Source: a virus
Taxonomy: Duplodnaviria > Caudoviricetes
Length of the DNA stretch: 64,000 nt
Reading direction: 5' to 3' (one strand)
IMG/VR virus record: IMGVR_UViG_3300034061_004620
Within the stretch, counting starts at the first letter, position 1; each line of letters starts with the position of its first letter. The notes under the pieces are model-generated. The model made no database searches, was not told where the DNA came from, and worked only from the letters and a program-made list of their open reading frames with translations. This document shows, one piece after another, positions 1 to 64,000 of the stretch. The position numbers were made by a program, and so were the translations under genes.

Positions 1-730
1 CGTTGTAGTTGATGTTATCTAATATTAAAGGAGCACTATCGGGATATAAGTATCTAAAAATATGTTTTTTTGCATCACTACTTAACTTTGAATTAAAATT
101 CGTTACTTCTTCTTTTACTAAATCTCGTGATAACAACGGGCAAGAAACATGGCCATATGGAAGTAAGTTTTTTTCCTTCAAATGTGATAGTAGATTTAGT
201 CTGTAACTTCTATTATTTGTAATCAAGTGATTTAGGCAAATAAATACTTTATCAAAACTGTAGTGTGAAAAATTGAGATACTTGTAATCTTTAAACCAAC
301 TTAACGCCGCAAATCCGTGGAAGAAAAAATACCAGTCATAGATTTGCCATTTTTTGAGAAATTGTTTTTTATCGTCGCTTATTTCAGAATTGGCAAGAAT
401 CGTTATGTTACAGTCGTTTAAAAAAAATGAGTCTAAATTTTTTTCTAATAGAGTCCGTTGTGCGTTAGATTCTGAGAGCTTAGAATAGGTTATATAATGA
501 TCGCTATATTGTATAGTTTCCATATCAAATTTATTCAATGGTTCTTCGTGCCACCATATACATTTTCCGTTTGATTTACCTAAACTTGCTGAAGAATATG
601 GATTGGTAAAGAGTAGAGCATAATCTAATATTTTTATGGACCACCTTGGATTGAATCCCCAAGACTCGATTAGTAAAGGATTTAAAAATAACTCATGTAT
701 TACATTAATAAATTTTTCAGCGGAGATCAT
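1..730 (-). CDS. Glycosyltransferase-like protein (partial, runs off the left edge)
   Basis: Not in the ORF track. My translation from ATG at 730 is open to base 1: MISAEKFINVIHELFLNP...WWHEEPLN...DWYFFFHGFAALSW...FICLNHLITNNRSYRLNL. Resembles the 11267 and 36926 proteins. Confidence 0.6.
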   Translation of the reverse strand, partial: MISAEKFINVIHELFLNPLLIESWGFNPRWSIKILDYALLFTNPYSSASLGKSNGKCIWWHEEPLNKFDMETIQYSDHYITYSKLSESNAQRTLLEKNLDSFFLNDCNITILANSEISDDKKQFLKKWQIYDWYFFFHGFAALSWFKDYKYLNFSHYSFDKVFICLNHLITNNRSYRLNLLSHLKEKNLLPYGHVSCPLLSRDLVKEEVTNFNSKLSSDAKKHIFRYLYPDSAPLILDNINYN

Positions 731-735
731 AAATT

Positions 736-1962
736 ATGAAAGTAGGTTTTATTGGTTTAGGTAAATTAGGATTGCTTTGTGCAGAAACTATAGCATTAAA
801 TTTTGATGTGACTGGCTATGATATTTACCCAAAACAAAGTGATAAAATAAAAATTTCTGATAATCTTAGAGGGGCAGTTGTAGATAAGGACATTATATTT
901 GTTGCGGTACAAACTCCGCACGATCCAGATTATGACGGATCCAAGCCCATAACGCATTTACCCAATAAAGATTTTGATTATACTATTGTTAAAAATGTTC
1001 TGAAAGAAATTGATGTTTGGGCACAACCTGACCAATTGGTTGTTCTTATTTCTACGGTGTTACCAGGTACAGTTCGTCGAGAATTGAGAGATTGTATTAC
1101 TATACCTCGTTTTATTTATAATCCGTACCTAATTGCAATGGGATCTGTAGAGTGGGATATGGTCAATCCTGAAATGGTAATTATTGGTACCGAGGATGGC
1201 AGTGAAACTGGTGATGCTAAACAACTTATAGATTTTTATCGTCCCCTTATGCAAAACGATCCACGCTATGTAGTAGGCACATGGGACGAAGCAGAAAGTA
1301 TAAAAATATTTTATAATACATTTATCAGTACCAAAGTTGGATTAGTTAATATGATTCAAGACGTTGCAATGGCAAATGGTAATATCAATGTTGATGTTGT
1401 AACTGATGCACTTGCCAGTAGCACTATAAGAATTATTAGTAAAAAATATATGACAGCTGGTATGGGTGATGCTGGCCCTTGTCATCCGAGAGATAATATA
1501 GCATTACGTTGGTTAGCCGAAAAGCTTAATCTTGGATATGATATCTTTGATACTGTAATGCATGCCAGAGAACAACAAGCACGTAACATTGCAAAGTATT
1601 TAGGCAAAATACAAAGAAAGTACAATTTGCCAATTTTTATTATGGGTAAGGCATATAAACCTGATGTTGATTTTGTTGATGGCAGTTACAGTTTACTAAT
1701 TGGGCATTATCTCGAGTCTTCACAAGTCAAGTTTTATTATGTGGATCCTCTTACTGGTGATGATCCACCTTTTAGTGGAATACCGGTAATTGCATTTCTC
1801 GCACACAATAGAAATATCACATACGGATATACAGGTGAGCAATCAGAACAAGAATTATATGTAGATCTTGAACCTGGAAGTATCATAATTGATCCCTGGA
1901 GACAGTACAAAACAAATAAGGACTATCAAGTAATATACTATGGTAACACACGTATCGTTTAA
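736..1962 (+). CDS. ugd: UDP-glucose/GDP-mannose 6-dehydrogenase family
   Basis: N-terminal GLGKLG Rossmann motif, VAVQTP, ISTVLPGT, ESIKIFYN, catalytic-Cys motif GDAGPCHPRD, GKAYKPDVD. Confidence 0.9.
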   Translation: MKVGFIGLGKLGLLCAETIALNFDVTGYDIYPKQSDKIKISDNLRGAVVDKDIIFVAVQTPHDPDYDGSKPITHLPNKDFDYTIVKNVLKEIDVWAQPDQLVVLISTVLPGTVRRELRDCITIPRFIYNPYLIAMGSVEWDMVNPEMVIIGTEDGSETGDAKQLIDFYRPLMQNDPRYVVGTWDEAESIKIFYNTFISTKVGLVNMIQDVAMANGNINVDVVTDALASSTIRIISKKYMTAGMGDAGPCHPRDNIALRWLAEKLNLGYDIFDTVMHAREQQARNIAKYLGKIQRKYNLPIFIMGKAYKPDVDFVDGSYSLLIGHYLESSQVKFYYVDPLTGDDPPFSGIPVIAFLAHNRNITYGYTGEQSEQELYVDLEPGSIIIDPWRQYKTNKDYQVIYYGNTRIV

Positions 1963-2455
1963 TATTGCTAAATTTTGGGATGATGAATTCAAGCATCTTG
2001 ATTACGTAAAAGAAAATTTCAATGATCCTGCCGCTCTAATAGAATGGGAAGATTCGGGATTTCGTGGACCGTTTGGTGGAATGATGTGTGACATGCGTAA
2101 TACGCAGCCAACATGGAATCAGAAAATTATTGATTTTTTTACCACTTATGAAAAATGGAAAAACATTGGAACATCATATTATATGATGACTCCGGGAAGT
2201 AGTTTACCTCGTCATGTTGACACCTATAAAAAATATATTGAATTGTACAATTTGCAGGGCAAAGAACATCTCATACGTAGAGCAATAGTTTTTTTAGAGG
2301 ATCGCAAACCTGGACACTTTGCTGAATGTGAGGATATTGGCTATGCCAATTGGTCAGCAGGATTTACTTTGGTGTGGAACTGGAACAGCCCGCACGGAGC
2401 TTACAATATGGGTTTTGATCCAAGATACACGTTACAGATTACAGGGCATCTATGA
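1940..2455 (+). CDS. Putative 2OG-Fe(II)/cupin-fold oxygenase
   Basis: HxD (LPRHVD) plus a distal His (SPHGAYN) and RYTLQITG, typical of double-stranded beta-helix dioxygenases. Confidence 0.6.
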   Translation: MVTHVSFNIAKFWDDEFKHLDYVKENFNDPAALIEWEDSGFRGPFGGMMCDMRNTQPTWNQKIIDFFTTYEKWKNIGTSYYMMTPGSSLPRHVDTYKKYIELYNLQGKEHLIRRAIVFLEDRKPGHFAECEDIGYANWSAGFTLVWNWNSPHGAYNMGFDPRYTLQITGHL

Positions 2456-3378
2456 TATATTCAGTTAATGAATGGGATCCAATCAAGGAAATTGTAGTTG
2501 GCAGAGCAGACTATGCCAATTGGCCCGGCAATGATCCGGTATTTTCTAAAGAGTCGAATAAGACCACTTGGAAGGCAACTCCTGTACCAAATGGTCCTGT
2601 ACCGGACTGGATCATTGACGAAGCCAACCAAGATCTTGACATATTAGCGAACACACTCGAACAGTATGGTGCAGTAGTTCACAGACCAAAGGCAATTAAC
2701 TATCAAGCACGCAGTGGCATGTATGGATACTGTCCACGAGATAGACTGTTTATTTACGGTAGCACTATAGTTGATCCTGCAATGATGTATCCCTGCAGAG
2801 ACATGGAAATAGAAGCATTAGACGATGTGGTTTACAAGGCAGATACAGTATATCGAATGCCGCGCAATGATAGATATGTAATGGATGCAGCAAATGCATT
2901 GAGACTAAATGATAAAATTTTATACTTAGAAAGTGTAAGTGGCAATTACCAAGCAGCACATTGGTTGATGAGAAAGTTTCCTGAAGTAAAATTTGAAATT
3001 TGTAATTTTTATTCTGGAGTACACATTGACAGTACAATCGTGCCACTACGCGAAGGTTTAGTATTAGTAAACGCCAGTAGAGTAAATGCTGAAGATAATT
3101 TACCCAACATATTTAATTCGTGGGATGTTATATGGGCAACGGAGGACGACATTGTCGAACAGGATTTTTATCAATATCCTTATGCCAGCAAATGGATAGC
3201 CTTGAATATGTTGGTAGTTGATCCAAACACAGTCATAGTAGACAAACACCAGGCCAAATTGATAAAAATATTAGAAAAACGTAAATTTACTGTTATTCCG
3301 TTAGAACTGCGTCATAGTAGGACGTTAGGCGGTGGGTTTCACTGTGTTACCTTGGATCTAATAAGACAAACTCAATAA
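2452..3378 (+). CDS. Amidinotransferase (glycine / inosamine-phosphate amidinotransferase, pentein family)
   Basis: SVNEWDPIKEIVVG, YCPRD, HIDST and GGGFHCVTLD give the complete Asp-His-Cys catalytic triad. Confidence 0.9.
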   Translation: MIYSVNEWDPIKEIVVGRADYANWPGNDPVFSKESNKTTWKATPVPNGPVPDWIIDEANQDLDILANTLEQYGAVVHRPKAINYQARSGMYGYCPRDRLFIYGSTIVDPAMMYPCRDMEIEALDDVVYKADTVYRMPRNDRYVMDAANALRLNDKILYLESVSGNYQAAHWLMRKFPEVKFEICNFYSGVHIDSTIVPLREGLVLVNASRVNAEDNLPNIFNSWDVIWATEDDIVEQDFYQYPYASKWIALNMLVVDPNTVIVDKHQAKLIKILEKRKFTVIPLELRHSRTLGGGFHCVTLDLIRQTQ

Positions 3379-3405
3379 ATAACTACATAATAATAAAAGG
3401 TTATC

Positions 3406-4146
3406 ATGAGTTTTGAAAGTTATACGGATTGTGTATTCCGGGCGTTTGACCTGCACCAAAAACAATTAGACATAATAAAACGTAAAAAAGAAATTTTGGA
3501 CGAAGTGTCAAGGTTTCATAATTTCGCGCCAACAAGCATATTATTTGTAGGATTCAGCCCTGCTATCTTGGCGGCAACATCCAAAGATATATTTGTTACA
3601 AGGATAAGCAAAGAATCACGGAATTTACTTGATTCTTATAATGTCAAGTATTTGTATATTTCAGATGATAACTTACTCGCTTACCATAAAAAGTTTGATG
3701 TAGTTGTTGCGCTTGATGAATATTTTACCTATGCAGAATCTGACAATCAACAACGTGACATGGTGTCGGAAATTTGTAACCTGGCCAAGGAATATGTGAT
3801 AACTACTTGTAAGGATTATAAAAATCAAGAATTCAAAGATAGAGAATTTTCGGTACCTGCCTTGGTCCGAGGAAATAAAAATAATAACATATATTTAGAA
3901 TTTCATGACTACGACTTGCAGGATCGAAATAACTGGATCTCAATGATTTATGAAATAAAAAATGATGTGTTAAACAAAGTAGGGCCTTTTTTGAGGCGCA
4001 CCATGTACTTCAAGCAATTGGCCAAATTTTCACATGACGCAGGAGCAGTTGGATTTAGTGTACACAAAAACTCAATGTATAAAAGTTTAATCAAAAAAAA
4101 TTACGAACATGTAATTAGTATTCGATTTGATAATAATGGATCTTAA
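3406..4146 (+). CDS. Hypothetical protein, possible degenerate SAM-methyltransferase fold
   Basis: ILFVGFSP and KFDVVVALDEYFTY resemble class I MTase strands, but there is no clear glycine loop. Confidence 0.35.
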   Translation: MSFESYTDCVFRAFDLHQKQLDIIKRKKEILDEVSRFHNFAPTSILFVGFSPAILAATSKDIFVTRISKESRNLLDSYNVKYLYISDDNLLAYHKKFDVVVALDEYFTYAESDNQQRDMVSEICNLAKEYVITTCKDYKNQEFKDREFSVPALVRGNKNNNIYLEFHDYDLQDRNNWISMIYEIKNDVLNKVGPFLRRTMYFKQLAKFSHDAGAVGFSVHKNSMYKSLIKKNYEHVISIRFDNNGS

Positions 4147-5395
4147 CGAACATATAGGAAAAATTGTAGAAGGTTTACTTGATGAAATATCAGCAAACGT
4201 ACTTGTAAGAGTGGATTCGCTGATATCTGCAACTATTTCTGACAGACTACAACATTATAACTACGAAGCACATATTCAGGCAGCAGCCACAGAGGCTCTT
4301 GACCGCAAAGCATCGGAATATACCATTGATTCCAAACGATTAGAAAAACGTATAGCAGACCGTATAGAGTTGGTGCTGCAAGATACTCAATCAACTACGA
4401 CCGACTTAATTAACACTCAAATTGCTCAAAAAGTAGCCGCTGTAAATTTTAATCAAATGTTTGTTGATGCCATGAGTGGTCTTATTGCAGATAGATTACA
4501 AGAGTTTACATTTCCAGAACAAAGTATTAATGCCACCGCTATTCAATTTGATAATTTTACTCTCTCTGGTGATAACATACGCGGCGGTTTGATTGAAGAT
4601 TTTAGCAGCACTGGTATAGATGATCGAGCAACAGGAGTTGCTATTACTGTGCTCGACAATGCCACAGTTATAGAAAACAACTTGTATACTAAGGATTTAA
4701 CCGTAGAGGGCACAGCAGTCATCAGCGGTAATCTCAGTATTACTGGAACTATGGATAAAGAAACAAACTTTTTCCAAGACTTAGTACGAAGCACTGCTTC
4801 GTCCACGCTATCTACTATCAATTCCAACTTATTCGATAACTACAGTTCGCTGATATTTAACAAAATCAAAAACGAAGGTATCAATCTCAGTAAGATCCTA
4901 TTAAATGATAGTGAAGTTATCACTGACAATGAGTTAGGCCCAACCATAATAAACAGTAACTTGCAACGACTGGGCTTGATAAAAGAACTACAGGTGAGTG
5001 GTGAAACACTACTGGCCGAAACACTGTATGTAACGCCAAAAAGAGTCGGCATCAACACTATTGAACCAAGTGGTGCACTTTCTATATGGGACCAAGAAGT
5101 TGAAATAGTGGCTGCAAAAAAAGCAGCTGATACTGCCAGTTTTGGTACACCAAGACAACAAAGAATGGTGTTGACATCAAATAACAAAGAAAATATAGTG
5201 TTAGAACCAAATGGATCTACTGTTATAAACGACCTACGTATAGGCACAATGAGATTTACTACAGCATCACAACCTCCAAATTATGTGAGCGAGCCAGGAC
5301 ATGTGGTATGGAATACCAATCCCAGTTTGGGCGGACCCATGGGGTGGATTTGTTTGGGTGCAGCCAATTGGGCCAACTTTGGCATCATAGATTAA
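4127..5395 (+). CDS. Virion structural / tail-spike-like protein
   Basis: Helical N-terminus, RVGINTIEPSGAL fibre motif, C-terminal GGPMGWICLGAANWANFG of the type seen at tail-spike ends. Confidence 0.55.
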   Translation: MIIMDLNEHIGKIVEGLLDEISANVLVRVDSLISATISDRLQHYNYEAHIQAAATEALDRKASEYTIDSKRLEKRIADRIELVLQDTQSTTTDLINTQIAQKVAAVNFNQMFVDAMSGLIADRLQEFTFPEQSINATAIQFDNFTLSGDNIRGGLIEDFSSTGIDDRATGVAITVLDNATVIENNLYTKDLTVEGTAVISGNLSITGTMDKETNFFQDLVRSTASSTLSTINSNLFDNYSSLIFNKIKNEGINLSKILLNDSEVITDNELGPTIINSNLQRLGLIKELQVSGETLLAETLYVTPKRVGINTIEPSGALSIWDQEVEIVAAKKAADTASFGTPRQQRMVLTSNNKENIVLEPNGSTVINDLRIGTMRFTTASQPPNYVSEPGHVVWNTNPSLGGPMGWICLGAANWANFGIID

Positions 5396-6705
5396 TGTTC
5401 GAAAAAACTTTCTGTTCAAGCCCGTGGTTTCACGTTAGGTTAAGCTACGATGGCGGATTTGAATCTTGCCGATGGGCCAAGAATCCACAAAGACTCTACA
5501 ATTTTAAAAACACAACTATTATGCAGTATTATAATAGCGACCAAATGCAACAGTTACGACAACAGTTACTTGATGGTGAAAAACCTTTGCATTGTGACAC
5601 CTGTTATTACGAAGAATCTTTTGGCAAATTAAATGGTAGAATTAGGCAGTTGAACAAGAGTGCTGTAGATGTCAATAACTTTGATTTAACTTTACGTAGT
5701 AGTCCGCATTACAATAATTTTAAATACAGTTTAGATAATAATGGCCTGGCTAATTTAGAACCAGTAGACTTACAAATTGAACTGGGGAACAAATGTAATA
5801 GCGCATGTATCATGTGTAATCCGGAGGCCAGCAGTCGTCTTGAACCGGATTACAAAAAACTTCATAAAATTAATGCGGAGCTTTTTGCACAGCCAGCCAC
5901 TTATACTTCATGGACACGAGACCACAACAACGTCAAACGTTTTGTTGAACAAATATCAAGTATTAAAAATCTACGTTATGTACATTTTTTAGGTGGCGAA
6001 ACACTGTACGAAGAAGCGTTTTACACCATATGTGATAGACTAATAGAATCAGGGAAATCAAAAAATATCATTATAGGAACAACCACCAATGGTACAATTT
6101 ACAATGACAATATCAAAAAATACGTACAGAATTTTAAACAATTTCATCTTGGGATAAGCATAGAATCAGTAACTGATCTGAACGACTACATAAGATGGCC
6201 AGGAAAAATTGATAGTATATTGCCAAACATAGATAAATTTTTACAACTTCGTGACAGTAATCCTGAACTGTTTATTTCTTTACGTATCACTCCAAACGTG
6301 TTTACTATTTCGGAGATTGATAAATTGTTTACTTACATGATAGAAAATAAAGTAATAGCAGAAAGCTGTAATATTTTGCATAAACCAGATTGCTTGCGTA
6401 TTGAATTAATTCCGGATGATATAAGGAAAGAAATAGTAACCAAAATTCAAGGCTTAATTGATTATTATGAATTGGATAAACAGGATTTGGTGAATATACG
6501 TAGAAGTGATACAATCAATCAAGTAATTGCAAACGTCGTTCTTGATTATTATCATTTTTTATGCAATTACGAAACTCCTATTGATGTAGAGCAGTCAAGA
6601 TATCAGCTGATTGATTTTGTTAAAGCATTTGAATCAATTAGGAATAATTCAATTTTAAATCATGTACCAAGATATGAAAAATTTCTTAGACTTTATGGCT
6701 ATTGA
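5395..6705 (+). CDS. Radical SAM protein with N-terminal SPASM/Twitch-like Cys cluster
   Basis: CNSACIMC (CxxxCxxC), FLGGETL, TTNGT; N-terminal FCSSPW...C...CDTC. Start placed at ATG 5395, overlapping the upstream stop. Confidence 0.85.
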   Translation: MFEKTFCSSPWFHVRLSYDGGFESCRWAKNPQRLYNFKNTTIMQYYNSDQMQQLRQQLLDGEKPLHCDTCYYEESFGKLNGRIRQLNKSAVDVNNFDLTLRSSPHYNNFKYSLDNNGLANLEPVDLQIELGNKCNSACIMCNPEASSRLEPDYKKLHKINAELFAQPATYTSWTRDHNNVKRFVEQISSIKNLRYVHFLGGETLYEEAFYTICDRLIESGKSKNIIIGTTTNGTIYNDNIKKYVQNFKQFHLGISIESVTDLNDYIRWPGKIDSILPNIDKFLQLRDSNPELFISLRITPNVFTISEIDKLFTYMIENKVIAESCNILHKPDCLRIELIPDDIRKEIVTKIQGLIDYYELDKQDLVNIRRSDTINQVIANVVLDYYHFLCNYETPIDVEQSRYQLIDFVKAFESIRNNSILNHVPRYEKFLRLYGY

Positions 6706-9700
6706 TCTTAAAGATCAAATTGAAGTTAAAATTAAATTGATAGAGCATCATAATCCAGTCTATACATTTACAGTCAACGATTTGCCAGTAACAGATGTAC
6801 TAAGAATTGGATTGCTTGATGATTTGCATTTTAGTTGTAATATAAGCAAAGGAGCTGTTGAAATTAGTAACATAACGGTAAATGGAAATCAAGTTATGCC
6901 CGTTTATCAACATTTATCGCACCCGCCTACCAATTGGATTACCCAAAATTGGTGCCTAACTATTCCCGGGCCATTTTACCCTTGGTATCACCAAATAACC
7001 GGTCAAGGTTGGACGGCTTGACCTAATCAAAATATACTGCTATAATGCAGTATGACTACCTTAATAATTGAAAAGGAACAGTGGAAGTTGGTACGTGACC
7101 GCATTGAAAATGATCACGGCCAAAATTTCTTTTTGATTTCTTGGCGGGTTAAAAGAGAATTGGGGTTCACTGTTAGAACTTACTTTTTTTATGATAAAAA
7201 CAAAGAACGTACTTCTGACATAAGACTGGATTTTGATGATCCGGCTCGTGCAACTTATTTTCAGTTAAAATATCTATGACTACTAATGCATATCTTGTTT
7301 ATTGGTGTGAGGAAGGTCTGGAAAGTGTGGTTCCTATCACGGAATACGAACAGTGGGATAGAGATAACACTTTTAAAGTGTTAAATAATCAAGAGACGGC
7401 ACGTAATCCACTTAATCAGCTGATACAAAACATGTTGCTTAGAGCTCGTGTTAATGGTCAGAGACACTATGAACTTTATGCCATTGATTGCCAAGACGCG
7501 ATTAGTAAAGAAGATATAGCACAAATGTTTGAGGATGATCCACAAGCAGCAGCAGATTTGTTTAGATCACGCGGCCATCGACTGTACAGCGACCGTGCAG
7601 AAAAGAATCGTGTTCGAATCACATGAACATACAAGAGATCGTTATACAAAAAGCAGCAAAAGAAATACAACTGGCGATTGATTTAGAAGTATTTCAATCG
7701 TTTTTTAATAATAAATCCATGAAGATAGTTTGGGAAAGAGATACAGCATATCCGTTAATAGTAGTTGCCAGAATTGCCTACGATCACGGACCCATTACTC
7801 AAACTGGATTAAGGGAACATGACCTTGAACCGATTCAACTATGGTGCATGCACAATAGATGTGGTAGGAGAACAAGTTTTGATACATTTAAATTTCGCAA
7901 CGAAGCAGAGTTGTCATTGTTTTTGCTGAAGTGGGGATAGTATGCAATTTGCTTTTAGAGATGCACCTGAGTGGTTTTATGCTCATATAATAAAATGTTA
8001 TATCGACGAACTTCACAGTATTCAGATGGCAGGTAAAAAAAATTCAGAATACAACGACGAACAATTTAAGCGGATAGCAGTAGAATTTTTTACCAACAAA
8101 GGGTTCACTGTTTGGCTGAATCAAGCAGGACAATTATGGTTTGATGTAGATCCAAATAGTACCAAATGGACTTTTGAAATTTTAAGGACATGACATGTTA
8201 GATTTGATGCCTTGGATACTTGTAGTACAATTGTGGACAGATCCACCGCCCAAAATGAAATTTGTTTACAGTAAAGTCTACCCAAATTACGCCGAATGCA
8301 TGGATGCAAGAAAAGAATGGGACAACAAAGGATTTGTTGCTATCTGTTCAGTCAAACCCGTTAAAGAAAACGATAAAAAACCGTGAGTGTGGTGTTTCCA
8401 GCAGAAAAAGGTAGATTTATTCATACTGGCCCTTTCGATGAGGACATGCCTTATCACTACATTATCATATGCGATTATCGTTGGTGGGCCAACAATGAAA
8501 CAGAGATATATACTTGGATGGATCAGTGTTTGCCCAAAGGAAGAAAACATCAACAGGGCATGGTTGTAGTAATAGAAAACGAATCTGATGCAAGTAACTT
8601 TTTATTAAAATGGCAACTGTAATTCTATACGATGTTGAAGAAATACCAATAACAGAATGGGCAAGAAATCACTGTCTCAGTTTTGTCGGATGGATGATTT
8701 ATGAAAACGAAGCCACTATAGGTTGGATAGATGATGACCCAGACTGGTGGGCAAGATACGAATTTGAATTTACTAATGAACAAGAAGCTCTAATATTTCA
8801 AATGCGCTGGCAAGGACAATCTCATGCAACATAATTTAGAACGTGACATGAAAGATGCTCGATGGTTCGTAGATAAAGTGCGAGCAAGTGAAAGTTATTC
8901 TCAAAATTTATACGCTGCACTTTGTAATAATGCTTTTCAAAAATTAGAACTCATGCCCGTGCTCAAGGATGAAGTATGGTCATGTACTTGGCGCTACGCT
9001 GGAGGTATAGTAGCAGATATTCGCTGCGAAGGTGATTACATGGACTGGTATTGTTCGGGCATTCATGACACCGGTCTTTACAACGAAGATGGTTTAACTA
9101 TGGAACTGTCAGAAGAACAATTGGCACAGATGACCATGACAGCAAAGTATGTTCCTGAAAGCATAATTACCCAAGAAATACGTGAAGATTTTAAACAACT
9201 TGGATGGGTTGTGGTGGAAGATTATTATGACGACGACGGTATCTAAACACTTACAAGATGTCCCGCCACTGGAGAATCATCCATACGAGTGGGCATGGAA
9301 TCTGCATCCAACAGACAAAATGAGCATAGTGATTTATCATTGGAGTAAACCGGTTATGCGTTTTTCATTGTGTGAAGCAATTGAATCCAGCAGTCGAAAT
9401 GAAGTATTAAAACACATTGTTGAATGCGACAATACACCTTGGCTTAAATCTTGGCAAGAAGAAAAACATACATGCCTAATCAATTTACTCGCAGCAGATT
9501 ACAATGCAAACCTATAACAAACTACACTGGCCATATCAATACCGTATGCTGCCTGAACCAGATGCTTGGGAACAAGCCTGTAGATTAGAAGCCTATTGTA
9601 TAGATAACTTTGATAGAGGTGCATGGCGGAACAATGGTCTATATTTTGCATTTAAAAACCAAGCAGATGCTACTATATTTTTACTAAGATGGGGTGGTTA

Positions 9701-10267
9701 AGTGCCGAGCGAAATAAGAATACCATATCCTAAATTAGAAAAAAACCTAAACGAAATCGAAGAGTGGTTGAGGACCAATGCTGGCACAGGATCGGTAAGA
9801 TATGGTGGACGCGAAGGAGAAATTCGTCATTGGTTAAATGGTGACGATTGGTTGTATTATGTGCAATATACATTAGGGGATCAGGCCTCGTTGGAGGATT
9901 CGACTACGGTTTACATTTTCAAAAATGAAAAGGTTGCAACCGAATTTGCACTAAGATTCGTGTAATTGACTTTATATTGGATTGCTGTTAAAATATACTT
10001 TTTACCTAACTTACTTCTATGCACACTGACGCTCTCGGCAAAGATATTGTGGTTGATGATTATGTGGCTTTCCCGCAGGCCAACCGGCTCATGATAGGTA
10101 AAGTTGCTCGATTGAGTAACAAAATGATTATTATAGAAGCAGTGGTCAAGAAAAGAATCAATCGGCGCACGGGCGAATTTGTTGAAACCTATCGCAAATA
10201 TCCCAAGGATAGCGTTATAGTAGATCGAGATGCTGGGCTTACAATGTACGTTATAAGGAACTCATGA
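6695..10267 (+). other. Run of about 13 short, tightly packed early-type hypothetical phage ORFs
   Basis: Overlapping or abutting start/stop codons at 6695, 7052, 7276, 7623, 7942, 8195, 8383, 8610, 8824, ~9227, 9504, 9702 and 10019. Several share a C-terminal FxL(K/R)W motif. Confidence 0.75.
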
Positions 10268-11280
10268 TTAAACGAATTGGCTTTGCTTGTAAATGGCTGA
10301 ATGATCCGAGCGAATGTGGCGGCATGAAAGTGAATGCTGTGGATAGGGATCTCAATGGCCGATCGACTACTATGCGTTGGTTGCGAGAGCATCCTGGTGA
10401 GGCTGAACAGCGTCAGTGGGACATAATGAATCACAACGCTGCTGCGGCAGTAAAGATGGTTGAGCGTGTGGCTACCTTGCCTGCTGAGCGTAGAATGGTA
10501 CGTTTAGGTAGCGAAATGTTGCAAGGCTACACTGAACCCAATTGGATTGAATGGTGGCAACAAGCAGATGTACAACGCCATTTAGAAAAGATCTTTGCAC
10601 CTATTGGTGAAACTGCACGCCGCCTGGATGTACGGCTAAGTTTTCATCCCGGGCAATTTTGTGTGTTGGCCAGTGAGAATGACAACATCGTAAATAGAAG
10701 TATAGAGGAGTTTGAATATCATGCAGATATGGCAAGATGGATGGGCTACGGCGCTTCGTTTCAGGACTTTAAAATCAATGTCCACATCTCGGGTAAACGC
10801 GGTCCAGCCGGTATCCGCAGTGCGCTCCAGCGCCTCAGCCCCGAAGCAAGAAATTGCATCACGATCGAAAACGACGAAATGTCATGGGGACTTGAAGCCA
10901 GTCTTGAATTGGCGAATGACGTCGCTTTGGTATTAGATCTACATCATCATTGGATTGCCACAGGAGAATACATTGAGCATAGAGATGATCGTATCAAGAG
11001 GGTCATTGATAGTTGGCGCGGTGTGCGCCCTGTCGTTCATTATAGCATTAGTCGTGAAGATGTTCTTGTGGGTTATGACCCTACCTGCCGTCCGCAACTT
11101 GATACACTTTTAGCACAGGGTTACAAAAAACAAAAACTGCGAGCGCACAGTGACTTTGCGTGGAATCAAGCGTGTAACGAGTGGGCATTAGAACACAATG
11201 AGTGGGCTGATATCATGGTCGAAGCCAAAGGAAAGAATTTGGCCAGCCAACAATTATACGAACAATCTAAACTTCTCTGA
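10264..11280 (+). CDS. uvsE: UV DNA damage endonuclease (UvsE/UvdE)
   Basis: RIGFACK, RLSFHPGQF, INVHISG, ITIENDE, LVLDLHHHW, LRAHSD, DIMVEAKGK. Confidence 0.93.
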   Translation: MIKRIGFACKWLNDPSECGGMKVNAVDRDLNGRSTTMRWLREHPGEAEQRQWDIMNHNAAAAVKMVERVATLPAERRMVRLGSEMLQGYTEPNWIEWWQQADVQRHLEKIFAPIGETARRLDVRLSFHPGQFCVLASENDNIVNRSIEEFEYHADMARWMGYGASFQDFKINVHISGKRGPAGIRSALQRLSPEARNCITIENDEMSWGLEASLELANDVALVLDLHHHWIATGEYIEHRDDRIKRVIDSWRGVRPVVHYSISREDVLVGYDPTCRPQLDTLLAQGYKKQKLRAHSDFAWNQACNEWALEHNEWADIMVEAKGKNLASQQLYEQSKLL

Positions 11281-12391
11281 GATTGAGATCCTGTAACAAG
11301 GGCCTTATTTCTTGATCTAACAGGGAAGAAAATTCTCCGTACCAATCGCGTTCAATCATGACATGATAGTTGTGTTCCACTATATCTTTGACCTGTGTCA
11401 ACACAGTTTCAGGATCTTGTTTACACAGCCATGACACTTGATCCATGGCCATGGTCCAACGATGATGGGAATCTGGTTCGTTATCGTAACTTTCGTCAAT
11501 GATGCTATCAAAGGTTCGAAAACCAAAATCTCGTAGATTTTTCAAATAATGCTGACCAGCAACAGCTACAAACAATCTCTTTGATATAATGGGCTTGACA
11601 ATTTTTTCTGTATAAAAATTGTAATGATTCTCAAAGTTGGTTTCTGCAACAATGGAATAATTTGTTTGATTATAGACAGTCAATGGCACAACACAGCTAA
11701 TTCCCAGTCTATGTCCATAATATAACACTTGATCTATGCTATGCGAAAACTTCAAATCGGGAATAATTTCCACACCTTCTGTTTCCATAATAAAATTAGG
11801 ATTGTTATCTAACCTGGTTTGTATATTATGATAATAAGTCATAATGACTTGATCTTCAATTGATCTGGTTTTAACCCAATCATATACAAAATCTCTATGT
11901 ATTCGTTGAGCACCGAGCAAAGCATCAAATGCAATTGGTTTTACTCCTGGTAATAATTTATTATCTAAAAATCCTGGATGTAACTCTTTATAAAAATACA
12001 ATGTTTGGGTAAACCAATCCATCCAGGGGTACACACGAGCTGTATTAAACTTGTCTCTAAAGGCACCATTAACAAAAATAGTAATCTTGGGTCTGTCTAA
12101 TAGACGTAATTGTTCTTCGGTTCGAATATGTAATTCGCTACAGAATACAAATATTCTGTCGGTACAATCGTAAATTTGATCCAAGCGATCTAACCAGCCT
12201 GTTTCGGCAGGAAACGGCACATGAAAGCCGGCAAATTTTATCTTATATTCGCGTTCTATAAATTTATCAAGAGAATCGGCACCATAATAGTGCCGATGTC
12301 CATCAAACCTAATGTGCTTTAACATGTTGAAATGATATTGACTTGCACCGCTTCCTTCATGGTAGACGCCAACATCCTCAACTATAATCAT
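11267..12391 (-). CDS. Glycosyltransferase-like protein (GT10/exostosin-like C-terminus)
   Basis: SIVAETNFEN..FYTEKIVKPII, LKNLRDFGFRTFDSIIDESYD; paralogous to 36926. Confidence 0.55.
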   Translation of the reverse strand: MIIVEDVGVYHEGSGASQYHFNMLKHIRFDGHRHYYGADSLDKFIEREYKIKFAGFHVPFPAETGWLDRLDQIYDCTDRIFVFCSELHIRTEEQLRLLDRPKITIFVNGAFRDKFNTARVYPWMDWFTQTLYFYKELHPGFLDNKLLPGVKPIAFDALLGAQRIHRDFVYDWVKTRSIEDQVIMTYYHNIQTRLDNNPNFIMETEGVEIIPDLKFSHSIDQVLYYGHRLGISCVVPLTVYNQTNYSIVAETNFENHYNFYTEKIVKPIISKRLFVAVAGQHYLKNLRDFGFRTFDSIIDESYDNEPDSHHRWTMAMDQVSWLCKQDPETVLTQVKDIVEHNYHVMIERDWYGEFSSLLDQEIRPLLQDLNLREV

Positions 12392-12774
12392 TTTGATTTT
12401 GGTTTTTTTGTTGCAGTTTTCTTAACAGCAGCTTTGGCCTTGGTTGCAGTTTCTTTCACTTTGGCTTTGGCTTTGGTAGCTGTTTTCTTTGTTTTTTCAA
12501 CAACTACTTCGGCTGCGGCCACGGCGTCCTTGAGATCAACCTTACCATCTTTGTTTACGTCTAAGACCGAGGTAAGTGTAGGTACGCTTTCGTGTCCAAT
12601 TCCATCCGGTTTGGTTGTTGTTTCTGTTGGACGTGAAGTGGGAAATGGCCATGCTTCTGATGGTTTGGTTGCACCATCTAATGGATGTGATCCGGATTCT
12701 TCGAATTTGCGATCCTTCCATAAGAAATATGCTACAACAGCAACCGCTGCTACTATGATAATAAGTAATTCCAT
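12388..12774 (-). CDS. Membrane-anchored protein with an EF-hand-like loop and Lys/Ala-rich tail
   Basis: Hydrophobic N-terminus, DVNKDGKVDLKD, histone-H1-like KATAKAKAKVKETATKAK tail. Confidence 0.55.
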   Translation of the reverse strand: MELLIIIVAAVAVVAYFLWKDRKFEESGSHPLDGATKPSEAWPFPTSRPTETTTKPDGIGHESVPTLTSVLDVNKDGKVDLKDAVAAAEVVVEKTKKTATKAKAKVKETATKAKAAVKKTATKKPKSK

Positions 12775-12910
12775 TTGATTTCTCCTTGAATGTATTCTAA
12801 TATTTAGTGGTACAAAATGGTAAAATTAAATTCAAATAGTAGCATATTAATTGTTGCGTTGCAGCATAAATTACTGTATAATACACAAACATTAACTAAA
12901 GGAGATTATA

Positions 12911-13138
12911 ATGTTTACAGTTGATACAGTGGTCGACAATGCAGTAAAAACAAGTAAAGCAGTTCTTATCCATGTTCCAAATGAAGATGTTCGTACCAGT
13001 ATGGAAAAATTGGTAGAGGCCAATGCCACATTCGCCAAGACAGTTTACAACACCAGTTTTGAGTTGGCTAAAAATGTTGCTGATTCTGCAATTGCTTTCT
13101 TTCCCAAGCAACCTGCTGCTACCAGCAAAAGCAAATAA
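12911..13138 (+). CDS. Phasin-like small helical protein
   Basis: 75 aa, amphipathic and Ala/Thr/Lys-rich (MEKLVEANATFAKTVYNTSFELAK), with its own RBS (GGAG) and terminator. Confidence 0.45.
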   Translation: MFTVDTVVDNAVKTSKAVLIHVPNEDVRTSMEKLVEANATFAKTVYNTSFELAKNVADSAIAFFPKQPAATSKSK

Positions 13139-13160
13139 TTGCTAAAATAGCAAGATCCGT

Positions 13161-13200
13161 AAAAGCCCTGCTTGACAGGGCTTTTTTTATGTGTTAGTAT
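13161..13200 (+). terminator. Intrinsic terminator overlapping a sigma70 promoter
   Basis: AAAAGCCCTG-cttga-CAGGGCTTTT followed by a T-tract. TTGACA (13172) -17 nt- TAGTAT (13195) lies inside it. Confidence 0.75.
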
Positions 13201-13227
13201 ATAGATCCTACTAACTTACATTCATTT

Positions 13228-14116
13228 ATGTCGATGAATAAATTACTACTTAATTGTAGACCAGCCACGGTTTTTGATCCGTCCAACAAGGATCATCGTA
13301 GAGCATACTACAAATTTATTAAACTGTCCACTTGGGGTCGTAGTCCTTACCAGTTTTTGCTTGATCCTGGATTTGAAGATGTGCCCACCATGTGTCGTCA
13401 CAGACTGTGCGAATACTATGTGGGACGTGAATTTGGTGACAAACTGCTGGATCCACCACCTACCGGTAAAAATACCAAGCTAACTGTAGTCAAACTCAAA
13501 CCCAAACAAATGCTTGACTAAAATACTCATTTCTAATATAATTAACTCATCTTTTAATTTTACTGGAGATAGCACAATGGGTTTGGATATGTATGCCTAC
13601 GCCGCTGCAAAAGCAAATGAAGACTGGGGTACCGGATCACAACGAGAAATAGCCTATTGGCGCAAACACCCTAATCTACACGGATGGATGGAACAGCTAT
13701 GGCACCAAAAAGGCTTTCCACTTCCTAATTCAGACGAGCCTATGTTTAACGGTGTAGAAGTAGAGCTCACCTGGGAAGATTTAGATCAACTCGAGGAGGA
13801 TGTTAAAAATGGGCGGCTCCCATCTACTTCTGGTTTTTTCTTTGGTAGTGATAGCGATGATTATTATCGGCTACAAGATTTAGAATTTATTAGACAAGCT
13901 CGCGCTGAGCTTTTTACTGGACTCAAAGTTTTTTACAACTCCTCTTGGTAAGGAAATTATATGTCACAAGTAGAACGTTTTGCTAACGAAGCAGTTTTTA
14001 TTCTTCAACTTAACACTCGCGAGGCCACTCGTTATACCCGGCGTAATGCCGGTTGTACCGAGATAGTGGCCGAAACTGCTATTAAACAGGCCCTCACATG
14101 GTATCGTCAAAAGTAA
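13228..14116 (+). other. Three conserved-type hypothetical phage ORFs (13228..13521, 13577..13951, 13961..14116)
   Basis: RBS-preceded ORFs; MGLDMYAY...YWRKHPNLHGWM...VFYNSSW is a recurrent phage family. Confidence 0.65.
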
Positions 14117-14370
14117 TAGTGATTGGCACGGTGATGCTGAGTGGGTGTGCTTTGTTGCCGCCTACTGAGCATCCTACTCCCAATGCCACCATATCACGAT
14201 GGGGTGTAAACTGTGCCAATCCTGCTGTTGAACGAAGTTTGTTTGAACGCAATCTCAAACTGATTGATAAAACTCAACTGGAGCAAAATACAGTGGCAAG
14301 AGAAAAGGTCGCTATCATTAACGATAAAATATTAGAATCAGACGACAAATGCGGATCACGTTCACGATAA
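14098..14370 (+). CDS. Putative lipoprotein (true start probably GTG ~14119)
   Basis: Lipobox LSGC after a hydrophobic stretch. Confidence 0.55.
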   Translation: MVSSKVIVIGTVMLSGCALLPPTEHPTPNATISRWGVNCANPAVERSLFERNLKLIDKTQLEQNTVAREKVAIINDKILESDDKCGSRSR

Positions 14371-14669
14371 TCTGTTTGTGCTTGTTTGGTGGTTGTTCGT
14401 CTATGACCACCGAAACAAGATTGACAACAAAAGATCTCAATCATTATCAAATTGATTGCAGTGCCGAAGGCCAAAAGCAATTTCTTGAAAGTCAGCGTGT
14501 GAGCGAACGCGATGAGATCGTTAATGCACTGTTAATTCGCAGCTGGTTTGGATATATTGCATCTATCAACGACGGCACGTATCAAGAACGTAGAAACATA
14601 GACGAAGGTCGGCGCAGTGCAGTACAGCGCATGGCCGAATATGACAGGCGTAAAACATGCAGAGATTGA
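14349..14669 (+). CDS. Putative lipoprotein
   Basis: MRITFTIICLCLFGGC lipobox. Confidence 0.6.
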   Translation: MRITFTIICLCLFGGCSSMTTETRLTTKDLNHYQIDCSAEGQKQFLESQRVSERDEIVNALLIRSWFGYIASINDGTYQERRNIDEGRRSAVQRMAEYDRRKTCRD

Positions 14670-15256
14670 TTGCTACCTTATTAATTGCCACAGCAGCCAC
14701 AGCTTCAGCTGAGTGTTATCAGCGGCGCGAAATATTGAGTGTTGGCGGCTTGCCAATTGACAGTCGACGTGAAAGTCATGTACAGGTTCAACCCAATCAC
14801 TACAAATGTACCTATTCATTTAGAGTTTTGGTAGATCGTACCTGGACCTGGGCCGAAAAGTACGGTGAAGCTAACACAGCAGTTCGTGCTTGTTTGGCCG
14901 CACATGATGCTGCCAGTACCTGGCTCATGACTGCCGTTCCTGAACATGACATTAGTGTACAGCAAAATGTGGAAACTGTATGCGACACTGCCAAAAAACA
15001 GCCCAGACTTGTGCGAATCGGGCAAGAAGTCAATCTCAGCGATTTGACCATTGATCCAAAATTTGTCAACGCGGATGGTTCGATTCGTTTTGTTCGTCCG
15101 GTTGATGCACCTGAGCTCACATGCAGTATCTTCTTGGAAACGGTAATTAGACCCGACGGTGTTGCTGTTCAAAACAAAGGTTATGTGTGTAAGACTGGAT
15201 CCACTTGGACTGTTTGGAAGAAATGGGAAAACAGCCGAATTGACAATAAACAATAA
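14657..15256 (+). CDS. Secreted Cys-containing protein
   Basis: Sec signal MQRLIATLLIATAATASA and paired cysteines. Confidence 0.6.
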   Translation: MQRLIATLLIATAATASAECYQRREILSVGGLPIDSRRESHVQVQPNHYKCTYSFRVLVDRTWTWAEKYGEANTAVRACLAAHDAASTWLMTAVPEHDISVQQNVETVCDTAKKQPRLVRIGQEVNLSDLTIDPKFVNADGSIRFVRPVDAPELTCSIFLETVIRPDGVAVQNKGYVCKTGSTWTVWKKWENSRIDNKQ

Positions 15257-15298
15257 TTATCTTATACTTTAATCATGTTAGATTTTATAGGTGACGTT

Positions 15299-15418
15299 AT
15301 GAAAGCAGTAATTTTTGCAGTTGTGATTGGCCTCACTGGTTGTGGTACAGTGGGTGGAGCAGTAAGTGGTGCCGGCACCGATTTACAAAAGGCCGGCGAT
15401 TGGATTAAATCTAAATAA
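15299..15418 (+). CDS. Entericidin EcnA/B-family small lipoprotein
   Basis: Not in the ORF track. MKAVIFAVVIGLTGCGTVGGAVSGAGTDLQKAGDWIKSK: lipobox LTGC plus the GxGxDlqxAG family pattern; RBS AGGTGA. Confidence 0.75.
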   Translation: MKAVIFAVVIGLTGCGTVGGAVSGAGTDLQKAGDWIKSK

Positions 15419-15428
15419 GAGGTAAATT

Positions 15429-15992
15429 ATGTATAAAGTAATTCCAGTAATTCTTGCAGTAATGTTGACAGCCTGTAGCAGCACCAAGGATCCTGGTGTC
15501 AAGATGGCCGAAGAAGCTCGCGAGCGTAGAGTGGATGCTGCCAGAACTGTGATCAAGAGTCAACCCAAGTGGTACCGTGAAGGTTGCCCTGCTACCACCG
15601 AAATTGCCTGTGCTATGTCTACCGAAACATCAGACAATATGCAAGCAGCTTTGGACAATGCTGTTGAATTTGCCAAAGGCCAAATTTGTGACACAGCCGG
15701 TGGACAAGTAGACAAGGTTAGTAAAACTTTTAGAACACAGGAAGGTAAAAATTCCAGCACTAATACTAAGACTGCGATTCGCAGCAAGTGTCCAAGTGTA
15801 GATATTACTGGTGCCTATCTTGCCGAACGTGAAGTGATTGCACTAAACGATGGTACATTTCAGGCTTATGTAAAAGTGGTGCTGCCAATTGGTGAGAATC
15901 CATTGAAAGACCGCAAGGATCGTATGATTCTCAATCGAGCCAACGAAGTGGAAGGCGAGAAACTGCTACGAGAGTTAGACAACAAGCAATAA
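15429..15992 (+). CDS. Lipoprotein (LPP20-like)
   Basis: Lipobox LTAC; QPKWY, MQAALDNAVEFAKGQI. Confidence 0.6.
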   Translation: MYKVIPVILAVMLTACSSTKDPGVKMAEEARERRVDAARTVIKSQPKWYREGCPATTEIACAMSTETSDNMQAALDNAVEFAKGQICDTAGGQVDKVSKTFRTQEGKNSSTNTKTAIRSKCPSVDITGAYLAEREVIALNDGTFQAYVKVVLPIGENPLKDRKDRMILNRANEVEGEKLLRELDNKQ

Positions 15993-16012
15993 GTTTTTTT
16001 ATCACGCATTTG

Positions 16013-16048
16013 ACCCGGACTGGTTAAATACCTCGTCCGGGTTTTATT
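16013..16048 (+). promoter_or_regulatory. Hairpin with a late-promoter box in its loop, just upstream of the 16049 start
   Basis: ACCCGGAC/GTCCGGGT stem, TAAATA at 16025 in the loop, T-run then ATG. Confidence 0.55.
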
Positions 16049-16900
16049 ATGAATTTCAAATACCTACATATAACATACTGCGGTGCCGATCAAAACGACG
16101 TATTAGAAGTTAAATATCGGCTACGCAATACTCCAATTACACATAAATGGGTAGAACGAGTGCTTCGGGCCCAAGAACTCGGCTATCCCATTGATGATCC
16201 TGGTAGATTTTACGGATTTGGAAGCATAGAGCAACAAACCAATAATGCACTTAAAGATATCAATGATTTAATAGGCCAATTGAATCAATGGACCACAATT
16301 GATTATTATTTACAGTCTGTCTATGACCAAGACACACTAAACCGACTACACCATATATTTGAAATAGAACATGGATTATTAGATAAAAAAGATACAAATC
16401 ACGAATACAAACAAGCATTGTGCAATCTCAACTTGTTAGTGCATCGCTGCGAAAGTATAGCAAGAGGCGCTTATCAAAGGCACGTAGTCACTTACTATGG
16501 ATTACCTAAAACCGAAGTTTTAAATGATCTTGATTATCAGTATTTTGACGCCAAAGTAACTTTTGGCACAGTTTATATTAACTATGTAGAAATTGGTAAA
16601 ACATTGTTTGACCTAATGATGGATAATGACTCTTATATAGATTCAACTGCATTTCAACCTTTTTATCACTATTCTGCAGATTTTGTTGTGCGTTTTTGGA
16701 ATGATGACGACAATAATTTACATGATAAACTTAGAGTGTATTATGATAAACATCAAGACTTTTTTATGTCCCTTGGTTATACTTGGGAAAACTTGTCCCG
16801 GAGTATAGGCAGCATTCCAGTGGCTGATTTAGATTATTCCGGGGATATTATTCAACAATTAGAACACAGACAATTTGTAAAAGCTGTCCAATTCTGTTAA
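16049..16900 (+). CDS. Hypothetical protein
   Basis: 283-aa ORF (LNRLHHIFE, LNLLVHRCES); no recognisable family. Confidence 0.7.
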   Translation: MNFKYLHITYCGADQNDVLEVKYRLRNTPITHKWVERVLRAQELGYPIDDPGRFYGFGSIEQQTNNALKDINDLIGQLNQWTTIDYYLQSVYDQDTLNRLHHIFEIEHGLLDKKDTNHEYKQALCNLNLLVHRCESIARGAYQRHVVTYYGLPKTEVLNDLDYQYFDAKVTFGTVYINYVEIGKTLFDLMMDNDSYIDSTAFQPFYHYSADFVVRFWNDDDNNLHDKLRVYYDKHQDFFMSLGYTWENLSRSIGSIPVADLDYSGDIIQQLEHRQFVKAVQFC

Positions 16901-16903
16901 ACA

Positions 16904-16910
16904 ATAAATA
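16904..16910 (+). promoter_or_regulatory. T4-like late promoter box ATAAATA
   Basis: Immediately before the 16915 cluster. The same box precedes 3406, 24709, 46666, 57763, 58565 and 59419. Confidence 0.55.
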
Positions 16911-16914
16911 CAAA

Positions 16915-17568
16915 ATGCGCTTATACGAACTTGAACAACAATCCCACGGTCGTCCAGAAATCTTCTTGGACATGGACGGCGTTTTAGCAGACTTTTTTTC
17001 AGAATATGCAAAATTGGCCGGTGTGCCTGCTGATGTCCAAAGCGGACGAGCTGATTACCGTAATATCCCTGCAGAACTACGTGAACCTGTAATTGCACAG
17101 ATGCGTGGTACAGACTTCTTTTATAGACTGCCCAAATTTGCAAGTGCTGATAGACTGGTAGCAATGGCGATACAAGTGTTTGGCTACTACAACATCTGCA
17201 GCAGTCCTCTACGTGGAGACAATCAAAACAGTGAAGCCATGAAACGAGCTTGGATAGCTGAAAACCTAAATCCACAGCCCCGGGTGATTCGTATTACGGG
17301 TCGCAAGGGCAAGTATGCAAAACAAGCAGATGGCACACCCAATATCTTGGTCGATGATCGTAATAGTGTGCTAACAGAATGGGAACAAAGTGGCGGTATT
17401 GGTATCAAGTATCAAGCAGACGAAGACAGCCTGGATGTGGTTGCAAAGGGATTACGTCGAGCATTAGAAATAGTCAAGGGCAAAAGAGAACATGTTCCGC
17501 AAGATATACAAAGTCGAGACTATGGTAAGATGATTGCTGGGCCACAGGATAAACAAGATGCGAGCTAA
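16915..17568 (+). CDS. 5'(3')-deoxyribonucleotidase, HAD superfamily
   Basis: IFLDMDGVLADF (DxD), SSP, K, ILVDDR; N-terminal MRLYE pro-peptide. Confidence 0.85.
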   Translation: MRLYELEQQSHGRPEIFLDMDGVLADFFSEYAKLAGVPADVQSGRADYRNIPAELREPVIAQMRGTDFFYRLPKFASADRLVAMAIQVFGYYNICSSPLRGDNQNSEAMKRAWIAENLNPQPRVIRITGRKGKYAKQADGTPNILVDDRNSVLTEWEQSGGIGIKYQADEDSLDVVAKGLRRALEIVKGKREHVPQDIQSRDYGKMIAGPQDKQDAS

Positions 17569-17947
17569 AGAATTTGTAGTAGAAAGTACCTTTCGTGATC
17601 ACGAATCGCAACTGCGTGACTTTGTGGTATGGTGCGTAAAAGAATTGAACATTGAACAAGCTTTGCCAAAGATTCGTTTTCAAGATGCTAAGGAAGGTCC
17701 AGATCAACATAGAACAGGTTATTATGATGATGCCGAAGACATCATGTGGATTTACACCGGCAACAGAAACTTGATTGATATCATGCGTACAGTGGCGCAC
17801 GAATTGGCTCACAGAAAGCAATACGAGGACAACATGGTTGATGGCGATCAGGCTTACCCTGGGTCACCAATTGAACAACAAGCCGATGCAGTGGCTGGAT
17901 ATCTAATGAAGCTGTATGGCAAGGCCAATCCGGAGATCATTGAGTGA
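17558..17947 (+). CDS. Zincin-like metallopeptidase
   Basis: RTVAHELAHRKQ (HExxH) and EQQADAVAG. Start MRAKEFVVE. Confidence 0.75.
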   Translation: MRAKEFVVESTFRDHESQLRDFVVWCVKELNIEQALPKIRFQDAKEGPDQHRTGYYDDAEDIMWIYTGNRNLIDIMRTVAHELAHRKQYEDNMVDGDQAYPGSPIEQQADAVAGYLMKLYGKANPEIIE

Positions 17948-18522
17948 GAGCAAGAGAGTTTATAAAAGAAGAACGCGAAGAGTGGTATAGTATGAATACT
18001 CCTCTGATGCAACAACAATTTGATCAGTGGGATCAACAAAAACGCGGCCGTAATGCTCTAACCACTATGCCGTTGCCAAAAACCGATTCCAGATACACGG
18101 TAGGACCTGATTTTGTTAAAGACCCAGCGGCGCCAAGTGATCTGATAAGAAACCCGCAGGTGGCCAAAGAATTAGGCTTTCCTGGTGGTTGGACTGACAA
18201 CAAGCCCGTACGAATGACACGAAAAATGCTTGACCCTGCTACAGGCAATGTTCAATTGGGTCCTGATAAACTTGTACAACCAGGCACGGAAGAATACGCA
18301 GAATTACAACAACGAGTCAATCCCATAACAGGCAGAATTCGTAATGCTGTCAATGCACGAATACCAAAGGGACCATCTGAACCGCCCAGTCCGGAACACG
18401 AGCTACGATCAAATGTGTTCAGAAATCAAACCCAGGATAAAGGCAAAGAAGCAACATTTCCAAGTGATCAGCCCAGAGGCTATCGCATAGGCGATCCTTT
18501 TAGACAGAAATACAGAACATGA
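17944..18522 (+). CDS. Hypothetical protein, putative internal head protein
   Basis: MRAREFIKE N-terminus; Pro/Gln-rich. Confidence 0.6.
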   Translation: MRAREFIKEEREEWYSMNTPLMQQQFDQWDQQKRGRNALTTMPLPKTDSRYTVGPDFVKDPAAPSDLIRNPQVAKELGFPGGWTDNKPVRMTRKMLDPATGNVQLGPDKLVQPGTEEYAELQQRVNPITGRIRNAVNARIPKGPSEPPSPEHELRSNVFRNQTQDKGKEATFPSDQPRGYRIGDPFRQKYRT

Positions 18523-21227
18523 GATACAAAGAATTTAACTTAACCGAAGACGAACTGTTTGAGCTCAACATGAGCCCAACCAATCTGGCCAAGATGGTCA
18601 AAGGCATTGATGCCCGAGTGGGCATGGAGTTTGAACTGATTGTGCCCAATGTTGATAATCCCGACGAAGATGAATATGAAAGCGAACCTGACTATGATGC
18701 CGATGAAAGTTTCCCTACTGGTCCCGGGTGGACAAGAGATGTAATTGATTTCTTCCGCGGTGGCGACATGGGCAACAGTAGAGCCCTTATACAACGCCAA
18801 ATTGATGAATTAAATGAAAACTTTTATGCGTGGGTAGACGAAGATCAAGAAGAATTTATAAATTCCGTTGAAGGACAAGATCGCATCACAGAAATTGCAG
18901 GCAGCAATGTAGATAGATCAGATTATGACACTGATGAAGAGTATGTAGCGGCCATTCAAGCCTACATCGACGAAAATGAGGACTACATTCGTGATGAGTT
19001 GATTGACGAATACAACGACAATCTTGACAGTAAATTTGAAGAATGGTTAGATGACCAAGGCATCAACACCATGGCTGACTTTGCCAACGAGTACGATTTA
19101 GAATGGCCGTATTGGACCCAGCCGGATTACAACAGCGGTGGTGGTGCCAGTATTGATGCAGTAGCTGATGACTTTAGTCAAGCCATTGGTCGTCCAGTAA
19201 ATGCAGCCAGCAGTTATCATGGCGCCACAAGACGCCCCGGACACTATGTGGTAGAACCTGACGGTAGCTTGCAGGGAGACCAGGGCGAAACAGGACTGGA
19301 GTTTGTTAGTCCTGTGCTGACCGTAGATGAAATGCTGTCTGACATAGACAAGGTGGTGGCGTGGGCTGAGCGAGCAGGCGCCTATACCAACAGCAGCACA
19401 GGCTTGCACATGAATGTTAGTGTGCCCAATCAGAAAAATCTTGACTATGTGAAATTGGCCATGTTCCTGGGCGACAACTACATCCTGGAACAGTTTGGTA
19501 GAGAAGGTAATACCTATTGTAAATCTGCTCTAAAGAAAATTGTCACCATGGGTCGCGGTGATCCCAGTCGTGTTGAAGAAATGATGCGTCAGTTCCAGGG
19601 CGGACTAAGTGAATTGGCCAGCAAAATATTACATACAGGTAGCACAGAAAAATTTACCAGCATAAACAATCGTGATCAGTGGGTGGAATTCCGTGGCCCG
19701 GGCGGTGATTGGATGACTGGCGACGCCGGTATAACCACTGTGAAAAACACCTTGCTCAGAGCAGTGGCAGCACTTAGTGTGGCTACTAAGCCCGAAGAGT
19801 TCAAACAAGAATACTACAAGAAATTGTACAAAACTCTAACACAAGGCCGGGAAGATGATACCATCCAATACTTTGCCAAGTATGCAGCCGGTGAATTACC
19901 ACAAAGTGCATTGAAAGCATTTGTAAGAAACATTCAGGGCAAGAGAAAAGCTAATAAACTTGCACTTGGTGCCAAAGACATCTTGTTGGTATGGAAGGTT
20001 ATTGGTAGCCAAAACAGCCCTTATCAAAGCCAAGGCGTAGAAGTTGTGGCCATGGATGAGTTGGGTGCATACAAAGAAGCTATTAAAAAATGGAGCCTAA
20101 ACTTGGGTGGTAATAGTATAGAAGATTACACTCAGCAAAATGGTTGGCGAGCTCAACCCGTACGAGCAGCTACCAGCAATGATATGAACATGGCTTCGAA
20201 CAAGTTTTATCGTGTGGCAGTAGGTGGCAGACCTGACCGGAAAGTATATGTAAGAGCAATGAGTGAATACCAGGCAAAAACTTTAGCTGTTCAAAGACAC
20301 GCTGATGTATTTGCCAATGTGACCTTTGATGACATGGTAGCAATTCATGATCCGGACTATCAAGGTGAAGAAACTGCTGTAGCTGCGATGCGAGCCAGAT
20401 CAGGAGAACCTATACCAGCTGGCGCTGTAGGTGGAGAACAAAGCACAGATGCCAACTATGAAATCTATAACACAGAAACTAATCGTAGTATGTTTAGATT
20501 TATTGCTAACACCGATCCTGAAGCCGAAAGAAAGTATCAAGATTGGTTATCTGGCTCCAACAGTAGTCCAGAATTATTCAAGTGGCGTAGAATAGAAAAC
20601 CGTGGCATACCTGGATCAACTGCTGAATTACAGAGACAACGAACTGCACAAACACCAAGTCGTGATCAAGAATTTACCGGGCACTGGGAAGTAGTTAGTA
20701 GAAACACCAATGAGGTTGTATCCGTAATAAGCGGTATCGGAAACGCAGTAGCGGACGCCGAAAGACACGCAGCAAGATGGCAACAACAAACAGGGTTTGA
20801 TGATCCTATTTACGTGAGACCACTCATGCGACCAAGAGACAATCTGTCACGCAATCAAGGTGAAGTTCAACAACGATTCACAGTTGATTACACTATACGT
20901 CAGTACGGAGATATTATGAACAATAGGGTCACTGTTCCTGCGGCCAATGCCGACGCTGCTATGGCCAACGTTAGAAATCAACTTGAAGCCAGTAGAGCTG
21001 AGGTTCTCAGAATTGAAGCTGATCCTGTGACACAGGCACCAGCTCGAGGTACTGAAAGCCTACCACCAGGCAATACTCGTTGGTTGGTATTAGATCAAAA
21101 TGATCGTGAAGTGTATAGTTTTGTTCATCGCAGCAACCAAGGCGAAGCAAATCAGTATGCTGCGAATTGGTTAAGAGGAAACAACATGGTTGGACAAGGT
21201 GAATTTACTGTGGTGCCAGCAAGATGA
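18519..21227 (+). CDS. Putative amidoligase (COOH-NH2 ligase) with repeated C-terminal domains
   Basis: VGMEFEL, VEPDGSL, GLEFVSP, STGLHMNVS, WVEFRGPGG; several ~45-aa similar modules after residue ~500. Confidence 0.8.
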   Translation: MRYKEFNLTEDELFELNMSPTNLAKMVKGIDARVGMEFELIVPNVDNPDEDEYESEPDYDADESFPTGPGWTRDVIDFFRGGDMGNSRALIQRQIDELNENFYAWVDEDQEEFINSVEGQDRITEIAGSNVDRSDYDTDEEYVAAIQAYIDENEDYIRDELIDEYNDNLDSKFEEWLDDQGINTMADFANEYDLEWPYWTQPDYNSGGGASIDAVADDFSQAIGRPVNAASSYHGATRRPGHYVVEPDGSLQGDQGETGLEFVSPVLTVDEMLSDIDKVVAWAERAGAYTNSSTGLHMNVSVPNQKNLDYVKLAMFLGDNYILEQFGREGNTYCKSALKKIVTMGRGDPSRVEEMMRQFQGGLSELASKILHTGSTEKFTSINNRDQWVEFRGPGGDWMTGDAGITTVKNTLLRAVAALSVATKPEEFKQEYYKKLYKTLTQGREDDTIQYFAKYAAGELPQSALKAFVRNIQGKRKANKLALGAKDILLVWKVIGSQNSPYQSQGVEVVAMDELGAYKEAIKKWSLNLGGNSIEDYTQQNGWRAQPVRAATSNDMNMASNKFYRVAVGGRPDRKVYVRAMSEYQAKTLAVQRHADVFANVTFDDMVAIHDPDYQGEETAVAAMRARSGEPIPAGAVGGEQSTDANYEIYNTETNRSMFRFIANTDPEAERKYQDWLSGSNSSPELFKWRRIENRGIPGSTAELQRQRTAQTPSRDQEFTGHWEVVSRNTNEVVSVISGIGNAVADAERHAARWQQQTGFDDPIYVRPLMRPRDNLSRNQGEVQQRFTVDYTIRQYGDIMNNRVTVPAANADAAMANVRNQLEASRAEVLRIEADPVTQAPARGTESLPPGNTRWLVLDQNDREVYSFVHRSNQGEANQYAANWLRGNNMVGQGEFTVVPAR

Positions 21228-21679
21228 GAGCAGTAGATTTCTTAGGTGAATTATTTGATCCCGCTACAGCGTTTGAGATAGAGTGGGATGAAACATTTGC
21301 ACCTGATGAATTACATGCCACATCCTACGATAGGCAAGGTCGTGAGATCAATATTAGCTTTGTGCCAATCAGCGGCGATGCAGTAGACATAGAGTTTAAG
21401 CGAGGTGGCAGTTTTGATGTTACTGGTAGAGGTGATGCAGAAAGAGTGTTTGGCACGGTTATTCAGGCAGTTGCAACATATCTTAGTAAGTATCGTAGAC
21501 CTGAATACATATTGTTCAGCGGTAAAGAAACCAGCAGAAACAAATTGTATCTACGCTTGGTGGCAAGATATGCGGCAAGATACGGTTATCAAGAAATTGG
21601 CATAAATGATTTGCCCGATGAACTGTTTTCTATGTCATTGCCTGCAGATATTTTTATTTTACAGCGAGTGGGTCAATGA
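21224..21679 (+). CDS. Hypothetical protein, putative internal head protein
   Basis: MRAVDFLGE N-terminus; VFGTVIQAV..SRNKLYLRLV. Confidence 0.6.
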   Translation: MRAVDFLGELFDPATAFEIEWDETFAPDELHATSYDRQGREINISFVPISGDAVDIEFKRGGSFDVTGRGDAERVFGTVIQAVATYLSKYRRPEYILFSGKETSRNKLYLRLVARYAARYGYQEIGINDLPDELFSMSLPADIFILQRVGQ

Positions 21680-22782
21680 GAGCAGATGATTTTTTAAACG
21701 AAGGTGGTCTTAGAAGCTGGTTATGGAAACTGGGCAAAGATGCCTTTGACTATGCAGCCGGTCAAGCTCCTCGTGTAAAAAATACCATAGATCAACCCAA
21801 AGGCGGCATGTTTGGTGGCCGGGTTCCTGGTAGCCCTGATGATGTTTCGCATGTGTATAGAAACATGAGCCCAGAAGAATTAGCGGCAGCTCGCAAGTCC
21901 GGCTACTTTGAAAAGAATCCAGCCCCCGGTCGTACCACATGGGATACAGATAAAAAGTATTGGAGCCAAGGTGATACCGAAGGTTATTTTGGTCGAGCCT
22001 GGAAAGACACTCCAGACAACGCACAAGTAAGATTACCGCAAGAAAAGCTGCCTCGCTGGACAGCAGGCAGAACTGGAGATGCCGAAGTAATTGATAAAAC
22101 TACAGGTACATGGGGACCAGTCAAGGAAGACGATCTTGATGAAATGGCTGGCAAAATAAATGTTGGTATCAGCCAATATCTTGCAAAAAAAGGCTACAAA
22201 TATCTTGGTGGCGGTATAGACAAACAGGCCTATCTGGAACCCGGTGGACAAGTATTGATTGTGTTTGGCTATCGTCAAGGCACAATATTTGACTTTAGTC
22301 CGGATCAAAGAATGTTTGTAAACTGGATCAACTATTGTAATAAAAATTCAAACAATCCGCACTTGCCCAAGTTCTCAGGCTTTGAAAGTTTTGAATTTCA
22401 AGGCAGACGATACATCCAGGCCAGAATGGAAGCACTACGAGAATTACCCGGCGAAGTAGGTAATCTGGTCGGTAACATTGAAGAAGCTGTTCGGAAATTA
22501 AGAAAAAACAATTATGATACTGCATTCAACACCCTAATCAATTATGCTCAACACAGCAGTTATGAAGACGAAGATCCCTACTACTACGAAATTGAGAATA
22601 CAATGGAATTACTGGGCGGAGCAGAGGCAGCAAAGAATTTATTAAAGACTGTAAAGACAGTGCAACAATTTGCAAGAAAACACAACTACAGCATAGATCT
22701 ACATCGTGGTAATTATATGCAACGACCAGACGGTACTATTGTGGTCAATGATCCTTTTGTGATCTGGGAAAGAAATCTATGA
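21676..22782 (+). CDS. Two-domain protein with a C-terminal protein-kinase/APH-like domain
   Basis: LGGGIDKQAY Gly loop, NPHLPKF, DLHRGNYM catalytic loop, IVVNDPF. Start MRADDFLNE. Confidence 0.7.
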   Translation: MRADDFLNEGGLRSWLWKLGKDAFDYAAGQAPRVKNTIDQPKGGMFGGRVPGSPDDVSHVYRNMSPEELAAARKSGYFEKNPAPGRTTWDTDKKYWSQGDTEGYFGRAWKDTPDNAQVRLPQEKLPRWTAGRTGDAEVIDKTTGTWGPVKEDDLDEMAGKINVGISQYLAKKGYKYLGGGIDKQAYLEPGGQVLIVFGYRQGTIFDFSPDQRMFVNWINYCNKNSNNPHLPKFSGFESFEFQGRRYIQARMEALRELPGEVGNLVGNIEEAVRKLRKNNYDTAFNTLINYAQHSSYEDEDPYYYEIENTMELLGGAEAAKNLLKTVKTVQQFARKHNYSIDLHRGNYMQRPDGTIVVNDPFVIWERNL

Positions 22783-23801
22783 GAGCCGACGAGTTTGTAA
22801 CTGAACGTAAAAAGAAAAAACGTAAACGCAGCAACAAATATTTCGGCGGTTACTGGTATCCCGGCTACGGTTATTACGGCAGTGGTGCGTACGGCGGCGA
22901 GTCAGGCGATGGTGGTGGAGATGGTGGCGGTGGAGAAAGTGTCACAGAAGCCAAAACCAGCAAGGTGCTTTTTATAGGCAACGATACTGCTATTGTGGGA
23001 CAAGAACATGGCAAGCGATTACAGTTGTCAGATTCTGACGCTGAAAGAGTACAAGCCATTGCCCAACGTCACGGTGCCTGGTACGAAGGCAATGGTATGG
23101 ATCGCAAACTTACCCAAGGCATCATTGACGATTATGAAGGTAGTTGGGATGACGATTTGTTATCTCCGGCCATCAAAGGATATCCTGCACCATTCTTATA
23201 TGTTCTATTCTCTAATATAAAAGAGAATGATACGGTAGAAGGCAAGATTGGATCGGATCCTGAATCTACAATATTTGATAGAATAATTGACACACAACCC
23301 AGCACAAACTATTTTCCAGATAGAAAGTTTGATGCTGAAACATTACAAAAGTTTTTACAGGCTGTCAGCGAAGGACCGTATGATTTTGTTCAAATGAGTC
23401 AAGCACCTGCTACAGAAAGTAATGTTAGACGATTTTTTACCATGGGTGAACAGCTGATGTGGCCTGATAATTGGGAACAATATCCTAACCGTGCAGGTCG
23501 CGTGGCAAAATCAGTAAATGACTTACGTGACAAGTTTTTAGCTTCCCGAAAACAGGGAGTGTATGTGGCCGGCAGTGACCATCTCCAAGCGGTAAAACAG
23601 TTTTTAGATCAAACAGTAAATGAAAATTTTGCCGATGGCAAGATTAAGAGCAAAAGCCGTCCTGGGCGTGTGAAGAGAGCAGGAGCCAGCTGCAACGGCT
23701 CTGTCACAGACTTACGCCAACGTGCCAAGAATGCCAGCGGCGAAAAAGCCAAGATGTATCACTGGTGTGCAAACATGAAAAGCGGCCGCAGTAAAAAATA
23801 A
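22779..23801 (+). CDS. Multi-segment hypothetical protein, putative head polyprotein
   Basis: MRADEFVTE start; a basic plus Gly/Tyr-rich segment, then SVTE|A and TVNE|N junctions; terminal HWCANMKSG module. Confidence 0.6.
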   Translation: MRADEFVTERKKKKRKRSNKYFGGYWYPGYGYYGSGAYGGESGDGGGDGGGGESVTEAKTSKVLFIGNDTAIVGQEHGKRLQLSDSDAERVQAIAQRHGAWYEGNGMDRKLTQGIIDDYEGSWDDDLLSPAIKGYPAPFLYVLFSNIKENDTVEGKIGSDPESTIFDRIIDTQPSTNYFPDRKFDAETLQKFLQAVSEGPYDFVQMSQAPATESNVRRFFTMGEQLMWPDNWEQYPNRAGRVAKSVNDLRDKFLASRKQGVYVAGSDHLQAVKQFLDQTVNENFADGKIKSKSRPGRVKRAGASCNGSVTDLRQRAKNASGEKAKMYHWCANMKSGRSKK

Positions 23802-23809
23802 ATAAATTT

Positions 23810-24709
23810 ATGCCTAATATAGACCGTGTTCTCAATTTAATAGATCAGTGCGACTTTTCTGCAGATAATCCTTTTGAGCTTCGTGAAAATTTATTTCCTG
23901 TTCTCGGCGAAATAGCTTCTCCCACAATCGTAAAACTATTCGAAAAAACTTGTTATAACGGTTGGCTTGTTTTTGGGTTCGAAGCTGAAAATGCTGTAGT
24001 ACTACGGTACGACAATATTTTATCAAAATTCAATGACGGATCATTAGATGTATATTTTGGACACTTGTCAGAATCTGAACGTAATCAAATAAAATCAAAG
24101 TTCAAAGAAGTTATAGACGATGAAGTAAAACACAGTGAAATGTTTAGTGCCATTATTGGCAAGATGAAAGCTATCAAAGACTATAGACCAGAATTTGTCT
24201 CACCTACTTGTTTGGAATTTATACAATCAGAAAACGATCTTTGGCACACAAATAGTTTTATTGAACTATTACCAAACATTGTAACTGGCGAAAGCTATTT
24301 GTATGCGGCATTTGTTTTGTTTTCTAAGTATAGCAAAAATCCTATCAAACAACAAATTTTTAAAGAATTTATTAGAGATGAGTCAAGACATGTAGCGCAC
24401 TTTATGAATATAATGAAAAAAGCTTATATAGATGATGTTGAACAAAAAAGATACGATAGAAAGTTTTTCCAATTTGCCAAAGATAGGTCACAATTTGAAG
24501 ATGCAAAATTTAAAAATTTTTTAGACACGTTATCTATAAGTGCCGAAATAAAAAAAAATATCGTCAATAAAGCTTATACTACAGAATTTCACCAAACTTT
24601 CAGAAAGTTGTATGCTAAGAAAACCTGGCAATTTTACAACATAGTGTTTCCTGACGTTGATCAAGAAACATATGAAAAGATGTTGTATCCAAATTTAATA
24701 AATAGTTAA
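23810..24709 (+). CDS. Ferritin-like di-iron protein
   Basis: Two ExxH motifs (DEVKH, DESRH) with an upstream GESY; AT-rich relative to neighbours. Confidence 0.65.
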   Translation: MPNIDRVLNLIDQCDFSADNPFELRENLFPVLGEIASPTIVKLFEKTCYNGWLVFGFEAENAVVLRYDNILSKFNDGSLDVYFGHLSESERNQIKSKFKEVIDDEVKHSEMFSAIIGKMKAIKDYRPEFVSPTCLEFIQSENDLWHTNSFIELLPNIVTGESYLYAAFVLFSKYSKNPIKQQIFKEFIRDESRHVAHFMNIMKKAYIDDVEQKRYDRKFFQFAKDRSQFEDAKFKNFLDTLSISAEIKKNIVNKAYTTEFHQTFRKLYAKKTWQFYNIVFPDVDQETYEKMLYPNLINS

Positions 24710-25074
24710 TGCGTTCTCATGAATTCGACAACAAACAAACTGCTGTTAGATATTTTAGCCGACGACCTGAAGTGGTTGGTAAAGTGGATGCAGGCGACTA
24801 CACTTTTTTCTTAGACGAACACCTATTAGACCAAGCCCAAGACCGGCGAGTAGATGATTTTGTGCTTACCAAAGTAATACCAAAAATACCACAAGCCAAA
24901 GCCAAAATACGTCAACTGGGCGCAGGCCAGCATTTTTGGCTTTACGATAATACCAATCAAATTGCACTTGGCGTGCAAATATGGCACACAGATTACAAAA
25001 TTTTTATTATAAGAACCGTATGGAATGGCATGCCCTCAAGCGATGCTAATTATCCAATCTTTAATGTTGCATAA
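24709..25074 (+). CDS. Hypothetical protein
   Basis: MRSHEF start, preceded by an ATAAATA box. Confidence 0.6.
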   Translation: MRSHEFDNKQTAVRYFSRRPEVVGKVDAGDYTFFLDEHLLDQAQDRRVDDFVLTKVIPKIPQAKAKIRQLGAGQHFWLYDNTNQIALGVQIWHTDYKIFIIRTVWNGMPSSDANYPIFNVA

Positions 25075-25137
25075 AAACAACAATTGACTTAAATTCGCCC
25101 GTTTGCTATACTCTTATTACTGTAACTAATTAGGAGT
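25065..25137 (+). promoter_or_regulatory. Early sigma70 promoter with upstream inverted-repeat box
   Basis: TTGACT (25084) -17- TATACT (25107); TGTTGC-N6-ACAACA upstream; AACTAATTAGGAG RBS. Confidence 0.8.
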
Positions 25138-25142
25138 TAGCA

Positions 25143-28100
25143 ATGTCGCAACTTTCAATCCAGGATGTTAATTCAGCAATCATGTTTGGTTCGTTTACAA
25201 ATGAGCAACTGGAAAGCATCACCTGTGCTATCAAGTACCGACGCGGCCAAATTAACCGAGAAACCAAACGTGCCTTGATGCTGGGCGATGTTGTTAAATT
25301 TACACATCCCAAGACTGGGCGCACTCACCGAGGAAATGTTGTTAAAATTAACATAAAAAACATCAAGGTGCGTGAGAATAACACTACCTGGAACGTTCCT
25401 GCTAATATGCTAACTGTTGCTGAATAAGCAACAATGTTGCAAAAAAAGCAACATTTTATTTTGGTAGACCATAAAGACCCATTTTGCTATACTATTGGTA
25501 TAGTAACTAATAAGGAGCGTAATAAATGAGCAAGCTTACCGAATACACTTTTGAAATCTTCAAAGCCGACAAGCGTATCAAAAAAGATGAACGCTATGGT
25601 CGCAACAAGATGGGTCTGCGTTTTGTGGAAGTCAAAGACTTCGCACCACTTACTCGCAGTCATGCAGAAGTATTAGCCGACGGCATCCGTAAAGAAGGCC
25701 TGGTTGTTCATGTGTATGAAACTTTTGTCACCCGCAAGAACATGATGTCGGGCAAAGAGTACCAGGAGCGTTATGACACTCCGTACTACTGCTCGCCCAG
25801 TTCCGAATCTTACTTTAGCATGTAATTGTCAAGGAGACAGCAATGACCAAATTTGAAAAACAAGTTAGACAATTGGCCCAAGTAGTGGGCGACCCTGAGG
25901 GCAAGTTAGAAGAAACTGTAGATTACATTGCCTGTGAAATGCAGGTATCGCTGAGTGACGTGCGTCGAGTATTCAAGGAGAAATAAAATGGAAATTTCTT
26001 GTGCGAATGTTCCTGGTGGTTGGCAGACCGTAGTATATACTGCCGATGGCGGAGAATACTCGTTTGGTCCTGTATACAATCGTGTAACGGACTTATGGAC
26101 CTGGCAGCGGGCTAACTTGTTTGATGTAGCCCAGGGTTATCGTTTAATGAAGGAGGCAGCGTGATGATAGATTCCACTCTAATTGCTGAAAAATTTACTC
26201 GCCACGGTGGTGCATTTGATCGTGGCAGCGCCGATAGCTATTATGGCCGCGGTCCTCGCCCGCATTACTTTGTGGGTGGTACATATCAAAGTGCCGAGAT
26301 TGTGGCTGAAGAAGGTACCCCCGAATATGAAGCTTATATGATGGGATACGAATACAATGAGACGCATGGCGACAAGAAGGATTGGGGTTAATTATGCCTA
26401 AACAATTTTTACGAAATATAATTGACGCTATTCCTACACCCACTCCTGAACAAGGAGATTGTGCAGTCAATTTGATGTTGGCTTTTGTGTCAGGGTTTAT
26501 TTTTGCTATATTGGTATTTGGACATTAATTGTAAAGGAAACTGACATGGATTTTACTCAAGACCAAATCAACGATATTGTACGTGAAGCAAGAGATGCTG
26601 CCTATGCGGCTTCGGATGAATTCTTCCGTGTGAAATTGGGCGGTGTGGATCAGTATGCGTGTGGCTTTGCTTGGACCAATATTTACAAGGTCAAAGGCAA
26701 TAGCAAATTGGGACGTATGCTGAAGGCAGCTGGCATTCGTCAAGACTACAACCGCACATTCCAACTTTGGAATCCAGCCGGTTATCCGGTGCAGAACATT
26801 GACACCTTGGAAACCGGTGCCAGGGCTGCGGCTGATGTGTTTCGTAAATACGGCTTCGATGCATACGCAGGGTCAAGGTTGGATTGATGTCTGAACTGAT
26901 TCAACAGTTAGCAGATCAAGCACGAGCAGAGGTGCCCAAAGGCATCCTTGCTCCGGATCTCTGGATTGAGCAGTATAATCTAATTTTAGGTAGACTAATA
27001 ATAGACGAATGCGTTAAAGTTATGCATGAGCAAGAAAGAATTCCAGCAGGATTCTTGTATGCCAAAAGTGCAGAAACGCACAAGTTAGCGATACAACAAC
27101 ATTTTGGAGTTGATGAATGATTTATGCTTTGATTTTGATTACAGCCGCCGGTGTACCTCAGCCACCTGTTGGGTTCTATCCAAGCAAGACTGAGTGTCAA
27201 GAAACAGCCAAAGAACTTGCTACCAAAGAATACCGGGCAGTCTGTGTTAGGCAGCAGTCGCAAGAAGAAAGTATGGCTCAAGCACAGAACATGATGAAAA
27301 GTTTTATGCAGCTGATTCCGGCTCAAAAATAACAGGAGGCCATATGGGTTATACTGTGTTAGGTGAACGCGATGCACGTTGGCAACCACGCAAGGGTTTG
27401 GAAGGTCCTTTCTTTTATGCCAATGGTCGTGTGCTGTACTATGATCCCAAAGAAGGTCAATACTATGACCCTTTAACAGACTATTATGTGGAGCAGGATG
27501 AGATCAACGAACTCCACGCTCACCTTGCCAGGATGCTGTCACGATAATGACTGCCTTTTATATTTTATTTCTCGCGTTCCATTTCTTTATGAGTGGCATG
27601 CTGACCAGTGCTATACTTACAAATCGTGCGGAACACAAACCTAACCCGTTGCGATTGTATGTGGTTGCTGTATTGTGTTTTTTGTTTGGACTTTACTTTA
27701 CAATAGCATTGATAGGATATAGCTCACTGTGAATAAGCGATATTATAATAATGATAGCACCGTTATCTCTCGTTTGGCTGACCAGGCTCATGAAACAAGT
27801 TGCTTGATTTATGACGAAAGACTTAAAAAAGAACGAGCTGATGCGGTTATCTTTTATGATATTTTCAATCAAAAGTTCGCCGAGTTGATTGTTAAAGAAT
27901 GTTTGGAATGGTGTGATGCTCATGCTACGATTAATGGAACGGCACAGCAGATCCGTGATTCTATAAAGAACCATTTTGGAGTTGAATCATAGACATTTGG
28001 ATTTTAGTTTTAATTACCGCTATTGCACCAAATAAGATATTGTATGATCCTTATTTGGAAACTGTCAGCGAACAGGCGTGTCTCAAGCAAGCAGAATTCG

Positions 28101-28149
28101 TTAGACAAAGACAACCCGAAGCTCGAACTTTTTGTGTAAAGAAACGATA
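25143..28149 (+). other. Run of about 13 short early hypothetical ORFs
   Basis: ORFs at 25143, 25526, 25843, 25988, 26161, 26546, 26884, 27117, 27344, 27547 and 27729, mostly with AGGAG RBS or overlapping stops. Confidence 0.7.
25415..25517 (+). promoter_or_regulatory. Early promoter module with two TGTTGC-N7-GCAACA boxes
   Basis: Boxes at 25415-25433 and 25435-25453; TAGACC (25465) -17- TATACT (25488). Confidence 0.8.
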
Positions 28150-28701
28150 ATGAATATAAAAATAATTGCACTATCTTTTTTACTTGCTGCTTGCTCCTCT
28201 ACCAGCTTGCAAGATACACCGACCAAAGATCCGCCTACGATCGATAACAGAACAAAACAAAACACCAATGGCACCCGTAATACAGATGTAATTGTAAATG
28301 CCAATCCTGAACCTGTTGTTGAAGTTCGTAAAAACAAGATCCCAGATAGGGCGGATCCCAACACCTTATTTCAAGAAAGTTCAATATATTTTGATTTGGA
28401 CGAATACACTGTTAAAGAATCGTTTATACCTTTACTAAAACAACATGCAGAGTTCTTGATAAAAAATCCCAACGAATTTGTATTCATACAAGGACACACT
28501 GACGAACGCGGCGGCACTGAATACAACTTGGCACTGGGACAACGGCGAGCCAATGCAGTCAAAATGGCTTTGTCAAGACTGGGTGTAAGCGATCAACAGA
28601 TGGAAGCATTTTCGTATGGTAGTACCAAACCTCGAGCTGCGGGCAGTACCGAAGAGGCCTGGGCTGAGAATCGTCGTGTGGACTTAGATTACAGGAACTA
28701 A
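28150..28701 (+). CDS. pal: Peptidoglycan-associated lipoprotein (Pal/OmpA C-terminal family)
   Basis: Lipobox LAAC; IYFDLD, IQGHTDERGGTEYNLALGQRRANAVK, AWAENRRVD. Confidence 0.92.
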   Translation: MNIKIIALSFLLAACSSTSLQDTPTKDPPTIDNRTKQNTNGTRNTDVIVNANPEPVVEVRKNKIPDRADPNTLFQESSIYFDLDEYTVKESFIPLLKQHAEFLIKNPNEFVFIQGHTDERGGTEYNLALGQRRANAVKMALSRLGVSDQQMEAFSYGSTKPRAAGSTEEAWAENRRVDLDYRN

Positions 28702-28961
28702 ATTATGACAGACCCTTTCAAAGACATAGCCGATCAAGCGCACTTCAACATCTACCACAGCAACTTGTGGAATGGTACGGGTCGTAGATTTGCTGAAATG
28801 ATTGTGGAACGATGCGCCAGCATGTGTGGCAGTCAGGCCGACCGCAAAAATCTTCGCCAGGCATTTGGTCTGCCTGTGGAGAGTGATGTCAAGTACCCAG
28901 GTCCTGATGCACATTGGAGTATTACGTCGCAGTATGACAGAGACTACAACTTACCCAAGTA

Positions 28962-29363
28962 ATGCTACCAGAAAAATACAAAGAAGATCTCGTAGGTGCC
29001 GGCATTGGTTTTATGCAGACCATTGCCGAAATCTATGGCGCCGATAAAGGAATGGAACTTTGGATCACAATAGCCGACACCATCGATCCCGAGCTTAAAG
29101 GTGCTGTGTTCATGGCCATGTTGACCGGCAACTATCGCAGAGACAAGATACATGTGAAGAATCCGTTTGTGAGCAAGATAGGAGACAAAATTGCTGTAAT
29201 CAAGTGCATTCGTACCTACGATCGAAGACGACTCGGACTCAAAGAAGCCAAAGATATTGCGGATAGATTGGATATGGCTGGTTCTGAAATCCTGGAAGTT
29301 GATCCTAATATTAGACCTACTTTTGCTGTAGAATTACGCAAGTTAGGGCTGGTTGCTAATTAA
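28962..29363 (+). CDS. Protein with a ribosomal protein L7/L12 C-terminal-like domain
   Basis: KIAVIKCIRTY...LGLKEAKDIAD matches the L7/L12 CTD signature; the N-terminus is unrelated to L12. Confidence 0.7.
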   Translation: MLPEKYKEDLVGAGIGFMQTIAEIYGADKGMELWITIADTIDPELKGAVFMAMLTGNYRRDKIHVKNPFVSKIGDKIAVIKCIRTYDRRRLGLKEAKDIADRLDMAGSEILEVDPNIRPTFAVELRKLGLVAN

Positions 29364-29453
29364 GCAACTTATGTTACTTTTTTGCAACATTTTATTTTGG
29401 TAGACCATAATTCGCCATTTTGCTATAATATTGGTATAGTAATTAATTAGGAG
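29351..29453 (+). promoter_or_regulatory. Early promoter module, 38 nt identical to 47772-47809
   Basis: TATTTTGGTAGACCATAATTCGCCATTTTGCTATAATA at 29393-29430; upstream GTTGC/GCAAC boxes. Confidence 0.85.
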
Positions 29454-29458
29454 AATAA

Positions 29459-31358
29459 ATGGAAAAACACACTTGTCCGGAATGCAATGGCACTACCCGT
29501 AAGCCCTATAATCTAAATCCAAGTTGGAAGCGGGTCATTGCTGGTTATGATGAGGCCACAGACACCTTGCCCTGCACCAATTGCGGTGGGCAGTATATGT
29601 TCGGTCGTCCTACGGGTCAAGTCCAGCTGAACAAAGAAGGTCAACCTTGTACGCACGTCTACAAGGGTCGTAACGCAGGCCGCTGTGTAACTGAATACAC
29701 CTGCGAACATTGTAGTGACAGATATCAAATTGACTCAGGAGATTAATATGGGATATTTTAAAGATTTGGAAATTGAAATTCGTGAAATGGATTTCAAAGG
29801 CTACACACCGCAACGGATTGCTGATGCTGTGGGTTTGAGTGTGGCTCAGATTGTTGAGCTGCTCGAAAGCGACTTTGACGAGGATCCACAGGAGTATGCG
29901 GAGCAGGCAGCAGATCTTGATGCTAATTTTTATGGGAATATACAATGACGAAAGAAGATTACGAAAAGGCTATAGCAGAGTTTCTTGCTAATGGTGGCGA
30001 AATCCAACAAATTCCTACAGGCAAAAGCTCCCCAGATGCGGGTGCAAGTGCATGGGGTCGTCCCCAAGCCAAACCCAAAGACATCACTGACATTAACGTG
30101 GACGAATTATGAACCGACTCGAAATACTTGCCAATGAATTAGCTTTGCTGAGCAACCAAAGCATGATGGAACTTGCCCAGATCTTGGTTGCAGATTACCC
30201 AACAAGAGCTGATGTACTTGAAACTCAATTAGGCGCAGCATTTTTTTACAATGACAAGGAGACTGTGAATGAGTAATTTTCTGATTTCAATTGACTACGA
30301 TCCGGTTTCGGGTGGATACATGGCATCTTATTTTAATGGCCAAACCGTCATGTTGGGTGCTACCACATATCAAGACGCTGTACTCGAAGCCGATATGTTG
30401 GAACCTGAAAACTTTGAAGTAGGCTATAACTAATGCAGGCGCAACCGGTTACCGGAGATCTTGGTCCGAAGCAGTTCGAAGCTGTAAACGGACCGATTGA
30501 CTCAAATGAACCAGAAATGCTAACATTTGAATGTAAAGGATGTGGGCAACGGTTTCCGGATACTGGATTGTATTTTTATGGTGTCAGTTCTGTTCGTTGC
30601 ACATGGTGCAGTAAATTTCCAAAGGTAAAAAATGAACGAAAAATCACAACAACTGAATGACGCTGTAGTACAATTGCATGATATTGCTCGCTTGATTGAA
30701 CAGAGCATTGGCTCCGGACAATTAAGCATGGACATTCGATCCGCTGCGGATCGTCTTAACGTGTTAATTAATCCAGTTAAACCGGAGAGTACAAGATGAG
30801 AACCTTTGTTTACGGAACCATTTTTGGTATCGTTGTAGCAACAATTGGCTTCACGGGCATTGCTCGTATGCTGGACAAGGCTGTGGTCAAAACCAAAGAG
30901 ACTGCAACTGAACTGAGTAAATGATTTTGGTTAAATTGCCGACCAAAAACAGGTTGACCTGTAATTCGAATGGCAATATAATAGTGGTATGGTTACAAAC
31001 AGTAATCTAAATTTTCAACTTTACTTGTGGAGAGTAACAAATGACTGACAAAACTTTTATGGTAGGTGGTGTTTCTAAAACTAAAGGCCAATACAAGGTT
31101 CGCTTTGCTGGCGACATGACCCGTGTCAAGATTCTTGCCAAGACTGACACTGACATCAACTTGGTTGAGTTGCCACGTGCAATGACCAAGGGTGAGCTTG
31201 TAACACATCTTAAAACTACGGATCTGTACAAGAATCCTGAGTTTGCTGCTGCAATTGATGCAGCCGATACCAAGTACAATGCTGCTGGCACTGTCAAGGT
31301 TAAAGGTGCCAAGCCAAGTATGGAGGCTATCAAAGCTCGTACCAAACAGCCAGCCTGA
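29459..31358 (+). other. Run of short early hypothetical ORFs, including a Cys-rich zinc-binding ORF (29459..29746) and 31041..31358
   Basis: CxxC pairs; RBS-preceded ORFs; promoter TTGACC (30954) -17- TATAAT (30977). Confidence 0.65.
29945..30112 (+). CDS. Small SutA-like (RNA-polymerase-binding motif) protein
   Basis: Not in the ORF track. MTKEDYEKAIAEFLANGGEIQQIP resembles the SutA 'A.FLA.GG.VQ' helix. Confidence 0.5.
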   Translation: MTKEDYEKAIAEFLANGGEIQQIPTGKSSPDAGASAWGRPQAKPKDITDINVDEL

Positions 31359-31375
31359 GCAATTTAAATGTAACA

Positions 31376-31400
31376 CAGCCCGCTTCGGCGGGCTTTTTTA
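31376..31400 (+). terminator. Intrinsic terminator
   Basis: AGCCCGC-TTCG-GCGGGCT followed by TTTTT. Confidence 0.9.
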
Positions 31401-31561
31401 CTAAATAGGATATGGACGAGATAAACCGTTTATATTTTATTGTTGGCTTCTTGTTGGGCGTTTTACTTATTGGCAGTTTATCAATTGCATTTGGTTTGAT
31501 TTATTATGAATGGATCAAACCAAATAAAGACGACGAATAAATTCCAAATTGTTTTCATACT

Positions 31562-32170
31562 ATGATCAAACTTACAGCTAAAAATTTCAAAGGTGTAGTA
31601 CATCGCGCACGTCGCGAATGGCCTAAATATTCAACTCAGCTGCTGAATGTGGCTGGGCAAAATTGCAAAGCGTTTGATGTAAGGCAGGTAGGATCTGCAA
31701 AAGAAACTTGGTTAGAGATGCGGCAACAAGGCATACCTGGCACCTTTGAAAATTGGTGTAACTTTTATAACTCTAAACCTTTTGCCAACAATATTCCGGC
31801 ACAGGCACAGAGATTGTACGAAATGATTCAAAAGATGCAAATTGGTGGCATTTCGTATGACATGTGTGAAGACTATATTAAAGAAGTAATATACAATAAA
31901 ACACACATGGGCATGGCCGGCGAAGAAATGGCCATTCAAGCAGTGGGTTCGTACTATTCTTTACCGGTTAGATTTTCCGATGCCCAAGAAGAAGCACAAG
32001 GTATTGATGGTTGGATCGGAGAGATTCCGGTACAGGTCAAACCCGAAGGCTCGGCATTCAAAGGACACGTACACAATCATCCAGATAAAGATCGAGTTCT
32101 GCTGGTCACTTACATACCAAAAAAACAAGTATGTTACATTCATAATCCACAATTTGTGGTAAGTAAATAA
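31562..32170 (+). CDS. MjaI-family restriction endonuclease (PD-(D/E)xK fold)
   Basis: WPKYSTQLLNVAGQN...VGS, FENWCNFY, NKTHMGMAGEE, EEAQGIDGWIGEIPVQVKP. No adjacent methyltransferase. Confidence 0.8.
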   Translation: MIKLTAKNFKGVVHRARREWPKYSTQLLNVAGQNCKAFDVRQVGSAKETWLEMRQQGIPGTFENWCNFYNSKPFANNIPAQAQRLYEMIQKMQIGGISYDMCEDYIKEVIYNKTHMGMAGEEMAIQAVGSYYSLPVRFSDAQEEAQGIDGWIGEIPVQVKPEGSAFKGHVHNHPDKDRVLLVTYIPKKQVCYIHNPQFVVSK

Positions 32171-32195
32171 CATAGATTAGAATTGTAGTACAATG

Positions 32196-32545
32196 CCTAA
32201 GAAGAAAGATCGGACAAGACCCGGGGGCGGTACCCGGCCGGTCCACCAAAAAGCATTTTGCCCGATGATATAACGAGCCACCACGGTAAGTATGCGAAAG
32301 CTGATAAGAGTGGAATAGGCAGACGAGGTTAGCGATTCCTCGTTGTATCGGAGAGGGACACCTTGAAAATGCTTTTTGATGGGCCGGAAATAGTATCGAT
32401 TGACGAGCAAGTATTCAAAGGATCTACACGGTAGGCGATCTCCGTAAAAGAAGCAAAACTATAACTGCAAACGCAGCTAACGACGAGGTCTTCGCTCTCG
32501 CAGCGTAATCTCCGGGGCAACTATGCCTTGTTACCCAAAATAGTT
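32196..32545 (+). ncRNA. ssrA: Circularly permuted (two-piece) tmRNA
   Basis: The 3' tRNA-like half CCGGG-GGCGGTA-CCCGG-CCGGTCC-A-CCA ends at 32248. The 5' half GGGCCGG starts at 32381 (G3:U70). Tag frame 32467-32508 reads ANAANDEVFALAA* after ATAACT. Confidence 0.92.
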
Positions 32546-32574
32546 TAGGGCATTTTTATGCCCTAATTTTTTTT
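32545..32574 (+). terminator. Intrinsic terminator after tmRNA
   Basis: TTAGGGCAT-tttt-ATGCCCTAA followed by a T7 tract. Confidence 0.85.
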
Positions 32575-32604
32575 GTATAAATATTGCTATTATAGGAGAG
32601 CAAA

Positions 32605-33354
32605 ATGGCTTTTGAATATCACGCACCTTTTCATGTTATCACTATGGAAACTGGAGATACAAAATTAGTTAACGAAATAGACTGGGGAAGATATCGATTA
32701 GAGAACATGGAACTGATACAATACGATTTGGACCTGAGTGAAGCTACCAATGAATTAGCAGAAGATCTAAGATCTGGTAAGGTAGTTGCAACTGAATTAC
32801 GCGAAACTGTTGCCACTTCACAAGGTCAATTGGTGACTATACAAACTGGATTCAAATTTATGTTTCCGGGAGCAACCGAAAAATATATTTTCCATCCTAA
32901 TTTTTTTAAATATGTTGACAAAATGAAAGCAGATCCTAATACAGTTTACAAAGATCCTATCTGGATAGATTGCACCCCTTGACCAAGAGCAATAATGACA
33001 GAATTTCAAAAAATAAATGACACTGATGTCAGCCATAATCACATTAATATTCACGATTGGGCAATTCGCACTTTGGATCAAGATGAATTAGAACAATTTT
33101 TAGAAGCAGAAAATCGCAATTTGGCATTAATGAAGTCATATGTACAACATGGACTAATGACTCAAGAGACTGTGAAAGAAAATGTTTATCTCCCCGAATA
33201 CGGCGAAGAAATAACCATCGAAGTCGGACTACAAACAATTCTCTCGCCGGGTGTTACAATACTTGACGTTCCAATTGATCCAGAATATGGAGCATGGCAT
33301 GCCAGATACACAGCAGATCCAAATATCAATCATAATCCAACAGCTCAAGTATAA
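32605..33354 (+). other. Two possibly paralogous acidic hypothetical proteins (32605..32982, 32995..33354)
   Basis: Similar size, and both end with a ADPN..P motif. Confidence 0.55.
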
Positions 33355-33363
33355 CGGATCTTA

Positions 33364-33392
33364 TTGACCAAAATTCAGCTCTTTGCTATAAT
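33364..33392 (+). promoter_or_regulatory. Early sigma70 promoter
   Basis: TTGACC -17- TATAAT with the same TTTGC extended -10. Confidence 0.8.
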
Positions 33393-33398
33393 AAGAGT

Positions 33399-33806
33399 AT
33401 GAATACACAATTCTCAATTCCTGATCCAGGTTGTCAAATTGCAATTACTTTTGAATTTCCAAGTTATGTAATCGGCGCGGCCGCAGTTAACAAAACAACA
33501 ATAACAGGCATCGTTGAAAAAGCTACCAAGTTCACCCCTCCCGATTTTGTTAGAATCGTAACTGATTTTGACAGTCCTGTACGCATTAGAGAAATTCCTT
33601 TGCATCGCGTTACTAACATTGAGTATGCTGACGGTCGTAGTGCTAATCGCAAAGCAATCGAGCAAGATACAAAAACTTGGAACGTATTTGGTAGTAAAGG
33701 ATCTCGATACACAGTAATTCAAACCAAATCAACTTGGACTTGCACTTGTCCGGGTTTTCAATTTCGTAAATCATGCCGGCATATAAAGGAGTTACAAGAT
33801 GCGTAG
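33399..33806 (+). CDS. SWIM zinc-finger protein
   Basis: GSRYTV...WTCTCPGFQFRKSCRHI (CxC..CxH). Confidence 0.8.
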   Translation: MNTQFSIPDPGCQIAITFEFPSYVIGAAAVNKTTITGIVEKATKFTPPDFVRIVTDFDSPVRIREIPLHRVTNIEYADGRSANRKAIEQDTKTWNVFGSKGSRYTVIQTKSTWTCTCPGFQFRKSCRHIKELQDA

Positions 33807-35115
33807 ACCATGGGAAATAATACAAGAATTAGAAGCAGACAACAGTCGTTTGGTCAAAGAATCCATAGTTGCAGGTATTGCAGCACAAGGTAATGACGAA
33901 TTCTTCGAAGGCTGTAGACTGGCTTTGGATCCATTGATTACATTTGGCCTAAAACAGGTGCCAGAAAAGAAGGACATGTCGGGAGATGGCTTAGGTCGTG
34001 AACTGTTTCTCGAACTGTGTACACAACTAAGTAGTAGGATAGTAACTGGCAACAATGCCAGAGATTTGGTGCAACGAGCTATGGCTATGGCCACACCCAA
34101 TGAATGGAATTCATGGTGCCGTCGTATTCTTATTAAAGACCTACGTTGTGGTGTAAGTGAAAAAACAATTAACAAAGTAGTGGAGAAAAAATATGCAGAT
34201 TACATTATACCTACTTTCAGTTGCCAGCTTGCTCACGATAGTGCTAATCATGAAGGAAAGTTGGCAGGACAAAAACTTGTTGAAGTCAAGTTGGATGGTG
34301 TGCGTGTTATTACTATTGTGTGGCCAGACGGTCGTGTTCTTCAATTTAGCCGGAATGGCAAAGAGCTTGTAAACTTTGAACATGTGAAAGAGCAACTGGC
34401 CGCGGTAGCACCAGGATTTAATGAGCCTATGGTGCTGGATGGTGAGATTATGTCGAGCAGTTTTCAAGACTTGATGAAGCAAGTGCATCGTAAAGACAAT
34501 GTGGCAGCAGGTGATGCTGTACTTAACTTGTTTGACTATATTACATTAGCTGAGTTTAATGCAGGTGGTACAGGATCAGCCCGGCAAGAACATCGTAGTG
34601 CCATGTTGCAAGAATGGTATGCTACTGTACAAGATGCACTACCCAATGTCACAGTGTTGAGCCATGAAGCAATTGACATGGATACCGATGCAGGACAAAA
34701 ACGATTTCGCGAAATCAATCAGCAGGCCATTACAGGCGGTTATGAAGGCATCATGATCAAAGATCCTGATGCTGCCTACGAATGTAAACGTAGTGTATCT
34801 TGGCTCAAGCTCAAACCGTTTATCGAAGTCAGCCTCAATGTAGTTGATTTTGAAGAAGGCACCGGTCGCAATACAGGCAGGCTGGGTGCTATTATATGTG
34901 AAGGTGAGGACGATGGTCGTAGAATACGTGTTAATGTGGGTTCTGGTTTTAGTGATGCCAATCGCGTTGACTATTGGGTGGATAGGTCGACGATTGTCGG
35001 TCACGTGGCAGAAGTACGTGCCGACGCTGTTACTCAAAATCAAGACGGCACTTACTCGTTACGGTTTCCACGTTTCTTACGGTTTAGAGGATTTACAGCG
35101 GGCGAAAAAATCTAA
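33799..35115 (+). CDS. ATP-dependent DNA ligase
   Basis: EVKLDGVR (KxDG), VLDGEI, GYEGIMIK, WLKLK, and an OB-fold VNVGSGFSD...SLRFPRF. Confidence 0.95.
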   Translation: MRRPWEIIQELEADNSRLVKESIVAGIAAQGNDEFFEGCRLALDPLITFGLKQVPEKKDMSGDGLGRELFLELCTQLSSRIVTGNNARDLVQRAMAMATPNEWNSWCRRILIKDLRCGVSEKTINKVVEKKYADYIIPTFSCQLAHDSANHEGKLAGQKLVEVKLDGVRVITIVWPDGRVLQFSRNGKELVNFEHVKEQLAAVAPGFNEPMVLDGEIMSSSFQDLMKQVHRKDNVAAGDAVLNLFDYITLAEFNAGGTGSARQEHRSAMLQEWYATVQDALPNVTVLSHEAIDMDTDAGQKRFREINQQAITGGYEGIMIKDPDAAYECKRSVSWLKLKPFIEVSLNVVDFEEGTGRNTGRLGAIICEGEDDGRRIRVNVGSGFSDANRVDYWVDRSTIVGHVAEVRADAVTQNQDGTYSLRFPRFLRFRGFTAGEKI

Positions 35116-35125
35116 AGGATTTGTT

Positions 35126-35861
35126 ATGGAAAAGCAGGCAATCAAAGAATTGATGTACGGTGGGGTCAAAGAGATAATGAGTAACAGTCGTTACTATTAT
35201 CGCAGCAGCACGGGCCGACAATTTAGCTCGTTCACCGAACCTGGTAAAATAGCAGTGCAAGAGTTTGTGCATGAAATAGCTGCATATATAACTGATGCAG
35301 AAAATGCCGAACTGGATCAACGTGCCAAAGACATGGTGCTCAAAGAACTGAAAGGAAACCAAAATGGCTAATTGGAAAGTATCAACTTACTATAAAAAAT
35401 CATGCGAAGAACACGAACATTACATCAAAGATGGACAAACTATTGTTCGTAAAACAGGGTATCGTGGTTGTTCATTCTTTGTAGAAACCACGAACGACAA
35501 TCCGCCAGAGTTCGAATTTGATTATGTTCCTGGTGGCGATGGCACCAAAGATAGTATTGACATGTATAACTGCTGCTATAACAACATAGAAAATGTTGAG
35601 CTTGATACTATGTGGGACGGTTGTTGGGAAGATATTGACTTTCCAGAAGATATGTCGGAAGAAGAACAAGAACGCCTTATGGAAGTAATTGAAGAGCATG
35701 GTGTTTACCAAGCACTCGAGGATGAAGAGGGCTGGAGTCAAAACGAAACTGAAGCATGGATCTGGGGTCCAATCTTGATTGAGGATGGCGCAGGTAATCA
35801 AGCGAGAATTATCTGTGCTGACGAAGCAGGTAACGTAATAGATTTCAAAGAGGAGGAGTAA
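35126..35861 (+). other. Two hypothetical ORFs (35126..35371, 35364..35861)
   Basis: Overlapping ORFs with RBS; the second is very acidic. Confidence 0.65.
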
Positions 35862-35963
35862 AAATGGGATATGATTCGAGAGCAGTTCGAGTGAAAAAAG
35901 CAGAAAAAGCTTTAGCACTATTATGCTACAACAAAGAGCGCGAGCGACATCTTATTAGAGAAT

Positions 35964-36356
35964 TTGCCGCAGCAGAAGCAAAAAATACACGGGCCCGCCC
36001 TGCACGTAATCGCGGTGATAAAGATGCCGAATAAACATGACGTAGTGGTTGTGAATGACAAGTTCACAACATGGCCAGACAAAGAAGAACTACTTAAAGT
36101 TTTACGCAAAGGAATTTGTGAAGTAACATTTAACAAAGTCAACGGCGAGCGTCGTGTGATGCCTTGTACACTACGTGAAGACTTACTACCTGCCTCAACA
36201 AAAGAAACTACTTCCGTACCTAAAGATAAACCCAATGACATTATCAGTGTTTGGTGCACAGATGCTAATGCCTGGCGTAGTTTTAAATTGAGAAATTTTA
36301 TTTCTATCGAACCTTTATATGAACACAAAATTGAAAACTTGGACAGTGATACTTGA
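35964..36356 (+). CDS. WYL-like/SH3 beta-barrel phage protein
   Basis: VTFNKVNGERRVMPCTL...VWCTDANAWRSFKL. Confidence 0.7.
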   Translation: MPQQKQKIHGPALHVIAVIKMPNKHDVVVVNDKFTTWPDKEELLKVLRKGICEVTFNKVNGERRVMPCTLREDLLPASTKETTSVPKDKPNDIISVWCTDANAWRSFKLRNFISIEPLYEHKIENLDSDT

Positions 36357-36534
36357 AGAAGATCCCGAAACCGGAGAACTTGTTTTGCCATTTAATGATG
36401 AGATGTTGCAAGAATTGGGATGGAAAGAGGGTGATACTCTGGAATGGTTAGATAACAAAGACGGTTCTTGGAGTTTGGTAAAAAAGAAAACAAAAAAGAA
36501 CAAAAAAGTAGTTGCAAAATCCAAAACAATCTAA
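36319..36534 (+). CDS. AbrB/MazE-like DNA-binding protein
   Basis: GELVLPFNDEMLQELGWKEGDTLEW. Confidence 0.65.
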   Translation: MNTKLKTWTVILEEDPETGELVLPFNDEMLQELGWKEGDTLEWLDNKDGSWSLVKKKTKKNKKVVAKSKTI

Positions 36535-36584
36535 TATAATACTTGAATGCTGTCGTACAGCATATCTTTTTTAGGAGATATTTA

Positions 36585-36854
36585 ATGTTTGACCTTAATA
36601 CAAAACAAGGTAAGTTGTTCCGTGCTCTCGTCCTTGACGGTGAGTCGCTAACTGCAAGTCAGATCTCGAAGCGTTTTAGCATCAAGAATCCACGGGCTAC
36701 CATTAGCGAAATTCGTTACGCAGGTTTTCCTGTTTATGCGAATACACGCAAAGCAGGCAACGGCGTTCGTGTTACTGAATACCGTCACGGTAAAGCAAGT
36801 CGCAAAATTGTTGCAGCAGGTTACAAAGCCATTGCAATGGGTATTGTTGACTAA
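36585..36854 (+). CDS. Winged helix-turn-helix protein
   Basis: SLTASQISKRFSIKNPRATISEIRYAGFPVY; followed by a terminator at ~36872-36899. Confidence 0.7.
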   Translation: MFDLNTKQGKLFRALVLDGESLTASQISKRFSIKNPRATISEIRYAGFPVYANTRKAGNGVRVTEYRHGKASRKIVAAGYKAIAMGIVD

Positions 36855-36925
36855 TTGTAGTTTACCAAAATAAAGCTCGCCTATTAGGCGAGCTTTTTTG
36901 TTTCCGAGTTATTTCTAAAAATATT

Positions 36926-37972
36926 ATGAATTTAAGAACTCTTCAAGAAAAATCAGACATATTATATGGTAGACCAATTGCATACTATCTCAAAAAAGCA
37001 AGTGGCAATTATAAGTTTGATATTGATATAGTTAGCAATCAAGACATATTTGGTTCATACTATGTGAAAGCATTAGGATTAGAAACTGTTATAGATATTC
37101 TAAGATCAAGAAATTCAAAATGTATATTGTATGTTGCATGCGATCATGTTTCGGATAACATGCATAGAATAATCGATTACATTCAAGATAATTTACCTGA
37201 TGCCACTATTCTTAGTATTACCGGGGACGGCAGTTACTATGAACTTGCTAATAATACATTGTATTATCCTTATTATTGGTATGCGTTCCTTTCAGGCCCG
37301 CAAAAACATTATGCGGCATGGAAATTAGATACATCAAAATTTGCACAATCAAGGCTATATTCAGCAAGCTGTCTTAATAATCTTTGTAGATATCACAGAA
37401 TTAAACTGTTAGATCAGTTTGTACAAAAACCTTATTTTCAAAATATTCTTTATTCATTTAACGGCACCGCTGCCGATGACCATTACGATTTACCAGAAAT
37501 GCAAACATTGGTTGCAAAGTATCAAAACTTGCTACCATTAAAAATAGATAGAAAAGATGCCAAGTATGGTGATGATATGTTAAGATTAGATCATCCTGGA
37601 TTACATGATTCGTACTTGAATATTGTAACTGCACATCATTATGATATTAGTTTTCTTGATGAAAAAATTTTTAAACCTATTGCCACAGGTCAGATTTTTG
37701 TTACTTTGTCTGGAACTGGTACAATAGATTTATTAAGGAAACTGGGATTTGACGTATTTGATGATATCATAAATCATGATTACGACAATGAACCGGATTT
37801 GAATATGAGAATAGATAAATTAGTTACAAGTATAGATCTCTGGATGCACATGGATCATGAAACTGTTTGGCAGGAAACATATTCAAGAAGAGTAAAGAAC
37901 GCCGAACATTTTTTTAATCTTGATGTTTCTAAAAATCCATTTGATCAGTTTTTAAAACAGTTTGACCAATAA
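36926..37972 (+). CDS. Glycosyltransferase-like protein
   Basis: SCLNNLCRYHR, SYLNIVT, FLDEKIFKPIATGQ, LRKLGFDVFDDIINHDYD; paralog of 11267. Confidence 0.55.
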   Translation: MNLRTLQEKSDILYGRPIAYYLKKASGNYKFDIDIVSNQDIFGSYYVKALGLETVIDILRSRNSKCILYVACDHVSDNMHRIIDYIQDNLPDATILSITGDGSYYELANNTLYYPYYWYAFLSGPQKHYAAWKLDTSKFAQSRLYSASCLNNLCRYHRIKLLDQFVQKPYFQNILYSFNGTAADDHYDLPEMQTLVAKYQNLLPLKIDRKDAKYGDDMLRLDHPGLHDSYLNIVTAHHYDISFLDEKIFKPIATGQIFVTLSGTGTIDLLRKLGFDVFDDIINHDYDNEPDLNMRIDKLVTSIDLWMHMDHETVWQETYSRRVKNAEHFFNLDVSKNPFDQFLKQFDQ

Positions 37973-38111
37973 CTTTGACAGTATTTAATAGACAATTCCT
38001 ATTCTTTCAATTAAAAAATATTCGGCTAAAATCTATTAAAATTACGTTGACAATAGGTATTTACTGGATATATAATATAATGCAATGCAGCATTTTTATA
38101 AGGAGAAATCA

Positions 38112-38645
38112 ATGAAAACAGTAGGAGACAAAATTGAATCGTTCACCGTAACTGGTGTAAACCCAGGAAGTGATCAATTCTTTGCAATTACAGAACAAGC
38201 ATTTGCAGGTAAGTGGAAAGTAATCGTTTACTATCCAAAAGATTTTACATTTGTATGCCCGACAGAAATTGTAGCTTATGATAAACTACACGGTGATTTT
38301 GCTGATCGTGATGCTGTTCTACTCACAGGTAGTACAGACAACGAGTTCTGTAAACTGGCATGGCAGGCAGCGCACGAAGACCTTAAGAAAATTAAACATG
38401 TTCAGTTTGCTGATACCGCACGTGACGAACGTAGCCTAATCAATCAACTGGGAGTATTCTACGCACCCGCAGGTGCTGCACTTCGCGCAACATTCATTGT
38501 TGATCCAGACAACGTTATCCAGCATGTTACTGTCAACAACTTGAATGTTGGTCGTAGCCCAGAAGAAACACTTCGTGTATTAGATGCGTTACAGACTGGC
38601 GAGCTTTGCGCTTGCAACCGCACAGTCGGTGGCGAAACACTTTAA
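38112..38645 (+). CDS. ahpC: Peroxiredoxin AhpC
   Basis: YPKDFTFVCPTE peroxidatic Cys, RATFIVDPD, GELCACN resolving Cys. Confidence 0.95.
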   Translation: MKTVGDKIESFTVTGVNPGSDQFFAITEQAFAGKWKVIVYYPKDFTFVCPTEIVAYDKLHGDFADRDAVLLTGSTDNEFCKLAWQAAHEDLKKIKHVQFADTARDERSLINQLGVFYAPAGAALRATFIVDPDNVIQHVTVNNLNVGRSPEETLRVLDALQTGELCACNRTVGGETL

Positions 38646-38658
38646 TAGGAGATAGCAA

Positions 38659-39063
38659 ATGCTTGAATGTTTAATTGTAGGAGATAGTATTGCTGTTGGC
38701 GTTAGTCAAGTTCGTCCTGAGTGTCAAGCCATTGCGAAAAGCGGTATTAACTCCAGCGACTGGAACAAAAAGCATTTGCACAAGCTGAAGCCAACCCGGA
38801 CACTGATTATCAGTTTGGGTGCAAATGACCTCGGTATCAACACCGAAGGACAGGTAAGATCATTACGCACCAATGCCCAAGCTGATAGAGTGTTTTGGTT
38901 GTTACCCAGTCAATATCTAAAACCAAAACAAGTTGAAGCAGTTCGGCAAGTGGCATCAGAATTTGGTGATACCGTGATTCCAAGACCCGAAACTAACATA
39001 AGTAGAGATGGCGTGCATCCTACCTACAAGGGTTATAAAATATTAGCGGATCAAACAAGATGA
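38659..39063 (+). CDS. SGNH/GDSL hydrolase
   Basis: GDSIA, SLGAND, DGVHP. Confidence 0.85.
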   Translation: MLECLIVGDSIAVGVSQVRPECQAIAKSGINSSDWNKKHLHKLKPTRTLIISLGANDLGINTEGQVRSLRTNAQADRVFWLLPSQYLKPKQVEAVRQVASEFGDTVIPRPETNISRDGVHPTYKGYKILADQTR

Positions 39064-39192
39064 GTAAAGGATCAAATCCTCGACCGTATAGTGTTGATCA
39101 AAAGACTTTTGATTCAAATTGGGACGCTATCTTTAAGAAGAAAGAAGAACAGGTGATAGATAACAAAGAGCAAAAAGAAAAGGAAAAGGAAA

Positions 39193-39705
39193 ATGAGTTG
39201 GGTTGAACAAATTAAAGAAGGATTGCCAGAATATGCTAAGGACACAAAACTTAATCTTGATAATGTTATCAATAGGTCTACACTTGATTTTACTGAAGCT
39301 AATTGCATCGCTTTAGCAGCCGCTATGGCTACTGGTAATGGCAAGTTGGTATCATTTATTCAAAACAATATTCAAGATACTAAAGAACGTGATGCAGCAC
39401 TGACAGCAGCAAGCTTGATGGGCATGAATAATGTTTGGTATCCGTATATAGAAATGGCAGATGATCCTAACTTAAAGGGATTGCCAGCACAACTACGTAT
39501 GAATGCCATAAGTACTCATGGTGGTACAACCAAAGAACGATTTGAAGCATACAGCCTTGCAGCAAGTATTGTTGGTAAATGTCATTTTTGTGTCAAATCA
39601 CATTATGACAATTTGAAGAAAATGGGTTATACTGTGGAACAATTGAGAGACATTGGTCGAATTGCTGCTGTAATAACGTCGGTGGCCAAGGTACTTAATA
39701 GTTAA
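39193..39705 (+). CDS. ahpD: Alkyl hydroperoxide reductase AhpD
   Basis: YAKDTKLNL, MGMNNVWY, SIVGKCHFCVKSH (CxxC). Confidence 0.93.
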   Translation: MSWVEQIKEGLPEYAKDTKLNLDNVINRSTLDFTEANCIALAAAMATGNGKLVSFIQNNIQDTKERDAALTAASLMGMNNVWYPYIEMADDPNLKGLPAQLRMNAISTHGGTTKERFEAYSLAASIVGKCHFCVKSHYDNLKKMGYTVEQLRDIGRIAAVITSVAKVLNS

Positions 39706-39807
39706 TTCAATACCCAAAAGGGTCTTTTTACGTCAAGAAAAGATCATGGCTCAAAATAAATTAGGACAAATGAAATTAGATACATAAATTAAGTTCAAGG
39801 ACACAAA

Positions 39808-40011
39808 ATGACAGAAACAAAAACTCGAAGCGTAGTGAAAACTATTATATGGCGAATAATATGTATTTTGGTATTAGCCTATTGGACCGGACTTGGAGGA
39901 TCATTATTGATTAATGCACTCTTTATGACTTTGTATTATATACACGAAAGAATTTGGTTAAGAATCAATTGGGGAAAAGATTTCGCGCAGGAAAAAGAAA
40001 ACGTAGCCTAA
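39808..40011 (+). CDS. DUF2061-like small membrane protein
   Basis: ETKTRSVVKTIIWR...LYYIHERIWLRINWG. Confidence 0.7.
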   Translation: MTETKTRSVVKTIIWRIICILVLAYWTGLGGSLLINALFMTLYYIHERIWLRINWGKDFAQEKENVA

Positions 40012-40124
40012 GCAAAATCATTAGACAAAAAACATGATTGTACGTATATAAATGTACTGCACAACTGTGTAAAATAATGATACATACTAATGCAGTATGT
40101 TAATTTTAATCAAGGAGAAATAAC

Positions 40125-40199
40125 ATGGCATGGACCACACCAGCAGCACAAGATATGCGTTTTGGTTTTGAAATCACAATGTATATCGCAAATCGATAA
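40125..40199 (+). CDS. pqqA: PQQ precursor peptide PqqA
   Basis: Not in the ORF track. MAWTTPAAQDMRFGFEITMYIANR with the ExxxY motif; strong RBS AAGGAG; own terminator. Confidence 0.93.
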   Translation: MAWTTPAAQDMRFGFEITMYIANR

Positions 40200-40205
40200 A
40201 CAAAA

Positions 40206-40234
40206 CAAGCCCTTTAACAAAAGGGCTTTTTTAT
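40206..40234 (+). terminator. Intrinsic terminator after pqqA
   Basis: AAGCCCTTT-aac-AAAGGGCTT followed by TTTT. Confidence 0.85.
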
Positions 40235-40353
40235 TGAATTTTGAACATAGACATAAATAAATATAGTTGACAATCAACTAAATCACTTGTAAAATCATAC
40301 AAACCTTACAAGGTTTTCTAAAAAATTTTTCACATTATCACATAGGAGAAACC

Positions 40354-41601
40354 ATGCGTTTTATTTCAAAACTTCTGGCAACTTTGGCCATCGCCTCTGC
40401 TGCCAATCTTGCCTTTGCAGATCGACCTCTGCAGCCCATTGTAGAGGTGCCCAAAAAAGGCGTCAAATGTAAACAGGATCCAAACTGTTTCAATCGTTTA
40501 CATCCAGCTATCAAACCGGTAGCCAAAGCCAAACCCGGTGAATTGATCAGAATCCATACCAGAGACGCAGTAGATGCTGAACTGGATATCAATGCTCGAC
40601 CCAAAGATGTTACTGCGGTTGACCTAAGTCTGGTTCATCCAATGACTGGGCCAATTTACATCGAAGGAGCCAAACGAGGTGATGTATTGGCAGTAAAAAT
40701 TATTGATGTCGAACCTGAACGACATGGATGGACCACTATTATTCCAGGCATGAATTTTCTTAGCGACATGTTCCCTGATCCTTACATTGCCAACTGGAGA
40801 TTAAATCGTTTGTATGCCGAATCCGAACAAATCCCCGGAGTTAGAATTCCAATTTCAGCTTTTGCTGGAACCATCGGCACCATGCCCGGCGAACCAGAAA
40901 TTGATAAATGGTTGGCACGTGAAGCACAACTTGCTGATGCCGGTGGTGTTGCACTCAAACCTTTCCCAACCGGAGCACATCCTGCCAAAGTTTGTGGACC
41001 TGACGGATCACACAAAGACAAATGCCTTCGTTCGGTTCCACCGCGTGAAAACGGCGGCAACATGGACGTCAAGCAAATGGTAGCTGGTACAACATTGCTT
41101 TTCCCATGCTATGTTGATGGCTGCGGACTTTATGTAGGTGATGTTCACTTTGCACAAGGCGATGGTGAAGTTTCAGGAACTGCAATCGAAATGAATGGTA
41201 TTGTTACCGTAGAAACAAGTATCAGAAAAGGTGGTGCAGCTACCCTCAAGTCAGTGCAATTTGAAGGCGGCAGTCAGCTCAAGCAGTTAGAGCCAGACTC
41301 TTTCCATGCAACTATTGGGTATCCATTAAAGAATGCAGGCGAGATTCCTCCGCACCTGGCATACCTTGACAGCAAGAAAATTGCACCATTGACCAACTTG
41401 AGTCAAGACTTGAATCAAGCTGCACGTAACAGTTTGATCCAAATGATTGAATGGCTGCAATTAAACAAAGGTTTGACCAAAGAGCAAGCATACGTTGTGA
41501 CCAGCGTGGCGTGCGATCTTAGAATTGGTAACGTTGTAGATCCACCAAACTATGCAGTAACAACTATTTGCCCGTTGAACATTTTTGTTGACAGTAAATA
41601 A
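40354..41601 (+). CDS. Acetamidase/formamidase (FmdA/AmdA family) with a signal peptide
   Basis: NRLHP, HPMTGPIYIEGAKRGD, PPRENGGNMD, GDVHFAQGDGEVSGTAIE, AYVVTSVACD; Sec-like N-terminus. Confidence 0.9.
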   Translation: MRFISKLLATLAIASAANLAFADRPLQPIVEVPKKGVKCKQDPNCFNRLHPAIKPVAKAKPGELIRIHTRDAVDAELDINARPKDVTAVDLSLVHPMTGPIYIEGAKRGDVLAVKIIDVEPERHGWTTIIPGMNFLSDMFPDPYIANWRLNRLYAESEQIPGVRIPISAFAGTIGTMPGEPEIDKWLAREAQLADAGGVALKPFPTGAHPAKVCGPDGSHKDKCLRSVPPRENGGNMDVKQMVAGTTLLFPCYVDGCGLYVGDVHFAQGDGEVSGTAIEMNGIVTVETSIRKGGAATLKSVQFEGGSQLKQLEPDSFHATIGYPLKNAGEIPPHLAYLDSKKIAPLTNLSQDLNQAARNSLIQMIEWLQLNKGLTKEQAYVVTSVACDLRIGNVVDPPNYAVTTICPLNIFVDSK

Positions 41602-41656
41602 TACAAAGGGGGCAACCCCTTTGTTCAACATCCTACACACCACTTGAATATATAAA

Positions 41657-42151
41657 ATGAAAAAATTACTTGCCACTATTTTTTTACTGGTAGCATTACC
41701 TTTGCAGGCTCACAACCCATACAACAATTGGGATGCATTTAGAAACAAATATCTACAAATTGCCACAAACAAAGTTGACATCGAAGGAGATGTTCTTGGT
41801 GAACAGATCGCACTTGCATTGCGACAAAATTTACCGGCAAGTAGAGCATTAGTAACAAGAGCACCTGATCTTGATAGAGTAGCATCACTATTGTACACAA
41901 ACCAAATCAAAGTAGCCTTGTTGTCAAGCACAGATATGCAGCAACTGGTAGCACTGGAATTGTATAAAGATCTTCCTATAACAATTTTGTTGCATAATGA
42001 AAAATATTTCTTGATTGCACGTTCAGACATGCCCGAACCACATGTGCATGTGATCTGTAAAACATTGTTAGAAGACAAAACATTTGGTTTTAAATTGCCA
42101 ACAAAAACTAAATTTAACACCAAGGCACATCCTGGAATATCAACTCTTTAA
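41657..42151 (+). CDS. Secreted TAXI/periplasmic-binding-like protein
   Basis: Signal peptide; LPASRALVTRAPDLDRVASLL, LIARSDMPEPHV, AHPG. Confidence 0.5.
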   Translation: MKKLLATIFLLVALPLQAHNPYNNWDAFRNKYLQIATNKVDIEGDVLGEQIALALRQNLPASRALVTRAPDLDRVASLLYTNQIKVALLSSTDMQQLVALELYKDLPITILLHNEKYFLIARSDMPEPHVHVICKTLLEDKTFGFKLPTKTKFNTKAHPGISTL

Positions 42152-42162
42152 TAGAGTGCGCC

Positions 42163-43377
42163 ATGTATAAACTTGAACAAAACGACAAAATTGGCTTTTA
42201 TACAGTAGGACAAAAAAAATTCTACGGTAAAGTCGAAGCTCTAATTGAAGCCACCAAAACAGGAATATTTCCTAATTGGCATTTCAATCCTGAGGTATAC
42301 AATAATATAGATTGGACTATTGAACCATCTGTTCCTTTGAAAGAGTTATACAAGTTACGGGCACAGCAATTACGAAACAAGTATGACTGGATAAGAGTTG
42401 AAGCATCAGGAGGTGGTGATAGCACAACCGCCATTCTTAGTTTTTTACAAAATGGAATACATTTGGATGAAGTAGTTTTTCGTTATCCCAAGACCGGTGA
42501 CAAAAATGTACACGGCGATCCGTATAATACAAAATGTGAAAATACTTTGAGTGAATGGGACTTTGCTGCCAAACCACTTTTAAATTGGATAGCTACTCAC
42601 TATCCAAGAGTTAAACTCACCATGCATGACTATGCAGAAGACATGCTCAACAAAACTTACGAAGAAGACTGGGTATTTAAATCCAAGGATTATTTTTTAC
42701 CAAGTCATCCGTTCAAGCATGACAATGTTGCATTTATTGACCATAGAAAACAGGCAGAAAAGGGATATAGAATTGCAGTGTTGTATGGTATAGATAAACC
42801 AAGACTTTGCATCAAAGACGGTAAATGGTTTTTGTATTTCATGGATCTACAGACCAATCACAGTAACAGTGTGATGTACGAATATGATAACATTACCAAC
42901 GAGTATTTCTATTGGTCACCGGACTTTCCAGAAGTAGTGCGTAAACAAGCTCACATAATTAAAAACTGGTTCATGATGCCACAAAACCAAGCACTACAGT
43001 ACATTGTAAAATGGCCAAATAACAGTATTGCAAGTAGAACCACTTATGAACAAATGGTAAAACCAATTATATATCCAGATTATGATCCGGCGACGTTTCA
43101 GACTATTAAACCTACAAATAGTTTCTATAATGAAATGGATTATTGGTTTTATGTCAATTTTAAAGAAACTAAGTCTTATCAAATTTGGAAGGCAGGACTA
43201 CAGTTTTTAGTTGACAATATTGATGAAAAATATACCTATAAGGAAATGGGACAACCAATGGGTTTTGTTGGCTTTCTTAGTCCTTTCTATTACTTAGGCC
43301 CAGCATCGTATGTTGACACTGGTGTTAACAATTTTGCAAGATTTGAGATTCCGCCGGTTGAACACAAAGCAGAATGA
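42163..43377 (+). CDS. PP-loop/N-type ATP pyrophosphatase-like protein
   Basis: ASGGGDS PP-loop; EYFYWSPDFPE; GIDKP. Confidence 0.55.
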   Translation: MYKLEQNDKIGFYTVGQKKFYGKVEALIEATKTGIFPNWHFNPEVYNNIDWTIEPSVPLKELYKLRAQQLRNKYDWIRVEASGGGDSTTAILSFLQNGIHLDEVVFRYPKTGDKNVHGDPYNTKCENTLSEWDFAAKPLLNWIATHYPRVKLTMHDYAEDMLNKTYEEDWVFKSKDYFLPSHPFKHDNVAFIDHRKQAEKGYRIAVLYGIDKPRLCIKDGKWFLYFMDLQTNHSNSVMYEYDNITNEYFYWSPDFPEVVRKQAHIIKNWFMMPQNQALQYIVKWPNNSIASRTTYEQMVKPIIYPDYDPATFQTIKPTNSFYNEMDYWFYVNFKETKSYQIWKAGLQFLVDNIDEKYTYKEMGQPMGFVGFLSPFYYLGPASYVDTGVNNFARFEIPPVEHKAE

Positions 43378-43403
43378 ATTTAATCATTTTATTCAAGCAA
43401 TGA

Positions 43404-43432
43404 TTGACAACAATGATAAATAAATATACAAT
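43404..43432 (+). promoter_or_regulatory. Consensus sigma70 promoter driving the leader/tRNA operon
   Basis: TTGACA (43404) -17 nt- TACAAT (43427). Confidence 0.85.
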
Positions 43433-43439
43433 AGAGACT

Positions 43440-43559
43440 ATGATGAACTCAACACTATTACATAAATCGTTTAAATCACAACCCGAATCAGGCCTAATAG
43501 CCTATTGGGTGATTACACGCGATATTAGTAATCGTGCCCTGGGGAAATATAGAACCTAA
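43440..43559 (+). CDS. Putative attenuator leader peptide (39 aa)
   Basis: MMNSTLLHKSFKSQPESGLIAYWVITRDISNRALGKYRT*; its 3' end overlaps the antiterminator arm. Confidence 0.65.
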   Translation: MMNSTLLHKSFKSQPESGLIAYWVITRDISNRALGKYRT

Positions 43560-43616
43560 GTTTAATTACCAAATTCTATAAAACCCCAGGACTCAAAACC
43601 CTGGGGTTTTTGTTTT
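43538..43616 (+). promoter_or_regulatory. Mutually exclusive antiterminator/terminator (attenuator)
   Basis: Terminator AAAACCCCAGG (43580-90)/CCTGGGGTTTT (43600-10) plus U-tract. Antiterminator CCTGGGG-aaa-TATAGAA (43538-54)/TTCTATA-aaa-CCCCAGG (43574-90). Confidence 0.8.
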
Positions 43617-43628
43617 ATAAAGGAAGAA

Positions 43629-43793
43629 ATGACAAACGAACAAGATATACTGTCGTTTCAAAAGAAGTTAGAAGAGCGTAATTTTGTTTTTAGCGATAGG
43701 TTACTTGAACAGTTAGTTAAAAGTAAAATGGAAAGACTGCGTCAACAAATTGAAGATGCAGAACAAATGCGCCGTCTAACTAAACGACGCTAA
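43629..43793 (+). CDS. Small coiled-coil hypothetical protein, first gene after the attenuator
   Basis: RBS AAGGAAG; MTNEQDILSFQKKLEERNFVFSDRLLEQLVKSKMERLRQQIEDAEQMRRLTKRR. Confidence 0.65.
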   Translation: MTNEQDILSFQKKLEERNFVFSDRLLEQLVKSKMERLRQQIEDAEQMRRLTKRR

Positions 43794-43794
43794 A

Positions 43795-44038
43795 AAGTGC
43801 AATGCGGAACGAGGCCGCGGCAGCACTCAAACTTGCCAAACGGGCGGAGCCCTGGATGAAACTGTCGGCGAAAACGCAGGAGTAAAATAGGAATGATAAA
43901 GCACATTCAAACACATAATGGCGGCCGGCGTCATGGATTACTGTTACGAGGATCCAAGAATGTGTTTTATCATGCATCCTTGATGAACAGAAGGTCTTGT
44001 AAACTATTCCTACCTAATAATTTTAGGAACAAGGATGC
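43795..44038 (+). ncRNA. Structured non-coding segment (consecutive stem-loops)
   Basis: ATGATAAAGCACATTC/GAATGTGTTTTATCAT (43893-43973), GCATCCTTG/CAAGGATGC (43974-44038), and GC-rich hairpins upstream. Confidence 0.5.
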
Positions 44039-44048
44039 GCTAAATTAT

Positions 44049-44143
44049 GGTAGGCAGCATTGGTATGCGGCGGAGTCTTATAAGCTCTGGAGACTGGTCA
44101 GATGGGCTGGAACGACAGGGTTCGAATCCCTGGCCTACTACCA
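44049..44143 (+). tRNA. tRNA-Ile(UAU), atypical with a long extra arm
   Basis: GGTAGGC/GCCTACT-A-CCA, loop CTTATAA, TTCGAAT T-loop, ~26-nt variable region. Confidence 0.75.
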
Positions 44144-44149
44144 TACAAA

Positions 44150-44224
44150 GCGGGTATAGCACAGTGGTAGTGCGACACGTTGCCAACGTGTAGGTCGTCA
44201 GTTCGAATCTGACTATCCGCTCCA
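44150..44224 (+). tRNA. tRNA-Gly(GCC)
   Basis: Cloverleaf, loop TTGCCAA, CCA end. Confidence 0.93.
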
Positions 44225-44432
44225 TAACACAGAAAGGTTGACTAAAATGGGGCTTTGATTGTATTATTATTCATTATTGGAATGTTGGTGTGGTTAGATA
44301 AAAATTTTAAATAGGAGATCCTGTTATGGACAGTGACAAGAGTGACAAACGAGGTTTACTAAGATATGGTTGGACATATGAAAACAAGCACAAGCTTGCA
44401 GCATTGATGTGGCAACTGTACGGAGTAAGAAT

Positions 44433-44509
44433 GGGTGCGTAACTCAACTGGTTAGAGTAATCGGCTTTTAACCGATAAGTTGTGAGTTCGAGTCTCACCG
44501 CACCTACCA
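44433..44509 (+). tRNA. tRNA-Lys(UUU)
   Basis: Loop CTTTTAA, CCA end. Confidence 0.95.
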
Positions 44510-44575
44510 TATAAAAACACATTGATTGTCCCACAGAGGCCATTACTAATATCTGCACAGTGTGTTTTTATATGG
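44507..44575 (+). repeat. Long stem-loop starting at the tRNA-Lys CCA
   Basis: CCATATAAAAACACAT pairs with GTGTGTTTTTATATGG. Confidence 0.8.
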
Positions 44576-44590
44576 TTAAAGGAGATTGAT

Positions 44591-44740
44591 ATGCCAATGT
44601 ATGAAACCACAGTTCGTACACCGTCGGGTGATGTAAAAGACCGTGTATACGCAAAGGATTTACAAGAAGCCCGTGTACTTTTTGAACAGCGTCACGGGCC
44701 AAGGAATGTTCCTTACATTCCTAAAGTAATACCAAGTTAA
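44591..44740 (+). CDS. Small hypothetical protein within the tRNA array
   Basis: AAGGAG RBS; MPMYETTVRTPSG... Confidence 0.65.
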   Translation: MPMYETTVRTPSGDVKDRVYAKDLQEARVLFEQRHGPRNVPYIPKVIPS

Positions 44741-44741
44741 T

Positions 44742-44817
44742 TGGGGGTTAGCTCAGTTGGTAGAGCAGCGGATTTTGATTCCGCGTGTCACAGGTTCAAC
44801 TCCTGTACCCCTTACCA
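44742..44817 (+). tRNA. tRNA-Gln(UUG)
   Basis: Loop TTTTGAT, CCA end. Confidence 0.92.
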
Positions 44818-44823
44818 AACAAT

Positions 44824-44898
44824 GGTGTCCGTAGTGTAGAGGCAACACCCAAGATTGTGGATCTTGTATCACCGGTTCGATCCCGGTCGGATACCCCA
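44824..44898 (+). tRNA. tRNA-His(GUG)
   Basis: Loop TTGTGGA; G-1:C73; CCA end. Confidence 0.92.
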
Positions 44899-44899
44899 T

Positions 44900-44975
44900 G
44901 CTGCTTTAGCTGATGTGGTCATAGCGGCGGTTTGAAGAGCCGTTGAACTTGGTTCGATTCCAAGAGGCAGCACCA
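44900..44975 (+). tRNA. tRNA-Phe(GAA)
   Basis: Loop TTGAAGA, CCA end. Confidence 0.93.
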
Positions 44976-44977
44976 AA

Positions 44978-45052
44978 CGGTCCTTAGCTCAGCGGAAGAG
45001 TTCTGGTCTTCGAAACCAGCTGTCGGCAGTTCGAATCTGTCAGGACCGGCCA
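44978..45052 (+). tRNA. tRNA-Arg(UCG)
   Basis: Loop CTTCGAA, CCA end. Confidence 0.92.
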
Positions 45053-45061
45053 GTAAATTAT

Positions 45062-45136
45062 ACCCGAGTAGCTCAGTGGTAGAGCACATTCTTGATAAGG
45101 ATGGGGTCGGTGGATCGTTCCCACCCTCGGGTACCA
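45062..45136 (+). tRNA. tRNA-Ile(GAU)
   Basis: Loop TTGATAA, CCA end. Confidence 0.92.
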
Positions 45137-45140
45137 TCAT

Positions 45141-45216
45141 GGTAGAGTAGCATAGCGGCAAATGCAGCACCTTCATACGGTGCCCATCGTCAGTTCGAGT
45201 CTGACCTCTACTACCA
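45141..45216 (+). tRNA. tRNA-Met(CAU), probably elongator
   Basis: Loop TTCATAC, paired 1:72, CCA end. Confidence 0.85.
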
Positions 45217-45234
45217 GTTAACAAAATAGCAACT

Positions 45235-45294
45235 TGTTGCTTTTTTAATAACAAAAATAAAAGAGTTGACCAAAAAGACCCATTTTGCTATACT
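45235..45294 (+). promoter_or_regulatory. Early promoter module
   Basis: TGTTGC-N7-ATAACA; TTGACC (45266) -17- TATACT (45289). Drives ORF 45323..45595. Confidence 0.8.
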
Positions 45295-45666
45295 ATGGTT
45301 TGTTACTTGCAAAGGAGACAACATGGCCCAGCAGCGTATGAAAGCCCAATCAACTCGCGATTGGGGCGCAGATTTTGCGTACTATGTAGGTGAAGATTCA
45401 GATGGCCGCACTGACACCTATGTGTTTGATTACAAGCCAAATCGCAAGTTGGATGCATACGACAATTATCGCCAGTGTGTGGATCAATATTTCTCGGGTG
45501 CAAGTGAAACACTTGGTTTTCCTTGCAGTCGCGATCTTGCGGCCAAATTGGGTTGCACTGAACAAGATATAGATGATTGGTTGTGCGGCTGTTGACCTGA
45601 ATTAGACAATTATGTATAATAATGAAATAGTGCAGTAAACGTTCATTAACAATCAAGCAACAAAGT

Positions 45667-45750
45667 GCCTCGGTGGTGTAATGGTAGCCACGCTGGTCTT
45701 AGAAGCCAGTGCTGAAAGGCGTGTCAGTTCGAGTCTGACCCGAGGCACCA
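45667..45750 (+). tRNA. tRNA-Leu(UAG)
   Basis: Loop CTTAGAA, variable arm, CCA end. Confidence 0.93.
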
Positions 45751-45846
45751 TATAAAAACACTCTAAACTGGACGCAGGATCGGAGAAGGTTGAAAGCGGA
45801 TTAGCTACCGCAAAGTAAACTGGAGATCAAGAGTGTTTTTGTATGG
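45748..45846 (+). repeat. Long stem-loop starting at the tRNA-Leu CCA
   Basis: CCATATAAAAACACTCT pairs with AGAGTGTTTTTGTATGG; inner GCGG/CCGC hairpin. Confidence 0.8.
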
Positions 45847-46089
45847 ATGTTAAACTTACAAGGAACAACAATTATGGAATATTTTTTCAGTTTCTTACTT
45901 GCATTGGCCATTTTTAGTTTTCCATTCTTGTTAACTTTATGGTTGGTTAGAAAGACTACATTCACAAAACAGGCTGTATTATTTCTGTTTTTGTTAATAC
46001 TTCCGTTTGGTTTTGCTGCGTGGGCTTTTTGTTCCATAATGTATTATTACATAAAATATTCAGCTTCAGGCGATCGTGTGCCTGAATAA

Positions 46090-46354
46090 AGTGTTAAGGG
46101 AAGTGGAGAGAAAAAGTCTCAGAGACAGATTGCTCCTACTTTTAAATGACCATGTGAGGCGCCCTAAGATTCCGGTTACCACTTTCCTGAAAGTGGCGTG
46201 TGGTGCACGAGAAAATCCAGGTGGCTCGGGCACCTTTAGCGAGGCAACCCCTCAGACAACCGAGCAGCGTGAACACTACGCGGCAAAGTCCTTTAGTGTT
46301 CGGACAGGGCAACACCTCAGCTTGGGGGCGACCGTGGAAAAGCGTGGCCCAAGC
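46090..46354 (+). ncRNA. Unknown structured ncRNA, copy A (candidate GOLLD/ROOL-class relative)
   Basis: GC-rich multi-hairpin segment; GGTGCACGAGAAAATCCAGGT and CGGACAGGGCAACACCTCAG are shared with 52091-52290. 5' boundary approximate. Confidence 0.65.
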
Positions 46355-46494
46355 AATTATATTGAAGCACATTTCTGTCATTGCCGTGCCAACTTCACGG
46401 TGAGTACAAGAGTACGGGAGTAGCTACCCGACAGGGTGTACAAAGTTACAAGAGGGTTAATGACAGCCCCTTGGGAGTGTGTTTCAATATAATT
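46355..46494 (+). repeat. Long stem-loop element before tRNA-Arg
   Basis: AATTATATTGAAGCACATT pairs with AGTGTGTTTCAATATAATT; inner TGTCATT/AATGACA. Confidence 0.75.
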
Positions 46495-46495
46495 T

Positions 46496-46570
46496 GCCTC
46501 TGTCGTTCAACGGATAGGATACGAGTCTACGAAACTTGTGATGGTGGTTCGATTCCATCCGGGGGCACCA
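46496..46570 (+). tRNA. tRNA-Arg(ACG)
   Basis: Loop CTACGAA, CCA end. Confidence 0.92.
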
Positions 46571-46577
46571 AAGTTAT

Positions 46578-46652
46578 GCACCATTCGTCTATCGGTTAGG
46601 ACTCAAGGTTTTCATCCTTGCAAGAGCGGTTCGACTCCGCTATGGTGTACCA
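46578..46652 (+). tRNA. tRNA-Glu(UUC)
   Basis: Loop TTTTCAT, CCA end. Confidence 0.94.
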
Positions 46653-46916
46653 TATAAATACAAGCATGAAAGAACTGCTCCGTATGCTACCACAAATTTT
46701 GGGTGCTATGCCCGAAATTGTCAAGTACCTAAAATATATCCCCATACTTATGGTATTAGGGGGCATTGGATATGGAGCGTTTTATTATATGGAAAATCAC
46801 AAAGATCCATATATCTGTGTAAACAATCATGTTTTCGAACAAATACGCATAGATTCCGACATATATGTATTCAAAGGCGGAACTTGCGTTGATTCTAAAG
46901 ATATAAAAGAATAATT

Positions 46917-46990
46917 GGGGGATTGATGTAAAGGGAGCCTGGGGCCTTTGCAAGGCCTTCGTAACAGTTCGATTCTGTTATCCTCCACCA
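46917..46990 (+). tRNA. tRNA-Ala(UGC)
   Basis: Loop TTTGCAA; G3:U70; CCA end. Confidence 0.9.
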
Positions 46991-46999
46991 ATGTTTAAT

Positions 47000-47084
47000 G
47001 GGGATGCGGCTAAGTTAGAGAGTGGCGGCTGACTGTAAATCAGTTCTTTCGGGTGAGTAGGTGCGAATCCTTCCATCCCCACCA
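47000..47084 (+). tRNA. tRNA-Tyr(GUA)
   Basis: Loop CTGTAAA, variable arm, CCA end. Confidence 0.92.
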
Positions 47085-47383
47085 ATAAGGAGTAGTATGG
47101 TTATATATCGTGTACCGCATGCATACTTAAACGACTACCAGATGATTGGTCAGCGACTACAAGTTCTTATGGACATGAAACGCAAGGATATTGATCATCA
47201 AGAACAGTTAGAGTTAGCAAAATTGTTAGCTATTCAAGAAGCACATAGGTTGCTACGAAACTATAACTACAATAAGGATACAGAATTTCTAAGACAATAT
47301 GCTTACGGCGAAAGTATTCGTGAACAAAGATTAGTTCAACGTGCAAGTGCAGTAGGATTACATATAGATAGATATATTTAATT

Positions 47384-47458
47384 GGGCGGTTAGCTCAGTG
47401 GTAGAGCAGGGCCCTTACAAGGCCAAGGTCGGGAGTTCGACCCTCTCACCGCCCACCA
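47384..47458 (+). tRNA. tRNA-Val(UAC)
   Basis: Loop CTTACAA, CCA end. Confidence 0.94.
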
Positions 47459-47465
47459 AGTTTAT

Positions 47466-47540
47466 TCCAGAGTAGCTCAGCGGCAGAGCAGGAGACTGTT
47501 AATCTCTTGGTCGGTGGTTCGATCCCACCCTCTGGAGCCA
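47466..47540 (+). tRNA. tRNA-Asn(GUU)
   Basis: Loop CTGTTAA, CCA end. Confidence 0.95.
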
Positions 47541-47546
47541 GTAGTA

Positions 47547-47621
47547 GGTCTCAAAGTGTTCATGGACGCACATCAGCCTGTCACGCTGAAAGAAGGGGAT
47601 CGTTACCCCTTGGGACCGCCA
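47547..47621 (+). tRNA. tRNA-Asp(GUC)
   Basis: Loop CTGTCAC, CCA end. Confidence 0.9.
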
Positions 47622-47631
47622 ACTTTTTAAT

Positions 47632-47706
47632 GCGGGTGTAACTCAGTGGTAGAGTGTCAGCCTTCCAAGCTGTTCGTCGCAGGTTCGATCCCTGTCACCC
47701 GCTCCA
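47632..47706 (+). tRNA. tRNA-Gly(UCC)
   Basis: Loop CTTCCAA, CCA end. Confidence 0.95.
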
Positions 47707-47712
47707 AATTTC

Positions 47713-47832
47713 TATTGCTTTTAAGCAATATTGTTATTCTTGCAACATTTGTTGCTATTCTTGCAACAAAATATTTTGGTAGACCATAATTCGCCATTTT
47801 GCTATAATAGATGTATAGTGAATAACAAGGAG
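47713..47832 (+). promoter_or_regulatory. Early promoter module with three inverted-repeat boxes
   Basis: TATTGC-N6-GCAATA, TGTTAT..GCAACA, TGTTGC-N7-GCAACA; TAGACC (47780) -17- TATAAT (47803). Confidence 0.85.
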
Positions 47833-47837
47833 CCAAA

Positions 47838-48626
47838 ATGAAGCTGCTAATTACTACTCAAGTTTACGAAAACTATGGCGCCCACGATTGGGACGGCAAG
47901 GGCGAGTGCCCGCAATACTGGAAAGCCAAGGGTGGCAACGACTATGTGGTCAAGAATTTTAAGGGTAAAGATGTTACCATGGCAGTTATGGCGTTGCGTG
48001 ACAAGATCGAAGAAGACAGCCCGTACTTCCGCGAGCACATCGTTGACTTTAACATTGTAGCCGATGACTACCTCACCGAATTCGAGCGGGATCAGCTGGA
48101 GTTTGATGGCAGCATCACCTACCCTGCTCGTGAACTTGAATTAGCCTAAGGAGACCAGTATGTCCAAGAAACATTTTGAATCGTTGGCCAAATATGTTCG
48201 TGCTATCATGGATCCGCATGCCAGACTGCAGGCTGCTTGTGCAGTGGCATCATCCTGTGCAGAAATGAATCCACGATTTGATACCCAGAAATTTTTTGAA
48301 GCTTGCGGTGTGTAAAATAAATGAATAAACTTGTTCGTGATGATTCGGTAGCAATAATAGTTTCTCCAGGGCACGGAGCCGGTTGGTATTCATGGCACGG
48401 TATTGAAGAATTGCTATTTGATCCCAGTATTGTGGCCTGGATTGAATCCAACGAACGTGATAAGATTGAGCACTATCTCGCACTGAAATATCCTGATGAA
48501 TATTTTGGAGACCTCGAAAAATTATCGATTCGATGGATAACCAAAGGTACAGCGTTTAAAATTGACGAGTACGATGGATCAGAATCCATCGAGTATAGAG
48601 ATAAACAAGAGTGGCTTATAGCATAG
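47838..48626 (+). other. Three early hypothetical ORFs (47838..48149, ~48160, 48321..48626)
   Basis: RBS-preceded; YENYGAHDWDG...WKAKGG and SPGHGAGWYSW...YDGSESI are recurrent phage patterns. Confidence 0.7.
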
Positions 48627-48639
48627 AAAGGAGAGCAAA

Positions 48640-49242
48640 ATGCCAGCAGTATTTTTAGTCAGCGACACTCACTTTGGTCATGCTGGCGTTTGCCGTTTCA
48701 TGCGGAACGACGGGGTGACCAAACTGCGTCCTTGGGATAATCCCGAAGAAATGGACGAGTTCATGATCAAAGCATGGAACGAACGTGTACGTCCAAACGA
48801 CAAAGTGTATCACCTGGGCGATGTTGTTATTAACCGTAGAGCAATGAGTACACTGGCACGTCTTAATGGTGACAAGGTGCTTATACGTGGTAACCACGAT
48901 ATCTTCCGTGATGACGAATATAGACAGTACTTTCGTGAACTACGTGCATACCATGTCATGAACGGAATGATACTGAGTCATATTCCTATTCATGAAGACA
49001 GTCTGGGTAGATTTGGTACCAACATACACGGGCACCTTCATGCTAACCGTGTAATGAAACGTGCCAGCAGTACTGCCGAGTTCATGGAGTGGGGTGTACG
49101 AGAACGTATTGATCCGCGCTATCATTGTGTATGCGTAGAACAAACAGACTTTGCTCCTATACTGTTTGAGGATGCAATCAAACGCATCGTGGAGGAAGGT
49201 GGTACAATAGGCTTTAAGAACGGTAACGGTCCTACAATGTAA
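48640..49242 (+). CDS. Calcineurin-like metallophosphoesterase
   Basis: SDTHFGH, HLGDV, RGNHD, LSHIP, HGHLH. Confidence 0.92.
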   Translation: MPAVFLVSDTHFGHAGVCRFMRNDGVTKLRPWDNPEEMDEFMIKAWNERVRPNDKVYHLGDVVINRRAMSTLARLNGDKVLIRGNHDIFRDDEYRQYFRELRAYHVMNGMILSHIPIHEDSLGRFGTNIHGHLHANRVMKRASSTAEFMEWGVRERIDPRYHCVCVEQTDFAPILFEDAIKRIVEEGGTIGFKNGNGPTM

Positions 49243-49285
49243 TTGTTGACAGGACCGTTACCAACATATATAATAGCAACATAAT

Positions 49286-49373
49286 GGAGAGTTGGCCGAG
49301 TGGTTAAGGCAGCAGTTTGCTAAACTGTCGTTGGGAAACCGACGCATAGGTTCGAATCCTATACTCTCCGCCA
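49286..49373 (+). tRNA. tRNA-Ser(GCU)
   Basis: Loop TTGCTAA, long variable arm, CCA end. Confidence 0.95.
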
Positions 49374-49379
49374 AGTTAG

Positions 49380-49453
49380 GCCCTTTTAGTATAATGGTAA
49401 TACAGTGGATTTGTAATCCTCTGATGGCAGTTCGATTCTGTCAAGGGGCACCA
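49380..49453 (+). tRNA. tRNA-Thr(UGU)
   Basis: Loop TTTGTAA, CCA end. Confidence 0.93.
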
Positions 49454-49700
49454 AAAGGATAATATATGGCACGATTTAGTGATGAAACGCAACAAGTGAT
49501 TGATAGGTTAATGAATTTGCAAGAATTTACTGTAAGTATACCTGTCGAAGAAAATTGGATGCCTAATGGTGTTGTGCCATTTGATATACGAATAAAAAAC
49601 GGATTAGCAACCGTAAGTGTGCCGGCCTTGACAGAAGATGAGGCTCGTAGTAAAATAATAGCATATTTTAACGGTAGTGATCAAGAGGATTAAAAATTAT

Positions 49701-49779
49701 CCGGGTGTAGCTTAGTCTGGCTTAAAGCGCCTGCTTTGGGAGCAGGAGATCGTGAGTTCGAATCCCACTTCCCGGACCA
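49701..49779 (+). tRNA. tRNA-Pro(UGG)
   Basis: Loop TTTGGGA, CCA end. Confidence 0.93.
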
Positions 49780-49788
49780 AGAGATATT

Positions 49789-49873
49789 GCGACTGTGGTG
49801 AAACAGGTATACACAGCAGACTTAAAATCTGCCGCTGCAAGGCGTGCCGGTTCGATTCCGGCCAGTCGCACCA
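49789..49873 (+). tRNA. tRNA-Leu(UAA)
   Basis: Loop CTTAAAA, variable arm, CCA end. Confidence 0.95.
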
Positions 49874-49880
49874 AGTTTCT

Positions 49881-49958
49881 GGGCCTTTAGCTCATGGTGG
49901 TTAGAGCATCCGACTCATAATCGGGTGGCGGTTGGTTCGACTCCAACAAGGCCCACCA
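49881..49958 (+). tRNA. tRNA(CAU), probably Ile2 (lysidine-modified)
   Basis: Loop CTCATAA; the body resembles bacterial tRNA-Ile2 (GGGCC..TAGCTCA..GGTTAGAGCA..CGACTCATAATCG). Confidence 0.8.
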
Positions 49959-49966
49959 AGTTGTAT

Positions 49967-50041
49967 CTGGCGTTAGTATAATGGATAATACAGGGGATTT
50001 CTACTCCCTTAATGTGGGTTCGATCCCTGCACGCCGGACCA
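49967..50041 (+). tRNA. tRNA-Arg(UCU)
   Basis: Stem GGGGA/TCCCT, loop TTTCTAC, CCA end. Confidence 0.9.
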
Positions 50042-50400
50042 GATTGACTAAAATTCAACTGTTGTGTTATAATGTTGTATTATTTAGGGAGACAACTGTG
50101 AATTTAAATGACATATTGGGTACGCCAATTGAAGTAGGTTCAACAGTGATTACTTGTCATAACAATAGAATAATTTTAGGGCGAATTATTGAGGTGTTTG
50201 AAAATTCGTATAGCGTCAAAGTAGAACCTATACAGTCCGACACAGCCGGGCGGCGACCGGTACCCAAAATGAAGCCGTTTCGTCGTGGTGAATATAATGT
50301 TTTTGTGGTAAATGACCAAGAATTATTTATAAGCACCCTCAAAGGTTATGCTCATAACACTGGCGAGTTTGATGATGAGGAAGAATTAGAAGATTAATAT

Positions 50401-50478
50401 GCACTGGTACCAGAGTGGCCTAATGGCGGGGTCTGCAAAACCTTCGATTCGCTGGTTCAAATCCAGCCCAGTGCTCCA
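50401..50478 (+). tRNA. tRNA-Cys(GCA)
   Basis: Loop CTGCAAA, U73, CCA end. Confidence 0.92.
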
Positions 50479-50725
50479 TAAATATTTGCATGTTAGTGGA
50501 TTGGCACCGATTCCCTTATCATGCAATCATTCCTTGGCCCAATCATGAATATCAACAAGATTGGGTCAACAGTCTACTTGTAGTAGAGGATTGGTTGAAA
50601 CAATGTGTTGGCGCAAGATATACAACTTGGGCCTATGCGGATTGTGCTGTTCTTTACAATATAGGTGTAGCATTTAAATGGGATCAAGATCGAACATTGT
50701 TTGTTATGACTTGGTCCAAATGATT

Positions 50726-50815
50726 GGAAGTGTGGCAGAGTCCGGTTTATTGCACCTGTCTTGAAAACAGACGAACCAAAAGGTTCCGTGAGTTCGAATC
50801 TCACCGCTTCCGCCA
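50726..50815 (+). tRNA. tRNA-Ser(UGA)
   Basis: Loop CTTGAAA, long variable arm, CCA end. Confidence 0.95.
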
Positions 50816-51149
50816 AAATAGTAGTTGACACAAATACAAACCTCATGTAAAATATGAAGTACATTAACTAATTAGGAGTTGTAATGAGTATTCAAACAAG
50901 AGCAATTCTTCGTACATTGGGAATGATCGCTATTGCAGCATTAGGTCCTATTGCAGTAGTGGCACTGTTTCAGCTTGATGGAGAAACTCTTTTTAATTTA
51001 TTCATACTTACAATCTTTGCTTGGATGATCTGGGTTATATATTCTATCAACCTCAGTCAGCTGGAAACTGAAGAAAAAGTTCGTGAGATGCAAGAACGTA
51101 GAGAATTGATGATTTCTAATGTAGTTAAAGATCCAGAGTAAAGGTATAC

Positions 51150-51223
51150 CCGGGAGTAGTATAGTGGTAGTACAGCAGCCTCCAAATCTGCCTGTGGGAG
51201 TTCGATTCTCTCCTCCCGGGCCA
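51150..51223 (+). tRNA. tRNA-Trp(CCA)
   Basis: Loop CTCCAAA, CCA end. Confidence 0.92.
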
Positions 51224-51721
51224 CTATAAAATTTTATTTGATTTGCGTCTGTTTTCACTGATAGTAAGGTATTGCAAATTAGATAAACAATGCAGTCCGC
51301 CCTTACTTATCGGAATAATATGATCTACTTCGTATCCAACAGCACAATTTAAATAAAAATCTTGTAATGCTTTAATATCAACATCGTTAGGAGTTTGATT
51401 TTTGCGTTTAGCCATGTAACGGTGCCAAGCCTCGTTATGTACTGATAAGCTTCGGATATATTTTTCTTCTTCTGTAAGTTTTAGGCGACGGGGATTACAT
51501 GCATCGGAACAATAGACTGGACGGGCTGTTTCGATACCGCATGTTTTACAAGGTTTAACAGTGCTATATCTTGATTCAGGTTTAGAATGTCGTCTAAGAC
51601 CTGTATTGTTAAAAGTAGCAGAACAAGATCGAGAACAAAATTTCTTTTGATCTTTACGAGTAAGTTCGGCTTGACAATTTAGGCATTTCATAGTATTATT
51701 TATGAATGGTTGTGGTTCCAA
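51224..51721 (-). mobile_element. HNH homing endonuclease inserted antisense in the tRNA array
   Basis: CxxC zinc modules (CLNC, FCSRSC, YCSDAC); YEVDHIIPISKGGLHCLSNLQYLTISENRRKSN. Stop codon abuts the tRNA-Trp CCA. Confidence 0.88.
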
Positions 51722-52013
51722 TTCACTTTTATTTTACAGGAGCGTAGTATGATCAAGTATTTTCGAGTAAGTATTCCTTTTTTGGTAGTTGTGTTGGCGA
51801 TCATAAACGGATTGACAGCACTTGGTTCTGATAACATGCCAGCATTTTATGCCAATATTACAGCACTATGTGGTTGGCTTGCTATTTCTTATGACGAATA
51901 CGTGACTTTTCGTTTGAACAGGAGTCGTGATGTTTCCAATACCCCTGCGTGAAATACCTTATTATATCAAATGGCGTTTTAAACAACTGTTAAAACGATT
52001 TAAATAAATCAAT

Positions 52014-52090
52014 GGCGGAGGGGAGAAACGGTTTACTCGTCAGTCTCATAAGCTGAAGACATCAGGTTCGATTCCTGTTCTCCGCAACCA
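52014..52090 (+). tRNA. tRNA-fMet-like (CAU)
   Basis: Loop CTCATAA; unpaired 1:72 (G:A); CCA end. Lacks the three G-C anticodon-stem pairs. Confidence 0.8.
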
Positions 52091-52290
52091 AATCCCGCAG
52101 TCCCTTCTGCGTTATTAAAGGGGGTGGTTGGTGTCACCAAAATGCCAGGGCTCATACGATGACAGCCTCAGAACCCGCTAAATGGGTGCAAGAAAAATCG
52201 TAGGTTTAGCTGGCACAAGCCACAAGGATCGTCAGCGGACAGGGCAACAACTCAGTTCAGGGCCGGAGGGATCCGGTAGCTGAACACCAA
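52091..52290 (+). ncRNA. Unknown structured ncRNA, copy B, ending in ACCA
   Basis: GGTGCAAGAAAAATCGTAGGT and CGGACAGGGCAACAACTCAG, then stem GTTCAG/CTGAAC followed by ACCA. Confidence 0.65.
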
Positions 52291-52692
52291 TTACAGGAGC
52301 CAGATATGAATCGTAATAGTCAATTTAGAAATTGGTTGAGAATTATCTGGTTAGACAATTGTCGTGAGCACGAAGACCACAACGAATTGCCTTATACCTT
52401 ATCGGAATACTGGGCAAGATATAAGTGGTGGCTGCGACGAGAATATCGGTTTCAGAACAAAAAATAAACGAGCTCGGGCTCGTTTTTTATTGACTTAGTT
52501 TGTTAGTTTTATTATACTTTATTGTGAGGTGAATCATGCGTAAACTTGAAAAAATCTACAAGGTTAAGAATCTTAGAACAAGTGAAATATTCACTACCAG
52601 TACTGTGTATGAAAAAGCGATCGACGGTGAACTGTTTATTGGAGTATGGCGGGAGTCAGATCCGCATCGCAGAATAAACTGGATAAGAAAAG

Positions 52693-53677
52693 ATTCCACG
52701 GTAAAAGTCAAATGAGTGTAGCTAACGTAGCCCCGGGTTCAGCAAGTACACTGTCGGTGTTTAGTGTTGGAAGCGGAGGTAGCGGCGGCAATTATACTTG
52801 GGATAACAAAAGCTTGACCGCAGGTACGACCCAGATACAAAGCACACTTCGAGTAGACGGCGATGCTGATTTCAACGGCGACATCCGTGTTCAGGGTCAA
52901 AGTATCACAGAAGCCATTACTAAAATCAACGAACGTCTCAATATCTTGGTACCAAACGAAAAATTAGAAGCGGATTGGTCGGAATTGGCCGAACTGAGAA
53001 TACAGTACGTAGAGCTGGAACAACGGTTGTTGGAAAAGCAAAAAGTATTTGATATACTCAAAAAGTCCGATTAGGTGTAAGATAATCTCTAAATGTACAA
53101 GTGCCTGATACTTGACTGTTTTTGAGCTGTAGGGCCTTTAGTGCAACATCCAACTCGGACCTACATTCTGATTCGGATGTGTAGAAATTTTGAATAGACC
53201 CCTTATGCTTTTGGGGAGTCTCTGTGCTCAAAACAACGATCAATAGCAGCCACATACCGGTCCTTTTTGAATATTTATAGACAACAATGCTTTTTTCTGC
53301 TACAATATATACATGAACACAATCCTTGTACACACTTCTCGAGCATACGAAGCTATCTTATGGGCCAGTAATCAATTTGGTACAGGCGGCTATACGTTGC
53401 AACACACATTTCCAGCTGATATGTATGAATTCAAATTTGAAAGGCCCGAGCAGGCAAGTTTGTTTGCACTGAGGTGGATGTGATTAAGGTTAGAAAAAAT
53501 TGGGACTCTGAGCTGGAGGACAACGAAAAATGGTATCGGCTTACCCAATGGTGTGTTTTAGAATTAGGTATCCCGGGTGAGTCAAGAAATTGGTATTACA
53601 ATACTGATTCTGATTGGATGGATTTCTTTTTCCGTGATCCAAGAGATGCAGAACTTTTTATATTGAAATGGATGTAA
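52693..53677. other. Small hypothetical ORFs (52693..53074 +, 53058..53333 -, 53313..53483 +, 53474..53677 +)
   Basis: The last two belong to the FxL(K/R)W paralog family. Confidence 0.6.
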
Positions 53678-53679
53678 TT

Positions 53680-54564
53680 ATGAAAATTGCAGTATGCAGT
53701 GATCTCCATCTTGAGTTTGGAGATCTTGATTTAACAAATGATCAAGACGCCGATGTGTTGATTCTTGGCGGAGATATCTTTGTAGCCGATGACTTGACAG
53801 CGAGCGGAACAGTTGTACCAGTAACTGCCAGTGTCCAAGCTCGTGCTGAGCGATACAATAACTTTGTGGTACGTTGCAGTGAACGCTTCAAACATGTGAT
53901 TCTCATTATGGGCAATCACGAACACTATCACGGTGACTATGCCAAAACCGCAAACATCATTCGAGGTACCTTCGGCGATTTGCACAATGTACATTTTTTA
54001 GACAAAGAGTGGCGTATCATTAACGGTGTGCTGTTCTACGGTGGTACACTATGGACGGATATGAATGGCGAAGATCCTGCTACCCTACGTCAGATTGCAT
54101 ACATGATGAACGACTACAGAGGTGTCAAAAACAGTGCAAAAACTGTTCAGCATCGTGTGCCCACATATGATGAAAACAATCAGGAAGGTTGGACTTTTAA
54201 GGAAAGACCTGCTAACTTCGCACCCGAAGATAGTGTAGAGGATCATCGAGCTTTTCTTAAAGGATTGGATGAGGTATTGGCTCTGCACCCAGACCTGCCT
54301 ACAGTGGTAGTCGGACATCATGCTCCAAGTAAAGCAAGTACACATCCAAGATACAAAAGCGAATTTGTTACAAACGGTGCCTACAGTACTAACTTGGACA
54401 ACTACATTTTGGATCGTAGACAGATTAAACTTTGGACACACGGGCATACCCATGAGGACTTTGACTACATGATCGGAACTACTCGTATTGTTTGTAATCC
54501 AAGAGGATATGATGGCTACGAAGAGCGAGCTGACCGGTTTGAACTCAAGTATGTGGAGGTTTAA
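53680..54564 (+). CDS. Calcineurin-like metallophosphoesterase
   Basis: SDLHLEF, LGGDI, MGNHEHY, VGHHAP, WTHGHTH, CNPRGY. Confidence 0.92.
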   Translation: MKIAVCSDLHLEFGDLDLTNDQDADVLILGGDIFVADDLTASGTVVPVTASVQARAERYNNFVVRCSERFKHVILIMGNHEHYHGDYAKTANIIRGTFGDLHNVHFLDKEWRIINGVLFYGGTLWTDMNGEDPATLRQIAYMMNDYRGVKNSAKTVQHRVPTYDENNQEGWTFKERPANFAPEDSVEDHRAFLKGLDEVLALHPDLPTVVVGHHAPSKASTHPRYKSEFVTNGAYSTNLDNYILDRRQIKLWTHGHTHEDFDYMIGTTRIVCNPRGYDGYEERADRFELKYVEV

Positions 54565-57500
54565 ATGAAACCAGAATTGGACACATTATTGTGTGAAAAA
54601 TACCCCAAGATTTTTGTTAATCGCCACGGAGACCCAAAAGAAACATTGATGTGTTGGGGCTTCGAGTGCGGAGATGGTTGGTACAATATTATCAACCAAC
54701 TGTGTGCCAACATACAACATCATGTTGATTGGGCACAGGAACAGAAAGAAAAGTATGGGCGCGGCGAAGGTTGCTCACAGGTTGTGGCTGTACAGATCAA
54801 AGAAAAGTTTGGCACATTGAGATTTTACACCAACGGTGGCAATGATCAGACATATGGCATGATCCGCATGGCTGAATCTATGTCAGCGGTAACCTGCGAA
54901 GAATGCGGTGCTCCTGGCAAAATAAGAGGTCGCAACTGGATCTACACCGCCTGTGATGCTCACGCCCGAGAAGAACTTACAGCAGAAGATCAAGAATAAT
55001 GGAAACTGCAATTCTTTTTGTAATGCAGTTTTACCAAGTGTCACGAGAAGATGTTGTTAAATATTATTGGGACGAAGTTGAATCGTACTTAAGATTGCAA
55101 GAACATTTTGGAGTTGAAGAATCCCGACGAGAAAAGTTCAGAAAGTCCTTTGAAGAAGCATTCAAAGGCGGTGTAGATTTATCCGGACGAGAAACACCTT
55201 AACCAATGGAGAACACAATGAGAAAACAATTACTTAAAGCAGCACGAGCACATTTTGAAAGCCATGTTGAAAAGCATCGCATGAATGTGGAAATTATGTT
55301 GACCAACCCAATGGCTATTCACGATCATACAGATTGGATGTCAGCAATGGAAAACGAAATTGCACACATTGCCGAATACGAAGATAAACTTGAAGTTCTT
55401 GCTAAACATTTCGAAAAATGACACCCGAATTCGTTGAACGTGCTAAACGGGATTATGCAGCAGAAAAGTCTGCTCTTGATTGGGACAGTTATCTGGCAGG
55501 ATATCTTGCTTGTTTGAAAAGATTTGGGAGTCGGTAATGAATCTAAGAAAAGGCAATTTAGAATTTCGAAGAAACAAAGATGGTCGTCCGGCTGAAATCA
55601 TTCGTTGGGCTGAAAATGGTGATGGAACCGAATACTGCTATACACTGCTTTGGTGGCAACGAGACAGTGAGGGTTTCTATGTTGCCTTTGTAGGTCGGCG
55701 TCCGTTTGACGACGATTCTGACAATCTTTGGGAACTTATGAAATACGGACAAGAGGTTCTGGATGCCGAGTCTAAATTGGAAGAAAGACTAAAATGGAAA
55801 TAGAACGGCCAGCCGAAGGTATTTTGAGAACACACGATTTTGGTGACAGCATGTTTTATGTTGTTCCGTGCAGTTGCGGGTGCGGGTCGGATCATGAATT
55901 GAATATCGAAGCTGATGAAACTGGTATTTGGGCACGAATCTATGTCAAAACAAAAACCAATTGGTGGAGCCGAAACCGTTGGCAGAACGTATGGACCTTG
56001 ATTACCCGAGGCTATGTTGAATCGTATAGTGATATTCATATGTCCGAACAACAAGCTTTGAACTATGCAAAAACTCTTGAAAGTGCTATAATTAACGTAG
56101 AAACTTTTAGAAATCAAAGAAAGAGAAAAGATGCGTAATCACTATTGGACGATTGGACCTTTTGCTAATTGGCTTCGAGGCACTCCCAGCCCCGGTGCTC
56201 TTACAAGCAAGGGCTGGCGAGAATGGAATGCCATGGCCAAGGCTGCTCACCCTATTCGCTACTGGCTGGCCGAAGAAGGGCTCGACTATCTACAACGATT
56301 CGTTTACTACATACCGGACAAACTATATGGTCTCAAATATTATATCAACAATCGTTGGGTCACTAAAACCCACGCTCTTACTGCTCACCCAAGCCACATT
56401 CCTCGCGGTGAGTGGCGTGATGTTGGCAGCAGGTTTTTGCCATGTCTTTTTAATGAGCTTGTTGACTTTGTTGAAGTGGAACTTGCTTGGTGGCACATAG
56501 CTTGGAGTGATCGAGAAGAACGAGCCAAGTACAATGCACCTTTTTGGGCCACTGGTTGGTTTCGCTGGCGTACTTGGCGTTCGCCGCAAGCCGGACTGGA
56601 CAATCTTGCTTGGCAAATGACTTGCACCAACGAAGATTTTCTCGAAGATGATCAAAAACATTTGGCCGAACCCACTTATCAAGCAATCAACGCAAAAGAA
56701 ATTCTTGAGCTGTATACCTGGTGGAAGGAAGTATATCCAAATCGTCCAGATCCACATGATGCCGGAGGCTGGTCGGACTATTGTGCAAAATTTAGAAACG
56801 AAGGACGAGATTTTTTAGACTTTGAAGATCGCACAGAAGAAGAACGCGAAGCAAGTAGTCAGGCACTGGATGCTACTCAGACTATTGAGGATAAGTATAA
56901 TAAAGAGGACGAAGAAATGATGATTCGTCTGATTCGAATTCGTCAATCACTTTGGACTTAAAATGGATTTAATTGAATTTTTAGGTTGGGTCATTTTCTT
57001 TTATCTGACATGGCAGCTATTGAAATCTTGGCTGTTTGTACAGCAACTTCGTCATAGAATAAGTGATGCTGTTGCCGAAGCAGAATTAGTTGAAGAAATT
57101 GAAAAGCAGGTTATTGCCTTACGGTTTGAACATATTGAAGAAAATGGATACAAGGTTGTATTAGCCTATGGAAAAAACAACAAGTTTTTAGGGCAAGGTT
57201 CGACCGAAGACGAAGCAGCCAAAAATATTCAACTCTATTACCCGCGACACAAAATAGTAATAGTCAACGAAAAAGCAACTATTACCAAAGTTCTTGAACC
57301 AATTGACGCAAAATCCATTTAGTGTTATAATATAATTCTGTCAACTTGCATGGGGTTGTTATGAGTATGCACATGGAAGGTCCCTGGCTTAGCTTAACAG
57401 GCAAGCGAAAGGGCAAGAAAAAGTTTGCGTCGGCCGAACAAAAGCAACAGGCTGAAATTCTTGCACAAGAATGGCAAGCTATTAAGGCTAAGTATGAGCC

Positions 57501-57738
57501 TAAGACAAAGATCAAGCTCGGACGCAGCTCTTACGTTCCTCCTAAATCATTGCGTCGTGATGCCGATCAGCCGCGAGTTCCAAGCTTGGATACTGGTGTC
57601 AAAGGCGCAATAAATGTACGTATGCCACACAAGTATACCGGAGATAAAATTGTTGGCATTGGTACCATGCACAAGAGCAATGCCATACCTATTTTTAGCG
57701 ATCAAGAGGCCAAAGACATTAGTTCCATGCGCCGATAA
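54565..57738 (+). other. Run of hypothetical ORFs (54565, 54999, 55206, 55537, 55794, 56131, 56963, 57361)
   Basis: Tightly packed ORFs; 54565 has QIKEKFGTLRFY and a CxxC; 57361 has GTMHKSNAIPIF. Confidence 0.7.
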
Positions 57739-57762
57739 ATACGTACTTTATAAAGAGGATGT

Positions 57763-57981
57763 GTGAGTAAAGAGGATTTGATAAGGATGACCGGCGTGGT
57801 AGATGAATTACTGCCAAGTGCCATGTTTCGTGTAACACTGGAGAATAATCATCAAATTTTAGCTACCATAGCCGGGAAGCTACGTCAAAATAATATACGC
57901 ATATTAGCAGGTGACTCAGTTGAAATAGAAATGAGTCCATACGATTTACATCGTGGGCGTATAGTATATCGCACTAAATAG
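57763..57981 (+). CDS. infA: Translation initiation factor IF-1
   Basis: [28 protein letters not shown]...[33 protein letters not shown]. Confidence 0.95.
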
Positions 57982-57985
57982 TAGC

Positions 57986-58537
57986 ATGCGCGATATTATT
58001 GAACTATTAGAAGACAAGCAAAAACTTGAATTAAAAAAACTACCTTACAGTTCAAGTGCCCTTTCACCGGTAATGAGTAAAACCACAATTGACAATCATT
58101 ACGGAAAACTGGCACGTGGCTATGTTGATAGATATAACAAAGGTGAAGGAGACGCTTCATTTAACGAAGCAGGAGCATATCTTCATAACATTTTCTTTCC
58201 TCAACTGCGGGCACCGCGAAATGGTAACAGTCCAACCGGTGCAAGTCTTTCATTGATAAACAGGCACTTTGGTAACTTTGTAGATTTTAAAAAAGAATTT
58301 GAAGACGAAGCAATGAAGCTGCAAGGATCAAATTGGATTTATCTTAGCAGACAAGGGCAGATCAAAACAATTAAAAATCATGCCAAGCGCACCGATATTG
58401 CCTTACTAATTGATTGGTGGGAGCATTCATACATACAAGACTACGGCGCAGATAAGAAAAAATATTTAAAAAATATATGGCGTATCATTAACTGGGAGTA
58501 TGTTAATAGGCGGATATATGCAGGAGATCGGGCTTAA
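57986..58537 (+). CDS. Fe/Mn superoxide dismutase
   Basis: LKKLPYSSSALSPVMS, NHYGK, AYLHNIFF, GSNW, LIDWWEHSY. N-terminal MRDIIELLE. Confidence 0.9.
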   Translation: MRDIIELLEDKQKLELKKLPYSSSALSPVMSKTTIDNHYGKLARGYVDRYNKGEGDASFNEAGAYLHNIFFPQLRAPRNGNSPTGASLSLINRHFGNFVDFKKEFEDEAMKLQGSNWIYLSRQGQIKTIKNHAKRTDIALLIDWWEHSYIQDYGADKKKYLKNIWRIINWEYVNRRIYAGDRA

Positions 58538-58564
58538 AAGATAAATACTCGTGGGAACACGAAA

Positions 58565-59038
58565 ATGAAAAGCCGCGAATCAAAACCACATAGAAAAATT
58601 TACGAAGAGCATTATGGTATAAAGATTCCAAAATTAATGGAAATTCATCACATTGATGGCAATCACTACAATAATGAAATCAATAATCTAAAACTTGTAA
58701 CTTGGCAAGAACATTATGACATTCATTATTCACAAGGCGACTGGGCTGCATGTTTATTAATTTCTGGCAGATATTCGATACCTCCCGAAGAGCGTAGTAG
58801 ATTAGCATCGTTGGCAGCAACTAAAGCAAACAACGAAGGCAAATGTGGTTTCAAACTTGGTCACGCATCTTCGGCAGGTAAGAAAGGTGGCAAAATTGGC
58901 GGGCAGTATGCTAAAGAAAATCGTACAGGAATTTTTGCTCTGTCACCAGAAAAAAATAAACAAAGACATTTTAATTCAGTAGTAACCAAACTTATCAACA
59001 ATGGTAAGGCCTGTAAATGGCCAAGAGAGAATATATGA
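58565..59038 (+). mobile_element. HNH homing endonuclease between sod and erpA
   Basis: HRKIYEEHYG..EIHHIDGNHYNNEINNLKLVTWQEHYDIH; basic GKKGGKIGG repeats. Confidence 0.88.
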
Positions 59039-59361
59039 TTGATTTACAAGAAAGTGCAGTAACCAAGCTCAAAGAACTTATTGCGGAAGAAGGCAATCCA
59101 AATCTTAAACTACGCATATTTGTACAAGGTGGCGGGTGTAGCGGCTTCCAATATGGTTTCACATTTGATGAAGATCAAAAAGAAGATGATTTTGATCTTG
59201 AGTTTGGCGGTGTAGGACTGCTTGTTGATTCAATGAGCGCACAGTACCTACAAGGTGCAAAAATCAAGTACACCGAGGATGCTATGGGTGCAAGTTTTGC
59301 CATAGAAAATCCACAAGCGCAAACCACATGTGGTTGCGGCAGCAGTTTTAGCCCTTATTAA
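59035..59361 (+). CDS. erpA: Fe-S cluster insertion protein ErpA/IscA (HesB family)
   Basis: [43 protein letters not shown]. Confidence 0.93.
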
Positions 59362-59418
59362 AATACCAAAACCTTAATCCCTCCAAACGCCATAAATACC
59401 TTGTATATAGGATGATTT

Positions 59419-62400
59419 ATGGCACAACAGTTAATTATTACCGGAAACACAGCCAGTGACGGCGGCGGGGATCCGTTAAGAACCGCATTTACCAAAATTA
59501 ATGCAAATTTCACTGAACTGTACAGCGGTAACGTACAAATTACGGCCGCCAACATATTGGTCAATTCGGTAAATGGCCAAATTGGCAACGTTTCTTTAAC
59601 TGTGGCAGATATTCCAAATGCAGCCAGCAAAGGCTATGTAACCAATGCTATATCTGGAAACATTGCCACACTCAATGCGAATTTTAATTCTGTAAATTCT
59701 AATGTTGCAGCGGCCAATTCTGTTATCTCAAATCATTCCTCAAGAATAACCTCACTTGAAAGCAACGCGGCTACTCAGGCCACAGCTATCACTAACTTAA
59801 CCAGTATCAAAGCAACCATAGCTTACGTAGACAGCAGTATTGATTTGGCCTTGAGTAGTAATGCTATATTGGCTAATGTAGCATCAGTGAATGCCAATGT
59901 AGCAGCAGCAAATGCGGCCATGGCACTCAAAGCTAACTTGACCGGTGCAGTGTTTACCGGTAATGTGTATGCAGATTATCTACATGCGAACAATTTGGTT
60001 CGTGCAGACACCTATTTTATTGGCGGGTCAGAAATTGATCAAGCAGCAGGAGAATCTTGGGCCAATCCAGCAGCTTTGTTTTTCGGCAATAGTTCGGGCT
60101 CGACGAATCCATATTATCAGATAAATTTACAGAACTTGGAGCCAACAGGTAGTGGTGATATTGTGGTTACTGCTGATGACGGCACCGATGCTACCAATTT
60201 TGCTGCGTTTGGTATTTCTGGTAGCCAAATGTTTGATCCACAATATCCGTCGTCACTGGCACACGACGCTTACGTTTATATCATTGGCGGAAATTTAGAT
60301 TTACACAGCGAGGATGGCAATGTTGAATTAATCTCCGGTAATATTGCTACTGGACAAATTACCGTAACACAAAGCAACATAGTAAAATTAGGACAAAATG
60401 TAAGGATTGAATTTCCAGACGGTACTCGCCAAAGCACAGCGTTTGGTGGCAATGCCAGCCTCACATCATTGAATGCTAATATAACAGCAGCCAATACAGC
60501 TATAGCTGTGCTACAGAGCAATGTGTCAAGTCTCACTGCAGATGTTGGTGCCCTGTATTCAAATGCAGGAAGTCAATCAACAATTTTAAACAACTTGTTG
60601 TCAAATGCAGCTTCACAAGCAGTAAGTCTGAATTCACTGAGTGCTGCTGTAACTTTGTCTAACGCAAACGCAGCAGTTCAATCTGTAGATATTATATCAT
60701 TACGTGCCAACATCACCGCATCAAACGCAAATATTGCTATTCTACAAGGTAACATTACAACTTTAAGTTTAGATCTTGCCAGCTTGTCTGCAAATGCAGG
60801 TGCACAGGCCACTCAACTAAACACTTTAATTTCAAATGTAGTCACACAGTCTACACAGTTAAGTTCTTTGACTTCAAATGCAGCATCACAAGAAACATCA
60901 CTCAATTCGTTGACAAGTAATGCCGTTACCCAGTCTACACAAATAAATTTACTAAATGCCAATTTATCTGCTTCAAATTCAAATATATCTATATTGCAAG
61001 GTAATGTCACAAGTATAAATCTTGACATCGCATCTATTTTTAGTAATTTAGGCAATTATGTTTCCAACATTACAGCAACTAATTCTAATGTTGCAGCAGC
61101 CAATGCAAGAATAGTTTCAATTGATGCGAATCTTGGTTCAATTACGTCAAACGTCAATACCCTCACAGCTAATGCAGCCACTCAATCTCAATTGATCAAT
61201 CTGCTCAATGCCAATGTTACAGCGGCCAACACTGCCATATTGAACAGAGCCAATTTGTCAGGAGCAATATTTACTGGCAATGTACAAGCAGGTAATCTTA
61301 TTGCAAATGCAAATGCTTTTGTTAACTCAACTTTGCGAGTAGGTTTGCCAGTTGTTATAGACTATCCACATGCGGCAGGCACCTTTACTGGTAATGTTAA
61401 TGGCTACTATCAATTGGTGGTGCAAAATTTAAGCAACGAGTCTGGTGCTTCAGGCGATATTGTAGTCACTGCCGACGACGGTGATGATTTGAATAATTAT
61501 TTAAATATTGGTATAAACAGTAGTAATTTCTCCGGTAATTTTATAGGATCATTTGGAGATACAGGCTTACCGGAGTTCCCTCATGACGGATATTTTACTG
61601 TTATAGGTGGTAATACCGCACTACGCAGCGACGGGAATGTTTATTTTGCTGCCAATACCAGTCTCATGACACTTGAGAAAGATGGCAATTTTCGATTGTT
61701 TGGCAATGTAGCTTTACAATTTTCAGACGGTACAATTCAAACTTCAGCGGTAGAAGATGTGTCAGGTTTGTTTTCAAATATCGGCATACTTTCTAATACT
61801 GTTGCAAGTTTAACTGCAACTACCAGTACCCAATCTGCAAATATCAGCACACTTTTTTCTAACGCTGCCGGCCAGGCCACTTTTATCAATGATATCAATT
61901 CCAATCTTGGGGCCGTAGTTAATTCTATAGTGTCTTTAACAAGCAATGCTGCCACGCAATCAACAGCCATTGATTTATTAAATGCCAATCTATTAGCTAC
62001 AAACACCAGTGTAAATACCACAAACGCAAATATTGGTGCATATCAAACATTTGCAAATGCCAATGCAGCAGCACAATCTACTTCTTTTAATACACTTAAT
62101 GCCAATATAGGAGCCTATCAGAACTGGGCCAATGTCAATATCTACGATATTCAAGCCAATCTTGGTGCGTACGAAGCTTTTGCTAATGCAAACGTATCAA
62201 CACTGTCTACAACAATTGATCAAATTAACGCCAATGTTGGATCATATCAAATTTATGCAAATGCAAATGCCTCAACCCAAACTATTTCTATTAGCACCAT
62301 TAGTGCCAATTTGGGTGCTTATCAATTGTTTGCTAACTCAAACATTGTTGTCATACAGGCCAATTTGGGTTCATTCCAATCATTCGCTAATGCCAATGCA

Positions 62401-63114
62401 GCAGCACAAGCAGAATTAATAGATACTATCAATGCCAATGTAACAGCGGCAAATGCAATAATTGCGGCGATAGATTTTAGTTCTTTGACAGCGACCAATG
62501 CCAATGTAGCTGCGGCCAATGTGGAAATATTATCATTAAGTGCAAATATTACAGCAGCTAATATATCGCATGCGGCCAATGTAGAATCAGCTAATGCTTC
62601 AATTACTGCGGCAAATATTGAAATCAATGCGTTACGTGCAAACATTACAGCAGCTAACACGCTTTCTAATTTGAGAGCAATTACCAGTAATGTTGTACCC
62701 AATGCTAATGTTACTTTTAGTCTGGGAGAAAATTCCAAACGCTGGGCCAACATTTACGCCAATACTGCACTGTATTTAGGATTTAGCACTATAACAACCA
62801 GTGGTGGTAACATTTATGTAGACGGAAATCCAGTTGGGGCAGGCACGTACGGTAACACACAAGTAGCACAGTATCTGCCGTTTCACAATGCCAATATTGG
62901 GGCTACAAATGTCAATGCTTCTGCCAACATAGCAGCATCATATATCAGTGCCGCTGCCAATGTTACAGCAGTCAATATAAACGCCACACGGGTAGTGACT
63001 TCGAACGTATCATATATTATGGGTAATGGCGTACATTGGACCACAACTGTATCAAACGTAGCGGCCGCGCTCAATCAATTGGCAGCACGAATTTACGCAT
63101 TGGAGAACCCATAA
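59419..63114 (+). CDS. Baseplate-attached long tail fibre/virion protein
   Basis: T4 gp9/gp10-like N-terminus GNTASDGGGDPLRTAFTKINANFTELY; long Asn/Ala-rich coiled-coil repeats; two GDIVVTADDG modules. Confidence 0.8.
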   Translation: MAQQLIITGNTASDGGGDPLRTAFTKINANFTELYSGNVQITAANILVNSVNGQIGNVSLTVADIPNAASKGYVTNAISGNIATLNANFNSVNSNVAAANSVISNHSSRITSLESNAATQATAITNLTSIKATIAYVDSSIDLALSSNAILANVASVNANVAAANAAMALKANLTGAVFTGNVYADYLHANNLVRADTYFIGGSEIDQAAGESWANPAALFFGNSSGSTNPYYQINLQNLEPTGSGDIVVTADDGTDATNFAAFGISGSQMFDPQYPSSLAHDAYVYIIGGNLDLHSEDGNVELISGNIATGQITVTQSNIVKLGQNVRIEFPDGTRQSTAFGGNASLTSLNANITAANTAIAVLQSNVSSLTADVGALYSNAGSQSTILNNLLSNAASQAVSLNSLSAAVTLSNANAAVQSVDIISLRANITASNANIAILQGNITTLSLDLASLSANAGAQATQLNTLISNVVTQSTQLSSLTSNAASQETSLNSLTSNAVTQSTQINLLNANLSASNSNISILQGNVTSINLDIASIFSNLGNYVSNITATNSNVAAANARIVSIDANLGSITSNVNTLTANAATQSQLINLLNANVTAANTAILNRANLSGAIFTGNVQAGNLIANANAFVNSTLRVGLPVVIDYPHAAGTFTGNVNGYYQLVVQNLSNESGASGDIVVTADDGDDLNNYLNIGINSSNFSGNFIGSFGDTGLPEFPHDGYFTVIGGNTALRSDGNVYFAANTSLMTLEKDGNFRLFGNVALQFSDGTIQTSAVEDVSGLFSNIGILSNTVASLTATTSTQSANISTLFSNAAGQATFINDINSNLGAVVNSIVSLTSNAATQSTAIDLLNANLLATNTSVNTTNANIGAYQTFANANAAAQSTSFNTLNANIGAYQNWANVNIYDIQANLGAYEAFANANVSTLSTTIDQINANVGSYQIYANANASTQTISISTISANLGAYQLFANSNIVVIQANLGSFQSFANANAAAQAELIDTINANVTAANAIIAAIDFSSLTATNANVAAANVEILSLSANITAANISHAANVESANASITAANIEINALRANITAANTLSNLRAITSNVVPNANVTFSLGENSKRWANIYANTALYLGFSTITTSGGNIYVDGNPVGAGTYGNTQVAQYLPFHNANIGATNVNASANIAASYISAAANVTAVNINATRVVTSNVSYIMGNGVHWTTTVSNVAAALNQLAARIYALENP

Positions 63115-63144
63115 AATTGATTAAATATGTAAAATGGATAAAAG

Positions 63145-64000
63145 ATGGCATATACAATAATTAATATTGGTGTTGAAGCCAATGACGGAACAGGAAGTGC
63201 ATTACGCTCAGCGTTTAAAACAGTCAATGATAACTTTCAAATTATCAATGATGGACTTTATGCCGGTGCCAGACAAACAATCATAAGCGCACTAAGCGTA
63301 CAGGGCGACTATTTTCTTTCAAATAGTTATATCCTGGCTAACACTTATGTTAGTGCAAACAGCATTATAGGTAATACAGTTGTCAGTAATGGCAATTTGT
63401 ATGTTTCAAAAGATGGAGCATATATTGTTGGTAATGTAAACATCATTGGAAACTTGACTGTTACCGGTTCTCAACAGTCTACTCAAACTTCCAGTGCTAC
63501 TGCACCTATTATTTTAATTCATGCCAATGCTGCACCATACACATCTAACGACGGCAAGGACATTGGATTAGAGTGGCAATATTATGATGGTGCAGACAAG
63601 TATGCGTTCTTAGGATGGCAAAACTCAACTGGCAGCTTGATTTATCAAGATAATGTAACAGATTCAGCAAATGTTATAACCGGTGGGACATTTGGTAATG
63701 TTCAGTTTGGTCAATTGATGTTGAGTAACACAACGTCATCAACCAGTAATGTAACCGGTGCTTTACAAGTAGCCGGCGGCGCGGGCATACAAGGAAATGT
63801 TTTTGTACAAAGCAACGTGTTTGTTGGCAACAATGCCAACATTGGAAACATAACTGTTCGCGGATTTCATGTGGGCACCCTACGATTTGCAGGTGCAGAT
63901 ACCATAACAATTAATGGTAGCCCAGTACAAACAGCAGCACAGGCATTCAATGGTGGCACAGTAGGCTTGGCAACAATCTTTGCTGACAGTACCAATTCAA
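63145..64000 (+). CDS. Second baseplate/tail-fibre protein (partial, runs off the right edge)
   Basis: Not in the ORF track. MAYTIINIGVEANDGTGSALRSAFKTVNDNFQ..., GALQVAGGAGIQGNVFV; open to the edge. Confidence 0.8.
   Translation, partial: MAYTIINIGVEANDGTGSALRSAFKTVNDNFQIINDGLYAGARQTIISALSVQGDYFLSNSYILANTYVSANSIIGNTVVSNGNLYVSKDGAYIVGNVNIIGNLTVTGSQQSTQTSSATAPIILIHANAAPYTSNDGKDIGLEWQYYDGADKYAFLGWQNSTGSLIYQDNVTDSANVITGGTFGNVQFGQLMLSNTTSSTSNVTGALQVAGGAGIQGNVFVQSNVFVGNNANIGNITVRGFHVGTLRFAGADTITINGSPVQTAAQAFNGGTVGLATIFADSTNS

Follow-up and report, generated by a model that had tools for sequence, protein, structure and literature searches.

The closest described systems are the type IIP restriction–modification (R-M) pairs MjaI/M.MjaI (MJ0984/MJ0985) and MthZI, which are cellular, have CTAG as their target and join the nuclease to a methylase partner. 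Experiments have established that MjaI is active and CTAG-specific (PMC2615612); M.MjaI methylates the same word to give m4C (PMC11033074). A different arrangement is represented by PacI of Pseudomonas alcaligenes, cited in PMC3488263 as a solitary restriction enzyme in a host whose genome has no sites for it. Avoidance of restriction sites by phages has also been surveyed, the GATC-free Staphylococcus phage K being one example (PMC6286503), and lone restriction-enzyme genes have been noticed in phages, where 12 were counted in 831 genomes and left unexplained (PMC4176335).

We describe here a lone nuclease gene of the MjaI family located on a 64,000-base stretch of phage DNA (hereafter, the window) that contains no CTAG. 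As in the MjaI and MthZI systems, the protein belongs to PF09568, is of similar size and has the same conserved core, and the genomic footprint points to the same target; unlike in those systems, the carrier is a jumbo phage of lytic type, no methylase partner was found in the 102 kb read, and the absence of sites would give the protection. With PacI, as cited there, the locus shares an endonuclease kept without a methylase in a carrier genome that lacks the recognition sites. The PacI site is an 8-bp, AT-only sequence, which a GC-rich genome will by chance hardly contain; here, in contrast, the carrier is a virus rather than a bacterium, and a 4-bp site with an expectation of about 900 copies per genome appears to have been removed by selection, in several lineages. 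The locus also resembles known cases of phage site avoidance in that a short palindrome has been eliminated largely by synonymous changes, but classical avoidance is defensive against host enzymes, whereas this phage has a cognate-type nuclease of its own, and its avoidance of the site goes with that gene, not with the clade. It is textbook knowledge that nucleases of phages can leave the modified DNA of the phage intact: T4 endonucleases II and IV act alongside hydroxymethylcytosine DNA, and chlorovirus R-M systems degrade host DNA. In our proposal, too, a virus nuclease would destroy host or foreign DNA from which the viral genome is exempt; the exemption in T4 and chloroviruses is given by base modification or methylation, whereas here it would be given by sequence content alone. 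Site avoidance and the solitary PacI being already known, the novelty lies in the combination of a phage-borne lone nuclease with a purge of its presumed site; a limited literature search found neither a paper on a lone CTAG or other type II nuclease in a phage together with total removal of a 4-bp site, nor a description of the CTAG absence in cyanophage S-SM2 reported below.

The window is part of a large jumbo phage of freshwater lake water, whose genome measures about 350 kb. Contigs that encode exactly this nuclease protein reach 352 kb, the window DNA is also present on a 346-kb NCBI metagenome contig, and the stretch has been found in lake-water metagenomes from at least 16 studies. Its genes, nearly all on the + strand, include those for an ATP-dependent DNA ligase and an amidoligase. 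We joined four overlapping loci from this phage to the window and obtained 102,044 contiguous bases, about 30% of the genome; the records used for comparison are mostly metagenomic fragments. The window also carries 28 tRNA genes with 20 amino-acid specificities in a block at 44049–52086 (+), where small ORFs are interspersed. Host-like genes are found between 736 and 63114, namely those for formamidase, AhpC peroxiredoxin, Fe/Mn superoxide dismutase, a CMD-family protein, UvdE, UDP-glucose dehydrogenase, a radical-SAM/SPASM protein and an OmpA-domain protein, a load that is unusual, and the extensions beyond the window (L195, L196, L217 and L218) encode ribosomal protein S21, ClpS, HSP20, an eIF-1a-like protein, PhoH and MazG.

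The preliminary description of this DNA, made from the letters alone, had assigned the nuclease ORF to the MjaI family, and an HMM search against Pfam RE_MjaI bears this out with an E-value of 2.4e-23 and 83.2 bits (cut-off 22.7) over model positions 1–156 of 164, nearly the whole model; the M. jannaschii genome, used as a control, matches the same model. We collected 85 full-length homologues of about 200 aa with 28–83% identity. In an alignment of 27 homologues, extending down to 27% identity, there is no variation at K113, E143, D149 or K160, and E144 and Q158 are each conserved in at least 90%. In an AlphaFold2 model with a mean pLDDT of 88.9, E143 and E144 belong to a helix, D149 opens a strand and Q158-V-K160 is part of the following strand; this helix–strand–strand layout corresponds to the usual PD-(D/E)XK core, and from it we infer the putative catalytic residues. 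The coordinates of all features are collected in Table 1.

Table 1. Features of the nuclease locus and of the window; positions are those of the 64,000-base window
Feature	Position	Strand	Basis or remark
Terminator-like hairpin closing the upstream gene and forming the left boundary of the nuclease/tmRNA unit	31377..31394	+	Hairpin
Solitary MjaI-family (PD-(D/E)XK) restriction-type endonuclease gene	31562..32170	+	PF09568, phrog_14722, 202 aa
Predicted catalytic core: E143-E144, D149, Q158-V-K160	31988..32041	+	Conservation and AlphaFold2 model
Permuted (two-piece, alpha-type) tmRNA gene	32184..32508	+	Rfam RF04321 116.9 bits, RF01849 89.3 bits
Terminator-like hairpin beyond the tmRNA, forming the right boundary of the unit	32545..32566	+	Hairpin
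CTAG-free DNA, proposed immunity feature	1..64000	.	Continues over no fewer than 102,044 contiguous bases of the phage

Structural comparison with known nucleases gave weak signals. Residues 119–202 align weakly to PD-(D/E)XK nucleases in VIA-align, I-Ssp6803I being the best (Z 6.0, 81 residues) and Hjc, HhaI, Vsr and PaqCI the other weak matches; a Foldseek search against the PDB gave no match to the model at E <= 0.001, and a sequence search of solved structures found nothing useful. The homodimer prediction score is 0.41, against a mark of 0.42. We considered a homing endonuclease of the I-Ssp6803I type and rejected it: the gene is free-standing, flanked by two terminators within an intergenic module that is variable, its footprint is a 4-bp word, and the weak match to I-Ssp6803I reflects the shared nuclease core. 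Among the lone copies of the gene, dN/dS is 0.05–0.09, and the nuclease is therefore under strong purifying selection. No Shine-Dalgarno sequence is visible before its ATG, and in one metatranscriptome (run X20) the low-depth contigs cover the neighbouring ORFs 31054–31305 and 33092–33323, with none over the nuclease gene. Taken as read from its sequence, the ORF encodes an intact, selectively maintained type II restriction endonuclease of the MjaI family, most probably with specificity for CTAG, the specificity being assigned on the basis of family membership and the genomic footprint.

The tmRNA gene lies directly downstream of the nuclease gene in the same variable module and has no part in the mechanism proposed below. 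It was missed by ARAGORN; its tag reading frame ends in ...ALAA followed by a stop, and the gene may hint at an alphaproteobacterial host. Related tmRNA variants from lake metagenomes (loose ends in run X8) end the tag with ...GCTCTAGCAGCC..., which contains CTAG, and the same place in the phage (window 32489–32510) reads ...GCTCTCGCAGCG...; the variants have CTAG where the phage tmRNA is without it, and the purge therefore extends into an RNA gene. In two lake metagenomes, contigs connect position 32544, which immediately precedes the downstream terminator, to 31377/31378 in the upstream terminator with 2 bases between. Both bounds of the nuclease/tmRNA unit are thus brought together, and these joins could be variants with another order of the module or repeat-mediated assembly joins.

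An exact count gave no CTAG in the window, where base composition would give 229 and Markov models of first and second order 139 and 125, respectively, and none in the stitched 102,044 bases, where about 202 are expected. The preliminary description had reported zero CTAG against roughly 200 predicted from composition and had called other 4-bp palindromes common, and both statements stand after exact k-mer counting with Markov correction: GATC occurs 283 times, GGCC 159, CCGG 153, AGCT 190, GTAC 194, TCGA 143 and CATG 258. The two component trinucleotides are frequent (CTA 711 times, TAG 805 times), and CTA is followed by A in 221 cases, by C in 217, by T in 273 and by G in none. CTAG is the sole purged 4-mer in the window; no other has an observed/expected ratio (O/E) below 0.60, and the next most depleted, TAAG at 0.60, is equally low in relatives with normal CTAG. 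An artefact of assembly or pipeline was rejected, CTAG being present in contigs from the same kinds of sample and in loose ends of the same runs, and so was CTAG depletion of the VSP-repair type, which yields partial depletion, not zero, and is not shown by the relatives of the clade. In an alignment of the ligase gene, relatives carry CTAG at 47 positions, at none of which the window has it; at 14 of the 47 the window keeps the same amino-acid pair by other codons, with swaps such as CTAGAA to TTAGAA, TCTAGC to TCGAGC and GCTAGA to GCCAGA. As judged from this synonymous replacement, selection against CTAG works at the DNA level.

The same absence is found in other phages with a lone nuclease gene. 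At 15 IMG/VR loci whose records encode a homologue of 41–63% identity and no PF01555 methyltransferase anywhere, CTAG is absent against about 510 expected in total, and single lone-nuclease records, whole or partial, have none against 325 expected in 160 kb, 304 in 115 kb, 196 in 73 kb and 96 in 40 kb; in these relatives CTAG is again the sole absent word. One contig with a lone nuclease (L010), the only one of these contigs in which the word was seen, has four CTAG, all in its last 1.1 kb (14994–16100); this tail starts past the point of divergence from a 99.3%-identical twin (L011), and because it lies beyond the end of the match to the twin it is probably an assembly chimera, or else a recent recombinant patch. 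An independent case is a cultured cyanomyovirus, S-SM2, whose complete genome of 190,789 bp encodes the homologue SSM2_066 and has no CTAG against 291 expected.

The next question is whether a methyltransferase accompanies the gene. The preliminary description had seen none adjoining it, and indeed the neighbours are the upstream terminator with a 42-aa ORF on one side and the tmRNA gene on the other. When 34 ORFs of the window, the 30 largest among them, were scanned with Pfam, no DNA methyltransferase was detected, and an HMM of PF01555 type, built from methylases of that type found in the course of the analysis, had zero matches in six frames of the 102 kb, about 30% of the genome; the sole methyltransferase called among the genes of the extensions is of FkbM type (PF05050). 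The relatives gave the same answer: the lone-nuclease records, up to 160 kb, contain no PF01555-type methyltransferase, PF02086 and PF00145 are absent from four of them as well as from S-SM2, and the complete S-SM2 genome has no match to PF01555, PF02086 or PF00145. The gene after the S-SM2 nuclease gene, SSM2_067 (379 aa), has no Pfam match and is therefore not recognisable as a methyltransferase. A cognate methyltransferase near the nuclease, which marks an orthodox type II R-M system, was thus not found in the 102 kb read, and the carrier is without recognition sites, as in the PacI type, both in the 102,044 bases and in S-SM2.

One could suppose that a non-canonical modification, or a distant methyltransferase that escapes recognition, protects the DNA and that the lack of sites is incidental. 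The part of the genome read is about 30%, so that a distant methyltransferase or a few CTAG sites could lie in the other 70% or so, and the phage does encode radical-SAM, amidoligase, sugar-nucleotide and FkbM-type methyltransferase genes whose roles are unassigned. But chemical protection would leave no selection to clear about 900 sites by synonymous changes, a CTAG-specific modification has no target in CTAG-free DNA, and the complete genome of S-SM2 is without all three main DNA methyltransferase families; we regard this explanation as very improbable indeed.

Relatives that lack the gene give the control for these observations. Using the window DNA ligase as a query, we obtained 80 related jumbo-phage loci (64–76% identity, 989 kb), in which no nuclease is found within 10 kb of the ligase and 3110 CTAG are present against 2972 expected (O/E 1.05). 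PF09568 is absent from the five largest of these records (183–356 kb), among which G032, 356 kb long and 96% complete, has 907 CTAG against 892 expected (O/E 1.02). A tree of the ligase places L050 as the sister of the window with support of 100/99. This sister is syntenic on both flanks of the nuclease locus; instead of the nuclease, the tmRNA and ORF 32605–32982 it has an unrelated 4.4-kb segment, in which a ResIII/DEAD helicase is encoded, and it has 26 CTAG in 8.4 kb, some of them within the shared ligase gene. Equal depletion in relatives without the nuclease, which the preliminary description had named as evidence against its own reading, is thus not seen.

A third group of genomes has the nuclease together with a methylase. 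The closest R-M relatives retain CTAG, with 76 against 120 expected in G002 (O/E 0.64) and 7 against 18 in L030, and further carriers of both genes also retain it (12 against 43 expected in L045; 79 against 424 in cyanophage S-CAM3, O/E 0.19). More distant viral or proviral loci with both genes, several of them proviruses, are strongly CTAG-poor (O/E 0–0.11); the methylase therefore permits CTAG and does not guarantee it. The arrangement of the two genes varies: in S-CAM3, S-H9-2 and S-RIM32 the methylase gene is downstream and shares 4 bp with the end of the nuclease gene; distant (pro)viral contigs (L032–L042, L044, L045) have the PF01555 gene convergent to the nuclease gene; and in a bacterial MAG a nuclease homologue directly follows a PF01555 (m4C-type) methylase. 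Because the copies of the MAG, of cyanophages and of (pro)viruses are paired with a methylase, the R-M cassette is the ordinary state of the RE_MjaI family. Three IMG/VR contigs (L035, L036, L040) have two tandem MjaI-family genes with a single convergent PF01555 methylase as their common partner, and in L037, L038 and L041 the second MjaI-family copy is split into two frames. The absence of CTAG tracks with the gene in the way that had been suggested as a check: a lone gene goes with zero CTAG, absence of the gene with CTAG at expectation, and close relatives with nuclease plus methylase keep CTAG.

These comparisons also bear on the possibility that the protein has diverged from MjaI and is inactive, a nickase, a DNA-binding factor or an enzyme for a longer or other site, in which case the absence of CTAG would not come from a risk of self-cleavage. 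The identity to cellular and cyanophage members of the family is only about 27–30%, neither a solved structure nor a close match in structure is available, and the N-terminal helical domain of the homologues is uncharacterised. Such divergence nevertheless seems to us very unlikely, for the acidic and lysine residues of the core are invariant, CTAG alone is purged in every lone-gene genome, over a GC range of 0.38–0.44 and in two unrelated phage groups, and CTAG is tolerated where a cognate-type methyltransferase adjoins the gene.

Cyanomyoviruses supply both an independent comparison and a reason for caution. Five of them without PF09568 (S-SM1, S-ShM2, Syn9, S-PM2 and S-SSM7) have CTAG at O/E 0.87–0.98 in samples of 80–110 kb. 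Other words are missing from these phages: CCGG is found 0 times in the 80–110 kb of each of the five, once in S-CAM3 and 74 times in S-SM2, and S-SM1 is without GTAC, of which 324 would be expected, as S-ShM2 is without TTAA (274 expected). A search of the five for RE_HpaII gave no match and one for the MspI family a sub-threshold match only; the S-SM1 product annotated as a DNA endonuclease (SSM1_053), a candidate for an own nuclease of that phage, was rejected when Pfam identified it as a 2OG-Fe(II) oxygenase. With CCGG, GTAC and TTAA purged and no nuclease of the HpaII or MspI family found, a purge can arise without an own nuclease, and these other purges presumably stem from host restriction.

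On a rival reading, the CTAG purge is purely anti-restriction, directed against a CTAG R-M system of the host, with the nuclease as a passenger such as the remnant of a captured cassette. The total purges of CCGG, GTAC and TTAA speak for such an explanation, and there is good documentation that phages avoid sites in response to R-M systems of their hosts (PMC6286503). Yet every examined record with a lone homologue is CTAG-free, against normal CTAG in the 80 ligase-defined relatives, in L050 and in the five cyanomyoviruses without the gene; the gene is still of full length, with invariant core residues and dN/dS of 0.05–0.09; and the lone state arose at least three times, on each occasion with zero CTAG. 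In the tree of the nuclease, S-SM2 is sister to cyanophages with nuclease plus methylase, two such jumbo-phage copies are nested among lone ones, and the well-supported branches require at least three switches between the two states. Basing on these observations, we consider the passenger explanation unlikely.

The lone gene and zero CTAG are tightly linked across lineages, and we regard as quite probable the proposal that a lone CTAG nuclease in a CTAG-free genome distinguishes self from non-self by sequence content and cuts foreign CTAG-bearing DNA; restriction by site avoidance without a methylase, as the preliminary description had put it, is supported by the CTAG absence, the HMM match, the lack of a methyltransferase and the tracking with the gene. 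That the protein cleaves CTAG, that its targets are the DNA of the host or of rival phages, and the order of events are what we infer. In the proposed mechanism the nuclease would be active on CTAG, and its gene without a methylase would be tolerable only in a genome without CTAG, such as that of this phage; because CTAG is absent from every stretch examined, the enzyme would have no substrate in its own genome. Self and non-self would be told apart by sequence content instead of DNA modification. During infection, any CTAG-bearing DNA in the cell would be cut, that of the host chromosome as well as that of co-infecting relatives with their about 900 CTAG per 350 kb. This would lead to host shut-off, to nucleotide salvage or to the exclusion of rival phages.

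Two orders of events can be envisaged. An R-M cassette may have come first, followed by loss of the sites and then of the methylase; or a purge driven by the host may have come first, followed by capture of a lone nuclease by an already clean genome. The former is the likeliest order, in view of the intermediate O/E values of 0.64 and 0.19 and of the nested copies with nuclease plus methylase, and the stages on such a path would be G002 (0.64), S-CAM3 (0.19) and then S-SM2 and the window phage (0). By either route, the immunity would rest on the absence of sites. As a tentative generalization, which we hold to be possible but rather doubtful, a lone type II nuclease with total removal of its 4-bp site would be a recurrent offensive strategy of large lytic phages, evolved by way of R-M cassettes and used mainly against closely related co-infecting phages and the host chromosome; the CCGG, GTAC and TTAA purges might reflect the same principle with nucleases as yet unrecognised.

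The idea is directly testable, because S-SM2, a carrier of the gene that grows on Synechococcus WH8017, is cultured alongside CTAG-rich relatives, and CTAG-free phage backbones with a CTAG nuclease could serve as tools. The purge indicates that selection can clear roughly 900 copies of a 4-bp word from a 350-kb genome. If the proposal is true, the specificity of an uncharacterised nuclease could be read from the genome of its carrier, and some of the lone restriction genes in phage genomes would be explained. Viruses would then possess, besides methylation and base hypermodification, a third means of distinguishing self from non-self, in which self is DNA without the word, and restriction enzymes would act as weapons between phages.

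Follow-up and report, generated by a model that had tools for sequence, protein, structure and literature searches.

A lone MjaI-family restriction endonuclease gene in jumbo phage DNA devoid of CTAG

The stretch of viral DNA analyzed here (IMGVR_UViG_3300034061_004620; 64,000 nucleotides, in the following referred to as the window) carries a gene for a 202-amino acid protein, which had been placed in the MjaI family of restriction endonucleases by a first-pass annotation made from the sequence alone. The placement is borne out by an HMM search, in which the product of the ORF at 31562-32170 matches the Pfam profile PF09568 (RE_MjaI) with an E-value of 2.4e-23 and a score of 83.2 bits, the cut-off being 22.7; residues 25-185 of the protein are aligned to profile positions 1-156 of 164. 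When 14 genomes were searched with PF09568 as a control, M. jannaschii alone was matched. A match was also obtained to a PHROG without known function, and none to the models of NCBIfam. Public metagenomes contain 85 homologues of about 200 amino acids, which are 28-100% identical and all of which are members of PF09568.

The immediate neighbors of the gene are a 42-amino acid ORF and a permuted tmRNA gene (Table 1), and the earlier statement that it is adjoined by no methyltransferase is, therefore, correct. Since the tmRNA gene lies directly downstream, no methylase follows the endonuclease. On the upstream side, a terminator-like hairpin, recognized as a pattern match only, and the small ORF may set the endonuclease gene apart as a unit of its own. 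In a syntenic relative that lacks the enzyme (L051), the corresponding position, upstream of the tmRNA gene, is occupied by an unrelated ORF of 196 amino acids, for which no Pfam match was obtained; the idea of an empty site in relatives was, therefore, dropped in favor of a replacement, as opposed to a clean insertion.

Table 1: Position of the endonuclease gene and of the features described in the text (nucleotides of the window).
Feature	Position	Strand	Basis
Terminator-like hairpin with T-run, ending the upstream gene 31041-31358	31377..31394	+	consensus scan, pattern match only
42-amino acid ORF, upstream neighbor of the endonuclease	31412-31540		
Lone MjaI-family (PF09568) type II restriction endonuclease gene, 202 amino acids	31562..32170	+	Pfam RE_MjaI, 83.2 bits
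Conserved block, residues 141-161, putative PD-(D/E)XK active site	31982..32044	+	16-sequence alignment
Permuted (two-piece) tmRNA gene, directly downstream	32184..32508	+	Rfam RF04321, 116.9 bits vs gathering score 47
CTAG-free DNA, both strands	1..64000	.	0 observed vs 125-229 expected; only missing 4-mer

The tetranucleotide CTAG does not occur in the window. The first-pass annotation had noticed this on reading through what it took to be several hundred CTA trinucleotides, and it had estimated that base composition would predict about 200 sites. Exact counting gives 711 CTA and 0 CTAG, and the expectation amounts to 229 sites from base composition and to 125.3 sites from a Markov model (CTA 711, TAG 805, TA 4569), so that the count is not near expectation by either measure. 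The Poisson probability of zero CTAG is about e^-125. CTAG is the sole 4-mer missing from the window, and all of the 8 missing 5-mers have CTAG inside; its z-score is -11.2, while the word ranking second in depletion has -5.9. All remaining 4-bp palindromes are present at observed-to-expected ratios (O/E) of 0.70-1.24, and the seven that had been described as common are indeed found 143-283 times each (GATC 283, GGCC 159, CCGG 153, AGCT 190, GTAC 194, TCGA 143, and CATG 258). The few 6-bp palindromes that are absent are CG-rich and compositionally rare; no 4- to 6-mer other than CTAG has been purged from the window. Upon stepwise lengthening of the sequence of the same phage outwards from the window, 101,808 contiguous bases could be joined, which again contain 0 CTAG, while 201 would be expected. 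An artifact of sequencing or assembly was rejected as the cause, because the gene and the CTAG absence recur in independent ENA, JGI, NCBI, and Logan assemblies, and because relatives out of identical samples have normal CTAG numbers.

The carrier is taken to be a member of an uncultured group of freshwater jumbo phages with genomes of about 350 kb. No close relative was found among isolated phages, and megablast of 28-36 kb of the window against a phage collection gave no hit. The endonuclease gene itself is present on metagenome contigs of up to 352 kb, including contigs of 346 kb and 191 kb (NCBI metagenome) and of 238 kb (JGI), and relatives of the ATP-dependent DNA ligase of the window, with 64-76% identity, are located on IMG/VR contigs of up to 356 kb. 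Besides the ligase, the permuted tmRNA, and 28 tRNA genes, the window encodes UvdE, superoxide dismutase, peroxiredoxin, and formamidase.

Concerning the protein, the conserved block consists of three Glu residues, followed by QGIDGW and then by P-VQVKP; E143, D149, and K160 are invariant among the 16 aligned sequences (alignment A1). The acidic/lysine block is also kept in the methylase-linked cellular and viral homologues, the pattern of the putative active site being GID, about 8 residues, and VQVK in the phage clade and GID, about 8 residues, and VSIK in the methylase-linked homologues. The catalytic residues would be located in this block, among E143, D149, and K160. Sequence analyses in the literature have placed MjaI among the PD-(D/E)XK nucleases (PMC2441816, PMC3424549). 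An AlphaFold2 model of the 202-amino acid protein was obtained with a pLDDT of 89.6. Its comparison with the PDB by Foldseek returned nothing at E ≤0.001, and a profile search of PDB sequences gave no match. In structural superposition (VIA-align), the C-terminal domain of residues 119-202 is weakly similar to I-Ssp6803I (Z 6.1, rmsd 3.3, 81 aligned residues) and to tRNA-splicing endonuclease, Hjc, HhaI, VRR-NUC, and Vsr (Z 4-5.3, likewise weak); these matches are consistent with a PD-(D/E)XK fold while staying below the level at which chance is excluded.

That I-Ssp6803I is the best structural match applies at the level of the fold only, and the protein is not classed as a homing endonuclease. 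Homing endonucleases have long targets of at least 14 bp, while the MjaI family is of the restriction-modification (R-M) type and has a 4-bp site. An intron or intein context of the endonuclease gene was not seen among the ORFs of the window. A separate HNH gene is found near the free-standing endonuclease gene.

When two copies of the protein were modeled together, a score of 0.47 was reached, the best of 3 controls having 0.01; among proteins of solved structure, the mark for such models is reached by 20 of 30 that are pairs and by 1 of 23 that are single chains. Contact agreement between the runs was at least 90% and the pLDDT of the partner at least 83, and the modeled interface is symmetric, involving residues 22-34 and 91-96. 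According to these models the endonuclease would probably be a homodimer, which fits a palindromic site, type IIP endonucleases being homodimers that cut palindromes.

Identity of the protein to the methylase-linked members of the family is 27-36%, and the enzymes of the phage clade possess a C-terminal extension of their own, which is rich in His and Cys. Specificity can drift inside a restriction-enzyme family. The statement of the first-pass annotation that MjaI recognizes CTAG agrees with the literature, where CTAG is given as the site of MjaI, MaeI, and MthZI and m4C as the modification made by M.MjaI (PMC11033074). Family membership, taken together with CTAG as the only word removed from the DNA, suggests that the phage enzyme would have the same specificity.

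A protein that has changed its function would have to be considered at this point. It might have lost its activity, act as a nickase or as a DNA-binding regulator, or have acquired a new specificity, the CTAG loss being due to another cause, such as repair bias of the very-short-patch type, avoidance of insertion-sequence targets, or DNA structure. Solitary restriction enzymes of prokaryotes are sometimes inactive without their partner, according to a survey on these enzymes (PMC3488263), CTAG under-representation independent of R-M is common (PMC4687349), and the His/Cys-rich extension could be a sign of altered function. Yet, the acidic/lysine block is invariant down to 28% identity and the length is conserved in the 85 homologues, from which fold and site are judged to be under purifying selection. 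A general CTAG bias would cause partial depletion, as opposed to zero, and should be seen in the relatives as well, whose O/E is about 1.0 (see below). Finally, given that no other 4- to 6-mer has been removed, the phage itself would be cleaved by an active enzyme specific for a different short site. Nor does an inactive or re-purposed protein account for the count staying at zero. Altogether, an altered protein is regarded as very improbable.

The search for a partner methylase was negative. None of the 41 ORFs of at least 140 amino acids in the window matches a methyltransferase family, and tblastn with the methylase of the cyanophage S-CAM3, which is of the cognate type, found nothing in the window. 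Gene calls in the flanks include one methyltransferase-like gene, about 10 kb beyond the window, which is of the FkbM type (PF05050). With no methylase within about 102 kb of the genome of about 350 kb, a complete type II R-M pair is not present there. A cognate methyltransferase elsewhere in the genome, which the first-pass annotation had named among the findings that would refute its reading, was thus not found in the window and its flanks; a distant one, or a non-canonical DNA modification, may be encoded in the other about 250 kb of this phage. In relatives with a lone enzyme, PF01555, PF02086, and PF00145 were not found in the contigs G003-G007 (62-160 kb), nor was PF01555 found in the contigs G001, G002, G015, G016, and G017. 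A 298-amino acid neighbor of the G004 enzyme, which had been considered as a decayed methylase, is a polysaccharide lyase.

If a methylase or a hypermodification encoded in the unread part of the genome protected the DNA, the CTAG loss would be secondary or historical. Candidates for activity on nucleotides or DNA are encoded in the window, namely a 902-amino acid protein with an amidoligase domain, a radical SAM/SPASM protein, and a UDP-glucose dehydrogenase, and the FkbM-type gene might be added to these, albeit PF05050 is not a DNA-methylase family. In this case, however, there would be no force keeping CTAG at zero during the divergence of the enzymes to 41% identity, nor a reason for sites to be removed in the first place; G013, a contig of the same phage group that does have the cognate methylase, keeps its CTAG, and the three DNA-methylase families were not found in the five lone-enzyme relatives named above. 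Protection by modification is, consequently, given hardly any credence.

Further copies of the enzyme were sought by a profile-guided scan, which led to 25 further viral loci; CTAG in these relatives was counted on whole contigs. Viral loci with an enzyme 41-63% identical to that of the window have no methylase homologue and a CTAG count of 0. For the single contigs, 0 CTAG are observed with 325 expected on 160 kb (G003), 304 on 115 kb (G004), 165 on 68 kb (G006), 145 on 62 kb (G007), 127 on 55 kb (G015), 111 on 50 kb (G016), 89 on 42.5 kb (G017), and 77 on 36 kb (G002). The total for lone enzymes, which are 41-100% identical, is 3 CTAG in about 718 kb of non-redundant DNA, with about 1,600 expected. 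All 3 are located within the first 610 bp of contig G001, and this terminal segment is 82-89% identical to the sister contig G016, as compared to about 96% for the remainder; the CTAG-bearing end of G001 is, judging from these identities, a probable chimera or recombinant.

Relatives without the enzyme have CTAG in the expected number. In 80 IMG/VR loci that were anchored on the ligase and have no MjaI homologue, 3110 CTAG are found in 989 kb, the expectation being 2972. G008, a contig of 356 kb that is rated 96% complete and is free of PF09568, has 907 CTAG, with 892 expected. A second set of 80 loci was anchored on an aminotransferase (79-100% identity to that of G008), and 78 of these have a CTAG O/E of 0.74-1.33. 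The two others, L309 and L310, have zero CTAG; they are part of the contigs G005 and G004, respectively, each of which carries the endonuclease elsewhere. PF09568 was not found in 55 large contigs of enzyme-less relatives (34-356 kb), and none of the 158 loci and 55 large contigs without the gene is CTAG-free or clearly depleted. The CTAG O/E of related phages is, thus, distributed bimodally, being either zero or about 1. The caution voiced by the first-pass annotation, that CTAG is under-represented in many prokaryotic genomes anyway, is justified as such (PMC4687349), but a general bias of this kind cannot explain a bimodal distribution among related phages. The test it had proposed, whether CTAG absence tracks with the gene across related phages, comes out in favor of its reading, and no equal depletion is seen in relatives lacking the nuclease. 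Of its four refuting conditions, the three that were checked, two of them fully and that of a methyltransferase in part, do not speak against the reading. Over the contigs compared, lone enzyme and zero CTAG co-occur strictly across a diverged phage clade, while CTAG is normal in the relatives.

The two states are found in close relatives. Every enzyme-bearing contig has many genes in common with G008. G004, with the lone enzyme, and G008, without it, share 80 ORFs, and the subunits of their ribonucleotide reductase (RNR) have 87% and 91% amino acid identity; RNR identity to G008 is 70-72% for G013 and about 40% for the G001 group. In 36 pairs of orthologues from G004 and G008 (73% nucleotide identity), 72 CTAG are present in G008 and 0 in G004, and 40 out of 70 aligned CTAG positions show no difference in the encoded protein. 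In a tree of the aminotransferase, CTAG-free phages are found in three places; G004 and G005 have a group of eight normal loci as their sister (98%), with a path length of 0.11 between them. Well-supported branches require that the state changed at least twice. As such marker trees are based on single genes of mosaic phages, and the relatives are metagenomic fragments, the number of independent transitions is to be taken as uncertain.

A tree of 108 homologues unites the phage enzymes in a single long-stemmed clade (SH-aLRT 100), which comprises 12 lone enzymes and L101, the enzyme of contig G013. L101 is nested among the lone enzymes (SH-aLRT 98). It is the sole member of the clade with a methylase, which is encoded 52 bp downstream, belongs to PF01555 (E 1.6e-42), is of the N4/N6 and M.MjaI type, and contains the motifs TSPPY and DPFMGSGTT; on G013, 76 CTAG are present, where 122 would be expected. 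The cellular homologues come from numerous phyla of bacteria and archaea, and a methylase homologue of the TSPPY type is encoded next to 73 of the 80. In S-CAM3 the endonuclease gene overlaps the methylase gene, and 14 CTAG are found in 40 kb, with 70 expected. Since a methylase adjoins both the cyanophage copies and most cellular ones, the MjaI family is a normal R-M family. From the tree, the phage enzyme clade would be old, as opposed to a set of recent captures from cells. The lone state is special to this clade, where it coincides exactly with total loss of the site. The presence of a methylase does not prevent CTAG depletion, as is evident from the methylase-bearing viral loci L102-L114, which have 0-2 CTAG with 10-24 expected; the firm rule is that without a methylase there are no sites.

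The main rival to the interpretation given below is avoidance imposed by the host: a CTAG-specific restriction system of the host would purge the sites, and the endonuclease of the phage would be a tolerated passenger in a genome that is already site-free, to which it would perhaps contribute nothing. This is a well-known phenomenon, and the halovirus SH1 is without CTAG for that reason (PMC3622292). The CTAG-poor loci L102-L114 would also be in keeping with it. Furthermore, AGCT is strongly depleted in the same group of contigs, and no matching enzyme gene was found: a second lone endonuclease behind this depletion was dropped from consideration for want of a candidate among the Pfam matches listed for G016, where none of the 25 families listed for 55 ORFs is a further restriction-enzyme family. 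The AGCT loss, which is presumably driven by the host, is, however, incomplete (O/E 0.04-0.2), whereas CTAG is at zero. Avoidance imposed by the host would also predict site-free phages without the gene, and there are none among the 158 loci and 55 large contigs. Carriers and non-carriers occur together in the metagenomes 3300009164, 3300027969, and 3300017917, and the phage enzymes constitute one old clade with a long stem. A host-driven purge with a passenger enzyme is, therefore, held to be improbable.

With high probability, the gene codes for a lone endonuclease of the MjaI family, stemming from a CTAG-specific R-M pair, to which the phage is immune owing to its CTAG-free genome and which cuts other DNA. 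This is also the interpretation of the first-pass annotation, self-immunity by loss of the site with no modification needed, which the data support, the comparison of relatives being the decisive evidence. The enzyme would be a PD-(D/E)XK endonuclease whose m4C methyltransferase partner has been lost, and self and non-self would be written in the sequence itself, with no base modification. Any unmodified CTAG in other DNA of the infected cell would be a target. Substrates would be the host chromosome and, above all, co-infecting relatives, each with about 900 CTAG; activity of the enzyme, and cleavage at CTAG in the DNA of the host or of co-infecting phages, are suggested by comparison of sequences. 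A CTAG newly arisen by mutation would be lethal or costly, and continuous self-restriction would hold the count at zero. On the route to this state, a phage-borne R-M pair would be captured, as in G013 and the cyanophages; sites would then be lost gradually, as fast-replicating phage DNA would never be perfectly methylated; eventually, the methylase, by then useless, would be lost. The reverse order, with a host-driven purge first and the capture of the enzyme later, also deserves consideration. It is somewhat favored that, in a freshwater jumbo-phage lineage, the pair was captured, CTAG was purged from at least 300 kb, and the methylase was dropped, leaving an offensive enzyme, with more than one gain or loss of this state in the group.

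Several known systems share single traits with this scenario. The R-M systems of MjaI, MthZI, and MaeI resemble it in the endonuclease family (by HMM), the conserved block, the similar size, and CTAG as the presumed site. They reside in cells and include an m4C partner of the N6_N4_Mtase family, whereas no partner is present here and the carrier is a jumbo phage of the lytic type; the phage enzymes also differ by their separate long-branch clade, their distinct C-terminal extension, and protection by site absence. Closer in setting are the cyanophages S-CAM3, S-SM2, S-RIM32, and S-H9-2 of Synechococcus, which have the endonuclease family in common with the phage of the window, and G013, with which both the phage group and the enzyme clade are shared. 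In these pairs the methylase adjoins the endonuclease and CTAG is retained, neither of which applies to the phage of the window. In phage T4, endonucleases II and IV go along with hydroxymethylcytosine DNA, and in chloroviruses the enzymes of R-M systems go along with viral methylases. These nucleases, too, are virus-encoded, spare viral DNA, and are able to destroy other DNA (for EndoII of T4, see PMC2764454), but T4 and the chloroviruses mark self chemically, while here self would be marked by a missing 4-bp word, with no modifying enzyme.

Site avoidance as such is documented for the haloviruses SH1 and PH1, in which CTAG and GATC are missing (PMC3622292, PMC4687349), and the total loss of CTAG in the small halovirus SH1 is imposed by the host (PMC3622292). 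Halovirus and phage avoidance resemble the present case in that a nuclease selects against a short palindrome, which is lost throughout the genome. Those nucleases are host enzymes, against which avoidance serves as a defense; here, the gene is the phage's own, and avoidance tracks with this gene and not with the phage group. Solitary endonucleases of prokaryotes, which have the type II gene without an adjoining methylase in common with the phage, have been explained by distant methylases, inactivity, and annotation errors in the survey mentioned above (PMC3488263); site loss is not invoked in the passages concerned, and the present case is viral and would have its explanation at the level of the sequence. 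Phage R-M pairs, nucleases with protection by modified bases, host-driven avoidance, and solitary endonucleases are, hence, all known already. A virus-encoded lone type II endonuclease with the virus's own genome cleared of the site is apparently new, as a literature search, whose scope took in few subscription journals, yielded no report on a lone enzyme of the MjaI type that is carried by a phage without CTAG.

According to the usual teaching, restriction enzymes need a partner methylase, and site avoidance is a defense of phages against enzymes of the host. In the phage described here both ideas would be inverted, inasmuch as the virus owns the enzyme and is itself marked by the absence of the site. 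Provided that the enzyme is active, this would amount to a modification-free distinction of self and non-self with a 4-bp cutter, kept over hundreds of kb and over long divergence, and the tolerance of a solitary type II endonuclease would become understandable. It would also be a case of one gene shaping oligonucleotide content, with zero vs about 2.5 CTAG per kb in phages whose RNR is 87-91% identical. The combination of a lone endonuclease and one missing palindrome is a signature that can be searched for, and it suggests a mechanism of competition between related phages that co-occur in lakes.

The slot upstream of the tmRNA gene, which in the window holds the endonuclease ORF, looks like a variable cassette site. 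In L051, the closest syntenic relative devoid of the endonuclease, whose homologue of the 105-aa gene is 87% identical, this place is taken by an ORF of 196 amino acids for which a Pfam match was not found. The permuted tmRNA also occurs in L038, L051, and L101, the last being a clade member whose endonuclease has an adjoining methylase; two of these three relatives (L038 and L101) are additionally scored by beta_tmRNA (RF01850). The window gene reaches 89 bits with alpha_tmRNA in Rfam, the tmRNA type not being decisive for the host. Its tag frame (32467-32508), as read from the sequence, yields ANAANDEVFALAA, followed by a stop.

The C-terminal extension of the endonuclease is peculiar to the phage clade, including the methylase-linked enzyme of L101, and is absent from cellular homologues. 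It contains conserved His and Cys residues, found in a GHVHNH stretch and, further on, in C-Y/F-IHNPEF, and the pLDDT of the structure model is lower in this region (68-73). The extension may constitute a metal site, or an element of specificity or dimerization.

Among the contigs of relatives that encode the endonuclease without a methylase, the sole three CTAG sites seen are located at bases 70, 349, and 610 of G001 (L223). The end segment carrying them is 82-89% identical to the sister contig G016, the remainder being ~96% identical; this end probably arose by chimeric assembly or was acquired recently through recombination with a relative that has CTAG. Besides CTAG, the palindrome AGCT is also strongly, albeit incompletely, depleted in several of these phages, with observed/expected ratios of 0.04-0.08 in the IMG/VR contigs G001, G002, G016, and G017, 0.20 in G003, and 0.22 in G015; loci L091-L093 and L095-L097 are likewise depleted. 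In the window, AGCT is near expectation (190 observed versus 208 expected). Host restriction is one candidate cause of the depletion, the other being a second, unrecognised nuclease; no restriction-enzyme gene to match AGCT was among the matches listed from a Pfam scan of 55 G016 ORFs.

Features of the window, of its flank L343 in the same phage, and of relative L051
Feature	Position	Strand	Remarks
C-terminal extension of endonuclease	32038-32170		residues ~160-202
Permuted (two-piece) tmRNA gene	32184-32508	+	directly 3' of endonuclease; Rfam RF04321, 116.9 bits
196-aa ORF	L051:3748-4338	+	unrelated to endonuclease; between 105-aa gene homologue and tmRNA
Peroxiredoxin (AhpC/TSA)	38085-38645		
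Carboxymuconolactone-decarboxylase-family protein	39193-39705		
Formamidase/acetamidase	40354-41601		303 bits
Fe/Mn superoxide dismutase	57986-58537		
Rubrerythrin-like protein	23810-24709		
UvdE, UV-damage endonuclease	10264-11280		
UDP-glucose/GDP-mannose dehydrogenase	736-1962		
Radical SAM/SPASM protein	5308-6705		
902-aa protein with amidoligase domain	18519-21227		
Free-standing HNH endonuclease gene	58565-59038	+	PF13392, E 6.5e-12
tRNA cluster, 28 genes	44049-52086	+	ARAGORN and Rfam concordant on 27
IF1/eIF-1a-like ORF	57763-57981		precomputed Pfam PF01176
Ribosomal protein S21, HSP20, ClpS genes	L343:3-239, L343:574-1391		flanks, same phage

Six stress and metabolic genes, uncommon for a phage, are present in the window (peroxiredoxin to UvdE in the table). 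The dehydrogenase, the radical SAM/SPASM protein, and the amidoligase-domain protein might be parts of a pathway that modifies nucleotides, sugars, or peptides; weak relatives of the amidoligase-domain protein occur in Agrobacterium phage Atu_ph07 and in Ralstonia phage RsoM2USA. The HNH gene is flanked by the superoxide dismutase gene and the gene for a 1231-aa protein. Nearly all amino acids are represented in the tRNA cluster, with small ORFs in between, and translation and proteostasis genes (IF1/eIF-1a-like, S21, HSP20, ClpS) are found in the window and its flanks.

A hint as to the host comes from contig G016 (L254-L256), which belongs to the lone-enzyme lineage of 61% identity: its genes include those for heme oxygenase, ferredoxin-dependent bilin reductase, and fatty-acid desaturase, along with several for 2OG-Fe(II) oxygenases. 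Since this set is typical of cyanophages, at least the G016 lineage perhaps infects cyanobacteria.

Follow-up and report, generated by a model that had tools for sequence, protein, structure and literature searches.

A candidate leader-peptide transcription attenuator ahead of the tRNA region of uncultured phages

A promoter, a short open reading frame (ORF) and an intrinsic terminator stand ahead of the tRNA region of an uncultured giant phage from lake water, whose DNA was analysed here as a window of 64,000 nucleotides from the IMG/VR virus record IMGVR_UViG_3300034061_004620. The last sense codons of the ORF can pair with the segment that contains the 5' arm of the terminator, and this arrangement recurs in divergent phage lineages. 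Judging from the sequence and its conservation, we consider it likely that the cassette is a ribosome-mediated (leader-peptide) transcription attenuator, with transcription probably reaching the tRNA region only when ribosomes translate slowly. Phage tRNA genes have been discussed in terms of codon compensation, replacement of degraded host tRNAs and escape from tRNA-cleaving defences (PMC10264068, PMC11464382, PMC11555353), and the control of their expression has so far been largely unaddressed. A literature search returned no report of an attenuator on phage tRNA genes. With a switch that the ribosome reads, tRNA supply would follow demand. The reach of leader-peptide attenuation would also grow from one to three amino acids to the full set of twenty, and tRNA genes and viruses would join biosynthetic operons among its settings. 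The switch is small and self-contained, hence neither the uncultured phage nor its host would be needed to test it, a cell-free system being sufficient, and it could serve as a reporter of general decoding capacity.

Architecture and conservation of the leader

A sequence-only reading of this DNA had described a consensus sigma70 promoter followed by a nearly leaderless 39-aa ORF and a terminator, and reading positions 43200-43900 confirmed every one of these elements (Table 1). The promoter matches the consensus at 11 of 12 positions, and no other promoter-like site was found on the + strand from 43432 to 44238. Since ATGATG follows the -10 hexamer by only 7 nt, the mRNA is predicted to be leaderless or nearly so. 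The spacer of the promoter carries a TAAATA(A)-like motif that was present, at a slightly variable offset, in 16 out of 16 leaderless lineages and absent from the other strong promoters of the window; it may constitute an operator or mark a special promoter class. The encoded peptide uses 19 different amino acids, Cys being the one missing.

Table 1. Predicted features of the leader and of the region downstream of it, in window coordinates
Feature	Position	Strand	Details or basis
Sigma70-type promoter	43404-43432	+	TTGACA 43404-43409, 17-nt spacer, TACAAT 43427-43432
Spacer motif ATAAATAA of the leader promoter	43416-43423	+	Read in sequence
Leader ORF, 39 codons, starting ATGATG	43440-43559	+	Opens 7 nt past the -10 hexamer
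Small hairpin within the leader ORF, just 5' of the antiterminator arm	43518-43536	+	Folding
Antiterminator 5' arm (region 2)	43538-43554	+	Last sense codons of the leader ORF
Leader stop codon TAA	43557-43559	+	In the antiterminator apical loop
Antiterminator 3' arm (region 3)	43574-43590	+	Reading and folds
Intrinsic terminator	43584-43616	+	7-bp G+C-rich stem, 9-nt A-rich loop, T-run
54-aa ORF with its own ribosome-binding site, first gene past the terminator	43629-43793	+	Sequence reading
Conserved structured RNA element, ~100 nt	43796-43895	+	Cross-lineage comparison
First two tRNAs: atypical 95-nt tRNA (anticodon UAU) and tRNA-Gly(GCC)	44049-44224	+	ARAGORN

Two hairpins compete for one stretch of the leader. 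CCTGGGG (43538-43544) pairs with CCCCAGG (43584-43590) and TATAGAA (43548-43554) with TTCTATA (43574-43580), which gives an antiterminator helix of 14 bp flanking a 3x3 internal loop. The last 7 nt of its 3' arm, 43584-43590, double as the 5' arm of the terminator, whose stem is completed by CCTGGGG (43600-43606) and followed by TTTTTGTTTT (43607-43616). Both the sharing of this arm by a 14-bp antiterminator and the location of the stop codon in its loop, as claimed from the sequence alone, were confirmed by reading and folding. The whole leader folded at -47.8 kcal/mol (z = -3.98, ViennaRNA), and its predicted folds differed, the minimum free energy structure being the terminator and the centroid the antiterminator. 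The RNA preceding the 3' arm of the terminator folded as the antiterminator at -23.5 kcal/mol, versus -9.7 +/- 2.8 kcal/mol for shuffled sequences, none of which (0 out of 300) matched its energy. Just upstream, the small hairpin at 43518-43536 is nearly invariant across close relatives and carries a conserved AATCGTG motif (GATCGY in relatives). A trp-type region 1 pairing with region 2 was not found in whole-leader folds of 16 representatives, and no codon runs for a single amino acid were found. The trp/his-type geometry that had been claimed thus applies to the mutually exclusive terminator and antiterminator, and it does not extend to a region 1 or to clustered regulatory codons.

The terminator loop (43591-43599) reads ACUCAAAAC in the window and ACUAAACAC in many lineages, and this stem type together with a ACUAAACAC-like loop recurs across many of them. 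The sequence of the 9-nt A-rich loop is conserved across several clades, which is unusual for the loop of an intrinsic terminator.

Relatives were identified by pattern scans on the motif of the RNA element that lies downstream of the terminator, two of viral contigs and one of metagenome contigs; the conserved motif had been revealed by one related contig with colinear weak matches. The scans yielded 147 loci with the core motif in 51 loose DNA clusters, some of them chance pattern matches. A short ORF of 22-58 codons that ends 22-37 nt before a terminator is present in ~26 lineages, which are divergent and belong to uncultured, mostly giant phages. Specifically, 44 loci presented a sigma70-type promoter with an ATG 6-10 nt later, an ORF of 27-45 codons and a stop codon 22-33 nt before the terminator arm, and 11 more presented short ORFs (22-58 aa) that start at a greater distance from the promoter, some of them preceded by an AAGGAG- or AAGGAA-type site, and end 26-37 nt before the terminator arm. 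Such a leader ORF was kept in 25 out of 25 lineages, compared to ~7% of dinucleotide shuffles of each.

The antiterminator was found in all 16 non-redundant representatives that were folded, with a partner of the ORF end that overlaps the 5' arm of the terminator by 2-7 nt (just 3-4 nt in many lineages) and, in every lineage folded, with the stop codon within the hairpin. In these representatives the antiterminator reached -13 to -27 kcal/mol, versus -8 to -13 kcal/mol for the terminator. The sequences of the antiterminator arms differ between lineages; two loci, L138 and L176, carry the exact terminator of the window, yet they use different antiterminator partners and registers. In an alignment-free comparison, the ORF end paired with its own pre-terminator segment at -16.1 kcal/mol and with the segments of other lineages at -10.2 kcal/mol. 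None of 5000 permutations reached the mean for own segments, and the own segment was the best partner in 13 out of 26 cases. At 87 other terminator-like sites of the same loci, the pairing with upstream sequence amounted to -9.7 kcal/mol, compared to -19.2 kcal/mol at the leaders (Mann-Whitney P = 2e-20). Altogether, these sequence comparisons indicate that the pairing between the ORF end and the terminator arm is not due to chance.

Among nine close relatives, both helices are nearly invariant (97.6% of cells paired in the 5' arm, 43538-43554) while the intervening loop varies in sequence and length. The single compensatory pair found among them is a count that 110 out of 500 shuffles also reached, hence uninformative alone. 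Covariation of the antiterminator, which had been proposed as a check, is thus borne out by the alignment-free permutations across lineages rather than by close relatives, and the combination of ORF and antiterminator has been kept across the ~26 lineages.

The region downstream of the terminator

Between the terminator and the RNA element there are either 20-40 nt or ~200 nt with a small ORF in between. The relatives that carry the 54-aa ORF, for which no Pfam family was found, keep the ~200 nt, and lineages with 20-75 nt cannot fit it. In the RNA element, the AACGAGG loop of one hairpin is invariant, two helices interleave as a pseudoknot, a closing helix surrounds a variable hairpin, and the motifs AAACGGGCGG and GGATGA do not vary. 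The strands of its helices P2, P3 and P4 pair better with each other than with those of other lineages (0 out of 5000 permutations). An RNAalifold consensus recovered only one hairpin because two of the helices interleave. Searches against Rfam 15 gave no match at the element, and tRNAs plus chance-level matches elsewhere in the loci. Among the 131 loci with enough downstream sequence, 104 have tRNAs on the same strand within 3 kb downstream of the motif (median 7). We propose the element as a new candidate RNA family that heads tRNA arrays in more than 100 phage contigs.

The element was observed in more than 100 IMG/VR and metagenome loci, for example at L017:8208-8331 and L077:952-1081. An ORF that runs across it in the window (43802-43885) was rejected as a gene, reading of the sequences of relatives having shown that it is not conserved.

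ARAGORN predicted 28 tRNA genes for all 20 amino acids from 44049 to 52086. Consensus promoters lie inside this array at 45592, 49246, 49628, 50044, 50825 and 51671, and a weaker one at 44238, which leaves the 54-aa ORF, the RNA element and the first two tRNAs as the only genes without another predicted promoter. The statement that the terminator gates the complete tRNA array was, given the several internal consensus promoters, an overstatement. Gating is partial because of these promoters and because, in a minority of lineages (L077, L079, L134, L099, L125, L126, L185, L201 and L122), a promoter follows the terminator ahead of the RNA element. In several other lineages (e.g. L017) only 20-40 nt separate the terminator from the RNA element and the tRNAs, too few for a promoter, and therefore the RNA element and the tRNAs would there require read-through.

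In L077 (700-960) and L079, a 77-aa ORF is closely followed by a hairpin, the 3' arm of which overlaps a terminator. Both loci present a consensus promoter immediately before the RNA element, and for that reason their downstream unit would not be gated. The 95-nt tRNA-like gene of the window (44049-44143) gave its best Rfam score, a sub-threshold one, with tRNA-Sec. A freshwater RNA library contains a contig that matches 44047-44143 with zero mismatches and has a flank that differs from the window.

The leader peptide, the proposed switch and its alternatives

The leader ORF of close relatives varies at 8, 14 and 10 sites in the first, second and third codon positions, its pairwise dN/dS values are mostly 0.4-1.2, and the one indel, of 3 nt, is in frame. 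A peptide so little constrained in a frame that is kept fits a leader peptide, for which translation and not the product matters, and argues against a micro-protein. Translation of the ORF is suggested by the kept frame, by the fixed position of the stop codon and by the location of the ATG, which lies either at the predicted transcription start (6-10 nt past the -10 hexamer) or behind a longer 5' leader, in some lineages with a ribosome-binding site.

We compared 30 non-redundant leaders with windows of equal length from real proteins of the same loci. All 20 amino acids were present in 10 leaders and 19 in another 10, while the null mean was ~16.5. Fisher's combined P was ~6e-9, an optimistic value given that the lineages share ancestry. 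The leader of the window reaches its 19 amino acids within the first 30 codons (P = 0.007), and the short leaders (L097, L178, L183, L177 and L015) showed no excess diversity. The composition was also compared with the amino acids of the tRNAs downstream on the same contig, excluding the last seven codons of each leader. Agreement was higher with a leader's own downstream tRNAs than with the tRNAs of another lineage (0 out of 20000 permutations; 23 out of 20000 when restricted to lineages with at least 2.9 kb of downstream sequence). The effect was driven by leaders of restricted composition (L177, L178, L183 and L206), as in L177 (0.93 with its own tRNAs versus 0.54 with others) and L178 (0.86 versus 0.39), and the window combines a complete tRNA array with a near-complete leader. 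The presence of CTA, TTA, ATA and AGA codons, for which the array supplies tRNAs, had been put forward in the same sense. This argument did not hold, since exact cognates of phage anticodons account for 54% of codons in the leader versus 49% in long ORFs (P = 0.32).

These observations can be assembled into the following sequence of events. Transcription would start at or beside the ATG at 43440, and a ribosome would translate the 39 codons as RNA polymerase advances toward 43616. With translation keeping pace, the ribosome would melt 43538-43554 and then cover it while on the stop codon, 43584-43590 would be left free to pair with 43600-43606, and transcription would stop at the T-run. If the ribosome were late, owing to poor initiation or to a stall in about the first 30 codons for lack of a charged tRNA, the end of the ORF would pair first with 43574-43590, the terminator would be blocked and RNA polymerase would read through into the 54-aa ORF, the RNA element and the first tRNA genes. 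The free arm would win because it is transcribed first and forms the more stable helix. The switch would thus amount to a kinetic race that reports decoding capacity, and this capacity would be a general one because the leader samples nearly every amino acid. The translation of the ORF, the direction of the switch and its physiological trigger are what we infer here.

From the established dimensions of the ribosome footprint, a ribosome that holds the stop codon in the A site would cover ~43540-43569, almost all of the 5' arm of the antiterminator, and none of 43574-43606. In all lineages the stop codon precedes the terminator arm by 22-37 nt, a distance at which, from the footprint dimensions, the terminating ribosome would mask the antiterminator arm and not the terminator. 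The same geometry restricts the earlier proposal that a stall anywhere upstream suffices, as a ribosome in about the last 8 codons would still cover the 5' arm of the antiterminator. No upstream segment competes for this arm, and therefore the predicted default without translation is read-through and not super-attenuation.

As to what the switch may sense, we tentatively suggest, as a reading that we hold somewhat less probable than its opposite, that the leader is a pan-tRNA sensor. Depletion of any tRNA, or its cleavage by a host anticodon nuclease, would delay the ribosome and switch on the tRNA region and the RNA element, and in phages with partial arrays the leader would have been cut to the matching subset of amino acids. 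Were this so, it would represent a self-tuning supply and counter-defence circuit common to many uncultured giant phages. The idea of a general sensor of tRNA shortage, already formulated from the sequence alone, gains from the diversity of the leaders and from their match to downstream tRNAs, and loses the codon argument and the stall at any position.

RNA sequencing runs were searched for the transcript, and none contained more than ~7% of the sampled words; four of the runs contained short contig pieces from relatives only. Two RNA-library pieces bridge the terminator, with the limits that contigs cannot show RNA ends and that DNA carry-over is possible.

A few positions of the leader are conserved, namely an early His, a mid-peptide Trp and a GATCGY / Asp-Arg motif, and they are unexplained by a pure any-codon sensor. 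In TnaC, SecM and Erm leaders, the ribosome stalls in response to one specific signal. The conserved residues could likewise constitute an arrest peptide, in which Trp, Asp-Arg or GATCGY would stall the ribosome on one such signal and operate the same downstream switch. Trp and His are present in 19 out of 19 non-redundant leaders, the (N/S)-D-R / GATCGY motif lies 5-12 codons before the stop in many lineages, and a ribosome halted at this motif would not cover the antiterminator arm. However, many lineages lack the motif or carry an altered form of it, its spacing from the stop codon is not constant, the remaining peptide evolves almost freely, and neither the high amino-acid diversity nor the match to downstream tRNAs is predicted by an arrest peptide. 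To our knowledge, the leaders contain no known arrest motif, and we regard this explanation as improbable.

We give similarly little credence to a stand-alone small gene, for a micro-protein or an RNA of ~177 nt, which would end at a leaky terminator. The pairing would then merely stabilise the 3' end, and the downstream genes would owe their expression to constitutive leak or to other promoters. Promoter, ORF and terminator do form a complete unit, a promoter follows the terminator in some lineages and a few residues are conserved. Nevertheless, the dN/dS values and the high variability of second codon positions are a misfit for a functional protein, the pairing always overlaps the 5' arm of the terminator and is specific to these terminators, several lineages have this terminator alone between the promoter and the RNA element with its tRNAs, and the composition of the leader tracks these tRNAs.

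RNAs that bind ligands or proteins usually show conserved primary sequence. An attenuator whose switching depends not on the ribosome but on another factor, be it a phage or host RNA-binding protein, an uncharged tRNA in the manner of a T-box or a small molecule, is very unlikely in our view: the ACUAAACAC-like terminator loop and GATCGY are conserved beyond what a hairpin needs and the spacer motif of the promoter hints at added control, but no Rfam family including T-box and PyrR was matched (one sub-threshold PyrR match, E = 2.6), the leader is nearly devoid of conserved primary sequence across lineages, and the conserved open frame and fixed stop position would be left unexplained. The conserved spacer, terminator-loop and leader motifs may leave room for an arrest-peptide or factor-assisted variant of the ribosome-mediated attenuator.

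Relation to known systems and source of the sequence

The cassette resembles the trpL, hisL, leuL, thrL, pheL and multivalent ilvGMEDA leaders in having a short leader ORF and mutually exclusive antiterminator and terminator hairpins. As in those enterobacterial leaders, a ribosome at the stop codon would favour termination and a lagging one read-through. In contrast to them, it presents near-maximal amino-acid diversity instead of a codon run for a single amino acid, and no region 1 hairpin was found in it, so that super-attenuation is not predicted. Its mRNA would be leaderless or nearly so, its antiterminator arm lies inside the ORF and not after it, and its targets are phage tRNAs and a structured RNA instead of biosynthetic enzymes. 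T-box riboswitches are characterised by conserved Stem I and T-box sequences and recognise uncharged tRNA by direct binding. They would share with the phage cassette a choice between terminator and antiterminator tied to tRNA status, whereas the conserved feature here is an ORF, and no Rfam match to Stem I or the T-box sequence was found in the window (E <= 1) or in eight relatives (E <= 5).

Similarly, the vmlR, msrD, mef/mel, erm and cat leaders monitor translation through a short upstream ORF, and slowing of the ribosome opens the terminator (PMC9226507, PMC4335068). Their signal is a ribosome that has bound a drug and stands at a particular peptide context, and they control resistance factors (PMC9226507, PMC4335068), whereas the phage cassettes imply no drug, their peptide can vary almost freely and they target a tRNA region. 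In function, the closest precedent is the trn operon of Anabaena, whose 26 tRNA genes are induced under translational stress via TrcR, a DNA-binding repressor whose level drops under stress (PMC10272220). Both would keep an accessory tRNA array low and turn it on when translation is impaired, the cellular one through a repressor and the viral one, as we propose, through an RNA switch that the ribosome reads during transcription. The cassette follows the logic of leader-peptide attenuation and differs in that no codon run and no region 1 were found, in its predicted leaderless start, in its tRNA and RNA target and in its viral setting.

Throughout its length the window has the character of phage DNA, and almost all of its genes share one strand. 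Its sequence recurs in many lake-water metagenomes, 14 DNA sequencing runs containing the phage. No cultured relatives were found: a DNA search with the region matched only tRNA-Gly, a protein search with the 1231-aa ORF gave no matches and a search with the RNA element returned only chance matches in Klebsiella phages. A scan of a genome collection found four contigs in bins of four taxa (Bacteroidales, Myxococcales, Chitinophagaceae and Chlorobiaceae); we rejected a host assignment from these bins, which most likely reflect binning noise.

The gene upstream of the cassette (42163-43377) encodes a 404-aa protein with an SGGGDS (PP-loop-like) motif and no Pfam match, and relatives with 59-74% identity are encoded in five viral contigs. 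Synteny through this gene was considered and rejected, as its orthologues in the five contigs precede a different gene and not a tRNA region. Downstream of these orthologues and upstream of a gene for a likely solute-binding protein, a conserved non-coding stretch starting GCAACGCCAACAG was observed (L001:5190-5330, L003:3650-3795 and L004:5205-5350), which could be a cis-regulatory RNA. Lastly, ARAGORN predicted permuted tmRNA genes near the orthologue of the 404-aa gene in related giant-phage contigs (L001:7217-7657 and L002:7262-7670).

Follow-up and report, generated by a model that had tools for sequence, protein, structure and literature searches.

The window analysed here is a 64,000-nucleotide stretch of phage DNA that contains 28 tRNA genes, all in one orientation, between positions 44049 and 52086 (called by ARAGORN and Rfam). 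Structured RNAs in phage tRNA islands have been known since the 1970s, from rnaC and rnaD of T4 and later from GOLLD and ROOL, and to our knowledge nobody has explained the function of such RNAs. Two stretches of this array, which a sequence-only reading had singled out as diverged copies of one structured RNA, raise the question of whether they are genes for a non-coding RNA, to which family that RNA belongs and what it might do.

Two homologous RNA genes in the tRNA array

The first stretch, RNA A, spans positions 46170–46354 on the plus strand (185 nt). The second, RNA B, spans positions from about 52091 to 52286 on the plus strand (∼196 nt) and starts in the AAU linker behind the CCA end of a tRNA-Met. 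Both are GC-rich, as had been noted, with a GC content of 0.52–0.56 versus approximately 0.35–0.40 for the coding and spacer sequence of the array. The two RNAs share the core CGGACAGGGCAACA(C/A)CTCAG, located at 46301–46320 in RNA A and at 52236–52255 in RNA B. With up to three mismatches, the 20-mer CGGACAGGGCAACANCTCAG has two matches in the 64 kb, where none are expected, and these sole matches are the 19/20-identical cores reported in the sequence-only reading. The core is followed in each copy by a perfect closing stem, GCTTGGG/CCCAAGC in RNA A and GTTCAG/CTGAAC in RNA B, and the stems differ in sequence, in agreement with the sequence-only reading.

A covariance model (R1) built from 42 B-type copies only and a covariance model of the 3′ module (R2) were used for scoring. 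RNA B (209 bits) and RNA A (44 bits, E = 1e-11) were the only R1 matches below E = 1 in a search of the window with filters off. R2 scored RNA A at 51 bits and RNA B at 58 bits. The match of a B-only model to RNA A bears out the view of the two stretches as diverged copies of one RNA. RNA A is a member of type A, with 35 distinct relatives, and RNA B is a member of type B, with 43 distinct relatives. From these sequence comparisons, both stretches are judged to be genuine genes for folded non-coding RNAs of roughly 190 bases, and RNA A and RNA B are judged to be homologues encoded by paralogous genes.

The extent of RNA A and two of the proposed resemblances were revised. Copy A had been drawn as 46090–46354. 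In 11 of the 35 type-A relatives, the RNA opens with UUCCGG right behind a tRNA CCA, and the upstream sequences of the remaining copies are unrelated. Because the relatives with a tRNA directly upstream begin at TTCCGG behind the CCA, positions 46090–46169 (plus strand) lie outside the conserved RNA and form a local spacer, and 46170–46354 is the part of the interval that stands. The motifs GGTGCA..AAAATC..AGGT and GGCAC, which had been listed as ordered motifs common to both copies, occupy positions that are not homologous: the family model pairs A positions 46199–46232 with the P3/PK2 region of RNA B (approximately 52125–52158), not with B positions 52186–52217, and GGTGCA is not kept among A-type relatives. 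RNA B does carry the tRNA-like ACCA end attributed to it, but few B-type relatives share this end, which is evidently a coincidence of this genome.

Distribution and subtypes of the family

The 19-nt core was found in 10 IMG/VR contigs, and a homologous flank of ∼190 nt accompanies it in 10/10. Type-specific patterns and a metagenome scan yielded ∼100 further loci, and a profile search (nhmmer) returned 114 full-length copies, 78 of which are distinct. A gapped core pattern gave at least 120 matches, with further subtypes among them. At least 166 distinct copies of the family occur on contigs from IMG/VR and metagenomes, and its RNAs are 190–230 nt long (185 nt for the type-A RNA here). The contigs that carry family copies reach 365 kb. 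Exactly two copies, one of type A and one of type B, are present in each of three complete jumbo-phage genomes, where the distance between them can reach 165 kb and either strand may carry them, and two other complete genomes of 355 kb have one copy each. The division into types A and B captures only part of the family diversity because other subtypes exist. A third subtype (loci L130, L143, L175, L182, L190 and L191) has a first pseudoknot (PK1) composed of CCGGC/GCCGG and CCUAC/GUAGG and a core that ends with CUCAA.

A search for the 19-nt core in 185,579 prokaryote species (one genome each) gave seven matches, none with a homologous flank; all seven lie inside unrelated coding sequence and are therefore chance matches. 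RNA A, RNA B and a common type-A relative found no match by blastn (distant mode) among 50,697 GenBank phage records. Because none of these records matches, the family is so far confined to uncultured phages.

A chain of three pseudoknots

The body of the family RNA consists of three consecutive H-type pseudoknots, each with the strand order a-b-a′-b′. The nested helices were recovered by RNAalifold, and the pseudoknots were found by reading alignments. In RNA B, PK1 (52096–52122, plus strand) is formed by stem S1 (CGCAG/CUGCG, 52096–52100 with 52107–52111) and stem S2 (CCCUU/AAGGG, 52102–52106 with 52118–52122). The S2 variants include CCCUU/AAGGG, CCCAU/AUGGG, CCCUA/UAGGG, CACUUU/AAAGUG and CUCUUU/AAAGAG. 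The P3 hairpin (UUGGU/GCCAG, 52128–52148, plus strand) contains a conserved ..CACCA.. loop and precedes PK2 (52149–52202, plus strand), which is composed of stem a (GGCU/AGCC, 52149–52152 with 52164–52167) and stem b (UACGAU/AUCGUA, 52155–52160 with 52197–52202) and encloses an inner hairpin (ACCCG/UGGGU, 52173–52187, plus strand). PK3 (52203–52236, plus strand) combines stem a (GGUUU/AAGCC, 52203–52207 with 52217–52221) and stem b (GCUGGC/GUCAGC, 52209–52214 with 52231–52236), and its topology is constant through more than 12 unrelated sequence versions.

In RNA A, a 7-bp hairpin takes the place of PK1. The 5′ leader (46170–46196, plus strand) contains the invariant UUCCGGUUA followed by the hairpin CCACUUU/AAAGUGG (46179–46185 with 46190–46196), the PK1 counterpart, the stem of which covaries from C-G to U-A among relatives. 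A full pseudoknot at this leader is sterically unlikely, given that no linker follows CCUG. PK2 of RNA A (46219–46265, plus strand) is formed by stem a (AGGUG/CACCU, 46219–46223 with 46231–46235) and stem b (GCUCGG/CCGAGC, 46224–46229 with 46260–46265), with an inserted GAGG/CCUC hairpin (46241–46253, plus strand). Stem b occurs in relatives as GCUAUG/CAUAGC, GCUAGG/CCUAGC and GCUGGG/CCCAGC. PK3 of RNA A (46267–46300, plus strand) contains stem c (GCGU/ACGC, 46267–46270 with 46278–46281) and stem d (AACACU/AGUGUU, 46272–46277 with 46295–46300), and its topology is kept in four unrelated sequence versions.

The helices were evaluated by a swap test, in which the longest duplex between the two windows of a stem was compared with that obtained after the 3′ windows were swapped among distinct haplotypes, irrespective of kinship. 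In type B, the test gave 0/1000 shuffles for PK1 S1 and S2, P3, PK2 stems a and b, the inner hairpin, PK3 stem b and both stems of the terminal hairpin H3, and 3/1000 for PK3 stem a. In type A, PK2 stem b and PK3 stem d gave 0/1000, and PK3 stem c gave 2/1000. Across all 166 copies, 10/10 helices were at 0/1000, with kinship again ignored. In an alignment of 79 distinct sequences that was fitted to the model and not corrected for relatedness, 93.9% of the cells were paired versus 73.4% after shuffling (0/500), and compensatory changes were found in 28 of 34 pairs. The covariation score of the same alignment was 0.416, compared with 0.133 for shuffled sequences and at most 0.054 with the partners slid. 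PK2 stem b and the inner hairpin of RNA B are also backed by this alignment. The proposal of a structured RNA had been made to hinge on covariation in homologues, and such covariation is seen in both stems of each pseudoknot (0–3/1000). The three consecutive H-type pseudoknots with both stems covarying, which served as the working definition of the family, are thus present, with the type-A PK1 represented by a hairpin.

A fourth pseudoknot in type B, between GGUG and the CACC of the P3 loop, was considered and rejected; it is unsupported because both sides are nearly invariant and the swap test gave 436/1000. Thermodynamic folding of RNA B alone was no better than that of shuffled sequences (z = 0.06) in a calculation that cannot model pseudoknots.

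An invariant module at the 3′ end

The positions that are invariant in both types fall within the last ∼55 nt. The 3′ module spans 46302–46354 (plus strand) in RNA A, where the core GGACAGGGCAACACCUCAG (46302–46320) leads into the H3 outer stem (46320–46326 with 46348–46354), and 52237–52286 (plus strand) in RNA B, where the core (52237–52255) leads into an outer stem at 52255–52260 with 52280–52285. In RNA B, H3 also contains an inner stem (52263–52267 with 52272–52276), a GGGA loop and a GG/UAG internal loop, and a conserved A follows at 52286. Its elements follow one another as GGAC, small irregular hairpin and terminal hairpin, the last of which contains a GG/U(R)G internal loop; in full, the module reads GGACAG-N-G-N-AAC-NN-CUC, stem, GGGC, hairpin, GU(A/G)GC and returning stem. 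The terminal hairpin consists of two covarying stems that are split by the invariant GG/U(A or G)G loop.

Within the core, positions 7 and 14 covary among the 166 copies (G.A in 103, A.G in 46, U-A in 11 and G-C in 4). Positions 5 and 16 are A-U with one G-C, and positions 8 and 13 are G.A with nine G-C or G.U in the same 166 copies. The small hairpin is composed of A5-U16, G6-C15 and the covarying R7.R14 pair and has the loop G-N-A-A-C-A; this irregular form is favoured because the 7/14, 5/16 and 8/13 pairs fit it. The mini-hairpin proposed by RNAalifold (G6-C17, G7-U16 and G8-C15) is not favoured, since the 7/14 covariation and the 5/16 and 8/13 pairs fit the other register. The window contains no complement to the core of 10 nt or more, and its tRNAs and tmRNA contain none of 8 nt or more.

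Genomic context

The family lies among tRNA genes in almost every case, in the same orientation as the array, and its copies are frequently located directly behind a co-oriented tRNA (33 of the 43 type-B and 11 of the 35 type-A copies), with a median of 11 tRNAs per locus. These copies start 1–6 nt, usually A/U-rich, behind the tRNA CCA, and the upstream tRNA is specific for Met, Thr, Cys, His, Gly, Asp, Glu, Asn or Tyr. In the window, a tRNA-Met(CAT) with CCA (52015–52090, plus strand; Rfam and ARAGORN, the ARAGORN call being 52015–52086) lies immediately 5′ of RNA B, in agreement with the earlier statement that copy B directly follows tRNA-fMet. The 3′ end of this tRNA reads GCA-ACCA; if its CCA is 52088–52090, the tRNA starts at 52014 with an unpaired 1:72 position (G opposite A), a feature that recalls initiator tRNAs.

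The downstream neighbours of the copies are variable and include a 53-aa ORF, a 90-aa ORF, tRNAs or a terminator. Because these neighbours vary, the RNA is not the leader of one gene, and a riboswitch or leader with a dedicated downstream gene was rejected. Within ∼20 nt downstream of many type-B copies lie a Shine-Dalgarno sequence and an ORF. A conserved 90-aa ORF (MQTIRASHILVE...), which we take to resemble parvulin-type peptidyl-prolyl isomerases, begins ∼20 nt after the type-B RNA in loci L001, L004, L103, L108, L111 and L113. The ORF at its place in the window encodes an unrelated 53-aa protein (52306–52467).

A spacer of ∼140 nt between RNA A and tRNA-Arg (46355–46494, plus strand) folds into a long hairpin with a 22-bp helix (46355–46376 with 46473–46494), the arms of which are AATTATATTGAAGCACATTTCT and GGGAGTGTGTTTCAATATAATT. 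This hairpin lies outside the family and is likely a processing element. At least 26 of 160 copies, including copies in other, unrelated phages, have similar long inverted repeats behind them; these repeats may mark double-strand-specific processing sites. The sequence GTGTGTTTCAATAT, located upstream of many copies, was rejected as a promoter, since it forms the 3′ arm of the spacer hairpin in the window. Judging from sigma-70-like promoters and one strong terminator, RNA A and RNA B belong to two polycistronic units that also include tRNAs and small ORFs. RNA B follows the last tRNA in the window and precedes a strong intrinsic terminator by 180 nt.

Comparison with known RNAs

The Rfam search that had been proposed, with GOLLD and ROOL included, matched no family. 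None of the 4227 models of Rfam 15, which cover GOLLD, ROOL, tmRNA, RNase P, Y RNA, riboswitches and self-cleaving ribozymes, matched either copy at E ≤ 10. No gathering-score match to either RNA was obtained in the window, and the RNA copies of 14 further loci had no match at E ≤ 1. The RNAs very probably constitute a real structured RNA family that is not in Rfam. The sequence-only reading had left a choice between a minimal relative of GOLLD or ROOL and a new family, and the second option is, at the level of sequence, the one upheld, for a family that is real, large, structured, without an Rfam 15 match and embedded in tRNA arrays, where copies begin flush with the 3′ ends of upstream tRNAs. 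The family is widespread and in no catalogue searched here. The catalogue of IMG/VR structured RNAs by Fremin et al. (2023) covers RNAs of at most 151 nt (PMC10690425).

The two RNAs are not members of the tRNA set, since neither is among the 28 tRNAs called by ARAGORN and Rfam and the ACCA after RNA B is not conserved. A tmRNA identity was also rejected: the tmRNA models match 32184–32508 only, relatives show a broken or variable frame across the core and H3, and the core is not crossed by a conserved tag-peptide reading frame. H-type pseudoknot chains serve as scaffolds in PK2–PK4 of tmRNA and in the upstream domain of the tobamovirus 3′ UTR, which contains three pseudoknots. The likeness of the present family to these RNAs is architectural only; it has neither a tRNA-like domain nor a tag frame, and the tmRNA of the phage is a separate gene. 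The bacterial Y RNAs YrlA and YrlB occur as paralogous pairs with one common protein-binding module and a second module that differs. Their conserved module is a helix of the 5′ and 3′ ends, whereas that of the present family is located at the 3′ end, and no Rfam Y RNA match was obtained. No Ro/TROVE gene was found in the window ORFs scanned or among the recurring neighbour families. One report connects YrlA and YrlB, together with Ro/Rsr, with the repair of RNA and with tRNA-like elements (PMC4201824).

The T4 species 1 and 2 RNAs (rnaC, 139 nt, and rnaD, 119 nt; AF158101, 70908–71171) are also small and non-coding and lie in a tRNA cluster. In T4 as in the present family, the RNA genes are directly behind a co-oriented tRNA (tRNA-Arg in T4). 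RnaC and rnaD are matured out of tRNA precursor transcripts, and we know of no function assigned to them. This similar situation could be taken to mean that RNA A and RNA B are highly diverged homologues of rnaC and rnaD. Such an origin is highly unlikely: neither R1 nor R2 matches the T4 locus with filters off (E ≤ 10 and E ≤ 1), the tRNA-like GGTTCGAATCC T arm of rnaC is absent from the present family, and the present RNAs differ in their three pseudoknots, their different invariant 3′ module and their length of 185–230 nt. Because neither model matches the T4 locus, rnaC and rnaD are regarded as the nearest analogues and not as relatives.

GOLLD and ROOL are encoded by phages, often near tRNA islands, and contain multiple pseudoknots with no known function (PMC12286853). 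In GOLLD, the 3′ region is conserved whereas the 5′ region varies, and the RNAs of both families are ∼600–800 nt or longer and assemble into homo-oligomeric nanocages (PMC12286853). The present RNAs share their niche in phage DNA beside tRNA islands and, like GOLLD, have a conserved 3′ end and a variable 5′ body; they are approximately one-quarter of that size (∼190 nt). The common niche and the presence of two paralogues in some genomes would be in line with a relationship. Nevertheless, a miniature GOLLD or ROOL homologue, or more loosely an RNA-only multimer that works like them, is very improbable. No match was obtained at E ≤ 10, and the RNA is built as three H-type pseudoknots in a row, so the option of a minimal GOLLD or ROOL relative was not sustained. 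In 14 genome pairs, intermolecular pairing between RNA A and RNA B was limited to invariant short complements (for example, GGUUAC with GUAGCC) without covariation, which speaks against the multimer.

Possible function and competing explanations

The explanation that we propose, to which we assign about an even chance as a whole, is that the window contains two paralogous genes of an uncatalogued non-coding RNA family whose products would be processed with the tRNAs and act in trans. RNA A would be transcribed in an array unit that runs from a promoter-like site at 45592 through tRNA-Leu, an ORF, RNA A and the spacer to tRNA-Arg. RNA B would be transcribed in a unit that runs from a promoter-like site at 51671 through an ORF, tRNA-Met, RNA B and an ORF to a terminator at 52466. 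Both RNAs would be freed by the nucleases that mature the adjoining tRNAs, with cuts in the 1–6-nt A/U-rich linker behind the upstream CCA or in the long flanking spacer hairpins and subsequent trimming to the terminal hairpin. Maturation together with the tRNAs is somewhat more likely than not. The pseudoknot chain would provide a compact scaffold that resists nucleases. The invariant 3′ module would serve as a docking site for one conserved partner, which could be a protein, the ribosome or tRNA-processing machinery, or a second RNA copy, and the type-specific 5′ bodies would confer a second specificity. The RNAs may thereby function as stable decoys or adaptors in trans in translation or tRNA metabolism during infection.

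The near invariance of the 3′ module across subtypes suggests a single conserved binding partner. An identical 3′ module, differing yet conserved 5′ bodies and one or two copies per genome fit a trans-acting docking RNA better than a generic processing spacer, and a partner-binding role in trans is put forward tentatively as a possible function. A more far-reaching and unlikely version makes the family the RNA core of a new machine, either a ribozyme that acts on phage tRNA precursors or a small RNA-only or RNA-protein particle. In the particle version, which is a possibility, RNA A and RNA B would form a hetero-assembly in genomes like this one and dock on the ribosome or tRNA-processing enzymes via the 3′ module. 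If true, the A/B particle would be a compact counterpart of the GOLLD and ROOL nanocages.

The RNA could instead act in cis, as a block in the transcript that insulates the array and directs its processing or protects the downstream RNA. In the latter case, excision of the upstream tRNA would leave a 5′ monophosphate on the downstream RNA, and the pseudoknots would shield this RNA from 5′-end-dependent decay. The flush start of copies behind tRNA CCA ends, the Shine-Dalgarno sequence and ORF ∼20 nt downstream of many type-B copies and the long spacer hairpins that border copies are consistent with such an element. However, genomes with 20–30 tRNAs and many junctions contain only one or two copies, and a tRNA, spacer or terminator, not an ORF, is often downstream. 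Moreover, a stabiliser needs neither a ∼19-nt core that is near-identical across 166 variants nor two conserved subtypes, and a role in cis is considered unlikely. The invariant core inside a pseudoknot-rich fold and the distance of 1–6 nt from tRNA 3′ ends would also suit a putative ribozyme that cleaves itself at the boundary, for example to help form the upstream tRNA 3′ end, or that acts on tRNA precursors. This alternative appears improbable given that no known class was matched (Rfam 15, E ≤ 10) and that a spacer hairpin or ORF, not a tRNA, precedes many copies. Processive antitermination, in which the RNA would bind the elongating polymerase in cis through a long and largely untranslated array, is quite improbable. 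The HK022 put RNA is present in two copies per phage genome and the Bacillus EAR RNA lies within an operon, and the low copy number of the family (one or two per genome) and its place inside long operons with much structured RNA would agree with such a role. The position of RNA B, past the last tRNA of the window and 180 nt ahead of a strong intrinsic terminator, does not agree with it; in addition, no Rfam match was obtained, and the RNA is far more complex than put.

The family is a compact and very well-defined addition to the RNAs of tRNA islands, with at least 166 distinct copies. Compared with the giant RNAs, its members lend themselves much more readily to chemical probing, structure determination and tests for partners or catalysis, and because their small size eases such study, the family could offer a first clue to why large phages combine these RNAs with tRNA sets. 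It is ready for RNA family catalogues and would fill unannotated gaps in many jumbo-phage genomes.

Other features of the array and its neighbourhood

No RNA-binding partner gene was found to recur near the RNA among the families scanned (Metallophos, RNaseH_like PF04308, omega-like Rpb6 and Peptidase_S11), and the other recurring ORF families near the RNA have no Pfam match. The recurrent array ORFs (for example, L111:3515-3823:-, L079:4858-5382:+ and L060:3982-4971:+) encode an omega-like RNA_pol_Rpb6 domain (15 loci), an RNaseH_like domain (PF04308, 21 loci) and a D-Ala-D-Ala carboxypeptidase (20 loci). The window also contains a circularly permuted (two-piece) tmRNA at 32184–32508 (Rfam tmRNA_permuted, 116.9 bits, full length). 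On the plus strand of 43000–53500, 39 near-consensus sigma-70-type promoters were counted versus 24.9 expected, one of them TTGACA-17-TATAAT at 49246–49274, and because of this excess the array probably consists of several transcription units. A gene for a 200-aa calcineurin-like metallophosphoesterase lies within the tRNA array (48640–49242); among 110 related loci, 33 have a member of its ORF family close to the RNA, and the enzyme might heal RNA ends.
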